Origin: an uncultured Gemmatimonadales bacterium
Lineage (GTDB): Bacteria; Gemmatimonadota; Gemmatimonadetes; Gemmatimonadales; GWC2-71-9
DNA: 64,000 bases
Reading direction: 5' to 3'
Assembly: GCA_963695185.1 (NCBI GenBank)
Contig: CAVOGH010000003.1
Span: 270,499 to 334,498 of the forward strand
A program made the translations under genes and the position numbers. The stretch's first letter is position 1. Every line of letters begins with the position of its first letter. Shown here piece after piece: positions 1-64,000 of the stretch. Below the pieces are notes generated by a model. That model had not been told where the DNA came from. It did not search any database and worked only from the letters and a program-made list of their open reading frames with translations.

Positions 1-1
1 A

Positions 2-154
2 GCGGGGCGTCTGCGCCACCGCGCCTGGCAGGGAGTCTGGGCAGCGCTGGTGCTGGCCATCGGCATCGACATCGGGTTGTTCTATCGTCTGACCCCGGCG
101 GACCGGGCGCCGGCGGCGCACCATCATGAGGCAGCGGAACACGGAGCGCCCTGA
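2..154 (+). CDS. 3' end of an upstream gene (C-terminal fragment, product unknown)
   Basis: Frame starting at nt 2 is open from the window edge to TGA 152-154. It encodes ..AWQGVWAALVLAIGIDIGLFYRL.. (one hydrophobic helix). No family recognised. Confidence 0.25.
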   Translation, partial: AGRLRHRAWQGVWAALVLAIGIDIGLFYRLTPADRAPAAHHHEAAEHGAP

Positions 155-236
155 CTCGCCCGCACCGCCGGTCCGTGTGGGGACACGCGGGTCGCCACGG
201 TCTCATGCATCAATCGTTACTCGGGAGAACGGCATC

Positions 237-1394
237 ATGCGCGTCCTTGTGCTTGGCTGCGGCGAGATGGCCAAGGTGGCCATCAGAGACCTGGTGGATC
301 ATCCGGTGTTCAATCACGTGACGATCGGTAGCCGGCACCCGCGTGCCGCCGAAGAGTTCCTCGGGACGTTCGACCATGGTGTCGTGCATGCGCGGGTGGT
401 GTCCGTGGATGTGCAGGACCATGCGTCCCTCGCGGGGCTGATGAAGCAGCACGACGTGGTATGTAATCTCGCGGGGCCGAACTACCTCAACGCGGTCCCG
501 GTGGCCCGGGCCGCGATCGCGGCCCAGCGAAGCCTGGTGGATGTGTCGGACGATTTCGCCGCGACACTCGAGCTGCTCGACATGCATGAGGATGCCGTCC
601 GGGCGGGGATCACCATTGTGGTCGGACTCGGCGCCAGTCCGGGCGTGACCAACATCCTCGCGCGGTACGGGGCGGATCGCCTCGACCGGGTCGAGGAAGT
701 GCGCACCTCCTGGATCATGCGCGGCTCGGACATGGGTGGCCTGGCGTTGTGCAAGCACTTGCTGTTCTCCAACACCCACCGGGCGTTCGTCTTCGAAGAA
801 GGCCAGATGCACGAGGTCCGCCCCTTCGTGGACGGACGTGAGACGATCGAATACCCCATCCTGGGGCCGGTCGAGGTGATGCACATCGGGCACCCCGAGC
901 CGTTCACGCTGTCACGCTACATTCCGGGCGTCCGATACGCCGATGACAAGGCGACATTCCTGCCGGTCGAAGTCAACGACCTGCTCATGGAGCTCGGCCG
1001 CGTGGCCCGGTCAGGGCACCCGGTGACGGTGGATGGAGGGCCGGTGGACCCGATGGAATTTGCGGCCAGCTACGTGCTGCAAACCTGCCGTCGGCTGGAG
1101 GGTGTGTCCCAGACCGGCGCACTCCGCACCGAGGTGAGAGGTGAGCTGGCGGGCCGGCCGGTGCGCCTGGTCTATTCCGCGGCGGGCCGCATCGGGATCG
1201 GCACCGGGGTGCCCGCCGCGATCGGCGCGATGCTCCTGGCCATCCGCAAGATCGACAAGCCGGGCGTGTGGCCGCCGGAGGCCTGCATCGAGCCCGAATG
1301 GTTCCTGGCGGCGGTGCAGCGGCGTAACATCGCCACGATCGACGAGCAGCTGTTCGACTGGGAGCGGGAGCCAGTAGCGAGCGCGGCTCGATGA
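237..1394 (+). CDS. Saccharopine dehydrogenase-family NAD(P)-binding oxidoreductase
   Basis: ATG 237 is preceded by GGGAGA and followed by the Rossmann motif MRVLVLGCGEMAKV. Overall resemblance to the saccharopine dehydrogenase / homospermidine-synthase-like family. The stop overlaps the next start (ATGA 1391-1394). The 126 start in the track adds an Arg/Pro-rich extension that looks non-coding. Confidence 0.75.
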   Translation: MRVLVLGCGEMAKVAIRDLVDHPVFNHVTIGSRHPRAAEEFLGTFDHGVVHARVVSVDVQDHASLAGLMKQHDVVCNLAGPNYLNAVPVARAAIAAQRSLVDVSDDFAATLELLDMHEDAVRAGITIVVGLGASPGVTNILARYGADRLDRVEEVRTSWIMRGSDMGGLALCKHLLFSNTHRAFVFEEGQMHEVRPFVDGRETIEYPILGPVEVMHIGHPEPFTLSRYIPGVRYADDKATFLPVEVNDLLMELGRVARSGHPVTVDGGPVDPMEFAASYVLQTCRRLEGVSQTGALRTEVRGELAGRPVRLVYSAAGRIGIGTGVPAAIGAMLLAIRKIDKPGVWPPEACIEPEWFLAAVQRRNIATIDEQLFDWEREPVASAAR

Positions 1395-2671
1395 CCGGCC
1401 TGCTGCAACTGGCCATTCCAGTGTTCCTCGCCGCCGCCGTGGTCGAGTGGCTCATCAGCCGGAGGCGTGGGTGGGTCGTGCACCGGTTGGCGGATAGCAT
1501 CACCGACCTGGGGTGTGGCATGCTGAGCCAGCTGACGGAACTGTTCCTCGTGGTGCTTTCCGTTGGAGGGTATCGTTTCGTTCAGGAGCAGTGGACCCTG
1601 CAGCTGCTGACCGGTGCGCCGCCTTGGCCCACGGGTCCGGGCGGCTGGGTGCTGGCGTTTCTCCTCGCGGATGTCGGCCAGTACGTGGTGCACCGCATTT
1701 CCCACCGAATGAGCTTCCTGTGGGCCTGTCACGTCGTGCATCATTCCAGCGAAGAGCTGAACTACACTGTCGCGATGCGAAATACCAGCCTGCACGGGCT
1801 GTTCATCTGGGTATTCACCCTTCCGCTCGCCTTCATCGGGCTTCCCTGGCAGATGTTTGCCGCGTCGTATGGCCTGAACGTGCTCTACCAGTTCTGGCTC
1901 CACACCCGGCTTGTCGGTCGACTGGGTCCCCTCGAGTGGGTGCTCAATACCCCATCCCACCACCGCGTTCACCACGGCCGCGATCGGGAATACGTGGATC
2001 GCAACTTCGGCGGAGTCCTGATCATCTGGGACCGCCTCTTCGGTACCTTCGCGGAAGAACGACAGGAGCCGGAGTACGGAGTCCAACCGCGATTCAGAAG
2101 CAGCAATCCGGTGTGGGCAAATCTCGATGGATGGGTGGAGATCGGCCGCGCGTGGCGGCGTGCTGGTGACTGGCGAGGGCGGGCTCGCGCGGTGTTCGGT
2201 CCCCCCGACTGGAAGACCGGTCCCGACCCCGAACGGGACTCCAAGTTCGCCATTGCCCCTGCCGCGCTGGGTTACGCCCTTGCGCAGCTTGGCGTCGCGA
2301 TCGTGCTGACGCTCCTGGTGCTCCGGCATGCGCCGCAGCTGTCGTGGGCCGAGCGGTTCGTGGCGCTCGTGGTCATCGCCGCCACGGTCGGGTCGGTCGG
2401 AGGCCTTCTTGATGGCCGGGCATGGGTCCCGCGGATCGAGCGATTGCGGCTTGGCGCCCTCGGCTTGGGCGGCCTCGCCGCCCTGCGACTCGAGCGGACC
2501 ACTCCCACCAGTGTGCTGGTGGCCGTCACCGCCTATGTCCTGCTAAGCGCCGGTTGGTTCTGGCTCGTCCGCCGGGAGAGCCCATCCCCCGCACGCCAGT
2601 CTTCGGGGCAGCTGACTGCACAGGTCAGCGGATCACGAGGCATGTCAGCGGCATCACCGCCGCCAAGGTGA
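1391..2671 (+). CDS. Fatty acid hydroxylase / sterol desaturase-family membrane protein
   Basis: His boxes HRISH, HVVHH and HHRVHH with N-terminal TM helices. An extra hydrophobic C-terminal domain is present. Translationally coupled to the upstream gene. Confidence 0.75.
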   Translation: MTGLLQLAIPVFLAAAVVEWLISRRRGWVVHRLADSITDLGCGMLSQLTELFLVVLSVGGYRFVQEQWTLQLLTGAPPWPTGPGGWVLAFLLADVGQYVVHRISHRMSFLWACHVVHHSSEELNYTVAMRNTSLHGLFIWVFTLPLAFIGLPWQMFAASYGLNVLYQFWLHTRLVGRLGPLEWVLNTPSHHRVHHGRDREYVDRNFGGVLIIWDRLFGTFAEERQEPEYGVQPRFRSSNPVWANLDGWVEIGRAWRRAGDWRGRARAVFGPPDWKTGPDPERDSKFAIAPAALGYALAQLGVAIVLTLLVLRHAPQLSWAERFVALVVIAATVGSVGGLLDGRAWVPRIERLRLGALGLGGLAALRLERTTPTSVLVAVTAYVLLSAGWFWLVRRESPSPARQSSGQLTAQVSGSRGMSAASPPPR

Positions 2672-3215
2672 GGACGCTGCCGGGTCCTGGAGCTTCAGCC
2701 GTAGATTCGGGTCCTTCACTTCTGCTACAAGGTCATCAAGGCGTGCCATGTATGCTGCCAGTTCATTATGAGATTCTTTTTGTGTTCCGGTGAAGTGTGG
2801 CGTCCATTCCACTCGCCCGGATGATTCCTAGGACCGTCTCGCAACGGCCCTGGCGGAGGTGACACGGAACTGCAATGCAGCTTGCTGTCTGTGAAAAGGA
2901 TTTGGGCGTGCTTCTATGACGAACCCTCTGCAGGAGTAGGCCTGCTCACGGCGATTTCGGAGCGGTATTCGCGCACAGGTCTTTCTTAGCAGGCTTTCTC
3001 GACTAGATCAACTCAGCGCTGTGTTCAAGAATGTCATTGGGTATCCATCGGAGACCGATAATCCGCGCCTGATCAGATGATAGTAAGCCACGATTGATCG
3101 TAACCTGATGTTGAGCAAGCGGTTCGGCAAGTCACGGATCATCGCCCTTCAGCTTGCGCTGCGACGAGTATCCGGTGAACAGCCCAGCTCTTCCTATCTC
3201 TTATCCCCCCCCTTC

Positions 3216-3246
3216 TTGACCTCCCCAATCTTCGGTGTATCTTCGG
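3216..3246 (+). promoter_or_regulatory. Conserved promoter with direct-repeat operator, copy 1 (TTGACC-N16-TATCTT; ATCTTCGGTGTATCTTCGG)
   Basis: -35 TTGACC at 3216-3221, 16-nt spacer, -10 TATCTT at 3238-3243. ATCTTCGG occurs at 3228-3235 and 3239-3246 (11-bp phasing), and the second unit overlaps the -10. The same architecture recurs at 5427-5457 and 7616-7646. Confidence 0.6.
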
Positions 3247-3289
3247 TTTCACGCACCTGCTCCACCGGACCGACGGCCCCGAGGACCCC

Positions 3290-3451
3290 ATGACCACCAC
3301 CCCCAGACCCCAGCTCCTGCCCACCCGGTACCAGGTCACTAACCCGTTGATCAGCAACCAGATCCGGGTCTGCCCCGAGTGCGCCGGCCCGGTGGCCCAC
3401 AACTCCGGCTGCGTCTCCTGCCGGCAGTGCGGCTGGGGGAAGTGCGGGTAG
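3290..3451 (+). CDS. Small zinc-ribbon protein (53 aa), hypothetical
   Basis: Not in the ORF track (<60 aa). ATG 3290 to TAG 3449-3451 encodes MTTTPRPQLLPTRYQVTNPLISNQIRVCPECAGPVAHNSGCVSCRQCGWGKCG, with CPEC..C..CxxC cysteines. It lies ~45 nt downstream of promoter copy 1. A degenerate homologue of its 5' part lies in the rSAM leader (7660-7740). Confidence 0.45.
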   Translation: MTTTPRPQLLPTRYQVTNPLISNQIRVCPECAGPVAHNSGCVSCRQCGWGKCG

Positions 3452-3453
3452 AC

Positions 3454-3589
3454 GGTTGGGCGATTCGACGACTCGGCGACTTGCGTAAGGTCGGGGTCGG
3501 TGCCGACGAGGAAATGCTGGTACTCTCATCAGGCTGAGCAGCCCGGAGTCCGCGCCGAGCCCCTTCACTTAGCGAATCACCCAACCACC
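3454..3589. repeat. MITE-like palindromic element, subfamily A1 (octamer-array termini)
   Basis: Terminal inverted repeats GGTTGGGCGATTCG / CGAATCACCCAACC. The reverse complement aligns over most of its length with 10190-10336 inside imuB; shared blocks include CTAAGTGAAGGGCTCGGCGCGGA, GAGAGTACCAG, TCGTCGGCACCGA and ACCTTACGC-AGTCGCCGAGTCG. It starts 2 nt after the small-ORF TAG. Confidence 0.75.
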
Positions 3590-3713
3590 TTGCACCCCGA
3601 GCACCCCATGTCCGACTTCGCCAATCCATCCGGTAGCGCTGACGCCCAAGGCCCAGGCCCGCGCCTACACCACCGCGATCCTCGCCGCACTCGGCGACCG
3701 GGACCCGCTCCAG

Positions 3714-4154
3714 GTGCTGCATGAGACGCCCGATGCCCTGCGCCAGCTGGTCGCCGGCAAGAGCCCCGGCTCGCTGGCCCGCGCCGAGGCGCCCGGCAAA
3801 TGGTCGGTGCGCCAGGTGCTGCAGCACCTGGCCGACAGCGAAATCGTCGGTGGGTTCCGCTTCCGCATGGCCATCGCCCAGGACCGGACCACCGTCACCG
3901 GCTACGACCAGGATATCTGGGCCCAGCAGCTCCGCTACCAGGACACCGATCCCGCCGCCGCCATCGCCGACTTCAGCGCCGTCCGCCGCATGAACATGGT
4001 ACTGTTCGATCGTGCCACCCCGGCCGAACTGGCCCGCGCCGTCATCCACGCCGAACGGGGCGAGGAAACCCTGGCCCACATGATCCGGATGTACGCCGGC
4101 CACGACCTGGTGCACCGGCGGCAGATCGAGCGGATCCTGAAGTCGGGCAGCTAG
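3714..4154 (+). CDS. DinB-superfamily (DinB_2-like) metal-dependent protein
   Basis: Motifs ..WSVRQVLQHLADSE.. and C-terminal ..YAGHDLVHRRQIERIL are typical of the DinB four-helix-bundle family. GTG 3714 is the first start after the in-frame TGA 3639-3641. An ATG at 3608 is in another frame, so the 5' end is uncertain (possible indel). Confidence 0.7.
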   Translation: MLHETPDALRQLVAGKSPGSLARAEAPGKWSVRQVLQHLADSEIVGGFRFRMAIAQDRTTVTGYDQDIWAQQLRYQDTDPAAAIADFSAVRRMNMVLFDRATPAELARAVIHAERGEETLAHMIRMYAGHDLVHRRQIERILKSGS

Positions 4155-4375
4155 ACGATTCGGCTCTTCGGTCTCAGGGCGAGGGCGGAGGACGGAGGAC
4201 GGTTACCCACGTGAAGTTGACGTCGCCGGCCGGGCGAGGGCGGAGGACGGTTACCCGGCCGCGTGGGGTTGGCGGGGCATGGCCACGCGGCCGGGAACCG
4301 TTCGATGCCCGAGCCGACTCGCAATAGCTGAATCACCAGGTCATTGAAGTGCCGAATACCCAAAGGAGCTCCACC

Positions 4376-4861
4376 ATGGACCCCCGTCTCGCACCACTCG
4401 CCGAGATGCTCCGGCTCAACGATCGCCTGTTCCACAACTGCCTGGCCGATCTCTCCGACCAGAAGGCCCGGGTACGCCCCACCGACGGCACCAACTGCGC
4501 CGCCTTTGTCGCCGCGCACCTGGTGGACTCCCGCTACTACCTGCTCAACGTCCTGGGCACCAAGGACACCACCCCGCTCACCGGCGCCGAGGGGGGCTTC
4601 AACAACATCAACAAGGTGAGCAGCTATCCCTCGCTCGCCGAGATCCGCACGGCGTGGACCGACGCGGGGAAAGCCCTCGCGCAGCGGCTCGGCAAGCTGA
4701 CCAAGGCCCAGCTCGATGCCCCGCTCGATCCCGGCTTCCCGATCGAGAACAAGAGCATGCTGGGCGTGCTGGTCTTCCTGGTGCAGCACGAGGGCTACCA
4801 CCTGGGCCAGCTGGGCCTGCTCCGCAAGCACGCCGGGCTGCCGGCGATGGCGTATGACTAG
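4376..4861 (+). CDS. DinB-superfamily protein (second paralogue type)
   Basis: AAGGAG RBS at 4362-4367, 8 nt before ATG 4376. Motifs ..AAHLVDSRYYL.. and ..LVQHEGYHLGQLGLL.. are typical of DinB/DUF664-like proteins. Confidence 0.7.
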   Translation: MDPRLAPLAEMLRLNDRLFHNCLADLSDQKARVRPTDGTNCAAFVAAHLVDSRYYLLNVLGTKDTTPLTGAEGGFNNINKVSSYPSLAEIRTAWTDAGKALAQRLGKLTKAQLDAPLDPGFPIENKSMLGVLVFLVQHEGYHLGQLGLLRKHAGLPAMAYD

Positions 4862-4862
4862 G

Positions 4863-4935
4863 CGGTTGGGCGGTTCGTTCTCAGGGCCTTGTCGCGGCTC
4901 GCCTGGGTGGGTCCAATGTCGGGGCGAATTGGGAG
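4863..4935. repeat. Octamer-array element, subfamily B (GGCGGTTGGGCGGTTCG..TCTCAGGGC)
   Basis: Starts directly after the TAG of the DinB gene. It shares the TAG-GCGGTTGGG..TCTCAGGGC layout with 4152-4180 and 14364-14400. It overlaps the 3' end of the convergent HTH gene. Confidence 0.45.
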
Positions 4936-5228
4936 ACCCTCGTCTCACCAAAGGGGAATCGTGCCGTGATGACGAGTTCCCCACCCATCGCCTCGATATA
5001 GCGACGCAGGGTGCTCACGAACACGTCGGAGCGCTGTTCGATCTGGGCAATGCCGGATTGCGTGAGACCACTGCTCTCCGCAAGCTGTTCCTGCGTCAAA
5101 GTGAGTGCGCGCCGTAGCGCCTGCAGGGGCATTTCCTCCAGGAGCTGGCGCGTCAGGATCTCGGAGCGCCCCCGGGACTCGGCGGGCATGCGTGCGACGA
5201 GATCACGAAACTTCTTTGTCTTGGGCAT
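4881..5228 (-). CDS. XRE-family helix-turn-helix protein (antitoxin-like)
   Basis: Central HTH LTQEQLAESSGLTQSGIAQIEQ. Its ATG overlaps the stop of an upstream toxin remnant (TAATG), the classic toxin-antitoxin arrangement. Confidence 0.65.
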   Translation of the reverse strand: MPKTKKFRDLVARMPAESRGRSEILTRQLLEEMPLQALRRALTLTQEQLAESSGLTQSGIAQIEQRSDVFVSTLRRYIEAMGGELVITARFPFGETRVSQFAPTLDPPRRAATRP

Positions 5229-5371
5229 TATATGAGCCCTTCCTTCCGTAGTTCAGCGAGATGCCCGTCAAACAGCTCTTCGGCCCGAGGGACGTTCGCG
5301 TCATACCAGCTATCATCGCCGGTCTTGTTCCCCTGAGCAGAAGGATCGCCATTCGACTTCGTAATATTACG
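5228..5371 (-). pseudogene. RelE/ParE (Gp49-like) toxin remnant, C-terminal third only
   Basis: 47 codons ..GNKTGDDSWYDANVPRAEELFDGHLAELRKEGLI* resemble toxin C-termini of this family. An in-frame TGA lies at 5372-5374, there is no start codon, and the local sequence is AT-richer. Confidence 0.5.
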
Positions 5372-5426
5372 TCAAGCTAATATGTTGCTCCCCGAGAAAG
5401 GCCTCCCCGCTGGTCATCATCCTCTT

Positions 5427-5457
5427 CTTGGCCTCTTTAATCTGCGGTGTATCTTCG
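5427..5457 (+). promoter_or_regulatory. Conserved promoter with direct-repeat operator, copy 2 (TTGGCC-N16-TATCTT; ATCTGCGGTGTATCTTCGG)
   Basis: Same geometry as copy 1: -35 at 5427-5432, -10 at 5449-5454, motif at 5439-5457, then GGTCAC and an AGGAG RBS. Confidence 0.5.
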
Positions 5458-5476
5458 GGTCACAGGAGATGACTTC

Positions 5477-5716
5477 ATGTTCCAACTGACCCGGGATGAG
5501 GCTGCAAACTTGAAGTCACAATTTGTGACCTCAAGTTTGGCGACTCAGGCTGAGGCGGCAATCTTGAAATCACAAACTGTGATCTCAAGTTCTGGCTGGG
5601 GTGGCCAGCGGTTCTCGCCCCGCTATCGGGTTCCGGTGATGAGGGCCGGGGACCCGACCGTTCACCGGCGCTCCCCGGTGAGACGCGCGAGAGCGTCCCT
5701 GGCCTCCGCCACATAG
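5477..5716 (+). pseudogene. ORF6N/KilA-N-like domain protein remnant
   Basis: MFQLTRDEAANLKSQFVTSS..LKSQTVISSSGWGGQRF matches the conserved C-terminal half of ORF6N-domain proteins (FMFQLT.EE..NL[RK]SQ[IF]VTS..WGG.R). The N-terminal half is absent and the LKSQxVxS unit is duplicated. The 3' end runs into the convergent gene. Confidence 0.45.
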
Positions 5717-6681
5717 GGCTGGAGCTCTGGATCGGCGCGCCGCCAGGAATCCACCACATACTGGTAGGACCGGATGGCCGTCTCGCGGTCGCCGAGCCGC
5801 TCGGCGATCCGCCCCTGCTCGAGCCGCGCGAGCACGGCGATCGGGCCGAGAACCATCGTCAGCAGGTGGTCGAGCTGGCTAGCGGCCAGCGTCTCCTGCC
5901 CGCGCGCCGCCAAGAGAGTCGCCTGCTTCAGGACATAGAAGCAGTCGATGCTACTGCACGCGCTGGTGGGCACCGCGCCGAATTGGCGGAGGGCCTCAGT
6001 GGTGTCACCGAGGGCGAGCGCCAGATACGCCGCCGACGCCTGCTCGAGGTAACCGGCCCGGAGCCGGCGCACCGGATCTCCGGCCCGCGCGCCGGCATCC
6101 CGCATGCGGCGACCAAAGAGCGCGAGCGCCGCGGTGTCTTGCTGCATTGTCCACCACCCGAGGCCCTTGAGGCTGCGGGAGGAGCCGTCGCCAAAAGCGA
6201 AACCGGGCTGCAGTGAGGGGGCGAAAGCGCGGGCCGCCTCGTCCCGAGGTATCGCGCGGAGCAGCGCCAGGTCACGGAAGGGGTCCTGGAACCAGGACCA
6301 GGGCGAGAGGGTGGGATCGGCGAGGAGCGCCCGGTTGGTGCGATAGGCCTCCGCCAGATGGCCCCGTCTCGCGAGCGCCATCGCCACGAACTGCAGGCGC
6401 ATCAGGGAATCCACCACCCAGGGAGTGGATTCCCCCTCGCGCATCCGCCGCGCCGCCAGCCGCCGGAACAGCATCACGGCGGTTTCCGCAGAGTCCGGAA
6501 TGTAGATGAATACCTCGATCGCCGCGGTGAACAGCACGCCTGCCGCGGCCGCATCGAGTTGTCCGGCCAGGTCCTTCTCTCGCCGGTCCTCCGGAGTCAG
6601 CAGGAGGCGGCTGGTGAGTCCCAGGGCGGAGCTGGTCACGCCGGGCAGGGCCAGGCGAGTTACCGCTCGCGCGTAGGGCAA
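5662..6681 (-). CDS. Helical-repeat (TPR-like) protein, hypothetical
   Basis: 339-aa Ala/Leu-rich all-helical ORF. It resembles the TPR-like C-terminal regions of multidomain regulators, but no catalytic domain is seen. Its 5' end abuts the pseudogene at 6700, so it may be truncated. Confidence 0.45.
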   Translation of the reverse strand: MPYARAVTRLALPGVTSSALGLTSRLLLTPEDRREKDLAGQLDAAAAGVLFTAAIEVFIYIPDSAETAVMLFRRLAARRMREGESTPWVVDSLMRLQFVAMALARRGHLAEAYRTNRALLADPTLSPWSWFQDPFRDLALLRAIPRDEAARAFAPSLQPGFAFGDGSSRSLKGLGWWTMQQDTAALALFGRRMRDAGARAGDPVRRLRAGYLEQASAAYLALALGDTTEALRQFGAVPTSACSSIDCFYVLKQATLLAARGQETLAASQLDHLLTMVLGPIAVLARLEQGRIAERLGDRETAIRSYQYVVDSWRRADPELQPYVAEARDALARLTGERR

Positions 6682-6699
6682 GGCGCGTTCCGGCCCGCC

Positions 6700-7604
6700 C
6701 AGCTGCGCCGGAGGCCCGGGCGGTCATTGACGCGGGCAGGAGCCTGGTGGACGTCTCGGATGAACTCTCCGCAACGCTCGAGCTGCTCGACCTCCACGCC
6801 GACGCCGCTCGCGCCGGCATCACCATCGCGGTCGGCCTCGGCGTCGGCCCGGGCATCACCAACATCCTCGCGCGGTACGGGGCGGACCGCCGGGACCGGG
6901 TCGAGGAGGTGCACACCTCCTGGATCAGGCGCGCCTCGGACATGGGCGGACGGGCCCTGGCCATGCACCTGCTCTACTCGAACGCCCACCGCGCGTTCGA
7001 CTTCGCGGACGCCGCGATGCGTGAAGTCCGGCCCTTCGAGGATGGCCGGGAGACCATCGACGACCCGGTCCTGGGTCCCGTCGAGGTGACCCAGATCGGC
7101 CACTCGAACCCTCGCCCTGTCGCGCTACCTCCCGGGACATCCGGCATGCGGACGACGAGGCCACGTATCCTCCCGATGCAGGTGAACGACCTCCTCAAGG
7201 AGCTGGGGCGCGTTGCCCGGTCGGGGCATCCGGTCATGGTCGAAGGACGGCCGGTGGACCGGATGGCCTTCGCGGCCAGCTCTGTGCAGCAGAGCGCCGC
7301 GCCTGGCGGGAGAATCGCAGACCGGCGCGCTGCGCACCGAGGTGCGGGGGGAACTGGCCGGCCGGCCGGTGCGCCTCGTCGATGCCTCCGCGGCCGGATC
7401 GGCATCGGGACCGGAGTGCCGGCCTCGATCGGCGCGATGCTGCTCGCCATCGGCAAGATCGACAAGCCCGGCGTCTGGCCGCCGGAAGCCTGCATCGACC
7501 TCGGAGTGGTTCCTGTCCGCCATCGAGCGGCGGCACATCGGCAATATCGAGGAACAGGTGTTCGACTGGGACCGGCCGGGGAGCCCAGCGCCGTGTCGAG
7601 ATAG
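6700..7604 (+). pseudogene. Saccharopine dehydrogenase-family paralogue, 5'-truncated and multiply frameshifted
   Basis: Homologous to residues ~135-420 of the 237-1394 gene. Compare VDVSDELSATLELLD..GITNILARYGADR.. with VDVSDDFAATLELLD..GVTNILARYGADR... Homologous segments alternate between two frames (e.g. ESQTGALRTEVRGELAGRPVRLV and EWFLSAIERRHIGNIEEQVFDW lie in the 7213 frame). The Rossmann N-terminus is missing. Confidence 0.8.
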
Positions 7605-7615
7605 ACCAGCCATCC

Positions 7616-7646
7616 TTGCCCTCCCTGATCTTCGGTATATCTTCGG
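7616..7646 (+). promoter_or_regulatory. Conserved promoter with direct-repeat operator, copy 3 (TTGCCC-N16-TATCTT; ATCTTCGGTATATCTTCGG)
   Basis: -35 at 7616-7621, -10 at 7638-7643, motif at 7628-7646. It sits ~150 nt upstream of the rSAM-imuB genes. The downstream leader is homologous to the copy-1 leader and small ORF. Confidence 0.6.
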
Positions 7647-7795
7647 GTCACACGCCACCCGAGGACCCGATGCCGCCTCCCCCAACTCCATCTCGTCCAG
7701 GCCCAGCATCAGGCCGCTAACTCGTTGATCGGCAACCAGATCCATACGTGTACGCGGGGTCGGCAGGACGCCGACTCCACCGAGGCCCGGCCCAC

Positions 7796-8884
7796 ATGAC
7801 AAGGCCCGCCCAGCTCCCCCTGCTCGAGGCCCCGGCCCAGGCCCCGCTGCCGGTGCTCGACACCCGTGCCCGCGGCGCCTCGTTCCACGAGATCCCGGTC
7901 AAGGCGATCCTCAACTCCCCCGCCTCCACCGGCATGGGGTTCTGGTCGCTCAATCCGTACGTGGGCTGCGAGTTCGGCTGCACCTACTGCTACGCTCGTG
8001 AGACCCATAAGTGGGTAGTCGAGCGAGAGACGGCGAAAGGGACGGCTTCCGGCGCGGAGGGTAGCCCTGAGATCGAGTCGCCGAGTCGCCGAGTCGCCGA
8101 GTCGCCCAGCGACGCCTTCGAACGCCGCATCCTGGTCAAGACCTCCGCCGCGGCGGTGCTCAAACGCACCCTCTTTCCCGCCAAGCTCGACGGCTGCACC
8201 CTGGTCATCGGCACCGCCACCGATCCCTACCAGCCCGCCGAACGGCAGTTCCGCCTGACTCGGCAGATCCTCGAGGCGCTGCTCAGCTGGAAGGGGCTGG
8301 CGCTGGGGATCATCACCAAGTCGCCGCTCATCATCCGCGACATCGACCTGCTGGTGCAGCTCAAGGAACGGCACGACCTGTCGGTCAACATCTCCATCGC
8401 CTCCACCGACGCCGCCCTGCTCCGGCGCATCGAGGCCCGCTCGCCGGCGCCCCACGCCCGGCTCCGGGCCCTGTCCCGGCTCACCGATCAAGGCATTCAC
8501 GCGGGGCTGCTCATCGCCCCGGTCCTCCCCGGCATCACCGACAGCCGGGAATCACTGGCCGCCCTCATGGCGGCGGGGAAGGCAGCGGGCGCCCGCTACG
8601 CGGTCGGGTCGGCGCTCCGGCTCGGACCCGCAACCCGGTCCCGCTTCCTTCCTCACCTTGCCCACGAATTCCCGGAGCTGGCCGGCCGCTACGCGCGGCG
8701 CTACGAAAACCGCCAGATGCCGGGACGCGACTATACCGAGGCGCTCTCCGCCCGGATCCGCTCGCTGCAGGCGGAGTACGGCTTCCCCATCCCCGACAGC
8801 CGCCACCGCGAACGGCTGCTCAAGGGCCAGGCGCGGGAAGACGCGGTGCCCGAGGCGGCGGCGCAGTGGTCGCTGGGGTTGTGA
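7796..8884 (+). CDS. Radical SAM protein (SplB/COG1533-like, DNA-repair-photolyase family)
   Basis: CEFGCTYC (CxxxCxxC) cluster motif near the N-terminus, followed by ..ILVKTSAAAVLKR.. and ..ITKSPLIIRDIDLL.. typical of this family. ATG 7796 was chosen (MTRPAQLPLL). It carries an in-frame repeat insertion at 8014-8110. Confidence 0.75.
   Translation: MTRPAQLPLLEAPAQAPLPVLDTRARGASFHEIPVKAILNSPASTGMGFWSLNPYVGCEFGCTYCYARETHKWVVERETAKGTASGAEGSPEIESPSRRVAESPSDAFERRILVKTSAAAVLKRTLFPAKLDGCTLVIGTATDPYQPAERQFRLTRQILEALLSWKGLALGIITKSPLIIRDIDLLVQLKERHDLSVNISIASTDAALLRRIEARSPAPHARLRALSRLTDQGIHAGLLIAPVLPGITDSRESLAALMAAGKAAGARYAVGSALRLGPATRSRFLPHLAHEFPELAGRYARRYENRQMPGRDYTEALSARIRSLQAEYGFPIPDSRHRERLLKGQAREDAVPEAAAQWSLGL
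8014..8110. repeat. Octamer-array element, subfamily A2, in-frame inside the rSAM gene
   Basis: CCGGCGCGGAGGGTAGCCCTGAGATCGAGTCGCCGAGTCGCCGAGTCGCCGAGTCGCCC aligns with 15110-15166 in dnaE2. It encodes ..SPEIESPSRRVAESPSRRVAESPS.. in a loop right after the Fe-S motif. Confidence 0.7.
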
Positions 8885-9022
8885 GCCCCGCCCTGGAGCT
8901 ACAGGCTGCGAAGCCGTGGGCCCCTCCGGGGGCGACCGTTTTGGCAAGGCTGCCTGATATGTGCCGCCAGCCAACGGCAGCGCCCCCGTCGGGGCCCACC
9001 GGCTCCGCAGCCCGCACACACC

Positions 9023-10426
9023 ATGCAGCCACGCCACGTCCTGTTCGTTGACCCGCCGGCCTTCTGCACCACCCTCGAAGGCCTGGTCGCGCCCGCGCTC
9101 CGGGATCGGCCCCTCGTCGTCGCCGCCCCCGGCGCCGACCGCGCCACCGTGCTCGCCCTCTCCCCCGAAGCCCGCGCCGCCGGGATCACCCCCGGCATGG
9201 CGGTGAACCAGGCCAGGAAACGCTGCCCCGATCTCATCGTCCGCCCCCCCAACCCCCGGCTCTACGCCCGCGCCTCCCGCGCCCTGCACCAGATCCTGGC
9301 CCGCTACGCGCCCATCATCGAACCCCACGGCTGGGGCCACGCCTTCCTCGACGTGACCGGCACCGAACGGCTGCTGGGAAAATCGGTCGATATCGCCTGG
9401 AAGATCCACCAGGAATCGCGCGAGCGGCTGCACCTGCCGCTCGCCGTCGGCGTCGCCCAGAACAAGCTGGTGAGTCAGGCGGCGTCGGAGGTGGTCAAGG
9501 GACGACTCGGCGACTCGGCGACTCGGCGACTCGATCTGCTCGAGGTGACTCCGGGGTCCGAAGCAACGTTCCTCGCACCGGAAAGCGTGGCACTGCTCCC
9601 CGACCTCGAGCCCCGCATGCGGGAGCGGCTGGACGACTACCAGCTCGACATCATCGGAGAGATCCAGGCCATCACCGACGACGAGCTGGCCCGGGTGTTC
9701 GGGCTCCCCGGCCGCACCCTCGGCGCCCACGCCCGCGGCATCGACCCCCGGCCGGTGCTGCCGGCGGCGGTCAAGGCGGAGTTCCGCGTCACCCACACCC
9801 TCGGCAACGACAGCAACGACATCGCCCTGCTGCACCGGGTGCTCCGCCACCTGACCGAACGGCTGGGCGCCCGGCTCCGCGCCCGCCACCTCACCGCCCG
9901 ACGGCTCACGGTGCAGATCGCCTACGTGGACTACGCCACCGCCCGTCGCAGCCTGGCGCTGGCCCCCGCCGCCCTCGACGTGGAGCTGCTCGACGCCGCC
10001 CGCCGAGGCCTGGCCCTGGCGCAGCAGCGCACCGTGGCGCTCCGGGCACTGAGCGTGACGGTGGATCGGTTCGTGGAGGAGGATTGTCAGTTGGAGTTGT
10101 TCGGCGGCTCGGCGGCTCGATGGTTCGGCGACTCGGCGACTCGATGGTTCGGCGACTCGGCGACTCGATGGTTCGGCGACTCGGCGACTCGGCGACTCGG
10201 CGACTCGCTAAGTGAAGGGCTCGGCGCGGACCATAGGCTTGCTCTCTCCGAGGAGAGTACCAGTGCTTCATCGTCGGCACCGAACCTCACCTTACGCGAG
10301 TCGCCGAGTCGCCGAGTCGCCGAGCCGCCCAACAACGCGTCCATGCGCCACATCGCCCTCCAGCGTGCCCTCGACCGCATCCGCACCCGCTGGGGGGCCC
10401 GCACCATCGGGGCGGCGACGAGATAG
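9023..10426 (+). CDS. imuB: Y-family DNA polymerase homologue lacking catalytic carboxylates (ImuB-like)
   Basis: Y-family fold motifs are present (VLFVDPPAFCTTLE; IEPHGWGHAFLDVTG; AVGVAQNKLVSQAAS). The position of the SxDEAxLD catalytic Asp-Glu reads GH. QLELF and a C-terminal LDRIRTRWG tail are present. It follows the rSAM gene and lies in the same locus as dnaE2. Two in-frame repeat insertions. Confidence 0.8.
   Translation: MQPRHVLFVDPPAFCTTLEGLVAPALRDRPLVVAAPGADRATVLALSPEARAAGITPGMAVNQARKRCPDLIVRPPNPRLYARASRALHQILARYAPIIEPHGWGHAFLDVTGTERLLGKSVDIAWKIHQESRERLHLPLAVGVAQNKLVSQAASEVVKGRLGDSATRRLDLLEVTPGSEATFLAPESVALLPDLEPRMRERLDDYQLDIIGEIQAITDDELARVFGLPGRTLGAHARGIDPRPVLPAAVKAEFRVTHTLGNDSNDIALLHRVLRHLTERLGARLRARHLTARRLTVQIAYVDYATARRSLALAPAALDVELLDAARRGLALAQQRTVALRALSVTVDRFVEEDCQLELFGGSAARWFGDSATRWFGDSATRWFGDSATRRLGDSLSEGLGADHRLALSEESTSASSSAPNLTLRESPSRRVAEPPNNASMRHIALQRALDRIRTRWGARTIGAATR
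9500..9535. repeat. Short GGCGACTC octamer array, in-frame in imuB
   Basis: GACGACTCGGCGACTCGGCGACTCGGCGACTCGAT encodes ..GRLGDSATRRLD.. between conserved Y-family blocks. Confidence 0.65.
10096..10336. repeat. MITE-like palindromic element, subfamily A1, in-frame in the imuB 3' region, with 3 x 24-bp tandem units
   Basis: TIRs GTTGTTCGGCGGCTCGGCGGCTCG / CGAGTCGCCGAGCCGCCCAACAAC. TCGGCGACTCGATGGTTCGGCGAC is repeated 3x (SATRWFGD x3). The core matches 3454-3589 in reverse complement. The reading frame stays open and the native C-terminus resumes after it. Confidence 0.8.
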
Positions 10427-10472
10427 GACCGATCAGGAACCCGGCTTCACGGCGACACCCGCTCCGCCGGAG

Positions 10473-10862
10473 TCACGCCTCGGCATCGAGACCGTCGGGG
10501 TCCTGCCCCCTCACATACAGGACGGTTGGCCTCGGCTTGACGGTCGGGGACATGATCTCGAGGTACGCCTGTGGATTGATGCCCAGCTCCTGCTCCATCG
10601 GCCCGAAGAGCTTGGCGAAGCCCGGGCTGTCCTCCGGGATCGCAATGACCCCGTACTTGAGGTTCAGGAGCTCGACCAGCAGCACCACCTGGGTGCGAGT
10701 GCCCAGGTCCAGCTTGTACGCCGCAACCTTGCTGACCACCACCCAGGCCACCGCGCGGGTACGATTGCGCACGGTGAGGGTAAAGCCGGTCGCGTCGGCG
10801 GAGATCGTCGGCAGCGGAGGGTTCGGGCCTCGGCCCAGCAGCCGCTCAAGCCATGGCATCAC
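10473..10862 (-). CDS. Hypothetical protein
   Basis: 129-aa ORF with ordinary composition on the strand opposite imuB. No family recognised. Confidence 0.4.
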   Translation of the reverse strand: MMPWLERLLGRGPNPPLPTISADATGFTLTVRNRTRAVAWVVVSKVAAYKLDLGTRTQVVLLVELLNLKYGVIAIPEDSPGFAKLFGPMEQELGINPQAYLEIMSPTVKPRPTVLYVRGQDPDGLDAEA

Positions 10863-10910
10863 GGGAGCCCCCGGGGGTCATCGGTGTCGCACCGCCGCAA
10901 CCGGAATGCC

Positions 10911-11282
10911 TCACACGTGCTGGTCCACCAGGATGGGGTTGCCGTCGGGGTCCAGCGCGGTGAAGCTGGCGGGCCCCGTGGTGGTCTCGTCGGCCTCGGT
11001 GGTGAGCTTCACGCCCTTCGCCTTGAGCTGCCGCTGCAGCTCACGGACGTCGGTGAAGCCGGGGACCAGCTTCGCGTCCTGGTCCCAGCCGGGATTGAAG
11101 GTCAGGATGTTCTTGTCGAACATCCCCTGGAAGAGGCCGATGATATGGTCGCCGTTCTTGAGGATCAGCCACTTCTGGGCGGCATTGCCGCCGAAGACAG
11201 TGAAACCGAACTTCTCGTAGAAGGCCTTGGACGCCGCGATATCCTTGACGGCCAGGCTGATGGAAAACGCGCCGAGTTGCAT
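10911..11282 (-). CDS. VOC/glyoxalase-family protein
   Basis: Internal ATG at 11282 gives a 123-aa protein, [40 protein letters not shown], typical of the glyoxalase/bleomycin-resistance fold. The longer track ORF (to 12083) is an Arg/Pro-rich extension. Confidence 0.7.
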
Positions 11283-11335
11283 GTCGAGTCTCCGGGTGAA
11301 AAGAAGAGGTGCCCGCCTGATCGAGGGCGGGCCGG

Positions 11336-11872
11336 CTACGTGGCGGCGAGGACCTCGGGCTTTCGCTTCCGGCTCAGCAGCCCCGCCGACACCAGCGCAA
11401 ACAGCAGTCCCACCGGCAGCGGCTCGAGAAACGTCAGCGAGATGTTCACCAGCGGATTCTTGTACATCTCCGCGAACTCCGCCATCTCCTGCTTCTTCTC
11501 GGCGAGCTGCGCCTCCGTGGCGCCGGACGCTGCCTCCTTCTCCAGGGCGTAGGCCGAGTATTTCTCCAGGTAGTCGGGAGCGATCTTGCGGTAGACCACC
11601 TGCCAGGTAGCCACGTAACAGACGCACCCGATCAGCATGATCAGGCCACCCACCTGGAAGGCTCGGCCGAACGACACGTTGCCACCCGCCACGTTGTCGC
11701 GGTAGCTCTTCACCCCGACATACACCATCAGGAAGGCGATCACCATCGTGGTGTAGCCGATGATGAGGCCCTTGTCGAAGCCGATCTGGTCGTGGAACGG
11801 GATGGTGAGGAGCATCATCGCCGACAGGATGGCGCCGGCAATCAGTCCGAAGGTCAGCACGATCTTCCGCAT
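11336..11872 (-). CDS. DUF4199-like membrane protein
   Basis: 178 aa with four TM helices and the central SYRDN..GG.(I/V)SF motif typical of DUF4199. Confidence 0.6.
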
Positions 11873-12096
11873 GGCAGCTCCCAGGAGGTTGAGGACGGCC
11901 GATACTACTGCCGGAACGGGCTCCGCGCGTCACCCGAAAGGGTGATTCGGGGGAATTGGCAGGGAAATCATACGAACGGGGGACACAAAACGACCGCAGT
12001 GACCGCCGCCAGGGCTCGGCGCCCGAGACCGGGAGAGGGCGCCGGAGAAGGGGAAAACGGAAACGAGTGGCAGCACGAGGCATCGCAGGCGACCGA

Positions 12097-12186
12097 GACC
12101 GGGGGAGGGTCGGAGGGCGCGTAGGTGCGAGACGGGGACTCGCCCGGCCACCCGCACCTCCAGCGCCTGGAGACCCTCCTCCGGGC
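12097..12186. repeat. Long imperfect palindrome, family C (intergenic copy)
   Basis: GACCGGGGGAGGGTCGGAGGGCGCGTAGGTGCGAGACGG..CCCGCACCTCCAGCGCCTGGAGACCCTCC. The reverse complement of 17190-17265 inside dnaE2 is near-identical over ~75 bp. Confidence 0.75.
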
Positions 12187-12219
12187 GAGGGCGCCGGAGA
12201 AGAGAGGGGAGGACGACCC

Positions 12220-12666
12220 TCAGGGGATGAGCCGCAGTTCCTTGCCCAGCTGCACCGCCTGCGTCCGCCGCCTGGCGCCCAGTTTGTCGAACACTCGGCT
12301 CGAATGGGTCTTGACCGTGTTTTCGCTCACCGACACCCGCTCGGCGATCTCCTTGTTGCTCAGGCCTTCGGCGATCAGCGCCAGGATCTCCAGCTCGCGT
12401 GGCGTGATGCCGAGCGACTCCAGCCTGGCCTCGTCCCGGACAAAGGTGGCCGGCGCCGGCACCAGCACCTCCCGCACCACCACCGTTTCGGCGCGCCGAG
12501 TGAGGCGGAGGCCCAGCCAGATGCCCAGCGCGGCGAACACCGCGGCCACCAGCCCGCCGTAGATCTCCACCGAGTGCTGCACCACCAGCCAGCGGTACTC
12601 GATGAGCCGGAGCCCGGCGATCAGCACCCCGGCGAGGAGTCCGAAGAGGAGCACATGTCGGCGCAT
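12220..12666 (-). CDS. Membrane-anchored LuxR-family HTH transcriptional regulator
   Basis: ATG at 12666 ([19 protein letters not shown]..). Two to three TM helices are followed by the C-terminal LuxR/Ger[48 protein letters not shown]. Confidence 0.75.
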
Positions 12667-12712
12667 GCCCAAGTCTAAGAGCACCTGGCGGAGGGCGGAA
12701 CGGCGCGGCCCG

Positions 12713-13693
12713 CTACCATGTGAGGACGATTTTCCCGAACACCTCGTCGCGCTCCATGACGCCGTGGGCCTCGGCGACGTCGGCAAAGGGCGCGGTGGCG
12801 CCGACGACGGGGCGGAGGCGCCGCGTGCCGCCATCGCCGAATCCCGGCAGCACCTGCGCGCTGAAGGCCGCCACCAGCTCGATGCGCTCTTCCAGCGTCC
12901 GGGTCCGCATCACGCTGCCGATGACCTCCAGCCGCTTGCGGAGAATCGGTTCGAGGCTCAGCTCGGCGGTCGGGCCCTGGAGAAAACCGAGCAGCACCAG
13001 CCGGCCGCGCGGGGCCAGCGCCGCGAGGTTGCCGGCGAAGGCGGGGCCGCCCAGGACGTCGATGATCACATCGAATTCGGCGACTCGGCGACTCGGCGAC
13101 TCGGCGACTCGGCTGCCGAGTTCGAATACTTCGTCGAGCCCGAGCTCCCGGGCGCGTTCGAGCTTGGCGGGCGTCCGGGAGGTGCCCGCCACCGTGGCGC
13201 CGAGCCACTTGGCGAGCTGCACCGCCGCGGTGCCGACGCCGCTGCCGACGGCATGAATCAGCACCCGCTCGCCTGACTTGAGCCTGCCGCGGGTGACCAG
13301 CGCATCCCATGCCGTCAAGAACACCTCGGGGATGGCGGCGGCCTCCGCCAGCTCCATGCCCGGCGGCACCGCCAGCGCCTCGTCCTCGTGCACCACCACG
13401 TATTCGGCGTGGGCGCCGCCGCCCACCAGGCCCATGACCCGGTCCCTGGCGCGCCACCGGGTCACGCCCGACCCCGTCTTCTTCACCACACCCGCATACT
13501 CGAGCCCCGGAATGTCCGCCGGCCAGCCGGATGGCGCGGGATAGCGGCCCTTTCGCTGCAGGATGTCGGCGCGATTCAGGCCCGCGGCCTCAACCCGCAC
13601 CAGGATCTGGTGCGCTGCCGCCTTCGGGGTCGGGACTTCACGGAGTTGCAGGACTTCGGGACCGCCCGCGGCGGTGTTCACAATGGCGCGCAT
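12713..13693 (-). CDS. NADPH:quinone oxidoreductase (zeta-crystallin-like MDR family)
   Basis: MRAIV..GGPEVLQL.EVP.P..GQ(H)ILVRVEAAGLNRADILQRKGRYP..; GSGVGTAAVQLAK nucleotide-binding motif; C-terminal FGKIVLTW. Contains an in-frame octamer array. Confidence 0.8.
   Translation of the reverse strand: MRAIVNTAAGGPEVLQLREVPTPKAAAHQILVRVEAAGLNRADILQRKGRYPAPSGWPADIPGLEYAGVVKKTGSGVTRWRARDRVMGLVGGGAHAEYVVVHEDEALAVPPGMELAEAAAIPEVFLTAWDALVTRGRLKSGERVLIHAVGSGVGTAAVQLAKWLGATVAGTSRTPAKLERARELGLDEVFELGSRVAESPSRRVAEFDVIIDVLGGPAFAGNLAALAPRGRLVLLGFLQGPTAELSLEPILRKRLEVIGSVMRTRTLEERIELVAAFSAQVLPGFGDGGTRRLRPVVGATAPFADVAEAHGVMERDEVFGKIVLTW
13071..13126. repeat. Short hairpin-flanked GGCGACTC array, in-frame in the quinone oxidoreductase gene
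   Basis: TCGAATTCGG-(CGACTCGG)x4-CTGCCGAGTTCGAA encodes ..GSRVAESPSRRVAEF.. on the minus strand, between conserved blocks. Confidence 0.65.
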
Positions 13694-13754
13694 GGGCTGG
13701 TAAGGTATCGCCGGACGCCGGACTTGCGCCCTGCGGGCCCAGGCCGTAGCATAC

Positions 13755-13773
13755 CCGAAGAAATACCGAAGCT
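13755..13773 (-). promoter_or_regulatory. Direct-repeat operator motif, copy 4 (AGCTTCGGTATTTCTTCGG on the minus strand)
   Basis: One mismatch per half-site relative to copies 1-3. It is centred in the 138-bp divergent region between the qor-like gene (start 13693) and tag-dnaE2 (start 13832). No copy of the TTGNCC -35 element is present. Confidence 0.5.
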
Positions 13774-13831
13774 AGAAGGGCTGCCGGGGACCCAGACCGG
13801 CCACACCCCTCACCCTCCATCCTGCGCCCGC

Positions 13832-14363
13832 ATGTCCAGCTACTGCGATATCGCCCCCGGGCACGAATGGCACGGCCCCTACCACGACCGGGAGTACGGC
13901 GTCCCGCTCCGGGAGGACGACGAGCTGTTCGAGCGGCTGATCCTGGAGATCAACCAGGCCGGCCTGTCGTGGCTCACCATCCTCAAGAAAGCGGGAGGGC
14001 TTCCGCCGAGCCTATCACGGCTTCGAGGTGGCGCGGGTGGCGCGCTACGGGGCCCGGGACCGGGCTCGGCTGCTCAAGGACGCCGGGATCATCCGCAACC
14101 GGCTCAAGGTGGAGGCGGCGGTGGCCAACGCGAAGACCGTTCTCTCGCTCCGGAAGAGCCACGGCAGCTTTCATGGCTGGATCGAGGCGCATCACCCGCG
14201 GAGCAAGGGGGAGTGGGTGAAGCTGTTCAAGGGGACGTTCCGGTTCACCGGCGGGGAGATCGTGGGCGAGTTCCTGATGAGCATCGGGGTGCTGCCGGGC
14301 GCGCACCGGGAGTCGTGCCCGGCGTACGCGCGGATCCGGCGGCTCAAGCCGATGTGGATGTAG
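13832..14363 (+). CDS. tag: DNA-3-methyladenine glycosylase I (Tag), interrupted by a 1-nt insertion in this assembly
   Basis: MSSYCDIAPGHEWHGPYHDREYGVP..ELFERLILEINQAGLSWLTILKK, then a shift to ..FEVARVARYGARDRARLLKDAGIIRNRLKVEAAVANA..FTGGEIVGEFLMSIG. Removing one A from AAA 13988-13990 restores ILKKREGFRRAYHGFEV. Confidence 0.8.
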
Positions 14364-14369
14364 GCGTAT

Positions 14370-14448
14370 AGGCGGTTGGGTGGTTGGATCTCAAGGCGAC
14401 CATCCGCGCGGAACACTGAGTTCACACACCAACCGTCTAACCGCCTGT
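14370..14448. repeat. MITE-like element, subfamily B, between tag and dnaE2
   Basis: TIRs AGGCGGTTGGGTGGTTGG / CCAACCGTCTAACCGCCT, with a central TCTCAAGGCGACC core. It starts a few nt after the tag TAG and ends 6 nt before the dnaE2 ATG. Confidence 0.65.
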
Positions 14449-14454
14449 CCGCCC

Positions 14455-17400
14455 ATGTTCACCCACCTCCACGTTCACAGCTGGTTCTCCATGGGAGAGG
14501 GTGTCTCGAGTCCCGAGGCGCTGGCCTCGGCCGCGGTGCGGCGGGGGTTCGGCGCGCTGGCCTGCACCGACACCAACGGGGTGTACGGCGCGGTGGAGTT
14601 CCAGCAGGCGGCCGAGGCCCACGGGCTCAAGCCGATCCTCGGCGCGCACCTGGTGCACGGGACCGAGGAGGCGGTGGCGCTGGCGACAGACGAGCGGGGC
14701 TGGGGCGCGCTCTGCCGGGCGATCACGGCGATTCATTGGGTGGAGGGACGGACGGGTAGACGGACGGACGGGCGGGCGAACGGAGCGACGGGCCGCCGGA
14801 CCGTCCGACCGTCCGACTACCTCTCCACCCTCCTCGCCGCCGACCGCGACGGCCTGCTGCTCCTCTCCCGCGATGCGACGCTGCTGGAGCGGGTGGCCGA
14901 TCTCTCGGGGACGCGGGATCTCTACGCCGAACTCCGGCCCGGCAAGGAGCGCCACGCGGTGGGCCGGGCGGCCCGACGGCTGGGGATTTCGCCGGTGGTG
15001 ACCAACGCGGTGATGTTCGCCAACCCCGAGGAGCACGCGCTGCACCGGCTCCGGGTGGCGATCGGCGACTCGGCGACTCGGCGACTCGGCGATTCGTTCG
15101 CAAGGCCGGGGTCCGGCGCGGAGGGTTACGGTGAGATCGAGGCGCCGAAGCGCCGAGTCGCCGAGCCGACCTCCTGGCTCCGCCCCGGCGCCGACCTCGC
15201 CCGCCACTTCCCCGACTGTCCCGAGGCGATCGGCCGCACCATGGAGCTGGCGGAGCGGTGCGGCTACCGCATTCCCATCGGCCAGCGCACCGTGGCGCCG
15301 AGGATCGCGGCGGCGGAGGAGTCGTTCGCGCGGCTCCGGGCGCTGGCGTACGAGGGCGCGGCCCGGCGCTACGGCACGGTGGCGCCGCTCACCCGGGACC
15401 GGATCGAGCACGAGCTGGCGATCATCGCCCAGAAGAACTTCGCCGACTACTTCCTGGTGGTGCACGATATCGTCCGCCACGGCCCCACCCACTGCGGCCG
15501 GGGCTCGGTGGCCAACTCCATCGTGAGCTACTGTCTGGGCATCACCCACGTGGATCCGCTGGGCGCGGGGCTCCTGTTCGAGCGGTTCCTCAATCCCGAG
15601 CGGAAGGACCCGCCCGACATCGACCTCGACTTTCCCTGGGACGAGCGCGACCAGGTGCTGGCCTGGGTGTTCCAGAAGTATCCCCTGCCCCGCGCGGCGA
15701 TGGTGGCCAACCACAACTGCTTCCGGCTCCGGGGCGCGCTCCGGGAGGTGGCCAAGGTGCACGGCCGCCCGCCGGGAGAGATCCGCGAACTCACCCGCCG
15801 CTTCCCCTGGTTCATGGCGGATGAATCCATGGAAGAGGTCATCGCGCACCACCCCAACTTCAAGGGCCTGGAATTGCCGGCGGTCTGGCAGGACCTGATG
15901 CGGCTGGCGCAGCCGCTGGTGGGGGTGCCCCGGCACCTGTCGCTGCATCCCGGCGGAGTGGTGATCGTGCCGACGGCGCTGACCGACTACGTCCCCATCG
16001 AGCCGGCGGCCAAGCAGCTGGACGGCCATCCCGACCTCACCGTGCCGGTGATCCAGTTCGAGAAGGACGGCACCGAGGACGCGGGGCTGGTGAAGATCGA
16101 CCTGCTGGGGAACCGCTCGCTGGCGGTGATCCGTGACGCGATCGCCGCGGTGGCGGTCAACACCGGCCGGCAGATCGACTACACCTCCGACGATCCCGAC
16201 GACGACGAGGCCACGCACGCGCTCTTCCGCACCGGCCAGACCATGGGCGTCTTCTACACCGAGAGCCCGGCCTCGCGGCTCCTGTGCGCCAAGTCCCGGG
16301 CCGACACCTTCGAGCTGCTGGTGCTCAACACCAGCATCATCCGGCCCGCCTCCAACCGCTACATCCGGGTGTACCTCGAACGGCTGCACGGCGCGCCCTA
16401 CGCGCCGCTCGACCCGTCGCTCCGGGATACCCTCGCCGAGACCTACGGGGTGATGGTCTACCAGGAGGACGTGGTCAATGTGTGCGCCACCTTTGCGGGG
16501 ATGTCGCTCGCCGCGGGCGACGGGCTCAGGAAGGCGCTCTCCAAGAAGCGGCCGGTCAAGGCGCTGGCGTCGTACGTGGAGGATTTCTTCGCCGGCGCCG
16601 CCCGGCTGGGCCGGGACCCGGAGATCGCCAGGCAGGTGTGGGAGATGGTCATGTCCTTTGCGGGCTACAGCTTCTGCAAGGGGCATTCGTGTTCCTATAT
16701 CAAGGTGGCGCAGCACTCCTGCTATCTCCGGGCCCACTACCCGGCGGAGTTCATGGCCGCGGTGCTGGCCAACGGCGGCGGGTTCTATCATCCCTTTGCG
16801 TATGTCTCCGAGGCGATGCGCATGGGGCTCACGGTGCGCCCGCCGGACGTGAATGCCAGCGAGTTCCGGACGACCGGCCGGGGGCGGGAGGTGCGGATCG
16901 GGTTCCAGTTCATCAAGGGGTTGTCGGGGGAGGCGGTCAGGCGGTTGGACGAGGCGACTCGCGGATTCCGGGATCTGGCTCACTTCCGAGTGGAGACCGG
17001 CATCGGGCGGGAGGACCTGCGGCTGCTCATCAAGGTGGGTGCGCTGGACTCGATTGCCCGGGGGATGACCCGGCCGATGCTGCTGTGGGCGGTGGACGCG
17101 GAGTCCCACGCGCCGCCGGCGCCGGCGCCGCTGCTCGACGCTTCGGAGTCGAGTGCTCCGAGCCGTCGAGGCGGGGAAGGGTCTCCGGGCGCTGGAGGTG
17201 CGGGAGCCCGGGTGGGTTCCCGTCTCGCACCTACGCGCCCTCCGACCCTCCCCCGCCTCGACGGCTCGCCTGCCCTCGTTTCTCCGCGGGCGGCAATCCA
17301 ACCGCCCAGCCGCCAAACCGCCCAACCGCCTCACGAATCACCCAATCGCCCAATCGCCCAATCGCCTGCACCTCCCCCCCTCCGCGACTACGACACCGCC

Positions 17401-17802
17401 CGTCGCCGCCGGATCGAGTACCAGCTGCTGGGTTTCACCACCGACTGCCACCCGATGTCGCTCTACCGGGCGGAGCTCAAGCGGTTCCGGATCGTGCCGA
17501 GCACCGAGCTGGGACAGCATGTGGGCCGCACGGTGCTGGCGGCGGGGATGCTCACCACCGCCAAGCCGGTGTCCACCGCCAGGGATGAGCCGATGGAGTT
17601 CGCCACGTTCGACGACGGCCTGGGCCTCATCGAGACGGTGCTCTTTCCCGACGTGTACCGGAAGCGGGCGCACGTGCTGTTCGACCAGGGGCCGTTCATC
17701 TTCCGGGGCAGGGTGGAGGAGGAATTCGGGGCGGTGACGCTCACGATCACCCATCTGGACCGGCTGGAGCGGATGCTGGAGAAGGTGGCCGGACGGCGGT
17801 AG
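14455..17802 (+). CDS. dnaE2: Error-prone DNA polymerase III alpha-subunit paralogue DnaE2
   Basis: ATG 14455 (MFTHLHVHSWFSMGEGVSSPEAL, PHP domain). Pol III alpha core motifs GRGSVANSIVSYCLGIT, DIDLDF, FEKDGTEDAGLVKIDLLGNRSL and C-terminal OB-fold region. Size (about 1,000 aa once the ~280 bp of repeat insertions at 15064-15166, 17160-17267 and 17294-17366 is discounted) and linkage to the imuB-like gene fit DnaE2 rather than DnaE1. Confidence 0.9.
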   Translation: MFTHLHVHSWFSMGEGVSSPEALASAAVRRGFGALACTDTNGVYGAVEFQQAAEAHGLKPILGAHLVHGTEEAVALATDERGWGALCRAITAIHWVEGRTGRRTDGRANGATGRRTVRPSDYLSTLLAADRDGLLLLSRDATLLERVADLSGTRDLYAELRPGKERHAVGRAARRLGISPVVTNAVMFANPEEHALHRLRVAIGDSATRRLGDSFARPGSGAEGYGEIEAPKRRVAEPTSWLRPGADLARHFPDCPEAIGRTMELAERCGYRIPIGQRTVAPRIAAAEESFARLRALAYEGAARRYGTVAPLTRDRIEHELAIIAQKNFADYFLVVHDIVRHGPTHCGRGSVANSIVSYCLGITHVDPLGAGLLFERFLNPERKDPPDIDLDFPWDERDQVLAWVFQKYPLPRAAMVANHNCFRLRGALREVAKVHGRPPGEIRELTRRFPWFMADESMEEVIAHHPNFKGLELPAVWQDLMRLAQPLVGVPRHLSLHPGGVVIVPTALTDYVPIEPAAKQLDGHPDLTVPVIQFEKDGTEDAGLVKIDLLGNRSLAVIRDAIAAVAVNTGRQIDYTSDDPDDDEATHALFRTGQTMGVFYTESPASRLLCAKSRADTFELLVLNTSIIRPASNRYIRVYLERLHGAPYAPLDPSLRDTLAETYGVMVYQEDVVNVCATFAGMSLAAGDGLRKALSKKRPVKALASYVEDFFAGAARLGRDPEIARQVWEMVMSFAGYSFCKGHSCSYIKVAQHSCYLRAHYPAEFMAAVLANGGGFYHPFAYVSEAMRMGLTVRPPDVNASEFRTTGRGREVRIGFQFIKGLSGEAVRRLDEATRGFRDLAHFRVETGIGREDLRLLIKVGALDSIARGMTRPMLLWAVDAESHAPPAPAPLLDASESSAPSRRGGEGSPGAGGAGARVGSRLAPTRPPTLPRLDGSPALVSPRAAIQPPSRQTAQPPHESPNRPIAQSPAPPPLRDYDTARRRRIEYQLLGFTTDCHPMSLYRAELKRFRIVPSTELGQHVGRTVLAAGMLTTAKPVSTARDEPMEFATFDDGLGLIETVLFPDVYRKRAHVLFDQGPFIFRGRVEEEFGAVTLTITHLDRLERMLEKVAGRR
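15064..15166. repeat. Palindromic octamer-array element, subfamily A2, in-frame in dnaE2
   Basis: GGCGACTCGGCGACTCGGCGACTCGGCGATTCG..CCGGCGCGGAGGGTTACGGTGAGATCGAGGCGCCGAAGCGCCGAGTCGCCGAGCC. The arms are inverted copies and the right half aligns with 8050-8108. It encodes GDSATRRLGDSFARPGSGAEGYGEIEAPKRRVAEP. Confidence 0.75.
17160..17267. repeat. 108-bp long palindrome, family C, in-frame in dnaE2
   Basis: A perfect 16-bp outer stem GAGCCGTCGAGGCGGG / CCCGCCTCGACGGCTC extends to ~50-bp imperfect arms. The inner part is near-identical (reverse complement) to 12097-12186. The length is 36 codons, encoding ..[35 protein letters not shown]... Confidence 0.8.
17294..17366. repeat. Octamer array, subfamily B (CCAATCGC/CCAACCGC units), in-frame in dnaE2
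   Basis: CAATCCAACCGCCCAGCCGCCAAACCGCCCAACCGCCTCACGAATCACCCAATCGCCCAATCGCCCAATCGCC is the complement-orientation version of the GGCGATTGGGCGATTGG arrays seen after stop codons. It encodes ..QPPSRQTAQPPHESPNRPIAQSPA... Confidence 0.7.
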
Positions 17803-17841
17803 GATTAGCCCAAGCCATCCTGCCATCACAAAGGACATCTC

Positions 17842-18738
17842 ATGCGATTCTCGACCCTGCTCGCCCTCTCGCTGGCCCTGGCCACCCCGGCCGCCGCTCA
17901 GAACCCCGATTCCGTCACCATCCGGACCATCCCGGTCCGCGGCAACGTCAGCATGCTGATGGGCCAGGGCGGCAACATCGGCGTCTCCACCGGGGCGGAC
18001 GGCAGCTTCGTGATTGACGACGAATATCCGGCGCACACCGCCAAGGTCCAGGCGGCGCTCACCGCGCTCTCCCCGAAGCCCATTCGCTTCGTGATCAACA
18101 CCCACTGGCATGGCGATCATACCGGCGGCAACGCGGCCATGGCCGGCGGCGGGGCGATCATCGTCGCCCACGACAACGTGCGCAAGCGGATGAGCAGCGA
18201 GCAGTTCCTGGAGGCGTTCAAGGCCACGGTGCCCCCCTCACCGGCGGCGGCGCTGCCGGTGGTGACCTTCGCGGACCAGCTCAGCTTCCACTGGAACGGC
18301 GAGGAGATCCGGGTCTTCCACGTGAAGCCCGCCCACACCGACGGCGATGCCATCGTGTATTTCACTCGCTCGAACGTGATCCACACCGGTGACATCTTTT
18401 TCAACGGGATGTACCCGTTCATTGACGGCTCCAGCGGCGGCAGCGTGGCCGGCATGCTCCAGGCGGTGGACCAGGTGCTGGTCCTGGCCAATGCGGACAC
18501 CCGGATCATCCCTGGCCACGGGCCGCTGGGCACCCGGGCCGACCTGGTGAATTTCCGCAGCATGCTGGTCACCGTGACCGAACGGATCAGTGCGCTGATC
18601 CGCCAGCAGAAGACGCTCGACGAGGTGGTGGCCGCCAAGCCCACCGCCGAGTTTGATGCCGCGTGGGGCAAGGGATTCCTCAATCCCGAGTCGTTCATCG
18701 CGATCACCTATAACGTCCTCGGCAAGAGCGCCAGGTGA
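17842..18738 (+). CDS. Secreted MBL-fold metallo-hydrolase
   Basis: Signal peptide MRFSTLLALSLALATPAAAQ. HWHGDH zinc motif, then later His/Asp ligands (..HTDGD.., ..PGHGP..). Confidence 0.8.
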   Translation: MRFSTLLALSLALATPAAAQNPDSVTIRTIPVRGNVSMLMGQGGNIGVSTGADGSFVIDDEYPAHTAKVQAALTALSPKPIRFVINTHWHGDHTGGNAAMAGGGAIIVAHDNVRKRMSSEQFLEAFKATVPPSPAAALPVVTFADQLSFHWNGEEIRVFHVKPAHTDGDAIVYFTRSNVIHTGDIFFNGMYPFIDGSSGGSVAGMLQAVDQVLVLANADTRIIPGHGPLGTRADLVNFRSMLVTVTERISALIRQQKTLDEVVAAKPTAEFDAAWGKGFLNPESFIAITYNVLGKSAR

Positions 18739-20288
18739 TGCGACGTCTCTCCGCCGCCCTCCTCTTCGCCGCGCTCGTGCCGGCGGGGCTCGACGCCCAG
18801 GCCGCGCCGCGCGACGTGGACGCCTACGTCACCCAGGCGCTGAAGCAGTTCGGCCAGCCCGGCGTGGCGATCGCCGTGGTGCAGGACGGCAAGATCCTGT
18901 TCCAGCAGGGGTGGGGCATGCGGCGGGTAGGTGAGGCGGCCCGGGTGGATGCCAACACCCTCTTTCAGGTGGCCTCCAACACCAAGGCGGTCACCGCGGC
19001 GGCGCTCGCCATCCTGGTGAGCGACGGCAAGCTCCGCTGGGATGATCCAGTCACCGACTACCTGCCCTGGTTCCAGCTGGGCGGCGATCCCTACGTCACC
19101 CGGGAGATGACCGTCCGCGATCTGCTGGTGCACCGGAGCGGGCTCTCCCTCGGCGCCGGCGACCTGATGTGGTGGTTCGGCGACTTCAGCCGGGAGGAGA
19201 TCGCCCGGCGGCTCCGCTACATCACCCCCGCCACCAGCTTCCGGAGCCACTACGCCTACGACAACGTGCTGTACGTCGTGGCGGGAGAAGTGGTCAGGGC
19301 CGCCAGCGGCATGGAGTGGGACGACTTCGTCCGCACCCGCATCTTCCAGCCGCTGGGCATGAGCCGCACCCAGACCACGGTGCGGGAGTTCCAGCCCGGC
19401 GACAACATCGCCACCCCGCACGCGCGGGTGAACACGGCGGGCACGATGGCGCCCATCGCCTGGGACACGGTGGACAACATCGGCCCCGGGGGGAGCATCA
19501 ACTCGAGTGTCGCCGACTGGGCCAGGTGGCTCATGGTGCAGCTCGACTCGGGCCGCACCCAGAGCGGCAGCCGGCTCTGGCCGGAGCAGCAGACCCGGAT
19601 CATGTGGAATCCGGAGATCAATATTCCGGTGGGCGTCCCCAGTGCCCCGTTCGCCGCGCTCCGCGCCAATTTCAGCGGCTACGCCCTCGGCTGGGGAGTG
19701 CGGGACTATCGCGGGCTCAAGCTGATGCAGCATACCGGCGGGCTGGCGGGGATGCTGTCGCGGGTGTTCCTGGTGCCGGAGAAGCGGATCGGCGTGGTGG
19801 TGCTGACCAACGGAGAGACCAACGCCTTCAACGCACTCGGCTGGTGGATACTGGACTACGCCCTCAAGGCGCCGAGGACCGACTGGGTGAGCGCCTATGC
19901 TCAAGCGGGGGATGCCACGCTGGCCGCCGATCGCGCCTTCGAGGACTCCGCCAGCGCCGCCCGACGGAGTGATGTGGGCCCCTCGCTCCCGCTCAGCGCG
20001 CTGGCGGGTCGGTACAGCGACGCCTGGTACGGCGAGGTGACCCTGGCCGAGGCAGGCGGGCACCTGGTCCTGACGTGGAGCCGCTCACCCGGCCTGACGG
20101 CGGACCTGGAGCACTGGCAGTACGACACCTTCCGGGCCCGGATGCGGGTGCCGTTCGCGGCGGATGCGTTCGTCACCTTCCAGCTCAAGCACGACGGCAC
20201 GATAGACCGGATGCTGATGGTGCCGGTGCTGCCGTCCACCGACTTCAGCTTCAACTATCAGGACCTGGTGTTCCGGCCGGTGCGGTGA
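18735..20288 (+). CDS. Secreted serine hydrolase (class C beta-lactamase/penicillin-binding-protein family) with C-terminal lipocalin-like domain
   Basis: Signal peptide and the SxxK motif (VASNTKAVTAAA). YAYDN (YxN) motif. The C-terminal ~100 aa resemble DUF3471. The start overlaps the upstream stop (GTGATG). Confidence 0.75.
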   Translation: MMRRLSAALLFAALVPAGLDAQAAPRDVDAYVTQALKQFGQPGVAIAVVQDGKILFQQGWGMRRVGEAARVDANTLFQVASNTKAVTAAALAILVSDGKLRWDDPVTDYLPWFQLGGDPYVTREMTVRDLLVHRSGLSLGAGDLMWWFGDFSREEIARRLRYITPATSFRSHYAYDNVLYVVAGEVVRAASGMEWDDFVRTRIFQPLGMSRTQTTVREFQPGDNIATPHARVNTAGTMAPIAWDTVDNIGPGGSINSSVADWARWLMVQLDSGRTQSGSRLWPEQQTRIMWNPEINIPVGVPSAPFAALRANFSGYALGWGVRDYRGLKLMQHTGGLAGMLSRVFLVPEKRIGVVVLTNGETNAFNALGWWILDYALKAPRTDWVSAYAQAGDATLAADRAFEDSASAARRSDVGPSLPLSALAGRYSDAWYGEVTLAEAGGHLVLTWSRSPGLTADLEHWQYDTFRARMRVPFAADAFVTFQLKHDGTIDRMLMVPVLPSTDFSFNYQDLVFRPVR

Positions 20289-20321
20289 GGTGGTAGGCGA
20301 TTGGGCGATTGGGTGGTGAGG
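20289..20321. repeat. Octamer array, subfamily B, after a stop codon
   Basis: TGA is followed directly by GGTGGTAGGCGATTGGGCGATTGGGTGGTGAGG. Confidence 0.55.
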
Positions 20322-20353
20322 CGGGGGGCCGTGCAAGCGAGGGGAGGAAACCG

Positions 20354-20878
20354 GTGAAGCGATTCCTGCTGTGGACCTGTGGCGTGTTGATCCTGGTCTG
20401 CGCGGCGCTGTTTGCCACGGGCATGGCCCTGCCCCGGGAGCACCGGGCGCGGAGCTGCGTCACGCTGGCGCAGCCGGCGGAGAGCCTCTGGACGGTGATG
20501 CGGGACATCGGCGGCACCACCGCCTGGTGGCCAGAAATGAAGGAAGCGGTGCGGGCCGACAGCGGGGGCCACGAGCGCTGGCGGGAGACCGTGGACGATT
20601 TCTCCATGACCGTACGGGTCGAGGAGGTCGAGCACGGCGCCGAGTTCCATACGCTGATCGAGAGCGGGCCGGACGATGTCTTCGGCGGGAAGTGGATCTA
20701 CCGGGTGGAGCCGTCGCCGGCGGGGCACACCGCCTGCGTCACCGAGGAGGGATGGATCAGCAACCCGGCGTTCCGGGCCATGTCGAGCCTCATGGGCCAG
20801 CACGGGTCGCTCGACAGCTACCTCACCGCCCTCGCGGCGCGTTTCGGGACGGCGTACCGGCCCGAGCATCTCGACTGA
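20354..20878 (+). CDS. SRPBCC-superfamily (polyketide cyclase/dehydrase-like) protein with N-terminal TM/signal segment
   Basis: GTG 20354 was chosen because upstream codons lie in the repeat. The hydrophobic N-terminus FLLWTCGVLILVCAALFATG is followed by a ~150-aa START-like domain with W-rich beta-strands. Confidence 0.55.
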   Translation: MKRFLLWTCGVLILVCAALFATGMALPREHRARSCVTLAQPAESLWTVMRDIGGTTAWWPEMKEAVRADSGGHERWRETVDDFSMTVRVEEVEHGAEFHTLIESGPDDVFGGKWIYRVEPSPAGHTACVTEEGWISNPAFRAMSSLMGQHGSLDSYLTALAARFGTAYRPEHLD

Positions 20879-20991
20879 GGGTGACCACCGTCACGGGCCG
20901 GGCCGGCGCCGGGGGGCCATAGTTGGCGTTCAAACCGGCACCGCCTCAACGACATCCGACAGGTATACCCTTGCCACGGTCACGACCCGGC

Positions 20992-22425
20992 ATGCCCTTC
21001 TTCCTGATCCTCTCGGCGGCACTCGGCGCCGGCTGCGCCCGTGATTCCAGCGGGCCGGCGGTGGTGAACCTCCTGCCGCAGGCCGCCATCACCTCGCCTG
21101 CATCCGGTGGCAGCGTCACCCAGGGCGCCGAGGTCGTGCTCGTGGGCACCGCGGCCGATCCGGAAGACGGAATCCTGACCGGCCCGGCGCTCACCTGGCT
21201 CAGCTCACTGGACGGCACCCTGGGCCAGGGGGACAGCCTCTCCCTCTACAGTCTCTCCCCGGGAAACCATACCATCACGCTCAGGGCCACCGACCAGCAC
21301 GGCGGCCATGGCACCGCCACGGTGCAGCTCACCGTGACGACCGTGGTGGTCGGCGTCGGGCTGCAGGAGGTGGTGCGCGGCCTGAGCGAGCCGGTGTTCC
21401 TTACGCACGTGCCGGGCGACGCGACCCGGCTGTTCGTGGCGGAAAAGACCGGCCGGATCCGGATCATCCAGAATGGGGCGATCCTGCCGGCCGCCTTTCT
21501 GGATCTGCGCGATTCGGTCTCCCGGGGCGGTGAACAGGGGCTGCTGGGGATGGCCTTCGCGGGGGACTACGCCACCTCGGGGCGATTCGTGGTGAGCTAC
21601 ACCGCGCCCCGTGGGCGGCTGAGCGGCGGCACCTCGGTCATCGCGCGCTACAACGTCTCCAGCGGCAACCCCAACGTGGCGAACTCCGCCAGCGGCCACA
21701 CGCTGCTGGAGGTGGACCAGCCCTACGACAACCACAACGGCGGCATGGTCACCTTCGGCCCCGATGGGTTTCTCTACATCGGCCTGGGGGATGGCGGCGG
21801 CGGCGGCGATCCGCTCGACACCGGCCAGGACCGGACCGATCACCTCGGGTCGCTGCTCCGGATCGATGTCAGTGGCGCCTCGGGGTACGCGGTGCCGCCA
21901 TCGAATCCGTATGCCGGCAACGCGCAGTTCGCTCCCGAGGTGTGGAACTGGGGCCTCCGCAACCCGTGGCGGTTCAGCTTCGACCGGAGCACCGGCGACC
22001 TCTACATCGGCGACGTGGGCCAGAGCAGCCGGGAGGAGATCAACGTCGTCCCGGCATCGAGCACCGGGGGAGAGAACTACGGGTGGAATGAGCTGGAGGG
22101 CACGATCTGCTACCAGCCGGGCTGTGACCCGACCGGGACGCTGCTGCCGGTCCTCGACTACACCCACGGGATCGGCTGCTCGGTCACCGGTGGCTACGTC
22201 TACCGCGGGTCGGCGATCCCTTCGCTGGTGGGCCACTACCTGTACGCGGACTACTGCAGCGGCTGGGTGCGGAGCTTCCAGTACCTGGGGGGACAGGCGG
22301 TGAACCGGCAGGACCAGCCGACGCTGTCCCCGGGCGTATCCATCACCAGCTTCGGTGAGGACGCCACCGGCGAGTTGTACGTGCTGACCCAGAACGGGAT
22401 CGTGTATCGGATCGTGCCGCGCTGA
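20992..22425 (+). CDS. PQQ-dependent sugar (glucose/sorbosone) dehydrogenase-family lipoprotein with N-terminal Ig-like domain
   Basis: ATG 20992 gives MPFFLILSAALGAGC (lipobox). Beta-propeller motifs GLLGMAF, NHNGGMVTFGPDGFLYIGLGDGGGGGDP and NPWRFSFD are typical of soluble glucose/sorbosone dehydrogenases. Confidence 0.8.
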   Translation: MPFFLILSAALGAGCARDSSGPAVVNLLPQAAITSPASGGSVTQGAEVVLVGTAADPEDGILTGPALTWLSSLDGTLGQGDSLSLYSLSPGNHTITLRATDQHGGHGTATVQLTVTTVVVGVGLQEVVRGLSEPVFLTHVPGDATRLFVAEKTGRIRIIQNGAILPAAFLDLRDSVSRGGEQGLLGMAFAGDYATSGRFVVSYTAPRGRLSGGTSVIARYNVSSGNPNVANSASGHTLLEVDQPYDNHNGGMVTFGPDGFLYIGLGDGGGGGDPLDTGQDRTDHLGSLLRIDVSGASGYAVPPSNPYAGNAQFAPEVWNWGLRNPWRFSFDRSTGDLYIGDVGQSSREEINVVPASSTGGENYGWNELEGTICYQPGCDPTGTLLPVLDYTHGIGCSVTGGYVYRGSAIPSLVGHYLYADYCSGWVRSFQYLGGQAVNRQDQPTLSPGVSITSFGEDATGELYVLTQNGIVYRIVPR

Positions 22426-22448
22426 GCCCGGCGGCGGTAGCTTTCCGC

Positions 22449-23390
22449 ATGGACTCGCCCACCGAGCGCGCGGAATTCGAGTCGCTGGCCGGCCGGCTGC
22501 CGCCCCAGGTGCTGTTCGGGACCTCCTCCTGGACCTATCCGGGCTGGCAGGGCCTGATCTACCAGCAGGACTATCCCAAGTCGGGGGCCGCGGCGCGGAT
22601 GCTGGCGGAGTACGCCCGGTTTCCGCTGTTCCGCACCGTGGGCATCGATTCCACCTTCTACCGCCCCGCCTCTCCCGCCACCCTCGCCTCCTACGCCCGG
22701 GCGCTGCCGCCCGGCTTCCGCTGTGCCAGCAAGGTGTGGGACCGGATCACGGTGCACACCTTTCCGACCCAGCGCTACAAGAGCGAGGGCGGTGAGCTCA
22801 ACCCCGACTTCCTGGACCCCGGCCTGTTCCGCCAGGAGGTGCTGGACCCCTGCCTGGAGCACTTCGCGGAGCATACCGGTCCGTTCATCTTCGAGTTCCA
22901 GACCATCGCGCGGAGCGCGGGCTTCACGGCCCAGTCCTTTGCCGACCAGCTGGACCGCTTCTTCAGCCAGCTCCCCCGTGAGCCGATGTACGCGGTGGAG
23001 CTCCGTAACGCCGAGTTTCTCACCCCGCCGTACTTCGCGGTGCTGCGCGAACACAACGTGGCGCACACGTTCAACTCGTGGACCCGCATGCCGCCGGTGG
23101 GCGAGCAGGCCGGGCTGCCGGGGGCGTTCAGCGCGCCGTTCGTGGTTGCCCGGATCCTGCTGCGACCGGGGCGGACCTACAACGAGGCGGTGGACGCCTT
23201 CGCGCCGTATGACCGGATCCAGGACCCCAACCCCGAGCTGCGACGGGACGTGGCGCGCCTGATCGAGGCAGCGGTGAAGCTGCGGATCCCGGCCTATATC
23301 CTGGTGAACAATCGCGCGGAGGGGAGCGCGCCGCACACCATCGCGGCGATCGCCAGACTGCTGCTGCCGAAGGAAGACGGCGGAGCCTGA
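22449..23390 (+). CDS. DUF72 (UPF0759) family protein
   Basis: FGTSSWTYPGWQGLIY.., ..FYRP.., ..ELRN..F.. and ..N.RAEGSAP.. blocks are characteristic of DUF72. Confidence 0.7.
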   Translation: MDSPTERAEFESLAGRLPPQVLFGTSSWTYPGWQGLIYQQDYPKSGAAARMLAEYARFPLFRTVGIDSTFYRPASPATLASYARALPPGFRCASKVWDRITVHTFPTQRYKSEGGELNPDFLDPGLFRQEVLDPCLEHFAEHTGPFIFEFQTIARSAGFTAQSFADQLDRFFSQLPREPMYAVELRNAEFLTPPYFAVLREHNVAHTFNSWTRMPPVGEQAGLPGAFSAPFVVARILLRPGRTYNEAVDAFAPYDRIQDPNPELRRDVARLIEAAVKLRIPAYILVNNRAEGSAPHTIAAIARLLLPKEDGGA

Positions 23391-23394
23391 CGGC

Positions 23395-23805
23395 TCAGCT
23401 TTCGGAGGCCGCCTTGCGACGGGAGGGGCCGCGACGCTTGGGTGCGTGGCGCCGCTGGCGGGGGCCGTCGTGATGGGGACTCTGGGCCAGCGCGTGGGCC
23501 GATGCGGCGAACTGGATGGCGCGGGAGGCGGCTTCGCTGCCCTGGATCGTGGCTTCCACCCAGCGGCCGAAGGGCGCGTTCTCGTGGGTCAGGAACGGCC
23601 GGGCGGCGCGGGTGTCGAGGACCGACTGGCGATCCGATTCCGGCAGCTTGAGCACAATGGCTTCATCGAACAGGAACGCGAACATCCGGCCGTTGGTGAA
23701 GAACGCCTCGGCGCCGAACATCCGCTTGGCCGTGACGGCCGGCATCGCACGGATGGCCGCGTCCACGACCATGTGCTTGTCGTTCCTGCTCCGGGCCGAC
23801 GGCAT
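23395..23805 (-). CDS. TfoX/Sxy N-terminal-domain protein
   Basis: ..VTAKRMFGAEAFFTNGRMFAFLFDEAIVLKLPE.. matches the TfoX_N core. ATG 23805 was chosen (MPSARS..). The C-terminal tail is basic. Confidence 0.6.
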   Translation of the reverse strand: MPSARSRNDKHMVVDAAIRAMPAVTAKRMFGAEAFFTNGRMFAFLFDEAIVLKLPESDRQSVLDTRAARPFLTHENAPFGRWVEATIQGSEAASRAIQFAASAHALAQSPHHDGPRQRRHAPKRRGPSRRKAASES

Positions 23806-23926
23806 GCGGTGATCCTCCCCAAGGGAGCCGACCAAAGGCCGGCTAACGTATCACCCGGGCAAGACTCGCGCTAGCCGCACCGGCACCCCGAACAGGCCCC
23901 GTACCGCCGCCCCGGAACGAGCTGCA

Positions 23927-23945
23927 GGCGGGTCATGGACCCGCC
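23927..23945 (-). terminator. Short GC hairpin downstream of ispH
   Basis: GGCGGGTC-ATG-GACCCGCC, a perfect 8-bp stem, 36 nt past the ispH stop. No U-tract. Confidence 0.3.
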
Positions 23946-23980
23946 CGCGACAGCCCGGCCCGCCTGCCCCGATCCGAAGC

Positions 23981-25177
23981 CTATCCCAGGTCCGGCTCCA
24001 CCCCGGCCACGGCGCAGATCCGCAACACCGTCTCGCCGATCTTGTTGTTCGGAGTCGACGCCCCGGCGGTGATCCCGATGGCCGAAGCGCCCTCCAGCCA
24101 GCCGGTAACCGTTTCCTCCGGCGTCTTGATCGCGGGCTGGTGGCGCAGGGTGCCACCGCCGACATCCACCGCGTCGGCGTCCTCGATGTGATAGGTGCGC
24201 ACTCCGCGGCTGCGGCACAGCGCCGCGAGATGGGCAGTGTTGGAGGAGTTGTAACCGCCCACCACGATCATGACATCCGGCGGCTGCTCCAGCAGCTGCA
24301 GCACGGCATCCTGCCGCTCCTGGGTGGCGGAGCAGATCGTGTCGAAGCTGCGGAAGTGCTGCTCGGCGCTCTCGGCGCCCCGGCGGCGGACCACGCTCTG
24401 CCGGACCTCCTCCGCGATGGCCAGCGACTCGCCCGAGAGCATGGTCGTCTGATTGGCGATGCCCACCCGCAGCAGGTCGCGCTGGAAGTCGAATGCCGGT
24501 GACATGGCGTGCCGGAACCGGTCGGCCAGGGCGGCGGCATCGCCGCGGCCTTCGATGAAGTCACACACGGTGCGGGCTTCGGCCATGTCGAATACGACCA
24601 GATACCGGCCGCCGGGGTACTTGGTGACCTGGCTGGCCGTGGCCCGGGTCTCCTCGTGGTAGTGCTTGCCGTGGATCAGCGCGGTGAAGCCGTCCCGGGC
24701 GTAACTCTCCACCCGCTTCCAGACGTTGAGCACCGAGCCGCAGGTGGTGTCCACCAGCACGCAGCCGATCGCCTTGAGCCGGGTGAAGTCGGCCATGGTA
24801 ACCCCGAAGGCCGGCATGATCACCACGTCCTCCGGGGTGATGGCGGAGAAATCGAACTCCTCGCCGGCCCGCCCCAGGATGGTGACTCCCATGGCGATCA
24901 GCTTCAGGTTGACATGCGGGTTGTGGATGATCTCGCCCACCAGGAACAGCCGGCGGTTGGGAAACTGGCGGCGGGTCTCGTAGGCGTACTCCACCGCCCG
25001 GTCCACTCCGTAGCAGAACCCGAACTCACGGGCCAGGCGGAAGGTGAGCGGCCCCGCGGACAGGGTGTAGTCCCCGTTGCGGAGGGCGTCGATCACCGCG
25101 CTGGAATAGTCGGCGGTGAGCTGCCCTTCGATGGCGGCCTTGAGCCCGAAGCCCTTGCGGTAGTAGGTGGAATCCAT
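23981..25177 (-). CDS. ispH: 4-hydroxy-3-methylbut-2-enyl diphosphate reductase (long form)
   Basis: FGFCYGVDRAV.., ..HNPHVN.., ..TCGSVLNVW.. and ..VVGGYNSSNT.. are conserved IspH/LytB blocks including the three Fe-S cysteines. The N-terminal extension is typical of the long-type enzyme. Confidence 0.9.
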   Translation of the reverse strand: MDSTYYRKGFGLKAAIEGQLTADYSSAVIDALRNGDYTLSAGPLTFRLAREFGFCYGVDRAVEYAYETRRQFPNRRLFLVGEIIHNPHVNLKLIAMGVTILGRAGEEFDFSAITPEDVVIMPAFGVTMADFTRLKAIGCVLVDTTCGSVLNVWKRVESYARDGFTALIHGKHYHEETRATASQVTKYPGGRYLVVFDMAEARTVCDFIEGRGDAAALADRFRHAMSPAFDFQRDLLRVGIANQTTMLSGESLAIAEEVRQSVVRRRGAESAEQHFRSFDTICSATQERQDAVLQLLEQPPDVMIVVGGYNSSNTAHLAALCRSRGVRTYHIEDADAVDVGGGTLRHQPAIKTPEETVTGWLEGASAIGITAGASTPNNKIGETVLRICAVAGVEPDLG

Positions 25178-25186
25178 GGCGGGAAA

Positions 25187-25705
25187 CTACCCGGTCGGGA
25201 CGGCGCTGGGCAGCGAATCCGACGGGCACGCCCCCGGGAGGATCTCCTTCAGCGTGCCGGTGAGGCGGATCCGCTTGGCACCGTCCAGCGATTGCAGCCG
25301 GAAGCCGAAGCGCGCCGAGAGGCGGGCCCCCGTGGTCTCGAGCACCATGGCGCCGGAGTCACTCCGGTACCCATCGATAGCCTGCTCGGTGAACCAGCGC
25401 ACCGCCGCGGCGACGGCGGGGCGTACCACCGTATCGGTCCCGGGGTTGAAGACCGGGAACTCGCCTGCAAGGAGCGTGTCCACCGGGTAGAGCACAAACC
25501 CGATTCCGAAATCATCCTGCACCAGGGTCACCTCCAGCCGCTGGGCATCCCGGCACCAGACCGTGACCGGGGACGCGGAGACCTTGCCGGTGTCCGCCCC
25601 GATCCACGAGGCAGATAGTTCTCCCTTGCCGGCGGATGCGCCGCACGCGGCCAGCAGCGCGGCCAGCGCGGCCGGCACGGCGGCGGGGTGGAGGCGAAGC
25701 GTCAT
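25187..25705 (-). CDS. Lipoprotein, hypothetical
   Basis: Signal peptide plus lipobox ALLAAC. No family recognised. Confidence 0.5.
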   Translation of the reverse strand: MTLRLHPAAVPAALAALLAACGASAGKGELSASWIGADTGKVSASPVTVWCRDAQRLEVTLVQDDFGIGFVLYPVDTLLAGEFPVFNPGTDTVVRPAVAAAVRWFTEQAIDGYRSDSGAMVLETTGARLSARFGFRLQSLDGAKRIRLTGTLKEILPGACPSDSLPSAVPTG

Positions 25706-25760
25706 GGCGGTGAACCTAGGCGCTGGCCTTGAGTGACGGTAGGCCCGGACGAGCCGTCAC

Positions 25761-26348
25761 TCAAAAGCGATAGCCGAGCCCGGCGCCGATCACCCAGGGG
25801 TTGATCTCGAGCTGGTACACCGTGCTTCCGCCGGATTCGATCTCGGTCTGGACACCCAGGTACTTGAGATCCACGTTGAACACGCCGCGGCGGCCCAGCG
25901 GCACATCCACACCACCCTGGAGCGCCCAACCGAGGCTGCTGCCGAGGTCGAGGGTTTCGAGGCCGCCGCTGTGGGCGTAGAAGATGGCCAGGTTGGCGCC
26001 GGCGCCGAGGTAGGGCCGAAAGCGGCCGTCGCGGAGCGGGCGGACCTGCAGCAGCAGGGTTGGCGGCAGGAGGCGGACAGAGCCGAGACTATTGTCTCCC
26101 ACCCGCAGCTCGTGGCCCAGGGTGGCAACGGCCAGCTCCAGCGCCAGCAACGGCGACAGGTGTCGGGTCACGTCAAGCTCGATGGTCGCGTCGGTGCCGA
26201 CATCGAGGCCGGACGGATCCGAGGAGGCGTCGGGGGCCACGACGATCACCCGGGAGCGCACCAGCCAGCCGGTGTCCTGTGCGGCGGCGGTCGCGATGCC
26301 CAGCACCATGAGCAGGGCCACGGCCGCCCCGATACGATAGGAGCGCAT
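25761..26348 (-). CDS. ompW: OmpW-family outer-membrane protein
   Basis: ATG 26348 (MRSYRIGAAVALLMVLGIATAAAQ signal peptide). Eight-strand-barrel pattern with C-terminal ..NPWVIGAGLGYRF. Confidence 0.8.
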   Translation of the reverse strand: MRSYRIGAAVALLMVLGIATAAAQDTGWLVRSRVIVVAPDASSDPSGLDVGTDATIELDVTRHLSPLLALELAVATLGHELRVGDNSLGSVRLLPPTLLLQVRPLRDGRFRPYLGAGANLAIFYAHSGGLETLDLGSSLGWALQGGVDVPLGRRGVFNVDLKYLGVQTEIESGGSTVYQLEINPWVIGAGLGYRF

Positions 26349-26410
26349 CGTTCTCACTTGCCAAATGGTAGCTGCCACACACGCACTCGCACCAGCCCGA
26401 GTCGCCGAGT

Positions 26411-28612
26411 CTAGAACAGCCCCCGGACGCTCAGATCAAACCGCAGTCCGTCCCCGCCGTCGGTGATCGGATGGCTCAGGTCCATGCGCAGGAGGCCACC
26501 GAAGAAGGCCACGCCCACGCCGCCGCCCGCAATCACCGGGGATTCGAACAGCCGGGCCGTGGTCGCGGCCTGCCCGGCGTCCACGAAGGCGACCGGCCGC
26601 ACCAGTCCCCGGGTGAGCGGCAGGTCCAGCTGGGCGGCCCAGAAGGCCTGCCCCCGGCGCTCGCCATAGCCGAAGCCGCGAACCGTGCCAATCCCGCCGG
26701 CCCGGAACGCCTGCTGCGGCATCGGCTGATCGGTGGTGATCCCCGCCCGCAGCCCGAGCGACGGACTCGCGCGGCGGCGGAGCAGCGCGTGATCCACACT
26801 GGCGAAGAGCCGGGCGGTGCCATCCCGGGCGTTGCCGAGCGCATCGGCGCCCACCCGCCAGCGGGTGCGCAGCGCGCCGCCGTCCACGGTGACCGCGGCT
26901 CCCCAGAAGCCGCCTTCGGTCACCGGCGGGTTACCGGGGAACCGTCCGCTGCCACCGAGAAAGTCGTTGACGGGCGATCCCGCATCCCGCCTCACACTCC
27001 GCTGGTCTTCGAAGAAGGCCGAGGTGCGGAGCTCGACGCCCCGGCCGAGCGAGCCTTCCCGCAGCAAGCGGACGCCGTGGGTCAGGTGGTAATCGGCGTC
27101 GTCGTGCGCCACGAAGATGGCATTGAGGCTGTTGCCGAGGGCGTTGCCCCGGCCGAAGGGATCGGCGGACCTCACCTCGCGCCAGCCCATGAGTGACCAG
27201 CGGGCCCCCGGCGCCTCCCGCACTACGGTGAGGCCTCCCACCAGCCGCTGGTCGCCCAGCCCGAAACGCAGCTCTCCCTTGAGATGGGTGAAGGGATCCC
27301 AGGGGAGCTGCACCTGATAGTTAAGCCCGGGGACGGAGCCCTGCACCCGGTTGTACCGCAGCATGTCGGGGATCCGCTCCCAGCTGAAGCCGTGGCGCGG
27401 GCGGCCGGTGAGTTCCGCCGGCAGCCCCGCCGCCATCCGCTCGAGGTCCGACTGCAGCTCCCGCACCGCCCGATCGTCGGCGGGGTCCTCGTTGAGGACC
27501 ATGGCATCCTCCCACGCGGCGTACGCCTGCAGGGAATCTCCGGGCGCGCGATGGATCTCGTAGCGGCCATCCGACCACGCGCCCCAATCATCGCGCGCCG
27601 GCAGCTGCTCCGGGCGGTCTCTCTCCTCGCGCCGGTGCCGGCGCCGGCGCTCCACGCGCAGTGAGTCGCGCGCGGCCTCCGATAGCGCCACCATGGTGTC
27701 GGGATCGGCCGGTGACGGATTCTGAAAGATGATGCTCCGGCCGGTGTTGATCTCGTAGTGGTCGAAGGTGGTCCGGGCTTCGAAGGGGACCACCAGCTCT
27801 CCCAGCCACGGCAGCTCCAGGCGGCCTGCCACGACCTGCCGGTAGGGCATCCAGTGCCGCTCTTCCTGGAGGGCGTACTCGAGGTCGGCATCCAGGGTGA
27901 GCACCCGGCTGAGGATCCGGTTGATGCGCCGGTCCTCGCCGCTCACCGCTTCGCCCTCATCGGGATCGAGCCAGAGCGCGGTGCCGACAAAGCGGAAGCT
28001 GAATCGGACCAGTGCCGAGCTCTCGGCATCGAGCCACAGCCGGCCGGCCACCTGCGATGGGCCGTTCTTTCGCGGACGGACTTCCACCGCGAGGAGCCGG
28101 ATGCGGCGGCCCTCGGGCGTACTGATCTGCACGCTGTCGCTCAGCCGGTAGCTGTACCAGCTGGCGCCATCCGCGGCGAGCGGATGCACGGCCGCCTGGG
28201 GTGGGATCTCGTTGCCGAAGACCCGGATGGAATCGCCGAGCGCGCGGGGCACAAACCAGGGCCGGTCGAAGCTGCTCATGAGGCGGATGTCGCGTGAGCG
28301 GGCCGCCGCGCGCCGGCCCAGGATCTCGACCCGGAGATCGTTGGGCGCGGTCCACTGGACGGTGCCCTCCTGCTCCTCCGCCGCCGCGTTGGGAACCTCG
28401 GCCCAGCGCCGCCGCCCCAGCCCGAACGACAACCGGTAGCGGAACTTGGCCTGGTAGTCCTTCAGGCTCGAGTCGGCGCTGCCGTGGCGGGCCACCGCGC
28501 GCTCGATGAGCTGCCGGGTGGCGGCATTGGCGTAGGGCAGCGTATCGGCCGGGAGCGCCGCGCTCGCGGCCGCGGCCGCCAGCAGGAGTGCAATCACGGG
28601 CGGGGTCGCCAA
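26411..28612 (-). CDS. Omp85/surface-antigen (D15)-family outer-membrane beta-barrel protein
   Basis: Signal peptide MATPPVIALLLAAAAASAA. The C-terminal ~300 aa have alternating beta-strand patterns, Gly/aromatic girdles and a terminal ..DLSVRGLF. Its TAG stop is followed directly by an ACTCGGCGACTCGGG array. Confidence 0.55.
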   Translation of the reverse strand: MATPPVIALLLAAAAASAALPADTLPYANAATRQLIERAVARHGSADSSLKDYQAKFRYRLSFGLGRRRWAEVPNAAAEEQEGTVQWTAPNDLRVEILGRRAAARSRDIRLMSSFDRPWFVPRALGDSIRVFGNEIPPQAAVHPLAADGASWYSYRLSDSVQISTPEGRRIRLLAVEVRPRKNGPSQVAGRLWLDAESSALVRFSFRFVGTALWLDPDEGEAVSGEDRRINRILSRVLTLDADLEYALQEERHWMPYRQVVAGRLELPWLGELVVPFEARTTFDHYEINTGRSIIFQNPSPADPDTMVALSEAARDSLRVERRRRHRREERDRPEQLPARDDWGAWSDGRYEIHRAPGDSLQAYAAWEDAMVLNEDPADDRAVRELQSDLERMAAGLPAELTGRPRHGFSWERIPDMLRYNRVQGSVPGLNYQVQLPWDPFTHLKGELRFGLGDQRLVGGLTVVREAPGARWSLMGWREVRSADPFGRGNALGNSLNAIFVAHDDADYHLTHGVRLLREGSLGRGVELRTSAFFEDQRSVRRDAGSPVNDFLGGSGRFPGNPPVTEGGFWGAAVTVDGGALRTRWRVGADALGNARDGTARLFASVDHALLRRRASPSLGLRAGITTDQPMPQQAFRAGGIGTVRGFGYGERRGQAFWAAQLDLPLTRGLVRPVAFVDAGQAATTARLFESPVIAGGGVGVAFFGGLLRMDLSHPITDGGDGLRFDLSVRGLF

Positions 28613-28672
28613 AACGCCCCGGCCCCGCGGCGAGGTGCCGTGGGGCCGGGGGTGGGACGCGAACAGGATGCG

Positions 28673-29146
28673 TCAGGCGATTTCTTCGACATCGGCTCCG
28701 TTGCGGGCCCAGCGGGTCCGGCCGTCCCGGTGCAGGCCGTAGGCCTTGAGCCGCCGCCATAGCGTGGTGCGGCTGATGCCGAGGTGCTTGGCGGTCTCCG
28801 CCAGCTTCCAGCCATGGGCATCCAGCGTCCGGACAATGGCGTCCTTCTCCCGGTCTGCCAGGGTGGTGGGACCTTCCAGCCCGGGGATGAATATCGCTTC
28901 TCCCAGCTCCATGGCCCCGATGCGCAGGGGCCGCAGCCGGCCGCCCATGGCGGCCAGGCGGGGCATCAGGGTCTGGGCCTCTTCCTCGGATTGCTCCAGG
29001 GTGGCAAGCGCCTCCCGGGCCGGGGCGTTTGCGTAGACCACCTTGCCCTGGGGATCAAATACGACGACGCCTTCACTGAAACCGTCCAGCAGGGCCTTGG
29101 CCAGCGGGGAGAACACCGAAGGGGTGGACGTATGTGTATCCGGCAT
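28673..29146 (-). CDS. PAS-like sensor fused to Fis-type HTH DNA-binding domain
   Basis: N-terminal ..LLDGFSEGVVVFDPQGKVVYANAPAREAL.. is PAS-like. C-terminal ..EKDAIVRTLDAHGWKLAETAKHLGISRTTLWRRLKAYG is the HTH_8/Fis type. Confidence 0.7.
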   Translation of the reverse strand: MPDTHTSTPSVFSPLAKALLDGFSEGVVVFDPQGKVVYANAPAREALATLEQSEEEAQTLMPRLAAMGGRLRPLRIGAMELGEAIFIPGLEGPTTLADREKDAIVRTLDAHGWKLAETAKHLGISRTTLWRRLKAYGLHRDGRTRWARNGADVEEIA

Positions 29147-29192
29147 ATGGTCGGCCTACGGCTCGGGTTTGGCAGGGGTTTCAGACAACGCC

Positions 29193-30134
29193 CTATGCCC
29201 CCATAGACGAGTGAGGTGGTGGGGGATTGGACAACACCCCCCGTTCACCGCCCCTCCCCCCCACGGGCTCCTCGGCCGCCTCGGCCCGGATCACCAGGCC
29301 CAGGCCCAGGAAGATCGTGAGCCCGGCCATGATGGTCCGCGCCGACAAACCCTCGTTCGGGAGGACGAAAGGAGCGGCCATCGAGGCCAGGAACGGCTGC
29401 AGGTAGACGAACGCCGCGACGGTATTTGACGACGTCCGGCGGAGGGCCCAGAGGTTCAGGAAATAGGCGGCGACGGTGGGACCCAGCACAAGGTACGCCG
29501 CCAGCCACCAGATGGTTCGGCTGGCCTCGACCGGTGCCGCCAGCGCCGGTACCGCCAGCGGCGCCACCCCGATGGAAGCAAAGATCATGACGTAGGTGCC
29601 CACGGTCACGGAGTCGTGCCTGACCAGGAGCGGCTTGGAGACGAGGAAGTAGGCGGCATAGCAGATCATGCCGAGCAGGATCGCCAGATTGCCGAGCGCC
29701 ACTCCGGGGGCGAAGGTCAGCCGGTCGGGGCCGACCAGATAGATGGCCCCCGCCGCCGCCAGCCCGATTCCGGCCAGCTTACCCGGAGAGGGACGCTCCA
29801 GCCCGAGCAGCAGTGACCCGAGCACGGTGAACACCGGGACGGTGGTCACCAGGATCGTGGCATTGACCGCGGTCGAATGGGCCAGCCCATAGAGGAACAG
29901 GGCCTGATTCATGGTCACGCCCAGGAGACCCGAGACCGCCAGCCGCCACAGGGTGCCGCGGTCCCTGATCCAGGGTCCACGGCGGATCAGCTGAACCAGG
30001 ATCAGGGCGCCGGCCGCGCCGAAAATCCGGATGCCCACCAACCGGGCCGGGCCCAGCTCGGGCAGGACCAGCCGGCCGATGACGGCCAGGCTGGCGAAGA
30101 ACACCTGCACTACCACGAGGGCGAAGGCGGTCAC
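29193..30134 (-). CDS. EamA/DMT-superfamily transporter
   Basis: Ten predicted TM helices as two EamA repeats. The start overlaps the upstream stop by 4 nt. Confidence 0.75.
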   Translation of the reverse strand: MTAFALVVVQVFFASLAVIGRLVLPELGPARLVGIRIFGAAGALILVQLIRRGPWIRDRGTLWRLAVSGLLGVTMNQALFLYGLAHSTAVNATILVTTVPVFTVLGSLLLGLERPSPGKLAGIGLAAAGAIYLVGPDRLTFAPGVALGNLAILLGMICYAAYFLVSKPLLVRHDSVTVGTYVMIFASIGVAPLAVPALAAPVEASRTIWWLAAYLVLGPTVAAYFLNLWALRRTSSNTVAAFVYLQPFLASMAAPFVLPNEGLSARTIMAGLTIFLGLGLVIRAEAAEEPVGGRGGERGVLSNPPPPHSSMGA

Positions 30135-32693
30135 CGCCGCCGCCGATGCTTGGGGGAGCGGAGTCGCGCCCGCCGCTCTTCCCGGCCGGCCCCCTCCATG
30201 GCCTCGGCCAGGCCTTCGAGCGTGTCCGCCTCGAGCGACGGCCGGCTCCCCCGCACCACCGCAAACCGGAGCGGCCGGTCGAGCCGGGGCAGGTCCTGCG
30301 GCTTGAGCCGGCGGGCCTGTCCCTCTCGGAGGTGGAGGCGGACCACCCCGGTCCCGTTCTCCACCTCATAATGAAGGGGGAGGGTGTCACCGAACAGCCG
30401 GATGCTGCCCGGTAGGCCCGCCAGCCGGACTCGCTCGGTCTCCGGGACTGCCGCGACCGGATCCACCTCGAGCGAGGTGCCGAGAAAGGTCTGCCAGCCG
30501 GTCACGCCGCCGAGCTGCTCGACCAGCCGGGCGCGAACGGCCGCGGGGGCGAGCCCGTCCAGCCGGCCGCCCGATCGGCGCCACAGCTCACCGGCCTCCG
30601 CGGCGGCGCGGCGCACCCGGGCCTGGCTGGGATGGGTGGTCTCGCCGGCGAGGAGGGCGGCGGCCAGTGCGTCGCGAAGGGCCGGCTGCAGCTCCGGTGG
30701 AGCATCACCCTCGAGCGGCTCCACCAGCGTGTCCAGCTCGAAGCCGAAGTACCACAGCCGCTGGCGCTGCACGACGTGCTGGTGTTTCCTGGGACCGGCC
30801 ACCGCGAACTCCGCGGCCCCGCGCCGGGCATAGCGCCGGACCAGCTCGTAGGGGATGGTGGTGCCCTCGATGGCGGCGCGCGCCACCCCGAAGCGGTCGG
30901 CGAAGAACCGGAGGTTGCCCGCCACCGCGCCCCAGCTGCCCGCCACCGAGTTGCGCGAGACCCGCGCCTCCTGGCCGTCCGCGGTATGCTCATCCATGAC
31001 CAGGCTGAAGGGCATGAAGCGGGCGAGCAGGTCCGTCCACGCCTCACGCAGTTCGCGCCCGGCGTAGGGCAGCTTGAGCGGCAGCGACTCATCCAGCGCG
31101 CGGTAGACCGAGGCGGTACCCAGCGCGATATCCTCGATCGCCTTGACCAGCACACCCCGGCCCTCGGCCCACTCGGCGAGGCCCTCCTCGTCGAAGAGGT
31201 GCCGCGGCAGGCCGTACACCGAGCCCAGCCGGCCGTGCCGGTTCACCGCCTCGGCGAAGAGATTGTAGGCGGTCAGGTGGTCGCTGCCGTTGACCCGCAC
31301 GCCCTCGATGTCGCGCTCCTCGCGCGTCATGCGGTGCAGCGAGTCGATGTTGGAGCAGACGGCGACGACCGGGGTGAGGTCCGCCCCGGCGTGCACCAGC
31401 AGCTCACCCCAGGCCCGGTCCACCGGCAGCGCCTCGACCTCCCGGCCGTACGGGGTGAGCCGGCCGTCCTCCACCAGGCCGCGATCGGTGAGCAGCGCCA
31501 GGGACTTGCGGTAGGCGGTGCGATCGAGCGCCACCGGCAGGTCCAGCTCGGTGGCGTCCACCCCGAGGGCCGCACAGGTGACCGCCACCCGCTCCGCGTC
31601 GCCGGCGAGCTGGAATTCCGGCGGCGTCGGCCGGAGCTTCTCGAAGACCAGGTCGCGGTCGGTCAGGATGTAGACCTCGCCCCCCGCCACCCGGCCGTGC
31701 ACCCGCCCGGCCATCTGCAGGATCTCGTTGGGGCCGAGGTACAGCCGGTGCAGCACGTTGCGGCCGCGGTCCACCACGTTGGCGTAGCGGGCGTCGTAGA
31801 TCACCACGGTGTCCAGCCCACGCACATTCAGCGCGGACTGCCCCGCCGCGGTCATGGCCAGCAGGAAGGGATGCGCCACCTCCCCTTCGAGGAAGGGGCG
31901 GATCACCCGGATCGGCTCGCCGCCGTGATAGAACGCGGCGCTGAGCCTCGGCCAGCGTGCCCCAAGACCCCGCGCCAGCTGCTCCACCTCCGCCCGGGTG
32001 GGCACGAACACGGCGACGCCGCGCTTCTCCTTGATCATGTGCCGCATGAAGCGGTCGTCGAAGAACTCCTCGGCCCGCTTCGGCATCACCCGGACGCGGG
32101 CCCGGAGCCTCGGGTCGAAGGCGGTGGTCTCCAGGACCTCGGCCGAGTCGAGGTAGTTGGCGTAGAAGGCCGGGTCCACGGTGGCGGAGAGCCAGATGAA
32201 GCGGCAGCCGGCGCGCTTGCCGAGCGCCAGGCAGAGCTCGAGCTCCGCGGAAGTCTGGTGGATCTCGTCGGCGATGATCGTGTCCAGGCGCGTGATCAGG
32301 TTGTCCTCGAACCAGCGGCGGGCGATGCCGGTGGTGACGATGACGACGTTCCAGCTCGGGCGTCTCGGGGGTGGCCTCGCGCTCGCGGTTGACCACCCCG
32401 ACCCGCAGCGGTGCCTGCAGGATGGACTCGGCGATGGGGCGGATGCCCAGGGTCTTGCCGGTCCCGGTGCCCGCCACGATGCCGAAGCCCTTGCCCGAGG
32501 CGGCGAGGGCCCGCAGCTCGGCGCCATGTTCCTTTTCCAGAGTGGTCTCGATGCCGGTGAGGCCCAGCGCGAGCTCGATGGTCTCGCAGGCGGCGCGGGT
32601 GGGGGCGATGACGATCACCCGGCCACGGGGGTGATCCGCCCGGCGGTAGGCCTCGGGGTCGGGCGGCAGGAGGTGGTCGCGGGACGGATGCAC
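30131..32693 (-). CDS. DEAH-box ATP-dependent helicase (HrpA/HrpB-like), one frameshift in this assembly
   Basis: The N-terminal part lies in the 31404-32969 track frame (..GFGIVAGTGTGKTLG.., Walker A). The rest lies in the 30131-32527 frame (..IIADEIHQTS.. DEIH box, ..LSATVD.., ..AMTAAGQSALNV.., ..QMAGRVHGR..). The frames join near 32335-32350. GTG start at 32693 after an AAGGAGG-free leader, so the 5' end is approximate. Confidence 0.75.
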
Positions 32694-32792
32694 ACTTGAA
32701 TGTAAGGAGGACCGCCACCCCCGTGTCCGGACCGCCGGGGCCCGGCTATCTTTTTTGAACCTCCTGCCCCGAAGGCGACCCCAGGCCTTTTC

Positions 32793-33254
32793 ATGCGTCG
32801 GATTCTCCCCGTTGTCGCAATCGTGCTGCTTGGGAGCGTCCAGCCCCTGGCGGGGCAGTCCACCGTCACCGGCGTCCGCGACCTGGCCTTCGGGGCTGTG
32901 ATCCGAGGGATTCCCACTGCAGTGTCGCCCAACGATCCGATCCGCAGCGGCCGGTTCTACGTGCGGCATCGCATCAACCGGCAGGTCCAGGTGCGCTTCA
33001 CCCTGCCGACCCAGCTGGCCCGGGTGGGCGGCGGCGGCAACCTCCCCATCAGCTTCTCGACGACCGACGCGATCGCGCAGGGCACCGCCCCGACCAGCAA
33101 TCCCGTCACCTTCAATCCGAACGTTGCCCGCACCTTCAACCTGGTCACCAGCGCCGACTTCTTCGTGAACCTCGGTGGCCGGGTTTCCCCGGCTGCCAAC
33201 CAGGCGACCGGGAATTACCGCGGGACGATCGTCCTCACCTGCACCTTCTACTAG
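32793..33254 (+). CDS. Secreted pilus-subunit-like protein (DUF4402 / spore-coat-U-like), paralogue 1
   Basis: Signal peptide MRRILPVVAIVLLGSVQPLAGQ. DLAFG.. N-terminal strand and C-terminal ..GNYRGTIVLTCTFY. Roughly 65% identical by eye to 34536-34997. Confidence 0.55.
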   Translation: MRRILPVVAIVLLGSVQPLAGQSTVTGVRDLAFGAVIRGIPTAVSPNDPIRSGRFYVRHRINRQVQVRFTLPTQLARVGGGGNLPISFSTTDAIAQGTAPTSNPVTFNPNVARTFNLVTSADFFVNLGGRVSPAANQATGNYRGTIVLTCTFY

Positions 33255-33334
33255 ACATCAGCTGATTGGCGGGCGCACCAAAGTGACGGCGGAGGCGCCG
33301 TTGGCGGCCGCACGCGCTGCAGCCGGCCCGGCGG

Positions 33335-33631
33335 CTAGTTGCGCAGGAACTCGATGGAGACCACGACCGTCGAATCGCCCGGTGCGGTCGGCCGCCGGAC
33401 CCGGAGCTGGGCGAGCGGGGGCCGTTCCGGCTGGGCGGCGCCCGCCGGCGCGGGTGTGCCGGCGGCCAGGCGGAGCGCAGCGCCGAGCGCCCCTTGGGAC
33501 GGCTCCGCAGGAAGGACGGTGGCGGTGGCCCGGACCGTCGAGCGGTCTTGCGCGCTGAGCGACAGGGGGGCGAGAAGCAAGAACAGGAGCGCCGACAGGG
33601 GTCGGCGGAGTGTCCCGGTCAGGCTGGCCAT
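33335..33631 (-). CDS. Small secreted protein, hypothetical
   Basis: ATG 33631 gives MASLTGTLRRPLSALLFLLLAPLSLSAQ.. (signal peptide). 98 aa, Ala/Pro-rich. Coding status uncertain. Confidence 0.3.
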   Translation of the reverse strand: MASLTGTLRRPLSALLFLLLAPLSLSAQDRSTVRATATVLPAEPSQGALGAALRLAAGTPAPAGAAQPERPPLAQLRVRRPTAPGDSTVVVSIEFLRN

Positions 33632-33763
33632 CGAGCCGCACGGGGCTGGACGTGCCCCGATGTGACCCGGCTCACCGCCGGGGCCTGGAAATGAGGGGAC
33701 AAGTCGCTGTGACATAAGGTCTTGGACCTTCCGGCCGCGCCGAAGGGAGGTGCCAAAAACCAG

Positions 33764-33796
33764 CTTCAAGGTGTACAAGAGATAGACACCTTGAAG
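33764..33796. promoter_or_regulatory. Perfect 11-bp inverted repeat in the AT-richer pilus-locus intergenic region
   Basis: CTTCAAGGTGT-ACAAGAGATAG-ACACCTTGAAG, ~145 nt upstream of the 33941 subunit gene. Confidence 0.35.
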
Positions 33797-33940
33797 TCCT
33801 CTAGGAGCAACTACTTACCGCATGTGGATAACGAGACCTCGACACGCGGCACGTTGGTTGCCCTCCCCCCTGCCAGGGAGCTGGCACTCCCTGGAACTCG
33901 CAGTCTCTGACGACCACACCTACATCCAGAGGGAAGGGCA

Positions 33941-34435
33941 ATGCGAACTCTCACCCGAGTATCGGCCATCACGGCCGCGTTCTTGAGCCTGGCCAGTGTC
34001 GCCCAGGCACAGAGCGCCAACATCAATGCGACCGCGACCGTCTTTCAGGCCATGACCGTCACCGGCGCCCGCGACCTCGACTTCGGGAACGTCTTCCCGG
34101 GCGTGGCGAAGGCGGTCGGCGTGGCGGCTGCGACCAGCGGCCGGTTCGACCTGGCCGGTCAGGCCAGCGCCAACGTGGACCTGACGTTCACGCTGCCGGC
34201 CAACCTCACCAGTGGTGCCAACAACCTGCCGATCGGCACCTGGACCGGCTGCAGCAACGGCACCAACACCACCACGGGCTGCACGGCGTTCACGCCGTCG
34301 GCGTCGGCGAGCTCGACCGCGTTCAGCGGCGCGGGCGCCCTGTTCGTGTGGGTGGGCGGCACCGTCTCTCCGGCGGCGAACCAGGCCGCGGGGAATTACA
34401 TCGGCACGGTCACCATGACCGCGGCCTACTTCTGA
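33941..34435 (+). CDS. Secreted pilus-subunit-like protein (DUF4402 / spore-coat-U-like), divergent major-subunit candidate
   Basis: AGGGAAGGG precedes ATG 33941. Signal peptide ..LSLASVAQAQ. DLDFGNVFPG.. strand, Thr/Ser/Ala-rich middle, C-terminal ..GNYIGTVTMTAAYF. Confidence 0.55.
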   Translation: MRTLTRVSAITAAFLSLASVAQAQSANINATATVFQAMTVTGARDLDFGNVFPGVAKAVGVAAATSGRFDLAGQASANVDLTFTLPANLTSGANNLPIGTWTGCSNGTNTTTGCTAFTPSASASSTAFSGAGALFVWVGGTVSPAANQAAGNYIGTVTMTAAYF

Positions 34436-34535
34436 GTTGCGATTTCCAGGGCTATCCGGATGGCGCACGGGTCGGGCGGACACGGCTATCTTGCTCGTGT
34501 CCCTCGCCCGTGAGGCCTCCCCGGGGATCCCCCCA

Positions 34536-34997
34536 ATGCACCGATGCCGTCGCCTGCTCCTCTTCGCCCTGTTCGCGCTCGCGCCGCCGCTCACCGCGCA
34601 GTCCACGGTCACCGGCATCAGGGACCTGGCGTTCGGGGTCGTAATCCGGGGCGTCGCGACCACCGTCTCGCCCGACGATCCGATCCGCAGCGGGCGTTTC
34701 TACATCCGCCATGTCCTCGGCCGGCAGGTACAAGTCCGCTTCACCTTGCCGACCCAGCTGGCCCGCGTGGGCGGTGGTGGGACGCTGGCGATCAGTTTCC
34801 GGAACGGGGATGCCAAGGCACAAGGCACCGCCCCGAGCAGCCCTCCGATCTATTTCAACCCGAAGGCGAACAAGAAGATCGACCTGACTACCAGCGCCGA
34901 CCTGTTCGTGAACCTCGGCGGGCAAGTCTCGCCGACCGCCGCCCAGCCAGCCGGGGCATACGTCGGCACCGTCGTTCTGACCTGCACCTTCTTCTAG
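34536..34997 (+). CDS. Secreted pilus-subunit-like protein (DUF4402 / spore-coat-U-like), paralogue 2
   Basis: ATG 34536 gives MHRCRRLLLFALFALAPPLTAQ (signal peptide). C-terminal ..GAYVGTVVLTCTFF. Confidence 0.55.
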   Translation: MHRCRRLLLFALFALAPPLTAQSTVTGIRDLAFGVVIRGVATTVSPDDPIRSGRFYIRHVLGRQVQVRFTLPTQLARVGGGGTLAISFRNGDAKAQGTAPSSPPIYFNPKANKKIDLTTSADLFVNLGGQVSPTAAQPAGAYVGTVVLTCTFF

Positions 34998-35005
34998 GGA
35001 TCGCG

Positions 35006-35839
35006 ATGCCACAGCGCCGCACCGGAACGATTCTGGTCCTTCTGCTGGGCCTGACCCAGGCCGCCCTTGCCCAGGGGGTAGTCGTCGCGCCGCACGCCAT
35101 CTACCTGGATCACCGCACCCGGAGCGCGTCCATCACGCTCTACAATCCGGGCGCCGATCCGGCCGAAGTAACGATCTCCTCCATGTATGGCTACCCGGTG
35201 ACCGACTCGCTCGGTCACTTCACCCTCCGCCTGCCCGACTCGGTAGACGCCTCGATGCCGGCCGCCACGGCGTGGATTGACGCCTTTCCCCGGCGGATGA
35301 CGATCCCCCCGCTACAGCGTCAGACCGTGCGCCTGCTGGCCCGGCCGCCGCTGAGCCTGGCCGACGGGGAGTACTGGTCCCGGATCATGGTCTCGGCCAA
35401 GGGCGCCGCGCTACCGGTCGCCTCCAGCGACACCAGCGGGATCCAGATCGGCCTCTCGCTCGAGGTCCGCACCATCATCCCGCTCATCTACCGCAAGGGC
35501 CCGTTGCACACCGGCGTGGTCGTCTACGACCTCCGGGCGGTGCCCCAGGGCGATTCGATCGCCGTTCGCGTCCGACTGGAGCGCCGGGGCACCTCCGCCT
35601 ACATCGGGACCGCGACCGGCACCCTGGCGAACGCCGCCGGGACCAAGGTTGCCGGTTTCCAGCAGCCCGTGGCCGTCTACTACGACGCCGAGCCGTCCTT
35701 CATGCTGCCCAGTGCCGGACTCCCTGCCGGGAGCTATCGCCTGCACCTGGTGCTCAGCAGCGAGCGGCCCGACATCGCTCCGGAGCTGCTCCTGCGGGCA
35801 CCGGTGTCCCGCGACTCCATCACCGTGGTGCTGCCGTGA
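35006..35839 (+). CDS. Putative periplasmic pilus chaperone (PapD-like)
   Basis: ATG 35006 lies 9 nt after the preceding stop. Signal peptide ..LLLGLTQAALAQ. The opening GVVVAPHAIYLDHRTRSASITLYNPGADPAEVTIS resembles the first strands of PapD-like chaperones. Two beta-rich halves. The stop overlaps the next start. Confidence 0.5.
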   Translation: MPQRRTGTILVLLLGLTQAALAQGVVVAPHAIYLDHRTRSASITLYNPGADPAEVTISSMYGYPVTDSLGHFTLRLPDSVDASMPAATAWIDAFPRRMTIPPLQRQTVRLLARPPLSLADGEYWSRIMVSAKGAALPVASSDTSGIQIGLSLEVRTIIPLIYRKGPLHTGVVVYDLRAVPQGDSIAVRVRLERRGTSAYIGTATGTLANAAGTKVAGFQQPVAVYYDAEPSFMLPSAGLPAGSYRLHLVLSSERPDIAPELLLRAPVSRDSITVVLP

Positions 35840-38755
35840 GACGGACCGGACGGCGTCGCCGCGCCCTGCTGCTCTTCGCCCTGGTGGCGTTGAGCGGTGG
35901 AGCACGGACCGACGCCGGTCCGGTGCGGTTCCCTGGCCATATGCCCACGGCCACCGGTCAGCCCGCGACGCGGACCGCTGGCGCCAGCCAGCCGAAGGCG
36001 CCATCTACTCCATCTGCCAAGCTCCGCACCCTGCGGGTCGCCAGCGACCATCGCCGCGCTCCGGCGTCCCGTCACGACGCGGCCACCAGCGCCGGCGAGT
36101 CCAGCCCGAGCGGCCGCGCGGTCCTGCGGATGGTGCTGGCGCAGGCCGAGCGGGTGGCGATCGCGGTAGGCGAGTGGCTCCAGCCCAGGACCGCCGAGGC
36201 GCAGGAGCCACGCCGGGATGGTGCCGCCGGGCAGACGCAGGCCAGGGGCGCCGCCTTCCGGACCATCGCCCCGCTTCCGGGGCTCGAGCCGGTGCTGATC
36301 GAACTCATGCTGGGCCGCATCGCCAGCCGCACCGTCGAGGCCTACCGGGCCGGCGACGAGGCGCTGGTACCGCTCGGCGCCTTCTTCGAGCTGGCGGAGA
36401 TTCGCACCTTCCGCCGCCCCGGTGGCATCCTCGAAGCGATGGTCCAGCCGGGGAATGTGCCGCTGGTTCTCGATCCCGCAAGTCGCTCCCTCCGGGTCGG
36501 CAAGGACGTGCTGCCGCTCGGACCGGAGGAGATGGTCGCCGCCCGGGGTGAGGTCTTCCTGAGCACGGCCGTGCTGGCGCGGATCTTCGCCCTCGAATGG
36601 GACATCAGCTGGCCGGACCTGCAGGTCGCGGTGCTGGAGCCGGGCACGCTGCCGGTCGCCCGCCGCATCCGGCGGGAGTCCATGATCCGCGCGCAGCTCA
36701 TGAGTTCGGGCGCCCCGGATCAGGCGGGGCTCCACCTCGGCGTACAGCGCTCCCAGCTCAAGGGACTGATCCTGGACTATTCGTTCCTCACGCCTACCAA
36801 CGGACTCGATGCGGGCGCCTACGCCACCACGATGGGCCTCGATCTCTTCGGCGGGTCGCTGGCCGTCGGGGTCCAGAGCCAGAACGGGACCGGGCGTCCA
36901 CCGCGGACCGAGGCCTCCTGGACCGGCATCTGGCGCGAGAACCGCTGGCTCTCGCAGGCGACAGATCGGTGACGGCATCAGCACCGGGCCCCGGTCGCGC
37001 AGCCTGCGCGGCGTCTCGCTCTCCAACAGCCCCTATGCCCGTCCGTCCATCCTGGGCCACGTCCCCTTCGAGGGCCAGCTGGGCGCCGGCTGGACCGTGG
37101 AGGCCTACCGGGGCGGCCGGCTGATCGGGTTCGACTCCGTCAACTCGCTGGGCCAGTACTCCTTCGATGTGCCGATCCAGTACGGCGAGAACCCGGTGGA
37201 CTTCGTGGCCTATGGGCCGTTCGGCGAAGTACGCGAGTTCAACCAGACCTATCGCCTGCGCACCGAGGGACTGCCGGCGCGGCGGCTCGAGTATGGCATC
37301 TCGGCCGGCGAGTGCCGGACCGAGCGCTGCACCAACACCGCCAACGTGGACGTCCGCTACGGCATCAACACCCGGTGGACGGCGCGGGCCGGGCTCGATC
37401 AGTTCGGGCGCGACAGCCTGGGCGACCTCACCCACCCCTACGTCGGGCTGCTCGGCAACGTCACCAACTCGATCGCGCTCGAAGCCGAGGCGGTGGGAAA
37501 CGCCGTACTGCGGGGAGCGCTGCGCTACGAGCCCTCGGTCAACCTCGCGGTGCAGGCGGAAGGCCACCGCTTTGCCCGGAGCCCGCGCGACCCGATCCTC
37601 ACTCCCGAGGGCCGGCTGAACCAGCTCACCCTCTCCGCCTTTCTCCGACCGCTGGGCCAGGCGAGCGGGCTGTTGTTCGAGGGCAGCGTGGACCGGGTCC
37701 ACGCCGCCACCAGCGACCTGACCAGCGCCAGGCTGGGTGCATCGTTCCAGGTGTCCGAGGTGCGGGTGCTGCCCGCAATGCGCATGCAGCAGACCTCCGG
37801 CGCGGGACCGGTGTTCCGCCAGACGTTCTTCAGCCTGAACACCTTTGTGCTGCCCCAGCCGTCGCTGGGCCGGCTTCTCGGCCGGCTGACCGCTCGCACC
37901 AGCCTGGACGTCGAAAGCGGCGTGGGTCCGGCCAGTGCCTCGGCCTTTGTCAGCGCCCCCCTGCTCCGCGGCCTGCGCGCCGAGACCGGCGTGACCTGGA
38001 TGCGGGGCACCGACGGACCCGGACTGTCGCTCCTCATCGCCGCCGAATTGCCCAGCATCCGGTCGTATACCACCGTGACGGCCGGGGGCGGCCGGGAGGC
38101 GATGGGCACCCAGTACGTCACCGGCTCCGCGATCTACAATCCGGCCCGTGGCGGGGCGGATTTCTACGGCAATTCGTCCCTCTCCCGCGGCGGCGTGACG
38201 GGGCGGGTCTTCCTCGACCTCAACGGCAATGGCAAGTTCGACCGGGACGAGCACCCACTTCCGGGCGTGCGCGTCGTGGTGGGACCGACGTTCGATTTCT
38301 CGGACGAGAACGGCGCGTACCGGGTCTGGGACGTGCTCCCTTACGAACCGGCGCAGGTGACGGTGGATTCCGCCTCCATCCCCTCTCCGCTGTGGGTCCC
38401 CGGCTTCGCCATGGCGCTGATCGAGCCGTCGCCCAACCGCTACCGCACCCTCGACGTGCCGATCGTGCCGGCGGGCGTCATCGAGGGCCGGCTGGCAGGA
38501 CCCGCGGCCCACCGGGTGGGGTCGGCGGCGGTCACGCTGATACTGCACAACAAGAAGACCGGTGAGAAGCGGCGGATTGACACCTTCTCCGACGGGACGT
38601 TCTACGCGATGGGGGTACGCGCCGGCGAGTGGCAGCTGTCGGTGGATCCCTCCTGTCTCACCCTGCTCGGCGCGGCGTCCGCTCCCATTTCCTTCGTCAT
38701 GAAGGCCAGCGCCGAGGGCGAGACCGTCAGCGGCCTGGAGCTGATTCTGGACTAG
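35836..38755 (+). CDS. Putative outer-membrane pilus usher with C-terminal CarboxypepD_reg-like domains, one frameshift in this assembly
   Basis: The two track ORFs (35836-36972 and 36809-38755) join near 36950-36965 (+1). ..QIGDGISTGPRSRSLRGVSLSNSPY..ILGHVPFEGQLGAGWTVEAYRGGRLIGFDSV..GQYSFDVP.. resembles the usher motif (lGD..t.g..f....rGv.l.sd / V.V..nG). A long beta-barrel-like region follows. The C-terminal ..GRVFLDLNGNGKFDRDE.. repeats are also present. Confidence 0.5.
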
Positions 38756-38781
38756 CGAGACGCCCCGGCCCGGACAAACAA

Positions 38782-38806
38782 ACACCCCCACTCCTCGTGG
38801 GGGTGT
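38782..38806. terminator. Bidirectional GC hairpin between convergent genes
   Basis: ACACCCCCAC-TCCTC-GTGGGGGTGT, a perfect 10-bp stem between the usher gene (+) and the 38899 gene (-). Confidence 0.5.
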
Positions 38807-38898
38807 CGGCCAGGGCGGGGAGCCCTGACCTGCTGGGCAACCGGTTTGGAGAGGCCGTAGGAAGGGCCGGTTCACCCCATTCGATTGAATCGATCAGG

Positions 38899-39354
38899 TC
38901 AGTCGCGATCCCACCGATCATCGTTCCTGCCACCGTGGCCAGTCCGGTCGTACCGATCGTACCCCGCGTCCCGGCCGTCACTGTAGTACCGCCCACTCCG
39001 CTCGTACACCACAACTGCGCGCAGCCCTTGCTGGTTCCGGTCGTGGCCGTCGTAGTAGCGGCGGTGGTCGTAGTCGTACCAGATGCGCACCGGCCGGTAT
39101 CCGTGGCGGCGGTACCAGCCTTGTCCCCGTGGCCGGTGGACGACCACGACCTCGTGGTACACCGGCCGGTGGCGATAGCGGGGACGGACTTCCAGCAGGG
39201 TGTGTGGGGAGTAGTGGTAATGGTCTCCCAGGATGACTCGGCCACTGACCGGACCGTGCCCGATGGAGATGTCGGCGGTGACGCGCTGGGCCGCCAGGGT
39301 GCCCGGCAGCACAAGCAACAGCGCCAAGGCCGGCCACGAACGACGAACTGACAT
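38899..39354 (-). CDS. Secreted His/Arg/Tyr/Asp-rich protein, hypothetical
   Basis: ATG 39354 after GAGGA. Signal peptide MSVRRSWPALALLLVLPGTLAAQ. The mature part is dominated by R/H/Y/D (..RPRYRHRPVYHEVVVVHRPRGQGWYRRHGYRPVRIWYDYDHRRYYDGHDRN..). Confidence 0.5.
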   Translation of the reverse strand: MSVRRSWPALALLLVLPGTLAAQRVTADISIGHGPVSGRVILGDHYHYSPHTLLEVRPRYRHRPVYHEVVVVHRPRGQGWYRRHGYRPVRIWYDYDHRRYYDGHDRNQQGLRAVVVYERSGRYYSDGRDAGYDRYDRTGHGGRNDDRWDRD

Positions 39355-39555
39355 GGAGATCCTCACAGGATTGAGGTACAGGGAGACCACAATGCCAGCT
39401 GCGTGCCAAAGTCGGAAACGGATGGGAGACATTGAGTTGCGCGATTCCGCCAAGCTCGGGAGTGTCCTCGATTGGAGACGGCGGGCAGGAAAAGTGTCCT
39501 CCCGGGAGACACTGTCGGCAGGAGAGGGGTCACATAAAAATGCGAAGGGATCACC

Positions 39556-39584
39556 TTGACACTGCCTTGGGGGGCCAGCATACT
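39556..39584 (+). promoter_or_regulatory. Sigma70-like promoter candidate for fae (TTGACA-N17-CATACT)
   Basis: TTGACA at 39556-39561, 17-nt spacer, CATACT at 39579-39584 (alternatively TACTAT at 39581-39586). Lies in an AT-richer region and implies a ~175-nt leader. Confidence 0.4.
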
Positions 39585-39766
39585 ATGGCCTCCCATGGTG
39601 CCGAGGCTGGCGCTTGGGTCCTTGCCGGACGGTGCTCTCCCAGTACGCCACATCGGACCGTTCGCGCTGATTCGCGGGATTCCCCTTGCCCCCGTGGAAG
39701 CTGCATATGTCTATGTGGCAACAGATACTCACCTTCCTTACAACTTCCTCGCAATCGGAGGGCAGC

Positions 39767-40279
39767 ATGGCAGCGGATTTCTTCTTGGGCGAGTCACTCG
39801 TAGGTGAGGGCAATGAAATCGCCCACATCGATCTGATTATCGGCAGCAAGAGCGGTCACGCCGGCGCGGCCTTCTGCAACGCGCTCACGAACAACAAGGA
39901 CGGCTTCACCACGCTGCTCGCGGTGGTGGCGCCGAACCTGCCGGCCAAGCCGGACACCATCATGTTCAACAAGGTGACCATCAAGGGCGCCACGCAGGCG
40001 GTGCAGATGTTCGGCCCGGCCCAGGCGGCCGTGGCCCGCGCCGTCGTGGACAGCGTGGCCTCCGGGGTCATCCCGAAGGACAAGGCCAACGACTGGTGCG
40101 TGATGGTCGGGGTGTTCATCCACTGGCAGGCCGCAGACGACAAGAAGATCTATCAGTTCAACTACCAGGCGACCAAGGAATCCATCGAGCGGGCGCTCAA
40201 GGGCCTGCCGACGGTGGATTCGGTGGTCAGTGGCTCCAAGACCGCGCGTCACCCGTTCTCGGGCGTGGATAACGCCTGA
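39767..40279 (+). CDS. fae: Formaldehyde-activating enzyme (5,6,7,8-tetrahydromethanopterin hydro-lyase)
   Basis: GGAG RBS at 39757-39760, ATG 39767. [71 protein letters not shown] and HPF are near-colinear with Methylorubrum Fae as I recall it. Confidence 0.9.
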
Positions 40280-40300
40280 GTCCCGGCCCACTCGCGGGAG

Positions 40301-40332
40301 ACAGAGGGGCGGGGCGATCCCCGCCCCTCTGT
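40301..40332 (+). terminator. Strong GC hairpin downstream of fae
   Basis: ACAGAGGGGCGGGG-CGAT-CCCCGCCCCTCTGT, a perfect 14-bp stem 22 nt after the fae stop. No clear U-tract. Confidence 0.6.
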
Positions 40333-40400
40333 CATGTCAGGCTCTCACGCCGTGACGGGCGGCTCCGGCCGCCCGGACGGACCCTCAGGGACTTGCCGAT

Positions 40401-41270
40401 ATGCGTAAACTCCTCCTCCAGCTCGACTCCTCCCGGCACCCCAGCGTCTTCGACCAGGTCGTCGCCTACGACGGCGGCGCCGATGAAATCATGAGTTACG
40501 GCGGCGTCACGCCGGAGGACGTCCGCGACCTGGTACATGGCTGCATCTTCACCCGGGGCCCCAAGGACCTGCACCGGACCGCCATCTGGATCGGCGGCAA
40601 CAACATGTCCCAGGGGGAGCAGCTGCTGGCCATGGCGGTGGACGCGATGTTTCCGCCCTTCAACGTCTCGGTCATGCTGGACTCCAACGGCTCCAACACC
40701 ACGGCGGTGGCCGCGGTGGTGAAGATCGAGCAGACCCTCGGCGACCTGAAGGACAAGAACGTCCTGGTGCTGGCCGGTACCGGACCGGTCGGCCAGCGGG
40801 CCGCCGGGCTGCTGGCCCGCGACGGCGCCAGGGTCACGATCACCTCCCGGAAGCCGGAGCAGGGCGAGAAGGCCCGCCAGTTCATCAGCGCCCGGTTCAA
40901 TGTCCAGGTGGAGGCGGTCACGCTATCGGATCCGGCCCAGGCCGGGGAGCTGCTCGAGGGCGTGGACGTGCTGCTCAACTCGGGCCCGGCCGGGGTCCAG
41001 ATGGTTCCCAAGTCCGCCTGGACCGCGCACAAGTCCATCAAGGTGGCGGTAGACCTGAACGCCGTGCCGCCGCTGGGGATCGAGGGGATCGAGGTCAACG
41101 ATGCCGGGAAGGAACGCCACGGCGTGGTGATGTTCGGCGCCTTCGGCGTCGGGAACTTCAAGACCAAGCTCCACAAGCGCTGCGTGGCCTGCCTGTTCGA
41201 GAAGAACGATCTGGTCCTGGACGCCGAGCACATCGCGGAGATCGCCCGGGCACTGGTCAAGACCGAGTGA
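40401..41270 (+). CDS. mtdB: NAD(P)-dependent methylene-tetrahydromethanopterin dehydrogenase (MtdA/B/C family)
   Basis: ..PSVFDQVVAYDGGAD.., ..WIGGNN.., ..LAGTGPVGQRAA.. (Rossmann) and ..VAVDLNAVPPLGIEGIEVND.. match the Mtd family. The subtype (A/B/C) is not resolvable by eye. Confidence 0.8.
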   Translation: MRKLLLQLDSSRHPSVFDQVVAYDGGADEIMSYGGVTPEDVRDLVHGCIFTRGPKDLHRTAIWIGGNNMSQGEQLLAMAVDAMFPPFNVSVMLDSNGSNTTAVAAVVKIEQTLGDLKDKNVLVLAGTGPVGQRAAGLLARDGARVTITSRKPEQGEKARQFISARFNVQVEAVTLSDPAQAGELLEGVDVLLNSGPAGVQMVPKSAWTAHKSIKVAVDLNAVPPLGIEGIEVNDAGKERHGVVMFGAFGVGNFKTKLHKRCVACLFEKNDLVLDAEHIAEIARALVKTE

Positions 41271-41306
41271 GCCATTCCGGATCACCGCCCCGGGCTGACA
41301 GCCCTC

Positions 41307-42340
41307 ATGCCACGCGCCATCGGGGTTGATCCGGGCACCGTCTCGATCGACGTCTGCGGGCTGGCGGACGGCGAGATCTTCCTCGACGCCAGCCTGCCCA
41401 CCGCCGAGGCTCTGGCCGAGCCCGACACCTTCCTGCAGCTCCTCTCCAGTCACGGGCCGCCCGACCTGATCGCCGGCCCGTCCGGGTACGGCCTTCCACT
41501 GCTCCCCGCCGACCGCACCACCGAGGACGACCTGCGCCTGGCCTTCCTTGCCGCCGACGGCGAAGCCGGCGGCATCGGAGGGCTGCGCCGGATGGCCATG
41601 CTGCTGGCCGGGTCCGGGCTGCCGGTGGTCTTCACCCCGGGGGTGATCCACCTCCCCACGGTGCCGGAGCACCGCAAGCTCAACCGGGTGGATCTCGGGA
41701 CGGCGGACAAGGTGGCGGCGGCGGCGCTGGCTGTGTGGCAGGAATCCCAGCGGCGAGCAACCAGCGCGGACCGGACCTCGTTCTGGCTGCTGGAACTGGG
41801 TGGCGCGTTCACGGCCGCGATGGCGGTTCGGGACGGGGCGATCGTGGACGGCCAGGGAGGCAGCAGCGGACCGATGGGATGGCAGGCGGCGGTGGGTGGG
41901 ATGGCGAGGTCGCGTTTCTGGCCCGGGAGGTCACCAAGGACCTGCTGTTCCAGGGGGGCCGGGTTTCACGGCCCGGGCCGGTAGGCCTCGCCGCGTACGT
42001 CGAGGGGGTGCACCGGGCGGCGCTGAGTCTCTCCGCCGCGCACCCGAAGCCGGAGGTCATCCTGCTGTCCGGCCGGCACGCCGGCGACCCGGATGTCCGG
42101 GGCGCGCTGGAACCGAGGCTGCGGTCGCTCGCCCCCGTGGCAGACCTCACCGGGTTCGCCCGGGTGGCGAAGAGCGGGGCGCAGGGCGCGGCGCTCATCG
42201 CGGACGGGCTGGCCGGGGGCCGGCACGCGGACATCGTGGCGGCGCTGCGACTGCGGGAGGCACGTGGCACGGTACTCGACTACCTGACGGTGATCACCCC
42301 GGCCGCCGCCCGCCAGCGCCTGGGCATGACGGACCGCTAG
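41307..42340 (+). CDS. DUF1464-family (acetate/sugar-kinase-fold) protein of H4MPT clusters, one frameshift in this assembly
   Basis: MPRAIGVDPGTVSIDVCGL.. in the 41307 frame continues as ..DGEVAFLAREVTKDLLFQGG.. in the 41735 frame. The junction (-1) lies around 41880-41905. Confidence 0.6.
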
Positions 42341-43377
42341 GGCCCGCCCGCGTCTCCCGCGAGCCAGGCGACGGCCACCGCCGGCGCGCAGTCCGAAACC
42401 AGCTCCCGCAGGCCGGCGGCGGCCGGGGTGAGGCTGGAAAACTCGCGGATCGGCCGGCCAAGCGACGAGGCTACGCGGGCCGCCACGAATCGCCCGGCCC
42501 CGGCGCTGATCACGGGGGCATCCGGCGGAACCATCGCCCGCCTCGCAACCTCTGACATGGCCGCCGCGATCTGTGCCGCCTGGCGACGGGCCAAGTCGCG
42601 CGCGAGGCCCACCCACACGCCGAGCGAGGCGGAGGCGGCGTCGCGACCGACCATGCGGGCCAGGCGCCGGGCGCTCGCCTCCGGGCTCTTGTCGCCGCCA
42701 TCGGCCGTGGAATGCAGATCGGCGCCGCCGGGAAGTTCCCCAGTCAGCCGATAGACGTCCGCCGCGGTGGCGAAGTACTCCGCCATGAGGGGAATCTCCA
42801 CATCCTCCACCCGTGCCGCCGGGGCCAGTGCCATGACCGGGGTGCGAACCACGCCGGTGTAGACCAGTTCGCGGCTGACCAGTCGTTCGGCGTCGGTGCT
42901 GCCCTGCGCCACGACCTTGCCCCCGAGAATGGCGATGACGTCGGTCGTCGTGCTGCCGATATCCACCAGCAGCGCCGCCGGCGTGTGGCGTGCCACCAGT
43001 TCCGCGCTCGCCCGCCAGTTGGCGGAGGCGATTTCGGCGGTCCGCGTCGCAATGGCCGCAGGCGGCACGAACCCACGCAGCCCGTAGTAACGGCACTCCG
43101 CTCCGGCGAGGAGTTCCCGCATTCGGCCGGCGATCCGCACGACCCCCTCGCCCCGATCGGGGAAGAGATCCACCATCTCGCCGGTCATCGTGACGGCATG
43201 CACCGGCGCCGAGCCGAGCCGCTCCCGCGCCTCCAGGATCCCGGCATCGAGATGCTCCATGCCCCGCCACAGCGGGCAGGGGAGCTGCACCACCCGCTCC
43301 ACCACACCTTCATGGTCGAGCCGTGCGGCCTTGATGTGGGCTCCGCCCAGGTCCCAGCCGATGACCGGGTCACGCAT
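42337..43377 (-). CDS. Hydantoinase-A-like 'H4MPT-linked C1 transfer pathway' protein
   Basis: ..VIGWDLGGAHIKAARL.., ..LLVDIGSTTTDVI.. and ..ELVYTGVVRTPV.. are ASKHA/hydantoinase_A-type motifs. ATG 43377 was chosen; it overlaps the upstream stop (ATGCGTGA). Confidence 0.7.
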   Translation of the reverse strand: MRDPVIGWDLGGAHIKAARLDHEGVVERVVQLPCPLWRGMEHLDAGILEARERLGSAPVHAVTMTGEMVDLFPDRGEGVVRIAGRMRELLAGAECRYYGLRGFVPPAAIATRTAEIASANWRASAELVARHTPAALLVDIGSTTTDVIAILGGKVVAQGSTDAERLVSRELVYTGVVRTPVMALAPAARVEDVEIPLMAEYFATAADVYRLTGELPGGADLHSTADGGDKSPEASARRLARMVGRDAASASLGVWVGLARDLARRQAAQIAAAMSEVARRAMVPPDAPVISAGAGRFVAARVASSLGRPIREFSSLTPAAAGLRELVSDCAPAVAVAWLAGDAGGP

Positions 43378-44368
43378 GGGCTGCGGCACCAAGCGTGACT
43401 TCGTGGGTCAGGGCGGTGCGCTCGGGCTGGGGCCGGGCATCGTCAGACCCATCCGCCTGGGCAAGCACCATCCCGGCCACGTTGATCCCCAGCGCGGGGC
43501 GGAGTCCGCAGTAGGAGGTGGTGAGCCGCGGATTCACTTCCAGCACCACCGGGCCGCCGCTGGTCATGATGTAGTCCACACCCACGTAGCCCCAGAGCCC
43601 GGGGATGGCCCGTGCCACCTCCTGCCCGAGTGCAGCGAGGCGCCCCCCGGCATCGGGGAGGGCGTTGACGAGCAGCCGTGTGAGGGTGGGCCGGTCGTCC
43701 GCAACGTGCATGACCTGACGGTTGGCCGCCAGCAACCGGGCCCCCGCCGCCGTACAGAGGAGTGACAGGCTGGCCGGTTCTCCCTCGATCCACGGCTGGG
43801 CCACACACTCCTTGCCGGAGCCGGCGATGGCCCGTTCCGCCGCCCACCAGTCGGTCACCAGCCGGATGCCCTCGCAGCCGGCACCGTCGTCCGGCTTGAC
43901 CACCCACCGCCCGGGCAGTGGCGGGGTCGAGTCGCCGGCTCCGAAGGTCGGCACTACCGCGACGCCGGCCCGGGCCAGCGCCTGGGAGGTGGCGCGCTTG
44001 CTGGCCGCCACCCGTACCGCGGCCGGACGGCAGCCCAGCAGGACCCGGTCCTGCAGCGCCACATGTTCCGCCAGGCGGACGAGAACGCCGCCGGTTTCCG
44101 GGGCGGTGGGCCAGACCGCGTCGGCCCACGCCACGCCGCGCGCGAAGAGGGCGTCGGGGCTCTCGGCTCCGCCGGGAAGGAGCGGCTCGGCACCGGGGAT
44201 CGGCGGGAGCCTGGGGTCTCTGCCACAGCGGACGCGGATTCCGGGGAGATCCAGCAGGTCGCCGACCAGGGCGCGGACCATCATGTCCGCCTCGTGCGTC
44301 AGCGACGGCGGGAGTGGCGCCCCCAGGAGTCCTCCCCCGGTCAGGTACTCGAAGACGAAGACTTTCAT
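43370..44368 (-). CDS. ATP-grasp enzyme of the H4MPT/MFR cofactor cluster
   Basis: ATG 44368 (MKVFVFEYLTGGG..) overlaps the upstream stop (ATGA). The C-terminal ..GLWGYVGVDYIMTSGGPVVLEVNPRLTTSY.. is an ATP-grasp signature. Confidence 0.7.
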   Translation of the reverse strand: MKVFVFEYLTGGGLLGAPLPPSLTHEADMMVRALVGDLLDLPGIRVRCGRDPRLPPIPGAEPLLPGGAESPDALFARGVAWADAVWPTAPETGGVLVRLAEHVALQDRVLLGCRPAAVRVAASKRATSQALARAGVAVVPTFGAGDSTPPLPGRWVVKPDDGAGCEGIRLVTDWWAAERAIAGSGKECVAQPWIEGEPASLSLLCTAAGARLLAANRQVMHVADDRPTLTRLLVNALPDAGGRLAALGQEVARAIPGLWGYVGVDYIMTSGGPVVLEVNPRLTTSYCGLRPALGINVAGMVLAQADGSDDARPQPERTALTHEVTLGAAAHA

Positions 44369-45504
44369 CCCTGGATCATCCGATGGAGTTCCTGTTCCCG
44401 CTCGCGAACCAGGCCGATGGCGTCCGCCGGGTGGTCGGCCTCGGCGTGCACGGTGCAGACCGGGTCGCCCGGCTGGATGGTCGTTCCCGGATTGGGAATG
44501 TCGCGACACCAGGAGGGGAAGGCGAACCCCGGCGCTGCCCGCCAGCCGGCCCCGGCGTGGACGATTCCCTGCGCCCGGGCCGGCCCGGTGCGGGCAGCCG
44601 GCGGCAAGGCAGCGCGGCAGGCCTCGATATGATGATGCAGCAGACCGTCGTCATAGTCGGGATCGTAGAGGTCCAGGGTGGCGGTCGGCCGCGGGTTGAG
44701 TTCGAGCACCGACCAACGCTCTCCATCAAGGAGAAAGTCGAGCCCGTTGAGTCCTGCGAGCCCGGTCCCGGCCACGAGCGCGTCGAGCCGGTCACCGATG
44801 TGCGCCGCGACGGGCACCGGAATGGGTACCCGCCCCACCGCGCCGCCGAAGAGGTAGGGCAGCCCCGCCCGGGCGCGGCTGGTCCACTGTTCGTTGAAGC
44901 CGAGGATCAGTGCCCGCCGGCCATCGGCGAGAAAGAGCGCTGACAGCGGCCGGCCGGGCTCCAGCCGCTGGAAGTAGTCTCCCCGGCGTGGCGGGCGCGA
45001 CCCCGCAGGCTGGACGTGGGTGCCCCCCGCCCCGCCGCCGTGCTTGACCAGCCACCCCTCGGGCGACGAGGGGGGATCGAGACGGACCTCGGGATGAGGA
45101 ATGGCGAGTCCATCCAGCAGGGGAAAGAAGCGGCGCGGGTCCTTCACGGAGCCGACTACCGCCGGTGGATTGCCCAGGATTTCATGCTGTTGCGCCAGCC
45201 GGGAGAGCAGGCCGGGACGGGCTTCGAAGCCGGAGCCGTAGACCAGCGGGGCCGCCGGGGCCAGCTCGGCCGCGGCATCGAGCAGGGCCCGGCGGTCGAG
45301 GCGGAGCGACCCCGGGGCGGCCACCGTGCGCCACTGGTGCGCCGCGGCCCGGGTATCCCGGTCGGCGAAGCAGTCGAGCACGGTGGCACGATATCCGCCG
45401 CGGCGGGCCGATTGCGCCAGGGCCCGGCCGGAGACGGCCGCAACGAGCAGCGGCGGAGCGTCGGCGCGGGAGATCGGACGCGCCATCGCGGTGTAATTAT
45501 GCAT
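44365..45504 (-). CDS. ATP-grasp (COG2232-like carboligase) protein of the H4MPT/MFR cofactor cluster
   Basis: ..GLAGLNGLDFLLDGERWSVLELNPRPTATLDLY.. is an ATP-grasp C-terminal motif. Divergent from fhcB. Confidence 0.65.
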   Translation of the reverse strand: MHNYTAMARPISRADAPPLLVAAVSGRALAQSARRGGYRATVLDCFADRDTRAAAHQWRTVAAPGSLRLDRRALLDAAAELAPAAPLVYGSGFEARPGLLSRLAQQHEILGNPPAVVGSVKDPRRFFPLLDGLAIPHPEVRLDPPSSPEGWLVKHGGGAGGTHVQPAGSRPPRRGDYFQRLEPGRPLSALFLADGRRALILGFNEQWTSRARAGLPYLFGGAVGRVPIPVPVAAHIGDRLDALVAGTGLAGLNGLDFLLDGERWSVLELNPRPTATLDLYDPDYDDGLLHHHIEACRAALPPAARTGPARAQGIVHAGAGWRAAPGFAFPSWCRDIPNPGTTIQPGDPVCTVHAEADHPADAIGLVREREQELHRMIQG

Positions 45505-45539
45505 TGATGGATGGTAGCAGCTATAATGTCCTTCAGACC

Positions 45540-46811
45540 ATGCCCGCGTCCTCCAAACCCCAAGCAGATGTGCTGAACGTCGCCTGTCCCTTCTGCGGAC
45601 TGGTGTGCGACGACCTCACCGTGCGACTGGGCGATCCACTCGAAGTGCGGGCCAACGGCTGCCCCATCGCCGGGCCGGCCTTTGGGCGCGCGCCGGGTGA
45701 CGCCACCCCACGCATCGCGGGCAAGCCGGCCACCCTGGACGCGGCCGTGGCCGAGGCGGCGCGACTGCTGGGCTCGGCGCGGCTGCCGCTGGTCGCGGGG
45801 CTGGCCACCGACGTGGCGGGCGCCCGGGCGGCGGGCCGGCTGGCCGATCGGACCGGCGGCGTGCTGGATCACATGAATGCCACCGCCATGCTGCGCAACG
45901 TCATGGTGCTGCAGGACTCCGGCTGGATCACCACTACCCTCTCCGAAGTGCGCAACCGGGCCGACCTGCTCATCGTGGCCGGCGGAGACCTGGTCAGCCG
46001 CTTCCCGCGGTTCTTCGAGCGCTGCATCGCAAACGAGGAGACCCTTTTCGACGGCAAACGGCGGTGTGAAGTGGTCTTTCTCGGATCCCCGGTCCCGGCG
46101 GGGCTCGACCTACCCGGGCCGGTGCGGTCGGTCAGTTGTGAGGTGTCCCGGCTGGGGGAGGCCTTCGGGGTGATGCGCGCCCTGCTGGCGGGCCAGCGGC
46201 TCGGCGCGGAGCAGGCGGCGGGTGCGCCGCTGGCGACCTGGCAGGCGCTGGCCGACCGGATGCGGGCGGCTCGCTACGGCGTGGTGGCGTGGGCGGCCGC
46301 CGATTTTGACTTCCCGCACGCGGAACTGACCATCCAGACGGTGTGCGAGCTGATCCGCGACCTGAACCGGGACACCCGCTTCGCCGGCCTGCCGCTGGGA
46401 GGGAGCGAAGGGGACATCACCAGCGACAGCGTCCACGTCTGGCAGACCGGGTACGGCTCGCGCACCTCGTTCGGGGCCGGCTACCCGACGCAGGACCTGT
46501 ATCACCACGCTGCCGCCGGCCTGCTGGAATCCGGCGCCGCCGACGCGATGCTCTGGATCTCCAGCTTCAACGAGACCCGCACCCCGCCGGACGCCGCGAT
46601 CCCGGTGATCGTGCTCGGCCGGACCGGCATGCGCTTCGGGCGGGAGCCCGCGGTGTTCATCCCGGTGGGCACGCCGGGTGTGGACCACGCCGGCCATCTC
46701 TTCCGCACCGACCGGGTGGTGGCCCTGCCGCTCGGCCAGCTCAGGAACTCGGATCTGCCGAGCGTGGCCCAGGTGATCGAGGCCATCGAAGCCGCGCTCG
46801 GGGAGGCCTGA
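45540..46811 (+). CDS. fhcB: Formyltransferase/hydrolase complex subunit B (FmdB/FwdB homologue lacking the active-site Cys)
   Basis: ATG 45540 (ATG 45507 is an alternative). N-terminal CPFCGLVCDD Fe-S-like motif. The position equivalent to the ..TSVCHG.. of the paralogue at 49958 reads ..LDHMNATAM.. with no Cys-His. Confidence 0.8.
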   Translation: MPASSKPQADVLNVACPFCGLVCDDLTVRLGDPLEVRANGCPIAGPAFGRAPGDATPRIAGKPATLDAAVAEAARLLGSARLPLVAGLATDVAGARAAGRLADRTGGVLDHMNATAMLRNVMVLQDSGWITTTLSEVRNRADLLIVAGGDLVSRFPRFFERCIANEETLFDGKRRCEVVFLGSPVPAGLDLPGPVRSVSCEVSRLGEAFGVMRALLAGQRLGAEQAAGAPLATWQALADRMRAARYGVVAWAAADFDFPHAELTIQTVCELIRDLNRDTRFAGLPLGGSEGDITSDSVHVWQTGYGSRTSFGAGYPTQDLYHHAAAGLLESGAADAMLWISSFNETRTPPDAAIPVIVLGRTGMRFGREPAVFIPVGTPGVDHAGHLFRTDRVVALPLGQLRNSDLPSVAQVIEAIEAALGEA

Positions 46812-46814
46812 CCG

Positions 46815-48485
46815 ATGCTCCTCAAGCTGGCGGGCGGGCGGGTCTATGATCCGGCGCACGGCGTGGACGGCACGGTGCGTGACGTCTACATCCGGGACGG
46901 GAAGATCGCCCCCGCGCCGGCGGGCGACGAGCGGATTGACCGGGTCTATGATCTGTCCGGCCGGGTGGTCATGGCGGGGGCGATCGACATGCACACCCAC
47001 ATCGGCGGCGGCAAGCTGAACATCGCCCGGGCGATGCTGCCGGAGGATCACCGGGGCGACCCGGTGGCGCGCACGGCCCTGACCCGGTCCTCTTCCGGCC
47101 GGGCGGCACCGGGGACCTTCGCCACCGGCTACCGCTACGCCGAGATGGGGTACACCGCCTGTTTCGAGCCGGCCATCCTGCCCATCAACGCCCGCCAGGC
47201 CCACCTCGAGATGGGTGACACGCCGATGGTGGACAAGGGCGGGTATGTCATGCTGGGGAGCGATGACTTCCTGCTGCGGATGATGGCGGCGGGCGAGGAC
47301 CAGCAGCGCATCAATGACTATGTGGCGTGGACCCTCAACGCCACGCGCTGTATCGGCATCAAGGTGGTGAACCCCGGCGGGATCAGCGCGTTCAAGTTCA
47401 ACCGGCGCATGCTGGACCTGGACGAGCCCAATCCCCATTACGGCGTGCGGCCGAGGGACATTCTCCGGGTCCTGAGCCGGGCGGTGTACGAACTCGGGGT
47501 GCCGCACCCGCTGCACGTGCACGGCAGCAATCTCGGCGTCCCCGGCAATGTGGAATCGACCCTCGGCACCATCCGGGCCGCAGAGGGGCTGCCGATTCAC
47601 CTGACCCACATCCAGTTCCATTCCTATGGGACCGAGGGAGACCGCAAGTTTTCCTCGGCCGCGACCCGCATCACCGAGGCGATCAACGGCACCCCCAACG
47701 CCACCTGTGACGTGGGGCAGATCCTCTTTGGCCAGACGGTGACCGCCTCGGGCGACAGCATGGCCCAGCACCGCCAGGCCGCGCATGCCAGCCCGCGGAA
47801 GTCGGTGATCATGGACATCGAGTGCGATGCCGGCTGCGGCGTGCTGCCGTTCCGGTACCGCGACACGAACTTCGTGAACGCCCTCCAGTGGGCCATCGGC
47901 CTGGAGATCTTCCTGCTGGCCAGCGACCCCTGGCGGGTCTTCCTGACGACTGACCACCCCAACGGGGCGCCGTTCACTACCTATCCCCACCTGATCCGGC
48001 TGCTGATGGACCGGACCTTCCGGAACGACCGGCTGGCCCAGCTCAATCCCGAGGCCCGGGCCATGACCACGCTGGGGAGCATCGACCGCGAGTACTCGCT
48101 GTACGAGATCGCCACTCTTACCCGGGCCGCCCCGGCGCGGCTGCTGGGGCTGGCCGACCTGGGGCACCTGGGTCCGGGCGCCGACGCCGACGTCACGGTG
48201 TACCGGGAGGACCCGGACCGGGAGCGGATGTTCACGACGCCGGAGTATGTCTTCAAGGCGGGCGAGCCGGTGGTGCGGGACGGCAAGATCATCAAGGTGA
48301 CCTGGGGCCGCTATCACACGGTGCAGCCGGCGTACGACCGTGGCATCGAGCGGCGGCTGCAGCAGTATTTCGCCCGCTACCAGACGGTCCGGGCCGAGCA
48401 CCTAGTGATTTCGGACGAGGAGATGCACAGCTTCGGCCACGGCGGCGCGGTACTCGTCCATCCCTGCCGGGGAGGCCGGCGATGA
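46815..48485 (+). CDS. fhcA: Formyltransferase/hydrolase complex subunit A (FwdA-type amidohydrolase)
   Basis: ..GRVVMAGAIDMHTHIGGGK.., ..HPLHVHGSNLGVPGN.., ..HLTHIQFHSYG.. and ..TTDHPNGAPF.. are FwdA/FhcA motifs. The frame is intact. Confidence 0.9.
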   Translation: MLLKLAGGRVYDPAHGVDGTVRDVYIRDGKIAPAPAGDERIDRVYDLSGRVVMAGAIDMHTHIGGGKLNIARAMLPEDHRGDPVARTALTRSSSGRAAPGTFATGYRYAEMGYTACFEPAILPINARQAHLEMGDTPMVDKGGYVMLGSDDFLLRMMAAGEDQQRINDYVAWTLNATRCIGIKVVNPGGISAFKFNRRMLDLDEPNPHYGVRPRDILRVLSRAVYELGVPHPLHVHGSNLGVPGNVESTLGTIRAAEGLPIHLTHIQFHSYGTEGDRKFSSAATRITEAINGTPNATCDVGQILFGQTVTASGDSMAQHRQAAHASPRKSVIMDIECDAGCGVLPFRYRDTNFVNALQWAIGLEIFLLASDPWRVFLTTDHPNGAPFTTYPHLIRLLMDRTFRNDRLAQLNPEARAMTTLGSIDREYSLYEIATLTRAAPARLLGLADLGHLGPGADADVTVYREDPDRERMFTTPEYVFKAGEPVVRDGKIIKVTWGRYHTVQPAYDRGIERRLQQYFARYQTVRAEHLVISDEEMHSFGHGGAVLVHPCRGGRR

Positions 48486-49392
48486 TCCTCAACGGCGTGA
48501 CGATCGACGACGCGTTCGCGGAGGCCTTCGCGATGAAGGCCACGCGCATCCTGATTACGGCCCACAACCTGGAATGGGCGTACCACGCGGCGAACGCCGC
48601 CACCGGGTTTGCCACGTCGGTCATCGCCTGCGGCTGCGAAGCCGGGCATCGAGCGCGAGCTGGGCCCCGACGAGACCCCCGACGGGCGGCCCGGGGTGTC
48701 GGCGCTGCTGTTTGCCGTCTCCACCAAGGAGCTGACCAAGCAGCTCACCCGCAGGGTCGGCCAGTGCGTGCTGACCTCGCCGACCAGCGCGGTGTTCTCC
48801 GGCATCGAGAAGGGGGAGCGGCTGCCCCTCGGGAAGCACCTGCGCTACTACGGCGACGGTTTCCAGACGTCCAAGGTGATCGGCGGGCGGCGGTACTGGC
48901 GCATTCCGGTGATGGATGGCGACTTCCTGATCGAGGACATGACCACGATGGTCAGCGGCGTGGGTGGCGGCAATTTCCTGGTGCTGGCGGAGTCGCAGGA
49001 GCAGGCGCTGCGGGCCTGTGAGGCATCGGTCCGGGTGATGCGGCAACTGCCGAATATCATCCTGCCCTTCCCCGGAGGGGTGGTCCGCTCCGGATCCAAG
49101 ATCGGCTCCAAGTATGCGGGGCTGCAGTGCGTCGACCAACGACGCCTTCTGTCCCACGATCAGAGGTGTCACCGCCTCGCAGCTTACCCCGGAGATCGAG
49201 GCGGTGATGGAGATCGTCATCGATGGGCTGACCGCCGCGGACGTCGCCGGGGCCATGCGCGTCGGGGTCCAGGCGGTCGTCGACATGGGCGCGGCCTGCG
49301 GCATCCGGCGGATCAGCGCGGGGGACTATGGCGGCAAGCTGGGCAGGCATCATTTCCGGCTGCATGAGATCATGGCCGGCGCGCGCGGGTGA
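48482..49392 (+). CDS. fhcD: Formylmethanofuran:H4MPT formyltransferase (Ftr/FhcD), copy 1, two frameshifts in this assembly
   Basis: Three successive frames: MILNGVTIDDAFAEAFAMKATRILITA..TGFATSVIACGCEAG | IERELGPDETPDGRPGVSALLF..PFPGGVVRSGSKIGSKYAGLQ | ASTNDAFCPTIRGV..GDYGGKLG. The first shift is an extra G in the 48644-48646 run. The second is near 49118-49122. Confidence 0.85.
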
Positions 49393-49582
49393 CGGGCGGC
49401 GGCACCCCCGGGACGCGCCTCGCGTGGGGGCGGGCGGGCCGGGACAACGCAGGGGACATCGCCGCCGGCGGTCCCTCTTGCTAAGACCCCCGCTGACGTG
49501 TAGGTAACAAGGACTGACGGGCAGTCCGGGGCTCGAGGCAGCACCTTCCCTTGTTCACTCTTTTCGGTTGCGTCGTGCTCCC

Positions 49583-49930
49583 ATGGCTGAGAAGATGATG
49601 CTGATCGGCGGTCGCTCCACCAAACAGGGCACAGCCCTGTGCGCCGGCAAGCTCGAGGCTGAATACCTTGATGTGTCCTCGACGGTGGAAATGAACGTCG
49701 AGGACATGGCGCGTCTGGGCCTTCAGAATGACAGCAAGGTGCGGCTCACGACCCCGGTCGGGGAGGCCGTGCTGCGCTGCAAGGGCCGGGAAACCAAGGA
49801 CCTGCCGAAAGGCCTCCTGTTCATGGCCTACGGACCACACTCGAGCCGGCTGATGGCCGGGGACACCGCCGGCAGCGGCATGCCGCTGTCGAAGAACCTG
49901 GACGTCGAGGTGGAGCCGATCCGGGAGTAG
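49583..49930 (+). CDS. fwdD: Formylmethanofuran dehydrogenase subunit D (molybdopterin-dinucleotide-binding beta-barrel)
   Basis: ATG 49583. ..MMLIGGRSTKQGTA..VEMNVEDMARLGLQNDSKVRLTTPVGEAVLRCK..GLLFMAYGP.. is typical of FwdD/FmdD. Confidence 0.8.
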   Translation: MAEKMMLIGGRSTKQGTALCAGKLEAEYLDVSSTVEMNVEDMARLGLQNDSKVRLTTPVGEAVLRCKGRETKDLPKGLLFMAYGPHSSRLMAGDTAGSGMPLSKNLDVEVEPIRE

Positions 49931-49957
49931 GGCGCACCACTTGAGGAGGGCGACATC

Positions 49958-51304
49958 ATGAGCGACGACCACATCAAGGTCATCCCGAACGCCACCTGCA
50001 CCTTCTGTGGCTGCGTCTGCGATGACATGATCCTCACCGTCGACACGCATGAGCACCGGATCACCAAGTCGCAGAACGCCTGCGTCCTCGGCAAGGCGTG
50101 GTTCAAGGAGCACGCCATCGAGGAGCGCCCGTTCGCCCTGGTCGGCGGCCGGGAGGCGAGCACCGAGGAAGGCATCGAGGAGGCGGCCCAGATCCTGGCC
50201 AATGCGCGCTTTCCGATCATCTACGGGCTCTCGGACACGACCTGCGAGGCACAGCGTGTGGCGGTGTCCATCGCGGACATGATCGGCGGCAACATCGACA
50301 CCACGACGTCGGTCTGCCACGGCCCATCGGGGATCGCGTTCCAGGGGGTGGGGGAGAGCACCGCCACCCTGGGCGAGATCAAGAACCGGGCGGACCTGGT
50401 CATCTTCTGGGGCGGCAACCCGGCGGAGGCGCATCCGCGGCTGTTCACCCGGTATGCGGTGACCGCCAAGGGCATCAACATCCCCAACGGCCGGAAGGAC
50501 CGGACCGTCGTCCTGGTGGATGTGCGGCGCACCGCCAGCACGCCGGTGGCGGACATCTTCCTGCAGGTGAAGCCGCGTTCCGACTTCGAGGTCCTGTGGG
50601 CGCTGCGGGCGCTGGTCAAGGGGCAGAAGGTCGATGCGTCCATCGAAGAGCGGACCGGCATCTCCCTGGCCGTTCTGGAGGACCTGGTCGACCGGATGAA
50701 GCGCTGCCAGTTCGGGGCCTTCCTGTTCGGCATGGGGCTCACGATGAACCGCGGCCGGCACTTCAACGCCGGCGCGTTGCTGGCGCTCGCCACCGACCTC
50801 AACGAGTTCACCCACTTCGTCGCCGCGCCGGTGCGCGGCCACGGCAACGTGACCGGCGCGGACAACGTGGTCTCGTGGCAGACGGGCTACCCGTTCGGCG
50901 TGAATTTCAGCCGCGGCTTCCCGCGCTTCGGTCCCGGGGAGTTCACCACGGTGGACGTGCTCGCCCGGGGCGATGCCGACGCGGCGATGATCATCGCGAG
51001 CGACCCCGCCTCCAACTTCCCCCAGGCGGCGATCGAGCACCTCAAGCGGATCCCGGTCATCACGCTCGACCCCAAGACCACGATCACCAGCCAGCTCGCC
51101 CGGGTGGCCTTCACCACCGCGACCTACGGCATCAACACGCCCGGCACGGTCTACCGCATGGACAACGTGCCGATCACGCTGCGCCCCGCGTTCGACTCGC
51201 CCTACCCCAGCGACGAGGAGATCCTGACCGGCATCCGCACCCGGGTGCACGAGCTGCTTGGCGGCAACCGGCTGCCCGTGGACACTTCGGCCGCGCTGCA
51301 GTAG
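49958..51304 (+). CDS. fwdB: Formylmethanofuran dehydrogenase subunit B with conserved Cys-His active-site pair
   Basis: [11 protein letters not shown]-terminal CTFCGCVCDD. ..IDTTTSVCHGPSG.. with Cys120 (nt 50315-50317) in the xCHG context of Mo/W bis-PGD formate-dehydrogenase-type enzymes. The frame is intact. Confidence 0.85.
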   Translation: MSDDHIKVIPNATCTFCGCVCDDMILTVDTHEHRITKSQNACVLGKAWFKEHAIEERPFALVGGREASTEEGIEEAAQILANARFPIIYGLSDTTCEAQRVAVSIADMIGGNIDTTTSVCHGPSGIAFQGVGESTATLGEIKNRADLVIFWGGNPAEAHPRLFTRYAVTAKGINIPNGRKDRTVVLVDVRRTASTPVADIFLQVKPRSDFEVLWALRALVKGQKVDASIEERTGISLAVLEDLVDRMKRCQFGAFLFGMGLTMNRGRHFNAGALLALATDLNEFTHFVAAPVRGHGNVTGADNVVSWQTGYPFGVNFSRGFPRFGPGEFTTVDVLARGDADAAMIIASDPASNFPQAAIEHLKRIPVITLDPKTTITSQLARVAFTTATYGINTPGTVYRMDNVPITLRPAFDSPYPSDEEILTGIRTRVHELLGGNRLPVDTSAALQ

Positions 51305-51329
51305 ATCCACGCCGCCGGGAGAACCGCTC

Positions 51330-53016
51330 ATGGCCCCGATGCTGCGCATCGTCAACGGCAGAGTGTACGACCCGGCCAACGGGCTCGACGGCGAGGTGCA
51401 GGACATCTGCATCCGGGACGGCCGCATCGTCGCCGACGTGCCGCCCGACGCCCGGACAATCGACGCCCGCGGGATGGTCGTGATGCCGGGGGGCGTCGAC
51501 ATCCACTGCCACATCGCCGGCTCGAAGGTCAACCTCGCCCGCAAGCTGCAGCCGGACGACCATCGCCGTGACCCGCACCTGCGCACCCGGTTCACCCGGT
51601 CGGGGACGGGCGGCACCGTGCCGTCCACCTTTGCCACCGGGTACCGCTACGCGGCCCTCGGCTACACCACGGCGATGGAAGCCGCGATTTCGCCGCTGGG
51701 CGCCCGGCACACGCTGGAAGAGTTTCACGATACGCCGGTCATCGACAAGGGATTCTTCATCCTGATGGGCAACAACGTGCTGCTCTACCGGCTGCTCCAG
51801 GAGGGCCGGCACGAGGAGTTCCGCCACGCGCTGGCCTGGTGGCTCAGTGCCACGAAGGCCTACGCCCCCAAGCTGGTGAACCCGGGGTCGGATGAACTCT
51901 GGAAGGGCCAGCGCAACGCCAACATCGCGCTGCTGGACGACAAGATCGGCCCGTTCGACCTCACGCCGAGAAAGGTGATCGACGCCTTCATCGGGACCGC
52001 CAACGACCTGGGCCTCCCCCACCCGGTGCACATCCACTGCAACAACCTGGGCCACACCGGGAACTACGACGACCACCCTCGAGACGATGAAGATCGCCGG
52101 CGACCGGCGGGCCCACATCACCCATATCCAGTTCCACAGCTACGGATCGGTGGCCGGGAAGAGCGGCGACAACCCGACCTCCCGGGCGCGCGACATCTCC
52201 GAGTACGTCAACACCCACCCCAACATCAGCGCCGACGTCGGCGCCGTGATGTTCGGCCGCTCCACCAGCATGACGGCCGACGCGCCGCTGGCCTATATGC
52301 TCCGCCGTTTCGGGGGCGGGAGGTGGGTGAGCGCCGACACCGAGCATGAGAGCGGCTGCGGCATCGTGCCGTTCACGTACCAGGATCACGTCTATACCAA
52401 CGCGCTCCAGTGGGCGATCGGCCTGGAGCTGTTCCTGCTGTCGGAAGACCCCTGGCGGATGGTGTTTTCCACCGACCACCCCAACGGCGGGTCCTTCATG
52501 AGCTATCCGAAGCTCATCCGGCTGCTGATGGACCGCGAATTCCGCAAGGAGGAGATGGCCAAGGTGAACCAGTCGGCGATCGAGCACAGCGGGCTGCGCG
52601 ACTGCCAGGAGCGCGAGTACTCCCTGTTCGAGATCGCGATCATCACCCGCGCCGGCCCGGCCCGACTCCTGGGCCTCACCGCGAAGGGCCACCTCGGCGT
52701 GGGGGCCGATGCCGACATCACGATCTATGAGGACGACGCGGACAAGGAGAAGATGTTCTCCGCCCCGCGGTACGTGATCAAGGACGGCGAACTCATCATC
52801 GAGGACCACGAGTTCCGCGTGGACCACCTGGGCCGCGTCCTGCACGTCGCGCCGGACTACGACCAGGGCATCGAGCAGGTGATTCAGCCCTTCTTCGAGG
52901 ACTACTACACCATCCAGTTCGAGAACTACCCGGTCGACCCCAGCTACCTGCATCACCACCAGACCATCCCCACCACGTTGCAGGCGGCCGCGACCGCCCC
53001 GTCGGCCGGCGCCTAG
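51330..53016 (+). CDS. fwdA: Formylmethanofuran dehydrogenase subunit A, copy 2, one frameshift in this assembly
   Basis: MAPMLRIVNGRVYDP..GGVDIHCHIAGSK..HPVHIHCNNLGHTGNYD | (T)TLETMKIAGDRRAHITHIQFHSYG..TDHPNGGSF... A single extra nt near 52068-52072 separates the 51258 and 52087 track frames. Confidence 0.85.
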
Positions 53017-53019
53017 GCC

Positions 53020-53929
53020 ATGGCCCCGTTGCGCATCCGCGAGACCGAGATCGCCGACACCTTCGCCGAAGCCTTCGCCATGTGGGGGGCCCGGGTGGTG
53101 ATCACCGCCGAGACCGCCGAATGGGCCATGGCGGCCGCCCAGTCGATGACCGGGTTCGCCACGTCGGTCATCGGCTGCAAGTGCGAAGCGGGCATCGAGG
53201 CCAGCCTGCCACCGGACGCGACCCCGGACCACCGCCCCGGTGTGAGCGTCCTGCTTTTCTCCATGAACGCCGAAGGCGTGGGCAAGCGGCTGGTCGAGCG
53301 GGTCGGACAATGCGTGATGACCTGCCCGAGCACGGCGTGCTACAACGGCCTGGTCGGGGCCGAGCAGGTGACGGTCGGCGGCCAGCTGCGCTACTTCGGG
53401 GACAAGCACCAGATCGCCAAACGGCTCGAGGGCAGGCGGATGTGGCGCGTCCCGGTGATGGACGGCGAGTTCCTCGTGGACGATCAGTTCGGCATCCAGG
53501 CGGCGGTGGGCGGCGGCAACATCCTGATCCTGGGCCGGGATGAGCGGGCGACGCTCGCGGCCGCGGCGGCCGCCGCGGCCGCGATGCGAGGGATTCCGGG
53601 GCACGATCCTGCCGTTTCCCGGCGGAGTGGTGCGGAGCGGGAGCAAACCCAAGTCCCGCTACAAGTTCCTCTTCGCGTCCACCAACGATGCGTTCTGCCC
53701 CACCCTGCGCAGCATCTCGGCGGACACCCAGGTGGCCGACGGCGTCGGCTCCGTCCTGGAGATCGTCATCGACGGCCTCGACCTCGCCTCGGTCGAGACC
53801 GCGATGCGCCGCGGCATGCACGCCGCCGCCGAGGCGGGCGCACTTCAGATCAGCGCCGGGAACTACGGCGGCGGACTGGGCCAATACCAGATCGGCCTCC
53901 ACTCGCTTCTCGAAGGCGTGAAGGTATGA
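53020..53929 (+). CDS. ftr: Formylmethanofuran:H4MPT formyltransferase (Ftr), copy 2, one frameshift in this assembly
   Basis: ..FAEAFAMWGARVVITA..TGFATSVIGCKCEAGIE.. then ..ILPFPGGVVRSGSKPKSRYKFLFASTNDAFCPTL... The shift is an extra G in the G-run 53598-53601. Confidence 0.85.
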
Positions 53930-53960
53930 GGCGGTCCGCGGCGTGTCCGGACGCACAGCC

Positions 53961-54791
53961 ATGAGCCTCGACCTCACGCTGTACGCGGCGCCGGCGGTGC
54001 CGCTCGAGGCCGATGTGCTCAGCCCACAACGACTGGCCGGTCTGTCCGCCCTCCAGGCCGCGAAGCTGGGCGTCGCCCACGGCAATCAGCGAGCCGAGCT
54101 GGGGGAGTTCTTCCGGATCTCCGGGACGGCGGACGGCGAAGTCCACGTCACCGGCGACCTCTCCAGGGTCAAACAGGTCGGCACGGGAATGTCGGAGGGC
54201 CGGCTGGTGGTGCACGGCCCGGTCGGCATGCACCTGGGCGCCGGCATGACGGGCGGCGAGATCCGGGTGGAGGGCGACGCTGGCGACTGGGTGGGTCCCG
54301 AGATGACCGGTGGCCTCATCGTGGTCACCGGGAACGCCGGCCACCTGGTCGGAAGCTCCCTCCGCGGGGACGCGACCGGCATGCGCGGCGGCGAGATCAT
54401 GATCTTCGGCAACGCCGGGAATGAGGTGGGCAGCGGGATGCGCCGGGGGCTGATCGCCATCGGCGGCGACTCCGGGGATTTCACCGGCGTGAACATGCTC
54501 GCCGGCACGGTCGTCGTGCTGGGCCACCTGGGCTGGCGCACCGGGGCCGGGATGAAGCGGGGCACGATCGTCTCGATGCACCCGGTGGAGATGCTGCCGA
54601 CCTTCAGCTACGCCTGCACCTATCGTCCGGTCTTTCTCCGGCTGTATCTTGCGCGGCTTCGCCGACTGGGGCTGCCGATCAGCGAGCCCCAGCTGGACGG
54701 CCTCTACCGCCGCTGGTGCGGCGACGCGATCGAGCTGAACCGGGGCGAGGTGCTGCTGCTCGAAACCGGGGAGACCCCGATCCCCCGCTAG
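53961..54791 (+). CDS. fwdC: Formylmethanofuran dehydrogenase subunit C family (FwdC/FhcC), copy 1
   Basis: Repeated GxxGG turns (..GAGMTGGEIRVEGDAGDWVGPEMTGGLIVVTGNAG..GMRGGEIMIFGNAG..) of the GXGXG beta-helix typical of FwdC/FhcC. ATG 53961 was chosen over GTG 53943. Confidence 0.85.
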   Translation: MSLDLTLYAAPAVPLEADVLSPQRLAGLSALQAAKLGVAHGNQRAELGEFFRISGTADGEVHVTGDLSRVKQVGTGMSEGRLVVHGPVGMHLGAGMTGGEIRVEGDAGDWVGPEMTGGLIVVTGNAGHLVGSSLRGDATGMRGGEIMIFGNAGNEVGSGMRRGLIAIGGDSGDFTGVNMLAGTVVVLGHLGWRTGAGMKRGTIVSMHPVEMLPTFSYACTYRPVFLRLYLARLRRLGLPISEPQLDGLYRRWCGDAIELNRGEVLLLETGETPIPR

Positions 54792-54857
54792 GGAGCCCCT
54801 CGCCGCCACCGAGGCAGATGCAGTCGCCGCAGGTGATCATCCACCAGGAAATGCCGC

Positions 54858-55673
54858 ATGAGCACGCTCCGCCTCACCCTCCGCGAGCCTCCCGCCCAGC
54901 GGGTCGACATGTCACCGCTGGCCATCGACCGTATCGCGGGAAAGACCATTGCCCAGGTGAAGGCGACCGAGCTCACAAGCGGCAACCGCACGGTGCGGGC
55001 AGACAGCCTCTTCGAAATCACCGGCGACTACACCGCGGAGCTGGAGATCCGCGGCGGGTCCGACCGGCTGGACCGTATCGGAGAAGGCATGACCCGCGGA
55101 CGGGTGGTCGTCCGGGGTGACGTGGGGGCGTATCTCGGAGCCGGCATGACGGGCGGTCATGTCGAGGTCCACGGCGCCGCCGGTGCCTACGCCGCGACCG
55201 GGATGCAGGGCGGCATGATTCACATCACTGGGCGTGCCGGCGACTTCCTGGCCGGGGCGATCCCGGGCGACCACCAGGGAATGCGGGGCGGTACCGTCGT
55301 CGTCGCCGGAGATGCCGGCGACCGCACCGGCGACCGCATGCGACGGGGGATGCTCCTCATCGAGGGAGGCGTCGGTGACTACTGCGCCTCCCGCATGGTG
55401 GCCGGCACCATCGCGGTGCTGGGGAAGGCGGGCGCGTTTCCCGGGTTCGCCATGCGCCGCGGCACCCTCCTGCTGCGGCACGCCCCTGACCCGGCGCTCC
55501 CGACCTTCAGTGACTGCGGTGAGTACGCCCTCGGCTTTCTCACGCTCCTGGCGCGTTCCTGGCGCACCCTTCCCGGCAAATTCGCGGGCTTCCCGGACAC
55601 GGGCCTGCGGGTCCGGCGCCTGATGGGCGACCGGGCCAACGGGGGCATGGGGGAAATCCTGATCCTGGTCTGA
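54858..55673 (+). CDS. fhcC: Formylmethanofuran dehydrogenase subunit C family (FwdC/FhcC), copy 2
   Basis: Same GXGXG beta-helix repeats (..GAGMTGGHVEVHGAAG..GMQGGMIHITGRAG..GMRGGTVVVAGDAG..). Paralogue of the preceding gene. Confidence 0.85.
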   Translation: MSTLRLTLREPPAQRVDMSPLAIDRIAGKTIAQVKATELTSGNRTVRADSLFEITGDYTAELEIRGGSDRLDRIGEGMTRGRVVVRGDVGAYLGAGMTGGHVEVHGAAGAYAATGMQGGMIHITGRAGDFLAGAIPGDHQGMRGGTVVVAGDAGDRTGDRMRRGMLLIEGGVGDYCASRMVAGTIAVLGKAGAFPGFAMRRGTLLLRHAPDPALPTFSDCGEYALGFLTLLARSWRTLPGKFAGFPDTGLRVRRLMGDRANGGMGEILILV

Positions 55674-55776
55674 GCCACAGCGGGTCCGCCGCCCGGAAGC
55701 TGTTCGCGCAAGTGCCGCCACCGCCTTATCTTCACGCCCCTCAGGCAGATCCCGCCCCTACCAGACGGACGATCGA

Positions 55777-56736
55777 ATGACCAGCCTCAACATGAACGAG
55801 CGTGCCCGCGACCTCGCAGACGTGATGACCGAGGATCCGGCAGGACTCCGCATCGCTGAGCAGCTGCTCCCCGGCGGGGCGCGGGTCATTGACGCCGGTG
55901 TCAACATGGATGGCGGCTACAACGCCGGCCTGCTCCTGAGCGAGATCTGCATGGGCGGGCTGGGCGATGTCGAGTACTGCCCGGTGTCCCTCGGCGGAAC
56001 CAACTGGCCGGCGGTGCAGGTCCGCACGGACTTCCCCGCGCAGGCCTGCATGGCGTCGCAGTATGCCGGCTGGGCCATCCAGGTGGACAAGTTCTTCGCC
56101 ATGGGATCGGGGCCGCTCCGGGCCCATGCCCGGGTGGAGAAGGAGCTGTTCGAGAAGCTGGGCTACGCCGAGGAGGCAACGGTCGGTGTCCTGGTGCTGG
56201 AGGGCCGGGAGCTGCCCACGGACGCGGTGGCGGAGTGGGTGGCCAGGAAGGCGGGGCTCTCCCCCGGACAGCTGATCTTCATCGTGGCGCCGACGGCCAG
56301 CCTGGCCGGCGGGGTACAGATCTCGGCGCGGATCCTCGAGACGGGCCTCCACAAGATGGAGACGCTCGGGTTCGAGGTCAGCAAGGTGATGAGCGGGATC
56401 GGTACGGCGCCGGTGGCTCCCCTGGCCAAGAACGACCTGCGGGGCATCGGCCGGACCAACGACTGCATTCTGTACGGCGGCCAGGCGCACTACACCCTCA
56501 AGGCGAGCGACACCGAACTGGCGGACCTGGCGGCCCGGCTGCCGGCCAGCGCCTCCAAGGACTACGGCACGCCGTTCTACGACATCTTCGAGCGTTACGA
56601 CCGGGACTTCTACAAGATCGACCCGCTGCTCTTTTCTCCGGCCGAGGTGTGGCTGACCAGCGTGAGCTCCGGCAAGACATACCATGCGGGCCGCACCGAT
56701 CCGGACGTGCTGCGGCAATCGCTGTACCCGGAATGA
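55777..56736 (+). CDS. mch: Methenyl-tetrahydromethanopterin cyclohydrolase
   Basis: ..MASQYAGW..FAMGSGP.R.., ..APTASLAGGVQISARILETGLHKM.. and ..GRTNDCILYGG.. are Mch family blocks. The frame is intact. Confidence 0.9.
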   Translation: MTSLNMNERARDLADVMTEDPAGLRIAEQLLPGGARVIDAGVNMDGGYNAGLLLSEICMGGLGDVEYCPVSLGGTNWPAVQVRTDFPAQACMASQYAGWAIQVDKFFAMGSGPLRAHARVEKELFEKLGYAEEATVGVLVLEGRELPTDAVAEWVARKAGLSPGQLIFIVAPTASLAGGVQISARILETGLHKMETLGFEVSKVMSGIGTAPVAPLAKNDLRGIGRTNDCILYGGQAHYTLKASDTELADLAARLPASASKDYGTPFYDIFERYDRDFYKIDPLLFSPAEVWLTSVSSGKTYHAGRTDPDVLRQSLYPE

Positions 56737-56831
56737 CCGGCCGCCGGTCACTGCATGAGTCAGGCAGCACCGGGCACCGCGCCGCCCGACATCAATTCCT
56801 GCTCGCCCTTTCCCCGTCACCTGGAGTCAGT

Positions 56832-57599
56832 ATGCGTCGCCTTACCGTTGTACCGCTGCTTGTTCTCGCCGCTGCCTGCTCGAAGCCCGATTCCAAGCCC
56901 GCCCAGGATACCACCGCCCAGGCGCCGGCCGGGCCGATGGCGTTCGTCACGGTCATCTACAACCAGCCCAAGGATGCCGCGGCCTTCGAGCGGTACTACT
57001 GGGATACCCATCTCCCGCTTCTCGACACGAAGCACCAGGAGATCGGGTTCGTCCATGGCGAACTGACCAAGTTCGACGCGACGCTCGACGGCAAGAAGCC
57101 GACGCACTACCGGCAGGCGGTGCTCTGGTTCAACAACATGGCGGACCTCCAGAAGGGCATCGCCACCGCCGGATTCAAGACCATCGGGGACGACTTGGCC
57201 AACTTCGCCTCCGGTGGGATCACGGCGCTGATCGGCGAGCAGACCGGCGAGGCCTCCCCATTTGTCACCGATAGCAGCGTCCACTTCGTGACGGTGCTCT
57301 ACAATCAGCCCAAGGATCCCGCGGCGTTCGAGGCGTACTACGCGGCCACCCACCTCCCGCTCCTGGGCCGAGGCGCCGCGGAGATCGCCTTTACCCGGGG
57401 GGAGCTGACGAAGTTCTCCTCCAACCTCGACGGTTCACCGGCCGCTTTCTACCGGCAGGCGAAGCTCTACTTCCCCAGCCAGGCCGCGCTCAAGACCGGC
57501 ACGGCGACCGCGGGCTTCACGGCGGTCGGAGGCGACCTGGGGAACTTCGCCGACGGTGGGCTGGTCGCCCTGGTGGGACACATGACGGTGAGCAAGTAG
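56832..57599 (+). CDS. Lipoprotein with two tandem EthD-like domains
   Basis: ATG 56832 gives MRRLTVVPLLVLAAC (lipobox). Two ~100-aa repeats each start (F)VTV(I/L)YNQPKD(A/P)AAFE.YY...HLPLL and end ..GG(I/L).AL(I/V)G. The track start at 56235 overlaps mch and was rejected. Confidence 0.6.
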   Translation: MRRLTVVPLLVLAAACSKPDSKPAQDTTAQAPAGPMAFVTVIYNQPKDAAAFERYYWDTHLPLLDTKHQEIGFVHGELTKFDATLDGKKPTHYRQAVLWFNNMADLQKGIATAGFKTIGDDLANFASGGITALIGEQTGEASPFVTDSSVHFVTVLYNQPKDPAAFEAYYAATHLPLLGRGAAEIAFTRGELTKFSSNLDGSPAAFYRQAKLYFPSQAALKTGTATAGFTAVGGDLGNFADGGLVALVGHMTVSK

Positions 57600-57611
57600 G
57601 CTACCCGTCGT

Positions 57612-57690
57612 CCGCTATCCGTGGCTGGTCCGTCGCACACGATGGATGTTCCACGGATAGCGGATCAGCGGACGCGGCGTAGCGGATAGC
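57612..57690. promoter_or_regulatory. GCGGATAGC motif cluster (13-bp inverted repeat plus a third copy) upstream of mptN
   Basis: CCGCTATCCGTGG at 57612-57624 and CCACGGATAGCGG at 57651-57663 form a perfect inverted repeat. GCGGATAGC occurs again at 57682-57690, 8 nt before the mptN ATG. Confidence 0.35.
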
Positions 57691-57697
57691 CACCCTC

Positions 57698-58561
57698 ATG
57701 CACCTCATCATTCTCACCTCCGCCACCGGCTGGCACACCGACGAGCTGCTCCGGGCCGCCCGCGAGGCTGGGGTGGAGCCGGCGTTGCTGCCGTGGGAGG
57801 CGAACGTCGGACGGATGGGGGAAGCGCCGGGGGTTTCCAACTCGGGGAAGATGCTGGGCCGCACCGTGGCTGTCCTGCCCAGGATCATCCCGAATGGTTC
57901 GCTGGAGCAGATCATCTACCGGGTCAATACCCTGCACCGGCTGGAGGAGTCCGGCGTCCGGGTGATGAACAGCGCCCGCGCCATCGAGCGCACCGTGGAC
58001 AAGGCGTGGACCTCCGCCATTCTCGACCAGGCCGGCCTGCCCACCCCCGATACCGTGGCCTGCGAGCGGGCGGAGGACGCCTTCGAGGCCTTCCGTCGCC
58101 TGGGTGACGTGGTGGTCAAGCCACTGTTCGGCTCCATGGGGCTGGGGATGTCGCGGGTGTCGGACGAGGACATGGCCTGGCGGGTCTTCCGGACCATCGA
58201 GACGATCAGCGGGGTCTACTACCTGCAGCGCTTCATCCCGCACGGTGGACGGGATCTCCGCGCCTTCGTGGTCGGCGGGCGGGTGCTCGGCGCCATCGCC
58301 CGGAGCGCCCCGGGCTGGCGCACCAACTTCTCCCGCGGCGGCGCGGTGGAGGTGGTGCAGCTGACGGAGAAGCAGGAGGAGTTCGCGCTGCGGGCCGCGG
58401 CCGCCGTCGAGGCCGAGTACGCCGGAGTGGATCTCCTTCCCGCCGAGGATGGCACCACGTACGTGCTGGAGGTGAACGGCATCCCCGGCTGGGAGGGATT
58501 GCAGCAGGCCACGGGCATCGACGTGGCCGGGGCGGTCATCCGCCAGCTGATGGGCCGCTGA
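57698..58561 (+). CDS. mptN: RimK-type ATP-grasp ligase (tetrahydromethanopterin:alpha-L-glutamate ligase-like)
   Basis: RimK-family motifs ..VVVKPLFGSMGLGM.., ..YYLQRFIPHGGRDLRAFVVGGRV.. and ..GVDLLP..DG..YVLEVNGIPGW... Located in an H4MPT cluster. Confidence 0.75.
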   Translation: MHLIILTSATGWHTDELLRAAREAGVEPALLPWEANVGRMGEAPGVSNSGKMLGRTVAVLPRIIPNGSLEQIIYRVNTLHRLEESGVRVMNSARAIERTVDKAWTSAILDQAGLPTPDTVACERAEDAFEAFRRLGDVVVKPLFGSMGLGMSRVSDEDMAWRVFRTIETISGVYYLQRFIPHGGRDLRAFVVGGRVLGAIARSAPGWRTNFSRGGAVEVVQLTEKQEEFALRAAAAVEAEYAGVDLLPAEDGTTYVLEVNGIPGWEGLQQATGIDVAGAVIRQLMGR

Positions 58562-58570
58562 GCCGCAACC

Positions 58571-59469
58571 ATGACCCCGGCTGAGATTTCAAAGACGATC
58601 ACCGCCGCCTGCGTGCTCGAGGCGACGCGCACCCAAACCCGGCAACGTCTCTCCGGGCCGTCCATTCGGGGACATGACGTTCGAGGACTTCGTGGCCAGC
58701 GCCGTCGCCATCGGACCACCACTCGGCGAAGCCGGCCAGCGCGCGCTGGGCGAGACGCATCCTGGCCGCTGTCCAGGCCACCCGGACCGTCACGAGCTGC
58801 AACACGAACCTCGGCATCATCCTGCTCCTGGCGCCGCTGGCGAGGGCGGCCCGGCACCTGGGCGATGCAGCGACCCGGCCCAGTGCCGATCAGTTGCGGG
58901 AGATGCTGGCGTCGGTGCTGGCCGAGACCACGGTCGAGGACGCGCGGCTCACCTACCGGGCAATCCGGGAAGCCGACCCGAGCGGGATGGGAGTGGCCAA
59001 GGAACAGGATGTGGGTGGCGAGCCGACGGTTACGCTTCGACAGGCGATGGCGCTGGCCGCGGAGCGGGACCTGGTGGCCCGGGAGTACGTGACCGGGTAT
59101 GCACTGACCTTCGAGACCGGAGTGCCGGCGCTCCGGCGTGCCCGGGCGGCGGGGAAGGACTGGGAGGAGGCGGTGGTCGAGGCGTTCCTGACCCTGCTGG
59201 CGCGGGAACCCGACACCCTGATCTCCCGCAAGCTGGGATCCGCCGCCGCGCTGGAGGTCACCGCCGAGGCGCGGGCGATCGTGGCGCTGGGGGACCTCAC
59301 CGCGGCGCCCGCCCGCGACCGCCTGGCCGCGTTTGACGCGAGGCTGCGCGAGAGCGAGAATTCACGCAATCCCGGCACCACCGCCGACCTGACCGCTGCC
59401 GCCATTTTCGTTGAGCTGGTAGAGGCCGGCGGGACCGCCGATTACCCAAGGAACCCTCGTGCGCAGTGA
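58571..59469 (+). CDS. Triphosphoribosyl-dephospho-CoA synthase (CitG/MdcB)-family protein of H4MPT/MFR clusters, two frameshifts in this assembly
   Basis: Three successive frames: ..ACVLEAT | (A)PKPGNVSPGRPFGDMTFEDFVASAVAIGP | ..ILAAVQATRTVTSCNTNLGIILLLAPL..NPGTTADLTAAAIF... The shifts lie near 58625-58640 and 58755-58770. Confidence 0.7.
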
Positions 59470-59959
59470 TTTCAAGGTGTCGGTCAGCAAGGACTACCTG
59501 GTCTTCAGCTCGGCTCATTTCATCACCTTCCGGGGCCACCAGTGCGAGACCCTGCACGGCCACAACTACCGGGTCGGCGTGACGGTGGAAGGGAGCGTGG
59601 ATGATGAGACGATGTTCGTGGTGGACTTTTCCATCCTGAAGAAGTGCGTCCGCAAGCTGGTGGACGAGATCGACCACAAGGTGCTGCTGCCGCTCAAGAA
59701 CCCCAAGCTCGCCTTCCGGGATGCCGGCGCCCACCGCCACGTGGACTATTTCGGCGCGCACACCTACACCTTTCCGGTGGTGGACTGCGCCATGATGCCG
59801 ATCGAGAACACCACGGCAGAGATGCTCGCACAATACTTCGCCTGCCGCACCCGCGATGACCTCCTCGGCATGGGAATCGGGAATCTCACCGCCCTCGAGA
59901 TCGAGATGGAGGAGAGCTTCGGCCAGGCCGCGACGTACCGGATGGGAATGGGGGACTAG
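59459..59959 (+). CDS. 6-pyruvoyl-tetrahydropterin synthase (PTPS/QueD)-family protein
   Basis: ..FSSAHFI....CE.LHGHNYRV.V.V.G.. His triad and ..DHKVLLP... GTG start 59459 overlaps the preceding gene. Confidence 0.8.
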   Translation: MRSDFKVSVSKDYLVFSSAHFITFRGHQCETLHGHNYRVGVTVEGSVDDETMFVVDFSILKKCVRKLVDEIDHKVLLPLKNPKLAFRDAGAHRHVDYFGAHTYTFPVVDCAMMPIENTTAEMLAQYFACRTRDDLLGMGIGNLTALEIEMEESFGQAATYRMGMGD

Positions 59960-60001
59960 GAGCTGGAAGGTGGGAGCCTGAAGGGCCGGCTTTCAGCTCC
60001 T
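59958..60001. terminator. Hairpin between convergent genes
   Basis: AGGAGCTGGAAG-20 nt-CTTTCAGCTCCT (12-bp stem with one G-U). It spans the two facing stop codons. Confidence 0.35.
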
Positions 60002-60735
60002 ACCGCATCACCGCGCCGGAATGGAGCGCCGTGCCCACCAGGGCGCCATCGCAGCCCGCCTCAGCGAGCACATCGAGATCTGCCTGCGAGCGCACACCGC
60101 CGCCGGAGTAGACCGTCACTCCGATGAGCCGCTTGACGCCGGCAACCAGACCGAGGCTTCGGGGACCGGCCTCACTTCCCACGGCTGCCAGATCCAGCAC
60201 CACGATGCCAGCAATGCCGGTCTCCGCCGCACGAGCACCAAGCTCGAGCCCGACCGCCTCCTGCGTGGCCATGCGCCCGGTCCGACGGCGGATGGGCAGG
60301 CCATTCATCAGGTCCAGGCTGAAGAGCACCCGCTCGCCGCCGACCGCCGTGACGATGCGTTTGAGATCGGAAAAGGTTCCCAGGGTCTCCAGTCCCACGA
60401 CCACCATGGTGGCTCCAGGCTCGAGCAGCGTCGCGCGCCGCGGTGACCGTCGCCACGCCGCCGTCCACCAGGAGCCCCGGACCAAAGCCCGCGTCGGGAT
60501 CGGCCAGGCGACTGATCAGCTGGAGCTGCGGGGCCCAGCCCTCGATGGCATCGAGGTCCGCGACGTAGCAGCGCCCGGCGGCGAGCTGGTGTGGTAGGCG
60601 CGGGCCAGCGCCACCGCGTCGCCCGCCTGGCCCGGCAGGAGCACCGACTCGACCGGCCGATAGGCGCTCCGGACGCCGCGCACGGGCATGGACGGCTTGC
60701 CCGCGGAGCAGGTCGAGAACGGGGATGACTCGCAT
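60000..60735 (-). pseudogene. HisA/HisF-like TIM-barrel protein of H4MPT clusters, at least 3 frameshifts as assembled
   Basis: MRVIPVLDLLRGQAVHA | ..RSAYRPVESVLLPGQAGDAVALARAY.. | ..CYVADLDAIEGWAPQLQLISRLA..GLLVDGGV.. | ..TMVVVGLETLGTFSDLKRIV..VYSGGGVRSQADLDVLAEAGCDGALVGTALHSG lie in different frames. Confidence 0.65.
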
Positions 60736-60839
60736 GGCGGTGGGAAGAATCACGGTCCCGGCGACGGCGGGCGAGCGCCTGCGAGGACTGTCCCCGCGCA
60801 GGACGCGGATGCGGCACACCACCCGGAAGGCAGGACAGC

Positions 60840-61401
60840 CGGCTCGGCGGATCACCGCTGGTCGTCAAGGTCGGAGGGGGACTGCTCGTACCGACCGGAC
60901 GCTGCTCGACGCGGTGGGGCGGGCGCTGGCCCGGCTGGCGGGCGGAGCGGCCGGTGGTGATCATCCCGGGTGGCGGGCCGTTCGCCGACCGGTGCGCGTT
61001 ACGACCAGCGCCATGGCCTCCGCCCACCGCGGCACACTGGATGGCGATCCTGGCGATGGATCAGTACGCCTGGGTGATCGCCGACGGAGATCACCCGACA
61101 GCCGGATCGTGGAGGACCGGGCGGGTATCCTGCAGGCGCACCGGGCGGGGCCAGGTTCCCGGTGCTCGCGCCGTCCCGCTGGCTCCGGGCCACCGACGAA
61201 CTGCCGCACCGGTGGGAGGTGACCAGCGACAGCCTGGCCGCCTATCTGGCCACGCTGCTCGGCGCGGGAGCGCTGCTCCTGGTCAAGCCGGTGAGCGGCG
61301 GGACGGAGCTGGTGGACGACTGGTTCCTGCGGGTGGCACCGACGGACCTGCGAGTGCGGATCGTGGGCGCGGGGGAATTTGCGAGCGAGAGGCTGGAATA
61401 G
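60840..61401 (+). pseudogene. Amino-acid-kinase-family (uridylate/aspartokinase-fold) protein of H4MPT clusters, heavily frameshifted as assembled
   Basis: Recognisable pieces LVVKVGGGLL, TLLDAVGRALARLAG, RPVVIIPGGGPFAD, TAAHWMAILAMDQYAWVIAD, SRIVEDRAGILQAHRAG and LAPSRWLRATDELPHRWEVTSDSLAAYLA..LLLVKPV are spread over all three frames. The 5' end is approximate. Confidence 0.5.
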
Positions 61402-61419
61402 GCGAGGCGTTGACAGGCG

Positions 61420-62141
61420 CGGTCCGCGGGCCCGCTGGCCGAGCCGTACCGCCTGGGCCAGGTCCCGCACCAGGCCATCATCCACGATCCCGTTTCTTCC
61501 CCCGCGACACACCGCCCCCCGCACCCCGAAGATCTGGGCCCCGGCCTCGCTGGCCGCCCGCACATGCTGCAGCCCGAGGCTGCCACCGACGGCCAGCGGG
61601 ATCTCGTCGGCGGCGAGGGCGCTCGCGAGGGAGTCGCCAGCGCCGCGGGCTCGATGAAATCGAAGAGGGTCTTGCCGTCCTTGAGGCAGGTGTCCACCAG
61701 CACGCCGTCGGCGCCGGCCTCCGGGGCGAGGTACTGAAAGGCATCGGGGGGGAGGGAGTGGACCGCGCGCGGCATCGGCGTACGCCACCGCCACCACTCG
61801 TGGCCGCCCGGGAAGCCGTGCCGCGCGGCGCACCGCCTCGCGGAGCAGGGCCTCCGCCTGCCCGGCATCGCGCAGGCCGTGGAAGCCGAGCTTGATGAAG
61901 CCGAGGGGCACCGTGATCCGCTCCATGGCGGTGGCGATGTCCTCGAAGGTGGCGACGTCGCCGAGGGCCGCGCTCAGCCGGAGCGTGGTGGGCACCGCGA
62001 GCCGGATCCCCTGCAGCGCCTCGGAGCTGACCGCACCGATGCGAGCCCCGCGCGGGGTCCTTCGCATCCACGATTTCGGCGCCGCCGGCCAGGGCGGCCC
62101 GCGCGCTCTCCCGCGTCCCGCACACTCACCAGCAGTCGCAC
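61420..62141 (-). pseudogene. mfnB: (5-formylfuran-3-yl)methyl phosphate synthase (MfnB, DUF556) for methanofuran biosynthesis, at least 4 frameshifts as assembled
   Basis: GTG 62141 after AAGGGA. The pieces run VRLLVSVRDA | RESARAALAGGAEIVDAKDPARGS | LGAVSSEALQGIRLAVP..GFIKLGFHG.. | ..PPDAFQYLAPEAGADGVLVDTCLKDGKTLFDF.. | ..LAVGGSLGLQHV..GAQIFGVRGAVC... No nearby stop remains, so the 3' end is approximate. Confidence 0.6.
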
Positions 62142-62192
62142 GTCCGGCGCTCCCTTGTTCGGTCCCGCTACCCCCGTATGTTACGCCCTGCC

Positions 62193-62986
62193 ATGACCGC
62201 CGACAACGCTCCTCCCGCCGCAGGCATCTCCCTCGCCGGCAAGCGGGTCCTGGTCACCGGCGGTTCCAGCGGCATTGGCCGGGCGATCGCCCTGGCCGCG
62301 GCCCGGCCGGCGCCGATGTCGCCTCTGCTACCGCGCCAATGAGGCCGGGGCCAGCGCCGTGGCCGCGGCAGATCCGGGCGACCGGCCGCCGCGCGGCGAT
62401 CCTCCCGGCGGATGTGAGGCCGGCAGGATGAACTCACCCGGCTGGCCGCCACGGTGCGTGACGCCTTCGGCGGTGTGGACGCCTGGATCAACAATGCCGG
62501 GGCCGACATCCTCACCGGCGAGCGGCGCGAGCGCTCTCCCGGCTGGAGAAGCTGGACCTGCTGCTGCAGCGTGGATCTCCGGGGGACCATGCTCGCCTCG
62601 TGGACCGCGGCGGAGCTGATGGCCGGGCCAGCCCGGGGGCGGCGTGATCATCAACATGTCCTGGGACCGGGTGCTGCAGGGCATGCCCGGTGAGAATCCC
62701 CGAGCTGTTCTCCGCCGTGAAGGGCGGCATCCTCAGCTTCAGCCGCTCGCTGGCGAGGAGCCTCGCGCCGACGATCCGGGTGAATGTGCTGGGGCCGGGC
62801 TGGATCGATACCTCGTTCGGCCAGGGCGCCCCGGACCGCTTCCGGGCCCGGGTCGCGGAGCAGATCCCCTGGGCCGGTGGGGCACGCCGGAGGATGTGGC
62901 CGGCGCCGCGGTGTACCTGGCGTCGGACCAGGCGCGATACGTGACCGGGACAGCTGCTGATGGTGAATGGCGGGGATGTGATGTAG
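62193..62986 (+). pseudogene. Short-chain dehydrogenase/reductase (SDR), about ten frameshifts as assembled
   Basis: ATG 62193. Pieces: GKRVLVTGGSSGIGRAIALAAAR, GADVA, CYRANEAGASAVAA, IRATGRRAAILPADV, VRDAFGGVDAWINNAGADILTGE, LSRLEKLDLLL, VDLRGTMLASWTAAELMAG, IINMSWDRVLQGMPGENP, LFSAVKGGILSFSRSLARSLAPTIRVNVLGPGWIDT, PLGRWGTPEDVAGAAVYLASDQARYVTG and QLLMVNGGDVM*. They alternate among all three frames. Confidence 0.7.
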
Positions 62987-63058
62987 GCGATTGGGATTCG
63001 GCGGGGCGGAGGCTCAGCGGCCAGAGCACCGACCCAGGAGACCCGGCAGGAGAAGACC

Positions 63059-63421
63059 ATGGCCACGAAGGAACGTACCTACACCGAGCCAGAGATCGCC
63101 GAGAAGCTCACGGCCCTCCCCGGCTGGTACTACGAGGACGGCTTCATCCGGCGTCAGTTCAAGACCGACGGCTGGCTCACCACGCTCACCGTGGTCAACA
63201 CCATCGGCTTCCTGGCCGAGGCGGCGTATCACCACCCGGACCTCACCGTGACCTGGGCCAAGCTGTGGGTACGGCTGCAGACCCACTCCGCCGGCGGGAT
63301 CACGGACAAGGACTGGGAGTTGGCCCGCAAGATCGAGGACCTCGTGCTGTGGAAGCCGGCCGGTGGCGCGCTCGAGGGCACGCCGAACAAGTGGGTGCGG
63401 GGGGGAGATCCGAAGTACCGA
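63059..63421 (+). CDS. Pterin-4a-carbinolamine dehydratase (PCD/DCoH), 3' end unresolved
   Basis: ..LPGWYYEDGFIRRQFKTDGW..FLAEAAYHHPDLTVTWAKLWVRLQTHSAGGITDKDWELARKIEDL is a full PCD domain. The frame then stays open to 63790 with no credible stop. A G7 run at 63399-63405 is a likely indel site, so the end is arbitrary. Confidence 0.7.
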
Positions 63422-64000
63422 AGGGACGGGGTGGCCCGGCCTCGCACGCGGTCCTCTTCGTCACCGGCAAGCTCGCGGAGCCGGCGCTGCGCCGGGTGCT
63501 CGAGGGCATGGCGGCCGCCATTCGCCGCCGACATCGCGGTCATGAAGATCACGGTCGCGGCGCTGATGACGACGGCGTGGATTGCGCGCTTCCTCACGGT
63601 GCCGGCCGGGCACCGACCTGATCCTGCTGCCCGGACTCGTGGAGGGCGAGACACCGCGGCCTGGCCGAGCGGCTCGGCGTCGCGGTGGAGAAGGGGCCCA
63701 AGGACCTGCGCGAGATCCCGCAGTACTTCGGGCAGGCGGCGCTGGCGCGGGAGTACGGCGCGTTCGATATCGAGATCCTGGCCGAGGTGAACAACGCGCC
63801 CAAGCGGAGCCGCGGAGGAGGTCCTCGCGGAGGCGCGGCACTACCGGGCCGCCGGCGCCGATGTCATTGACGTCGGCTGCACCCCCGGGGTGCCCTTCCC
63901 GCGACCTCGCCGCGGTGGTGCGCGAGCTGCGCGAGCCGCCGGGCATGCGGGTGAGCGTGGATTCGTTCGACCCGGACGGAGATCCGTACCGCGGTGGCCG
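63391..64000 (+). pseudogene. Dihydropteroate-synthase-like pterin-binding protein of H4MPT biosynthesis (partial at window end, multiply frameshifted as assembled)
   Basis: Pieces AVLFVTGKLAEPALRRVLEGMA, FAADIAVMKITVAALMTTAWIARFL, DLILLPGLVEG, VEKGPKDLREIPQYFGQAALAREYGAFDIEILAEVNNAPK and RVSVDSFDP lie in different frames. The start (GTG 63391) is tentative. Confidence 0.55.

Follow-up and report, generated by a model that had tools for sequence, protein, structure and literature searches.

The dnaE2 gene and the palindrome in its linker

The window analysed here is a stretch of 64,000 nucleotides (64 kb) from a Gemmatimonadales bacterium. Within its rSAM-imuB-ADH-tag-dnaE2 cassette, the dnaE2 coding sequence occupies positions 14455–17802 on the plus strand and comprises PHP, Pol3 alpha, finger, HhH, linker and OB-fold segments. 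Its reading frame is intact through a palindrome at 17159–17268 (no strand is assigned to this or to the other hairpins described below), which consists of a perfect outer stem of 18 bp (17159–17176 paired with 17251–17268), imperfect inner arms and an apical stem of 8 bp; the 34-nt arms at 17159–17192 and 17235–17268 are 88% complementary. The near-perfect palindrome of 108 bp reported in the initial annotation is thus borne out as a strong palindrome, the 16-bp stem given there being included in the 18-bp stem. The description of that segment as exactly 36 codons does not hold, since 108 nt is divisible by three but the segment starts at codon position 3 and therefore does not consist of discrete codons.

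The predicted RNA fold of the palindrome has an energy of −101.5 kcal/mol on the plus strand (z = −9.5) and −104 kcal/mol on the minus strand (z = −10.0), and the predicted DNA fold has an energy of −57.7 kcal/mol (z = −9.3). Because both strands fold equally well, there is no pointer to an RNA-specific structure. The related sequence upstream of the gene, described below, folds less well, at −76.2 kcal/mol on the plus strand (z = −3.6) and −67.1 kcal/mol on the minus strand (z = −1.7). Folding is consistent with the hairpin capacity originally proposed, both sites being predicted to be able to form hairpins. The hairpin may influence how dnaE2 is replicated or transcribed, the stability of its mRNA, or DNA stability, but this is speculative.

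The palindrome lies in a hypervariable linker of 97 residues (17089–17379, plus strand; residues 879–975 of the 1115-residue protein). The placement of this linker before the OB fold agrees with the Pfam match to HHH_6 at residues 816–893 of the 1140-residue ORF and with an AlphaFold model of the last 270 residues of DnaE2, in which the palindrome region has pLDDT values of 41–50 and no secondary structure, and the C-terminal domain has pLDDT values of 88–98 and matches OB folds, including that of M. tuberculosis DnaE1 (7pu7). Linker length across 93 orthologues ranges from 12 to 65 residues, with a median of 35. The linker carrying the palindrome is predicted to be disordered, and it is variable in length. 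The same linker contains, 3′ of the palindrome as previously annotated, a tandem array of 8-mers (CCAACCGC / CCAATCGC) at 17298–17366 on the plus strand. Taken alone, the palindrome amounts to an insert that a floppy linker tolerates; it is a curiosity and not a demonstrated switch.

The upstream copy and the extent of the insertion

A second hairpin is located at 12088–12202, with a core at 12100–12183, in an intergenic region of 347 nt (11873–12219, minus strand) flanked by a LuxR/GerE-type gene, which has its stop at 12220, and a DUF4199 gene, which starts at 11872, both on the minus strand. A 33-nt unit at 12018–12050 (no strand assigned) recurs as two halves, at 12088–12103 and 12186–12202, that flank the hairpin core. 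In L013, L014 and L015 the same intergenic region spans only ∼95–150 nt and lacks a hairpin, which marks the upstream copy, too, as an insertion, one confined to the clade formed by the window and L003. Between these two, the core differs at 1 of 84 positions, versus 14 of 100 in the left flank.

The reverse-complement relationship between the two palindromes that had been noted initially is confirmed: 12100–12183 and 17172–17255 form an inverted match of 84 nt at 90% complementarity, and blastn aligns 78 nt at 92% identity (E = 4e-26), the longest perfect identity being 37 nt. Gapped local alignment widens the tract of homology to 17172–17279 on the plus strand, matching 12183–12075 in inverted orientation. 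At one end the homology extends 24 nt outside the hairpin, whereas at the other it stops within it, and therefore the ends of the tract do not coincide with the ends of the hairpin. The 8 mismatches of the 84-nt match are unevenly distributed. Three fall in the first 16 nt, all of them common to the dnaE2 gene of L003; five are clustered within the 14 nt of the apex (17205–17218), where four of the five create base pairs; and there is none in the remaining 54 nt (left end versus rest, Fisher p = 0.01). Positions 17172–17187 are pre-existing dnaE2 sequence common to the window and L003, and the copied portion of the tract would begin at about 17188. The dnaE2 copy has an outer stem made of local and not of element sequence, and the right arm of this stem departs from the flank of the upstream copy exactly where this is needed to complement perfectly the ancestral left arm.

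Comparison with orthologues delimits the insert. The nearest orthologue, that of L003 (DnaE2 85–89% identical), lacks 17191–17331 (plus strand), a segment of 141 nt or 47 codons that starts in phase 0 and includes the first half of the 8-mer array. L003 retains the left arm GAGCCGTCGAGGCGGGGAAGAGTCTCCGGGC in dnaE2 and has the upstream hairpin, and the linker of L007 also has CCGAGCCGTCGA, which makes the left arm older than the insert. The palindromic segment is absent from dnaE2 of L003, L004, L007 and every orthologue examined, contrary to the conservation as protein in distant orthologues that had been named as an argument against a structural reading. The GC3 of the 141-nt segment is 64%, versus 90% for the gene and 93% for the gene core, and the codon composition of the insert is non-coding-like. 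The comparison indicates that the dnaE2 copy is a lineage-specific insertion, a point overlooked in the initial annotation. The polarity of this putative insertion is nevertheless read from one sister genome, L003.

Proposed template switching and alternative origins

The dnaE2 palindrome is probably, with moderate confidence, a lineage-specific in-frame insert of non-coding origin, the interior of which was copied in inverted orientation from the older upstream hairpin. During replication or repair, a nascent strand would have switched template, leaving dnaE2 at the microhomology GGGTCTCC.GGC (17180–17190), and the upstream hairpin, with its flank, would have served as template for ∼90 nt. 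A fold-back (quasipalindrome) correction would subsequently have rewritten the new right arm to complement perfectly the pre-existing left arm, forming the outer stem of 18 bp and remodelling the apex to the stem of 8 bp. The 47 additional residues would be tolerated by DnaE2 because the linker is unconstrained; the insert is in frame, the host ORF is intact, and the site is structurally permissive (pLDDT below 50).

Template switching is known both to create and to perfect hairpins (PMC8794818, PMC7202029, PMC8604942), and the features by which it is recognised are present: an inverted donor 5 kb away, a product absent from the sister lineage, microhomology at the left junction, and clustered multi-nucleotide changes that raise the complementarity of the arms. 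At the left junction GGGTCTCC(G/A)GGC is common to recipient and donor, the last recipient-specific base being 17187 and the first insert base 17191. As in the quasipalindrome and template-switch mutagenesis described in the same three papers, there is a near inverted donor with junction microhomology, and the clustered changes increase stem complementarity and leave homogenised arms. Documented switches are usually short-range, however (tens to hundreds of nucleotides), whereas the dnaE2 event needs an inter-strand switch of ∼5 kb and a second, fold-back step, and is reconstructed from comparative sequence only. A distance of 5 kb is long for a template switch, the proposed mechanism accounts for neither the right junction nor the origin of 17280–17297, and the allele is backed by one assembly. 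Outside the left end and apex, copy and donor do not differ at all (P about 0.07 if the copy alone evolves), but because the donor core is itself conserved this is no more than a weak sign that the event was recent. If the proposed origin is correct, the locus would provide a clean natural example of non-coding DNA template-switched into a gene and then perfected to a long hairpin, with a gain of 47 residues.

Alternatively, the intergenic and dnaE2 copies might be two insertions of a small non-autonomous mobile palindromic element, similar to REPs, MITEs or RPEs, that hops locally with the help of a trans-acting transposase whose gene lies elsewhere. This origin is considered unlikely, although several observations are in its favour. 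The upstream copy is an insertion relative to L013, L014 and L015, splits the 33-nt unit and is bracketed by CCGGG on either side of its core, a possible 5-bp duplication, although CCGG is self-complementary and part of the stem. Its inner stem is preceded by GTAG (12121–12124, with the complement at 17231–17234), as in GTAG-type REPs, although a single tetranucleotide could be chance. Di Nocera et al. (2013; PMC3733652) described in-frame REP palindromes in DnaE2 and other replication and repair genes, and in-frame RPEs are also documented (PMC10969869). On the other hand, no copy beyond the two was found by blastn over the window, by a profile HMM search of the window plus ∼250 kb from related loci, by a 20-mer scan of 185,579 species genomes or by 19-mer scans of JGI metagenomes and viral contigs, and GTAGGTGCGAGAC, allowing up to two mismatches, occurs in the window only at the two known sites; more copies may exist elsewhere in the source genome, outside the 64 kb covered. 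The dnaE2 copy is without target-site duplication, since its flanks GAGGC and GCCTC are inverted and not direct. Furthermore, the homology tract is asymmetric to the hairpin, its first 16 nt being ancestral dnaE2 sequence, and the outer stem does not derive from an element. A local templated copy is preferred over transposition because the ends of tract and hairpin differ, a target duplication is absent, the codon composition is non-coding, and no other copy was found in these searches.

Resemblance to the known element families is likewise partial. Intragenic REPs also occur in frame in error-prone polymerase and repair genes, probably in flexible linkers (PMC3733652), but they measure 20–40 bp, are tagged by GTAG or CGTC, number tens to hundreds of dispersed copies and are often linked to RAYT (Y1) transposases, whereas the dnaE2 element is ∼110 bp long (84–110 nt for the whole structure), has two detectable copies in 64 kb, and has a local outer stem and a homology tract that does not match its ends. 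RPEs are palindromic inserts of 100–150 bp, in frame, which add a peptide segment tolerated by the host protein (PMC10969869), as here; in their AT-rich, obligately intracellular host genus they occur as families of many copies that encode a conserved peptide, whereas here neither a family nor a conserved peptide was found and the second copy is intergenic. The element is similar to MITEs in being small, non-coding, hairpin-capable and present at two sites, but the two copies share no terminal inverted repeats other than the hairpin itself, the dnaE2 site lacks a target duplication, and there is neither a family nor a parent IS element.

It is decidedly unlikely that the palindrome was already present in dnaE2 of the common ancestor of the window and L003 and that L003 later deleted 141 nt, as might happen because long palindromes are unstable. 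L003 does keep the left arm, 18 nt of which are similar to the element end (15/18 in the window, 14/18 in L003), and such a deletion would be a multiple of three, as needed for the frame. There is, however, no direct repeat at the putative deletion junction, and the GC3 of the insert has not ameliorated towards that of coding sequence. The window and L003 have the three left-end differences from the donor in common, and outside the apex the rest of the copy matches the donor exactly, which fits pre-existing sequence joined to a recent copy.

A further reading, improbable on the present evidence, is that selection maintains the hairpin as a cis-regulatory element by which expression of the mutagenic polymerase is limited or timed. 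It might be cleaved by RNase III or direct decay, make ribosomes or RNA polymerase pause, or impede replication, and the other hairpins of the cassette would act likewise. The predicted stem is extremely stable, the changes in the apex create base pairs, the core of the donor has diverged less than its flanks, and many lineages have hairpins at matching sites in the cassette, one such site being the dnaE2 start codon. Nevertheless, pair-creating multi-nucleotide changes also mark template switching without selection, the hairpin sequences are unrelated between lineages, and L011 and L012 have almost no hairpins. There is neither strand asymmetry nor a G-U signature, no intrinsic-terminator signature or tail was detected at either hairpin, and Rfam returned no family for the hairpin beyond chance matches to miRNA hairpins.

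An assembly artefact is very improbable: the palindrome allele occurs in one assembly only (P0001 being the sole 100% match), but the frame is preserved, the downstream OB domain is intact, and imperfect arms with an interior drawn from sequence 5 kb away at 90% identity are unlike fold-back chimeras. Equally hard to credit is the suggestion in the initial annotation that the 84-nt inverted repeats, despite their 37-nt perfect block, serve as a recombination substrate inverting 12.1–17.2 kb as a switch and re-orienting tag-dnaE2, because one repeat lies inside dnaE2 and recombination would cut the gene at about codon 906 of 1115, severing the OB fold from the polymerase; moreover, the repeat pair is known from one genome (L003 has one full copy only), L003 and L013, which are syntenic with the window, show the collinear arrangement, with no other orientation seen in relatives, and a Pfam scan of ORFs between 5.7 and 20.3 kb gave no match to recombinase families.

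Hairpins and arrays across the cassette

Hairpins and tandem arrays of 7–8-nt units are ∼10-fold enriched across the rSAM-imuB-ADH-tag-dnaE2 cassette relative to flanking genes in many Gemmatimonadales, their positions being recurrent and their sequences lineage-specific. In the window, a hairpin at 14354–14462 (z = −3.5) spans the dnaE2 start codon (14455), and L004 has a hairpin at the same place (8144–8246). Within dnaE2 there is a hairpin insert in the PHP-domain loop at 14738–14830 (z = −3.8), and a second variable loop holds a hairpin formed by inverted 8-mer arrays at 15066–15168 (z = −3.1). The DnaE2 linker itself carries unrelated strong hairpins in L008, L009 and L010 (two in the last; z = −6.4 to −7.8) and an array-built insert encoding a mirror peptide in L013. 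In at least four other Gemmatimonadales lineages this linker is the site of unrelated palindromes, a point that had also been overlooked.

The best explanation of the dnaE2 event is that it is one instance of a cassette-wide build-up of locally spreading hairpin repeats in loops, linkers and spacers. This pattern echoes the published and unexplained observation that palindromic repeats land preferentially in replication and repair genes, the latter being unexpectedly often struck according to the authors (PMC3733652); candidate causes are tolerance, local mutational bias or regulation. That the palindrome is one footprint of a process specific to the cassette and sparing its neighbours, either a cis mutational footprint or contingency elements, is regarded as a slim possibility. 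A newly made error-prone polymerase, prone to slippage and switching, may act mostly near its own locus and leave such a footprint. Alternatively, the arrays may be contingency elements that turn the mutator off and on, gain or loss of one unit causing a frameshift in imuB or dnaE2 because the unit lengths are not multiples of three. The dnaE2 gene of L013 is frameshifted inside an array and the rSAM gene of L008 at an array; both are metagenome assemblies, however, and other frameshifts in L008 lie outside arrays and may be assembly errors.

The imuB C-terminal tail contains a hairpin of inverted (GGCGACTC)n arrays at 10171–10333 (z = −5.7), which belongs to the cassette-wide pattern. The arrays, as distinct from the palindrome, resemble the heptameric simple sequence repeats (GGGNATC) of Xanthomonas and Nostoc (PMC4692102) in having units of 7–8 nt, mostly in about four copies. 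Those G-rich heptamers are genome-wide and under-represented in coding regions, whereas the arrays here are concentrated in one gene cassette, often in coding loops and as inverted pairs. Some of the array units (GGGAAGC, GGGCGATT) fit a G-quadruplex pattern.

Geometry, folding and gene context of the palindrome pair

The palindrome within dnaE2 (17159-17268) and its inverted twin in the intergenic spacer about 5 kb upstream (12088-12202), both described in the initial annotation, are real. Segments 12100-12183 and 17172-17255 form arms of 84 nt that are 90% complementary (blastn E = 4e-26), and a gapped alignment lengthens the homology to 17172-17279 versus 12183-12075. No third copy is detected by blastn in the 64-kb window, the G+C content of which is 69%. 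Locally, 17159-17192 pairs with 17235-17268 at 88%, and the outer stem of the dnaE2 palindrome is perfect over 18 bp. The predicted folding energy of a 131-nt dnaE2 segment is -101.5 kcal/mol (z = -9.5) as plus-strand RNA, -104 kcal/mol (z = -10) as minus-strand RNA, and -57.7 kcal/mol (z = -9.3) as DNA; the upstream hairpin is predicted to be weaker, at -76.2 and -67.1 kcal/mol.

The plus strand of this region carries genes for a radical SAM protein (7748-8884), an ImuB-like Y-family protein (9023-10426), a frameshifted tag (about 13832-14360), and dnaE2 (14455-17802), and the minus strand those for a glyoxalase (10911-about 11330), a DUF4199 protein (11336-11872), a membrane-anchored GerE/LuxR-type protein of 148 aa (12220-12666), and a Zn-dependent alcohol dehydrogenase (ADH, 12713-13693). 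The upstream hairpin lies in the 347-nt spacer at 11873-12219. DnaE2 and the neighboring proteins have their best matches among Gemmatimonadales proteins. Within DnaE2 the palindrome falls after the HhH domain and before the C-terminal domain. In an AlphaFold model covering the C-terminal 270 residues (72 sequences, mean pLDDT 76.7), the palindrome-encoded residues have pLDDT values of 41-50 and no secondary structure, and the C-terminal domain, at pLDDT 88-98, matches OB folds, among them the ones in M. tuberculosis DnaE1 and PolC.

Two neighbors of dnaE2 merit separate description. The tag gene, which encodes 3-methyladenine glycosylase I, is intact in the related loci L003, L004, and L009; in the window it occupies two frames, and the break near 13986-14002 marks a pseudogene or results from a sequencing error. 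The GerE/LuxR-type protein is unusually conserved, with 84-91% identity over its best 120 matches, of which those with source names are from Gemmatimonadales or Gemmatimonadaceae. In the window, L003, and L013, its gene is located inside the mutagenesis cassette (rSAM-imuB-ADH-tag-dnaE2), between ADH and imuB. Five loci each contain a single copy of the perfect palindrome TCACCCnnnnGGGTGA, always between this gene and the DUF4199 gene (window 11930-11945; L003 558-573; L013 10525-10540; L014 1914-1929; L015 10496-10511). A TAGAAT/TAGTAT-like box comes after the palindrome, which is a putative operator of the neighboring regulator.

Comparison with related loci

We recovered three close syntenic loci, namely L003 (GCA_964449145.1), L004, and L007, with DnaE2 proteins 85-89%, 84%, and about 81-83% identical to that of the window, respectively. 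The upstream hairpin is present in L003, and its core (12100-12183 in the window, 720-810 in L003) is identical at 83 of 84 positions amid divergent surroundings, the left flank in the spacer differing at 14 of 100 positions and the neighboring coding DNA being only 82-91% identical. Judged from this alignment, the difference in divergence implies a sequence-level constraint on the element. In three further loci that share the LuxR-to-DUF4199 gene pair, L013, L014, and L015, the spacer measures only some 95-150 nt and lacks a hairpin, which shows that the upstream copy is itself an insertion, limited to the clade of the window and L003. Its absence from these loci also speaks against an ancient regulatory element conserved at this site, a reading that we rejected.

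In the dnaE2 gene of L003, window positions 17191-17331 are missing, a segment of 141 nt or 47 codons that starts in phase 0, and the left arm GAGCCGTCGAGGCGGGGAAGAGTCTCCGGGC is retained. L004 has neither the upstream nor the dnaE2 copy, and L007 has only CCGAGCCGTCGA in common. The L007 linker, the variable stretch before the C-terminal OB fold, was rejected as a homologous palindrome because it contains the outer left-arm motif only and its hairpin is not significant (z = -0.9). Linker length in 93 Gemmatimonadota orthologues is 12-65 aa (median 35), compared with 97 aa in the window.

Origin of the dnaE2 copy

A templated local copy of the upstream element is favored over transposition as the source of the dnaE2 copy, on the basis of the mismatch pattern, the asymmetric tract, the perfected arm, the lack of target duplication, the non-coding composition, and the lack of a family. 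The 84-nt match contains 8 mismatches. Three of them (17175, 17177, and 17187) lie within the first 16 nt and are common to L003 dnaE2; this end is pre-existing dnaE2 sequence and was not copied. The other five are clustered at 17205-17218, where four make new pairs and an apical stem of 8 bp results from all five together. Over the other 54 nt the donor is reproduced exactly, with a perfect run of 37 nt (Fisher p = 0.01 for mismatches at the left end versus the rest). The homology tract overshoots the hairpin by 24 nt on the right side only, and thus its ends are not the hairpin ends. The right outer arm differs from the donor flank exactly where needed to complement the ancestral left arm perfectly, changes that are a hallmark of quasipalindrome correction. 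The flanking GAGGC and GCCTC are inverted rather than direct repeats, and therefore there is no target duplication; GC3 is 64% in the insert versus 90% in the gene, a non-coding composition. In our reading, a switch of template between strands, at the microhomology GGGTCTCC.GGC, would have produced the copy, and fold-back would then have perfected the palindrome; template-switch and fold-back mechanisms of this kind are documented in other systems (PMC7202029, PMC8794818, PMC8604942). Conservation of the donor core itself weakens the dating argument for the copy.

A mobile palindromic element is a possible though unlikely source: the upstream copy interrupts a 33-nt unit, which is whole at 12018-12050 and present as two halves at 12088-12103 and 12186-12202, CCGGG is found on both sides of it, and GTAG precedes the inner stem. 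No further copies were found by blastn or profile HMM over the window and related loci, or by scans for exact words in genome, metagenome, and viral collections. A plasmid database queried with the palindrome and the scanned viral contigs gave no match; the 20-mer scan of the genome collection, from which the source genome is missing, used a word covering the one L003-variable site and gave just two chance matches of 21-22 nt, and an invariant 19-mer gave two chance matches of 20 nt in metagenomes. In behavior the dnaE2 palindrome resembles the Rickettsia palindromic elements, the classic tolerated in-frame palindromes (PMC10969869), and the in-frame palindromic repeats that Di Nocera et al. 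(PMC3733652) described within DnaE2 and further repair genes; those authors found the preference for replication and repair genes hard to put down to chance. However, the dnaE2 palindrome differs from REP, MITE, and RPE in copy number, termini, and target duplication, and we therefore classify it as a palindromic insert of two copies, templated locally.

Polarity of the insertion is based on one sister genome, and an ancestral insertion partly lost in L003 is considered improbable. That the hairpin is a selected regulatory structure is quite improbable, as it has no terminator tail, no strand asymmetry, and no Rfam family, the Rfam matches being sub-threshold miRNA hairpins generic to long hairpins. 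The inversion of the intervening 5 kb proposed in the initial annotation is unsupported and such a switch is hardly credible, because dnaE2 would be cut near codon 906, no recombinase match occurs among the scanned ORFs, and the relatives show no such arrangement; an assembly artefact is just as implausible an origin for the palindrome.

Hairpins and arrays across the cassette

Hairpins and arrays are enriched across the cassette, and this is the most useful lead. The eight longest local inverted-repeat pairs of the window constitute six hairpins, all within 10.16-17.27 kb, and four of these six fold with z of -3.1 to -5.7. Unrelated, strongly folding palindromes occupy the same DnaE2 linker in other lineages, namely L008 (z = -7.4), L009 (z = -7.8), and L010, which has two (z = -6.4 and -7.2), and the L013 linker contains an array-built insert with a mirror peptide. 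Tandem arrays of 7-8-nt units, usually in about four copies and often as inverted pairs forming hairpins of 60-160 nt, cluster in the cassette: nine loci together hold 79 arrays within 63 kb of cassette sequence, compared with 20 in 156 kb of flanks, a 9.8-fold enrichment (binomial p about 1e-25, for arrays that are not independent). The pattern is the same in L013; arrays are few in L011 and L012, and the enrichment holds for most Gemmatimonadales loci examined. Array-bearing regions are window 8074-20313, L004 2991-10698, L008 3070-12906, L009 101-7561, L010 6040-13870, and L013 4792-15294. The repeat units, which include GGCGACTC, GGCGATTG, GGCGGTTG, GGGAAGC, GGGAACA, GTACCGC, and GTCGGTAG, are lineage-specific, and the sites are recurrent (PHP loop, second loop, after HhH, linker, tag-dnaE2 spacer, and imuB tail). 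A recently acquired island was rejected as an account of the cassette, given its ordinary GC content and its synteny conserved across lineages. A literature search on the Gemmatimonadetes LexA box or cassette repeats found nothing relevant.

Individual arrays coincide with frame changes in two loci. In L013 the dnaE2 frame changes within an expanded 8-mer array (5611-5736) having 11 copies versus 4 on the opposite arm, and the gene is called as two; in L008 an 8-mer array (4014-4105) marks a change of frame in the rSAM gene, and imuB has three additional frameshifts away from arrays. The array frameshifts could be real, as phase-off alleles or pseudogenes, or metagenome assembly errors. In the window, the imuB C-terminal tail (10099-10333) contains about 13 copies of an 8-mer arranged as a 24-nt (8-codon) super-repeat, followed by an inverted array, with which it forms the longest hairpin in the window. 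A hairpin of GGCGGTTG-type repeats (14354-14462) covers the spacer between tag and dnaE2 together with the start codon of dnaE2 (14455), where it could block translation initiation; a similar hairpin is found at the equivalent position in L004 (8144-8246).

What the first reader, a model, noticed from the sequence alone, without database searches (positions are those of the whole stretch)
45540..55673. Two tandem paralogous formyl-methanofuran enzyme sets: an Fhc-type set (B subunit without Cys) followed by an Fwd-type set (FwdD + Cys-His B subunit), each with its own Ftr
Set 1 is B (45540), A (46815) and Ftr (48482). Set 2 starts after a 190-bp gap with a possible promoter (TTGCTA-N17-TAGGTA near 49479). 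It comprises FwdD (49583), B (49958), A (51330), Ftr (53020), C (53961) and C (54858).

The set-2 B subunit has ..TTSVCHGPSG.. (Cys120) and a CTFCGCVC cluster motif. Together with FwdD, this is the hallmark of catalytically competent Mo/W formylmethanofuran dehydrogenases. The set-1 B subunit reads ..LDHMNATAM.. at that site, like the methylotroph FhcB that only hydrolyses formyl-MFR to formate (established from Methylorubrum Fhc and methanogen Fwd/Fmd work).

One organism would then possess both a hydrolytic route (to formate) and a redox route (formyl-MFR <-> CO2). The redox route could bypass formate or run in the CO2-reducing direction. That route would be unusual for a bacterium.
Basis: partly seen in the sequence, partly recalled or inferred. 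Interest (0 to 1): 0.7.

Follow-up and report, generated by a model that had tools for sequence, protein, structure and literature searches.

The report
Paired Fhc and Fwd-type enzyme clusters
A Gemmatimonadales-like bacterium carries, side by side, a formate-releasing formyl-methanofuran hydrolase complex and an archaeal-style dehydrogenase that looks redox-competent; this pairing is common in uncultured methylotroph-like bacteria, but I found no biochemical test of it.

Summary
Two corrections apply. As given, the window carries four single-base insertions that break Ftr1 (twice), A2 and Ftr2. The last C gene belongs to set 1, not set 2.

There are two complete, anciently diverged sets (29-52% identity between paralogues):
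- Fhc-type: B1-A1-Ftr1 plus Cb.
- Fwd-type: FwdD-B2-A2-Ftr2-Ca.

B2 keeps the four Fe-S cysteines and Cys120, His121 and Arg293. It has its FwdD cap and passes NCBI's FwdB cut-off. It is the slowest-evolving subunit. B1 lacks the three catalytic residues and evolves fastest.

The closest relative, a short-read assembly 89% identical in DNA, has the same gene order with every gene intact. The frameshifts are therefore probably assembly errors.

The pairing is not rare. At least 587 species genomes carry a B2 relative, and 38 of 90 fetched loci hold both sets. In 47 of 56 loci with enough flank, an FprA-type NADPH:ferredoxin reductase lies beside the Fwd-type set; 40 also have an FdxA ferredoxin. 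This points to formyl-methanofuran oxidation to CO2. The window itself has neither partner gene.

Verdict: real, ordinary for its lineage, biochemically untested, moderately interesting.

The parts
45540..46811 (+). B1: Fhc-type B subunit (423 aa). The catalytic residues are replaced (Ala116, Met117, Gly287). The N-terminal four-cysteine motif is kept (C16, C19, C23, C41).
   Evidence: PDB hits: 5t5i_B at 5e-32 and 6s6y_B at 1.4e-25. TIGR03129 score is 289 bits, below the 327.8 cut-off. Residue table across 33 orthologues. Positions. An exact match, P0121, lies on a 561-kb public contig.
46815..48485 (+). A1: Fhc-type amidohydrolase subunit (556 aa), intact, with all binuclear-metal ligand motifs.
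   Evidence: Amidohydro_3 at 6e-50. Best PDB hit is FhcA 6s6y_A at 4e-134, ahead of archaeal FwdA at 1.5e-126. Motifs HTHI, KVVNPG, HPLHVHGSNLG, THIQF and TDHPNG are present.
48482..49392 (+). Ftr1: formyltransferase of set 1 (FhcD-like). It is broken by two single-base insertions, near 48644 and at 49128. The repaired protein is 302 aa.
   Evidence: FTR and FTR_C pieces lie in three frames. Frames found by tblastn. Repair. Single-base insertions relative to L086. Best PDB hit is 6s6y_D at 2.5e-97.
49478..49506 (+). Promoter-like motif TTGCTA-N17-TAGGTA in the 190-bp gap before fwdD.
   Evidence: Located. Conserved in L086, L089 (TAGTTA) and L016 (TTGCTC...TAGTAA) while the flanks diverge. It does not meet the sigma-70 scan criteria. 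No Rfam match in the gap.
49583..49930 (+). FwdD: the small capping subunit, equivalent to the fourth domain of formate dehydrogenases (115 aa).
   Evidence: PF01568 at 42.6 bits against a cut-off of 26.8. PDB FwdD chains 2ki8_A at 6e-14 and 5t5i_D at 2e-12. NF042908 scores 68 bits, below its 175 cut-off. The ATG at 49583 is conserved in all six aligned loci.
49958..51304 (+). B2: Fwd-type catalytic B subunit (448 aa), intact. Fe-S cysteines are C14, C17, C21 and C42. It keeps Cys120, His121 and Arg293.
   Evidence: PDB FwdB hits: 8rja_B at 4e-113 and 5t5i_B at 1e-109. 44% identical to M. wolfeii FwdB. TIGR03129 scores 496.9 bits against a 327.8 cut-off. The residues are kept in 85-88 of 88 relatives. 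It keeps 111 of 174 positions invariant in three archaeal FwdB chains, against 61 for B1.
51330..53016 (+). A2: Fwd-type amidohydrolase subunit, broken by one extra base at 52071. The repaired protein is 561 aa, with all metal-ligand motifs.
   Evidence: Two Amidohydro_3 pieces lie in two frames. Repair. The L086 orthologue is intact at 561 aa. Best PDB hit is archaeal FwdA 8rja_A at 9e-145, against FhcA at 7e-113. Motifs.
53020..53929 (+). Ftr2: formyltransferase of set 2, broken by one extra G at 53599. The repaired protein is 302 aa.
   Evidence: FTR and FTR_C lie in two frames. Repair. Insertion relative to L086. 69% identical to the set-2 Ftr of L084 and 55% to its set-1 Ftr. Best PDB hit is 6s6y_D at 1.4e-94.
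53961..54791 (+). Ca: Fwd-type C subunit (276 aa), belonging to set 2.
   Evidence: Best PDB hits are archaeal FwdC (9sw6_K at 3e-50, 5t5i_C at 7e-45), ahead of FhcC at 2e-39. 67-69% identical to the C of set-2 operons and 37% to the Fhc-linked C.
54858..55673 (+). Cb: Fhc-type C subunit (271 aa), belonging to set 1 although it lies at the far end of the cluster.
   Evidence: Best PDB hit is FhcC 6s6y_C at 5e-46, ahead of FwdC at 7e-34. 55% identical to the C next to the Fhc-type Ftr in L084 and 36-38% to set-2 C subunits.
55777..56736 (+). Mch, methenyl-H4MPT cyclohydrolase. This is pathway context, the step before Ftr.
   Evidence: PF02289 at 6e-123.
39671..41270 (+). Fae and methylene-H4MPT dehydrogenase. 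This is pathway context, the entry of formaldehyde into the H4MPT route.
   Evidence: PF08714 at 3e-69 and PF09176 at 4.5e-34.

Best explanation
The cluster encodes two complete, anciently separated formyl-methanofuran enzyme complexes inside an H4MPT-linked formaldehyde-oxidation island of a Gemmatimonadales-like bacterium.

Complex 1 is B1-A1-Ftr1 plus Cb. It is a formyltransferase/hydrolase of the Fhc kind. Ftr1 moves the formyl group from formyl-H4MPT to methanofuran or methylofuran, and A1 hydrolyses it to free formate. B1 and Cb are scaffolds.

Complex 2 is FwdD-B2-A2-Ftr2-Ca. It has the same front end, Ftr2 and A2. Its B2/FwdD pair, however, keeps a molybdo- or tungstopterin formate-dehydrogenase site and a [4Fe-4S] cluster. 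The formate made at A2 would therefore be oxidised to CO2 inside the complex, and the two electrons would leave through the cluster. In most relatives the acceptor is probably an FdxA-type ferredoxin, which an FprA-type reductase then uses to make NADPH. In this window the acceptor must be encoded elsewhere.

On this view the organism can either release formate, a branch point for assimilation, or burn the formyl group directly to CO2.

Shown here: gene identities, residue conservation, orthology of each subunit, wide distribution, and linkage to ferredoxin and reductase genes in relatives.

Inferred: cofactor binding, direction of the reaction, division of labour between the two complexes, and that the four frameshifts are sequence errors.
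For: B2 looks catalytic.
- It is collinear with archaeal FwdB (E 1e-109 to 4e-113, 44% identity) and has identical SVCHGPS and RGH motifs.
- Its four Fe-S cysteines, Cys120, His121 and Arg293 are kept in 85-88 of 88 relatives.
- It passes the TIGR03129 cut-off, and B1 does not.
- FwdD is present.

The subunits sort into two sets.
- A2 and Ca match archaeal Fwd chains best.
- A1 and Cb match M. extorquens Fhc chains best.
- Orthology is confirmed in loci where the two sets lie apart, or where only set 2 lies within the fetched DNA.

The rates of change fit the roles. Against 16 proteobacterial two-set loci, B2 is the most conserved subunit (75%) and B1 the least (43%).

The gene context fits a redox enzyme.
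- An FprA/adrenodoxin-reductase gene (E 2e-112 to 1cjc_A and 1lqt_A) lies beside the Fwd-type set in 47 of 56 loci with enough flank.
- 40 of those loci also carry an FdxA-like ferredoxin.

The frameshifts look like errors.
- L086, 88.8% identical over 16.7 kb, has the same gene order with all genes intact.
- It differs from the window by single bases at exactly the break points.
- The repaired proteins have orthologue lengths and no stops.
- Other island genes are broken in the same way.
- L011, a MAG of the same order, shows breaks in A1 and Ftr1, only partly at the same positions.
Against: - No ferredoxin, FprA-type reductase, polyferredoxin, Mo/W cofactor gene or Mo/W transporter gene lies in the 64-kb window. 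The closest relatives (L005-L007, L011, L016, L086, L089) also lack the ferredoxin/reductase pair in the locus.
- Nine single-base frameshift candidates lie in the roughly 24 kb that hold the island (39.8-64 kb). Long ORFs in the left 39 kb look intact. Real gene decay is therefore not excluded.
- Cofactor binding, the identity of the metal and enzyme activity cannot be read from sequence.
- No paper I retrieved reports a biochemically characterised bacterial Fwd.
- B1 keeps a four-cysteine motif whose role this model does not explain.
Confidence: 0.6

Rival explanations
1. Decaying island. The frameshifts are real, so Ftr1, A2 and Ftr2, and several cofactor-biosynthesis genes, are recent pseudogenes. 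Neither route, or only part of one, works in this organism.
For: There are four frameshifts in 10 kb of the finding. At least four more lie in the flanking island genes: DUF1464, CitG, AA kinase and 4HFCP synthase. Long ORFs in the left 39 kb appear intact.
Against: - Every lesion is a single-base indel. There are no nonsense mutations, deletions or insertion elements.
- After each break, the new frame keeps its coding signal and 59-86% identity to orthologues.
- The repaired lengths equal those of orthologues.
- The source is a 561-kb contig, and another MAG of the same order, L011, shows the same kind of break.
- The left part of the window could not be checked against relatives, so the apparent enrichment may be an artefact of how I looked.
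Confidence: 0.22
2. Redundant hydrolases. Set 2 is a second Fhc-like formate-releasing complex. The B2/FwdD features are retained ancestral residues, and no pterin or redox chemistry is involved.
For: Both Ftr copies resemble FhcD more than archaeal Ftr. There is no electron-transfer partner in the window. I found no measurement of bacterial Fwd activity in the papers I retrieved.
Against: - B2 is the slowest-evolving of all nine subunits, and the known scaffold type, B1, is the fastest.
- The Fe-S cysteines and the Cys, His and Arg residues are invariant or nearly so across phyla.
- FwdD is retained in 78 of 85 loci.
- Ferredoxin and FprA genes are linked to set 2 in most relatives.
Confidence: 0.1
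3. Reductive use. Set 2 runs as in methanogens and fixes CO2 onto methanofuran for assimilation.
For: The enzyme family is reversible in archaea (PMC11656701). B2 and FwdD are close to the CO2-reducing archaeal enzymes.
Against: - The couple lies near -0.53 V (PMC11656701), far below NADPH, which is the partner implied by FprA in relatives.
- The island is otherwise a formaldehyde-oxidation module: Fae, Mtd and Mch.
- No hydrogenase, polyferredoxin or bifurcating module lies nearby.
Confidence: 0.05
4. One mixed assembly. The two sets form a joint super-complex in which B1's retained [4Fe-4S] site relays electrons from B2.
For: B1-type subunits keep the four-cysteine motif in 30-33 of 33 orthologues. 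The two sets are co-located in 38 of 90 loci, often within one gene string.
Against: - In L084 the set-1 genes lie apart from set 2, partly on the other strand, and L012, L018, L083 and L085 show only set 2 within the fetched DNA.
- Each set has its own full complement of A, Ftr and C subunits.
Confidence: 0.08

Closest known systems
Tungsten formylmethanofuran dehydrogenase FwdABCDFG of Methanothermobacter wolfeii (PDB 5T5I)
   Same: Set 2 has FwdA, FwdB, FwdC and FwdD homologues. The FwdB residues Cys118, His119 and Arg288 and the N-terminal [4Fe-4S] cysteines are all kept, as are the FwdA metal ligands.
   Different: There are no FwdF or FwdG polyferredoxin subunits. A formyltransferase gene sits inside the operon. 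The host is bacterial and probably aerobic. The likely direction is oxidative.
Formyltransferase/hydrolase complex FhcABCD of Methylorubrum extorquens (PDB 6S6Y; PMC6926001)
   Same: Set 1 (B1, A1, Ftr1, Cb) has the same four subunits. A1, Ftr1 and Cb match the Fhc chains best. B1 lacks the Cys, His and Arg residues and has no FwdD.
   Different: B1 is about 60 residues longer and keeps the N-terminal four-cysteine motif that M. extorquens FhcB has lost. The gene order is B-A-Ftr, with C placed 5.5 kb downstream.
F420-reducing Fwd of Candidatus Ethanoperedens thermophilum (PDB 8RJA; PMC11493965)
   Same: It gives the best PDB matches for B2 and A2. It is a precedent for an Fwd core that runs oxidatively with a swapped electron-acceptor module.
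   Different: It is archaeal and anaerobic, and its acceptor module is an F420 reductase. Here the relatives carry FdxA-type and FprA-type genes instead.
Bacterial fwdDBA-ftr-fwdC operon reported from Hakuba actinobacterial single-cell genomes (PMC7325909), and fwdD homologues noted in NC10, Firmicutes and Synergistetes (PMC5020050)
   Same: The operon content and order match set 2. FwdB has Cys118 and the Fe-S domain, and FwdE, FwdF and FwdG are absent.
   Different: Those reports describe a single set, there with no methanopterin biosynthesis genes found. Here the set lies beside a full Fhc set inside an H4MPT/methanofuran biosynthesis island. PMC5020050 stated that fwdD is absent from Proteobacteria, yet and one search show it in many proteobacterial MAGs.

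Membership tests
FwdB/FmdB catalytic subunit (applied to B2) | N-terminal four-cysteine motif for the [4Fe-4S] cluster | tested here: met
   C14, C17, C21 and C42 align with the archaeal motif. They are kept in 87-88 of 88 relatives.
FwdB/FmdB catalytic subunit (applied to B2) | Cys or Sec ligand to W/Mo, plus the catalytic His and Arg (Cys118, His119 and Arg288 in M. wolfeii; PMC6926001) | tested here: met
   Cys120, His121 and Arg293 are present. They are kept in 85, 85 and 88 of 88 relatives.
FwdB/FmdB catalytic subunit (applied to B2) | Score above the curated cut-off of NCBIfam TIGR03129 | tested here: met
   496.9 bits against a cut-off of 327.8.
FwdB/FmdB catalytic subunit (applied to B2) | Separate FwdD subunit that caps the pterin site | tested here: met
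   The gene at 49583-49930 scores above the PF01568 threshold and matches PDB FwdD chains at 6e-14 to 5e-11. The narrower NF042908 model scores 68 bits, below its 175 cut-off.
FwdB/FmdB catalytic subunit (applied to B2) | Bound Mo/W bis-guanine-dinucleotide pterin and formyl-MFR dehydrogenase activity | not testable with these tools
   This needs metal analysis and an enzyme assay. Indirect support: B2 keeps 111 of 174 positions invariant in three archaeal FwdB chains.
Archaeal Fwd holoenzyme FwdABCDFG (applied to set 2) | Polyferredoxin or ferredoxin subunits FwdF and FwdG in the complex | tested here: not met
   No Fer4-type gene lies in the cluster or anywhere in the window. Relatives carry a free FdxA-type ferredoxin instead.
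FwdA/FhcA amidohydrolase (applied to A1 and A2) | Binuclear metal ligands: HxH, carboxylated Lys, two further His, and Asp (PMC6926001) | tested here: met
   A1 has HTHI, KVVNPG, HPLHVHGSNLG, THIQF and TDHPNG. A2 has HCHI, KLVNPG, HPVHIHCNNLG, THIQF and TDHPNG. For A2 this holds after removal of the extra base at 52071.
Fhc complex of methylotrophs (applied to set 1) | B subunit without the Cys, His and Arg residues and without an FwdD partner | tested here: met
   B1 has Ala116, Met117 and Gly287. The only Molydop_binding gene lies directly before B2.
Fhc complex of methylotrophs (applied to set 1) | B subunit lacking the N-terminal Fe-S domain, as in M. extorquens FhcB (PMC6926001) | tested here: not met
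   B1 keeps C16, C19, C23 and C41. The motif is kept in 30-33 of 33 B1-type orthologues.
Fhc complex of methylotrophs (applied to set 1) | FhcD formyltransferase and FhcC scaffold present | tested here: met
   Ftr1 matches 6s6y_D best at 2.5e-97. Cb matches 6s6y_C best at 5e-46. Orthology was checked in L084. Ftr1 needs two single-base repairs.
Fhc complex of methylotrophs (applied to set 1) | Release of free formate from formyl-H4MPT | not testable with these tools
   This needs an enzyme assay.

The most novel reading that the evidence does not exclude
In many uncultured, probably aerobic bacteria the Fwd-type set with its built-in Ftr would be a formyl-H4MPT-to-CO2 oxidising machine. These bacteria include soil Gemmatimonadales, upland-soil-cluster gamma methanotroph MAGs, and other Gamma-, Beta- and Alphaproteobacteria. 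The machine would pass electrons through an FdxA-type ferredoxin and an FprA-type reductase to NADP+. It would work in parallel with Fhc and bypass free formate and a separate formate dehydrogenase. In the window's lineage it would use a partner encoded elsewhere.
Probability: 0.45. Interest if true: 0.65.

Novelty: new variant of a known kind. Interest (0 to 1): 0.5.

Why it matters
Textbook bacterial methylotrophy ends the H4MPT route with Fhc, which releases formate. A separate formate dehydrogenase then makes CO2. If the Fwd-type set is active, a large group of uncultured soil and sediment bacteria has a second exit that oxidises the formyl group to CO2 inside one complex. That exit would capture low-potential electrons as reduced ferredoxin or NADPH.

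This would change how carbon and reducing power are budgeted in these organisms. It would add a molybdenum or tungsten requirement to their C1 metabolism. It would also give a bacterial, possibly oxygen-tolerant, relative of the methanogen CO2-fixing enzyme for study.

There is a practical consequence for annotation. Pipelines call both B subunits "formylmethanofuran dehydrogenase subunit B". The simple residue test (Cys, His and Arg plus FwdD) separates them.

Tried and rejected
- Source contig. B2 from the window is not on record. B1 has an exact match, P0121, on a 561-kb NCBI/ENA contig, but the contig could not be fetched. I therefore could not search the rest of the genome for ferredoxin, FprA, Mo/W cofactor or transporter genes.
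- RNA elements. An Rfam scan of 38.5-57 kb at E up to 1 found only a chance snoRNA-like hit and no Moco or tungsten riboswitch.
- Promoter. The sigma-70 and terminator scan of the gap found no promoter and no terminator on the + strand.
- Electron partners in the window. tblastn with the ferredoxin, FprA-like and unknown 206-aa proteins of L084 found nothing better than E 0.47.
- Window annotation. Pfam on about 55 ORFs found no moa, moe, mob, mod or tup genes and no formate dehydrogenase.
- Plasmids. A protein search with B2 found only Fhc-like B subunits at 24-26% identity in Azospirillum, Paraburkholderia and others. That collection therefore gave no example of the B2 type.
- Literature. 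Eight searches found survey-level mentions of bacterial FwdB and fwdD (PMC10100899, PMC5020050, PMC7325909). None described the Fhc plus Fwd tandem or the ferredoxin/FprA linkage. Subscription papers such as Adam et al. 2019 are not in the library, so prior description cannot be ruled out.
- Programmed frameshift. I considered this for Ftr1 because L011 is also broken there. I rejected it because L001, L086 and L089 have intact genes.
- Structure prediction. I did not run it, because sequence matches to solved Fwd and Fhc chains were already decisive for fold.

Full report
**Observation.**
- Pfam and NCBIfam identify two amidohydrolase A subunits, two formyltransferases (FTR plus FTR_C), two GXGXG C subunits and one small Molydop_binding protein.
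- The two B subunits have little or no Pfam signal but match solved FwdB chains. B2 matches at 4e-113 to 1e-109 and B1 at 5e-32.
- The quoted motifs are real. B2 reads SVCHGPS, identical to M. wolfeii FwdB around Cys118 and His119. B2 reads PVRGH at the catalytic Arg288. CTFCGCVC together with C42 supplies the four Fe-S cysteines.
- B1 has Ala116, Met117 and Gly287 at the three catalytic positions.
- The defining residues are taken from the Fhc structure paper (PMC6926001).

The sequence as given does not encode intact Ftr1, A2 or Ftr2.
- Ftr1 runs through three reading frames. A2 and Ftr2 each run through two.
- Each break is one extra base: near 48644, at 49128, at 52071 and at 53599.
- Removing those four bases gives proteins of 302, 561 and 302 aa with no stops.

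The two C genes do not both belong to set 2.
- Ca (53961) matches archaeal FwdC best. It is 67-69% identical to the C of Fwd-type operons elsewhere.
- Cb (54858) matches M. extorquens FhcC best. It is the orthologue of the C that sits beside the Fhc-type Ftr in L084.
- The cluster therefore holds two complete sets: B1-A1-Ftr1 plus Cb, and FwdD-B2-A2-Ftr2-Ca.

**Are the frameshifts real?** The closest relative found is L086, a short-read Logan assembly.
- It is 88.8% identical in DNA over 16.7 kb and has the same gene order, with every gene intact. Its Ftr1 is 302 aa and its A2 561 aa.
- Within coding sequence it differs from the window by unpaired single-base indels at only five places. Four are the breaks above. 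The fifth is in DUF1464 at 41888.
- L001, L089 and L090 also have intact genes.
- Other island genes in the window are broken in the same way: CitG, AA kinase and 4HFCP synthase.
- After each break the new frame keeps its coding signal and 59-86% identity to orthologues.
- The exact B1 protein is on record on a 561-kb public contig. L011, a MAG of the same order held on a 1.7-Mb contig, shows similar breaks in A1 and Ftr1.
- I read the frameshifts as assembly errors, with probability about 0.75.
- The reservation is that frameshift candidates look denser in the island than in the left 39 kb. I could not check the left part against relatives.

**What the two sets are.** They are not recent duplicates.
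- Paralogue identities are 29% for B, 44% for A, 52% for Ftr and 39% for C.
- B2 is 44% identical to M. wolfeii FwdB, more than to B1.
- A1 matches FhcA best (4e-134). A2 matches archaeal FwdA best (9e-145, against 7e-113 for FhcA).
- Both Ftr copies are closer to FhcD than to archaeal Ftr.
- Both A subunits keep all ligands of the binuclear metal site.
- B2 passes NCBI's FwdB equivalog cut-off with 497 bits against 328. B1, at 289 bits, does not.
- B2 keeps 111 of 174 positions that are invariant in three archaeal FwdB chains, including the KNRAD...WG.NP..AHPR, RGH.NVTG and GT.YRMD blocks. B1 keeps 61.

**Distribution.** B2 has thousands of homologues. The top hits are 78-93% identical and are annotated FwdB in Gemmatimonadales and Anaerolineae MAGs.
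- The genome scan found at least 587 species genomes with a relative. The best 80 are Gemmatimonadales (mostly 78-86%) and many Gamma-, Beta- and Alphaproteobacteria (70-81%). They include an upland-soil-cluster gamma MAG and Methylococcales MAGs.
- From best hits and synteny, the window organism is most likely a member of the Gemmatimonadales.
- Across the fetched loci, the Fe-S cysteines and the Cys, His and Arg residues of B2 are kept in 85-88 of 88 sequences. The three exceptions are a third, divergent B type in L004, L009 and L010.
- FwdD is found in 78 of 85 loci.
- 38 of 90 loci hold both a B2 orthologue and a B1-type gene within the fetched DNA, in several different orders.
- "Unusual for a bacterium" therefore does not hold for uncultured bacteria.
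- In cultured-strain plasmids I found only Fhc-like B subunits. All 80 best genome hits are MAGs.

**Evidence on function from evolution and context.** Two lines of evidence bear on function.
- Rates of change. Against 16 proteobacterial loci that carry both sets, B2 is the most conserved of the nine subunits (75%). B1 (43%) and Cb (44%) are the least conserved. This is what one expects if B2 is a cofactor-laden catalytic subunit and B1 a scaffold.
- Neighbouring genes. In 47 of 56 loci with enough flank, a 460-aa gene of the adrenodoxin-reductase/FprA family lies beside the Fwd-type set; the L084 copy matches 1cjc_A and 1lqt_A at 2e-112. In 40 of these loci a 101-aa FdxA-like ferredoxin lies next to it.
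- A typical string is FwdD-B2-A2-Ftr2-Ca-Fd-Fpr-B1-A1-Ftr1-Cb, as in L053.
- In L001, the reductase sits exactly where the window has its 190-bp gap.
- The window and its nearest relatives lack the pair in the locus.

**Mechanism proposed.**
- Shown: two complete orthologous sets, intact catalytic signatures in B2 and FwdD, loss of those signatures in B1, and linkage of set 2 to ferredoxin and NADPH:ferredoxin reductase genes in relatives.
- Inferred for set 1: it works like Fhc. The formyl group moves from H4MPT to the furan cofactor, A1 hydrolyses it, and formate is released.
- Inferred for set 2: it does the same first two steps, then passes formate to the B2/FwdD pterin site. CO2 leaves, and two electrons go through the [4Fe-4S] cluster to a ferredoxin and, where FprA is present, on to NADP+.
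- The formyl-MFR couple lies near -0.53 V (PMC11656701). Oxidation towards ferredoxin or NADP+ is therefore downhill, and NADPH-driven CO2 reduction is not.
- The Ethanoperedens enzyme shows that Fwd cores can take different acceptor modules (PMC11493965).
- A plausible division of labour is formate for assimilation against direct combustion for energy. This part is inference only.

**Comparison with what is known.**
- Set 2 works like archaeal Fwd but is not a full member of the FwdABCDFG holoenzyme. It lacks FwdF and FwdG and contains an Ftr.
- Set 1 works like Fhc, but B1 keeps the Fe-S motif that M. extorquens FhcB lost.
- Bacterial fwdDBA-ftr-fwdC operons and bacterial FwdB have been noted at survey level (PMC7325909, PMC5020050, PMC10100899).
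- One review stated that fwdD is absent from Proteobacteria (PMC5020050), which contradict.
- In the library I could search, I found no description of the tandem Fhc plus Fwd layout or of the ferredoxin/FprA linkage. I also found no biochemical study of a bacterial Fwd.

**Regulation.** The proposed promoter TTGCTA-N17-TAGGTA (49478-49506) fails a strict sigma-70 scan. Both hexamers and their spacing are nevertheless conserved in L086, L089 and L016 while the flanks diverge. This gives modest support for a separate start of transcription for set 2. No riboswitch was found.

**Verdict.** It is a typical member of a widespread, database-annotated but untested bacterial variant of Fwd that sits next to Fhc. 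Interest is moderate at 0.5.

Noticed in passing
window 45585-45662 (B1 codons C16, C19, C23, C41); B1-type genes in 33 related loci: Fhc-type B subunits here keep the N-terminal CxxCxxxC...C motif in 30-33 of 33 orthologues. The structurally characterised M. extorquens FhcB lacks that whole domain. A retained [4Fe-4S] cluster in a supposedly non-redox scaffold is unexplained.
   Followed up: partly
L084 7737-9431; L085 7878-9579; L053 14802-16500; L001 8227-9621: An FdxA-like ferredoxin and an FprA/adrenodoxin-reductase-type gene lie beside the Fwd-type set in most related loci. They are absent from the window and its closest relatives. In L001 the reductase occupies the position of the window's 190-bp gap.
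   Followed up: yes
L004 14979-19514; L009 14952-19502; L010 14785-19328: A third, more divergent B-A-Ftr-C set occurs in some Gemmatimonadales MAGs. Its B is about 35% identical to B2. The Cys is replaced by Thr or Ala and the His by Ala, but the Arg is kept. In those loci it takes the place of the B1 set.
   Followed up: partly
window ~41888, ~58757, ~61085-61154, ~62040, ~63614: Further frameshift candidates lie in island genes outside the finding: DUF1464, CitG, AA kinase, 4HFCP synthase and a short-chain dehydrogenase. They appear denser here than in the left 39 kb of the window.
   Followed up: partly
window 56832-57599: A two-domain EthD-family protein lies directly after mch. It is conserved at that position in related Gemmatimonadales loci (L001, L089, L090). 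Its function in the C1 island is unknown.
   Followed up: no
window 38757-39818: About 1 kb upstream of fae has no codon-position G+C signal and no Pfam hit for the one ORF tested there (38629-39351). The matches to the relatives compared (L011, L006, L016) begin only at about 39.85-39.95 kb.
   Followed up: no
L055 9700-10000; also L061, L069, L080: Methylococcales MAG loci carry a B2 orthologue that keeps the catalytic Cys. No FwdD gene was detected within the fetched DNA. In L055, L061 and L069 an Ftr gene lies directly upstream instead.
   Followed up: partly
window 7721-17802: A radical-SAM gene, an ImuB-like Y-family polymerase gene and, some 4 kb further on, a DnaE2-like polymerase gene. 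The set looks like a damage-inducible mutagenesis cassette.
   Followed up: no
window 32706-38755: A run of DUF4402-type and unannotated secreted-looking proteins, including a 661-aa protein with a weak CarboxypepD_reg match. This may be a surface or fimbrial cluster.
   Followed up: no
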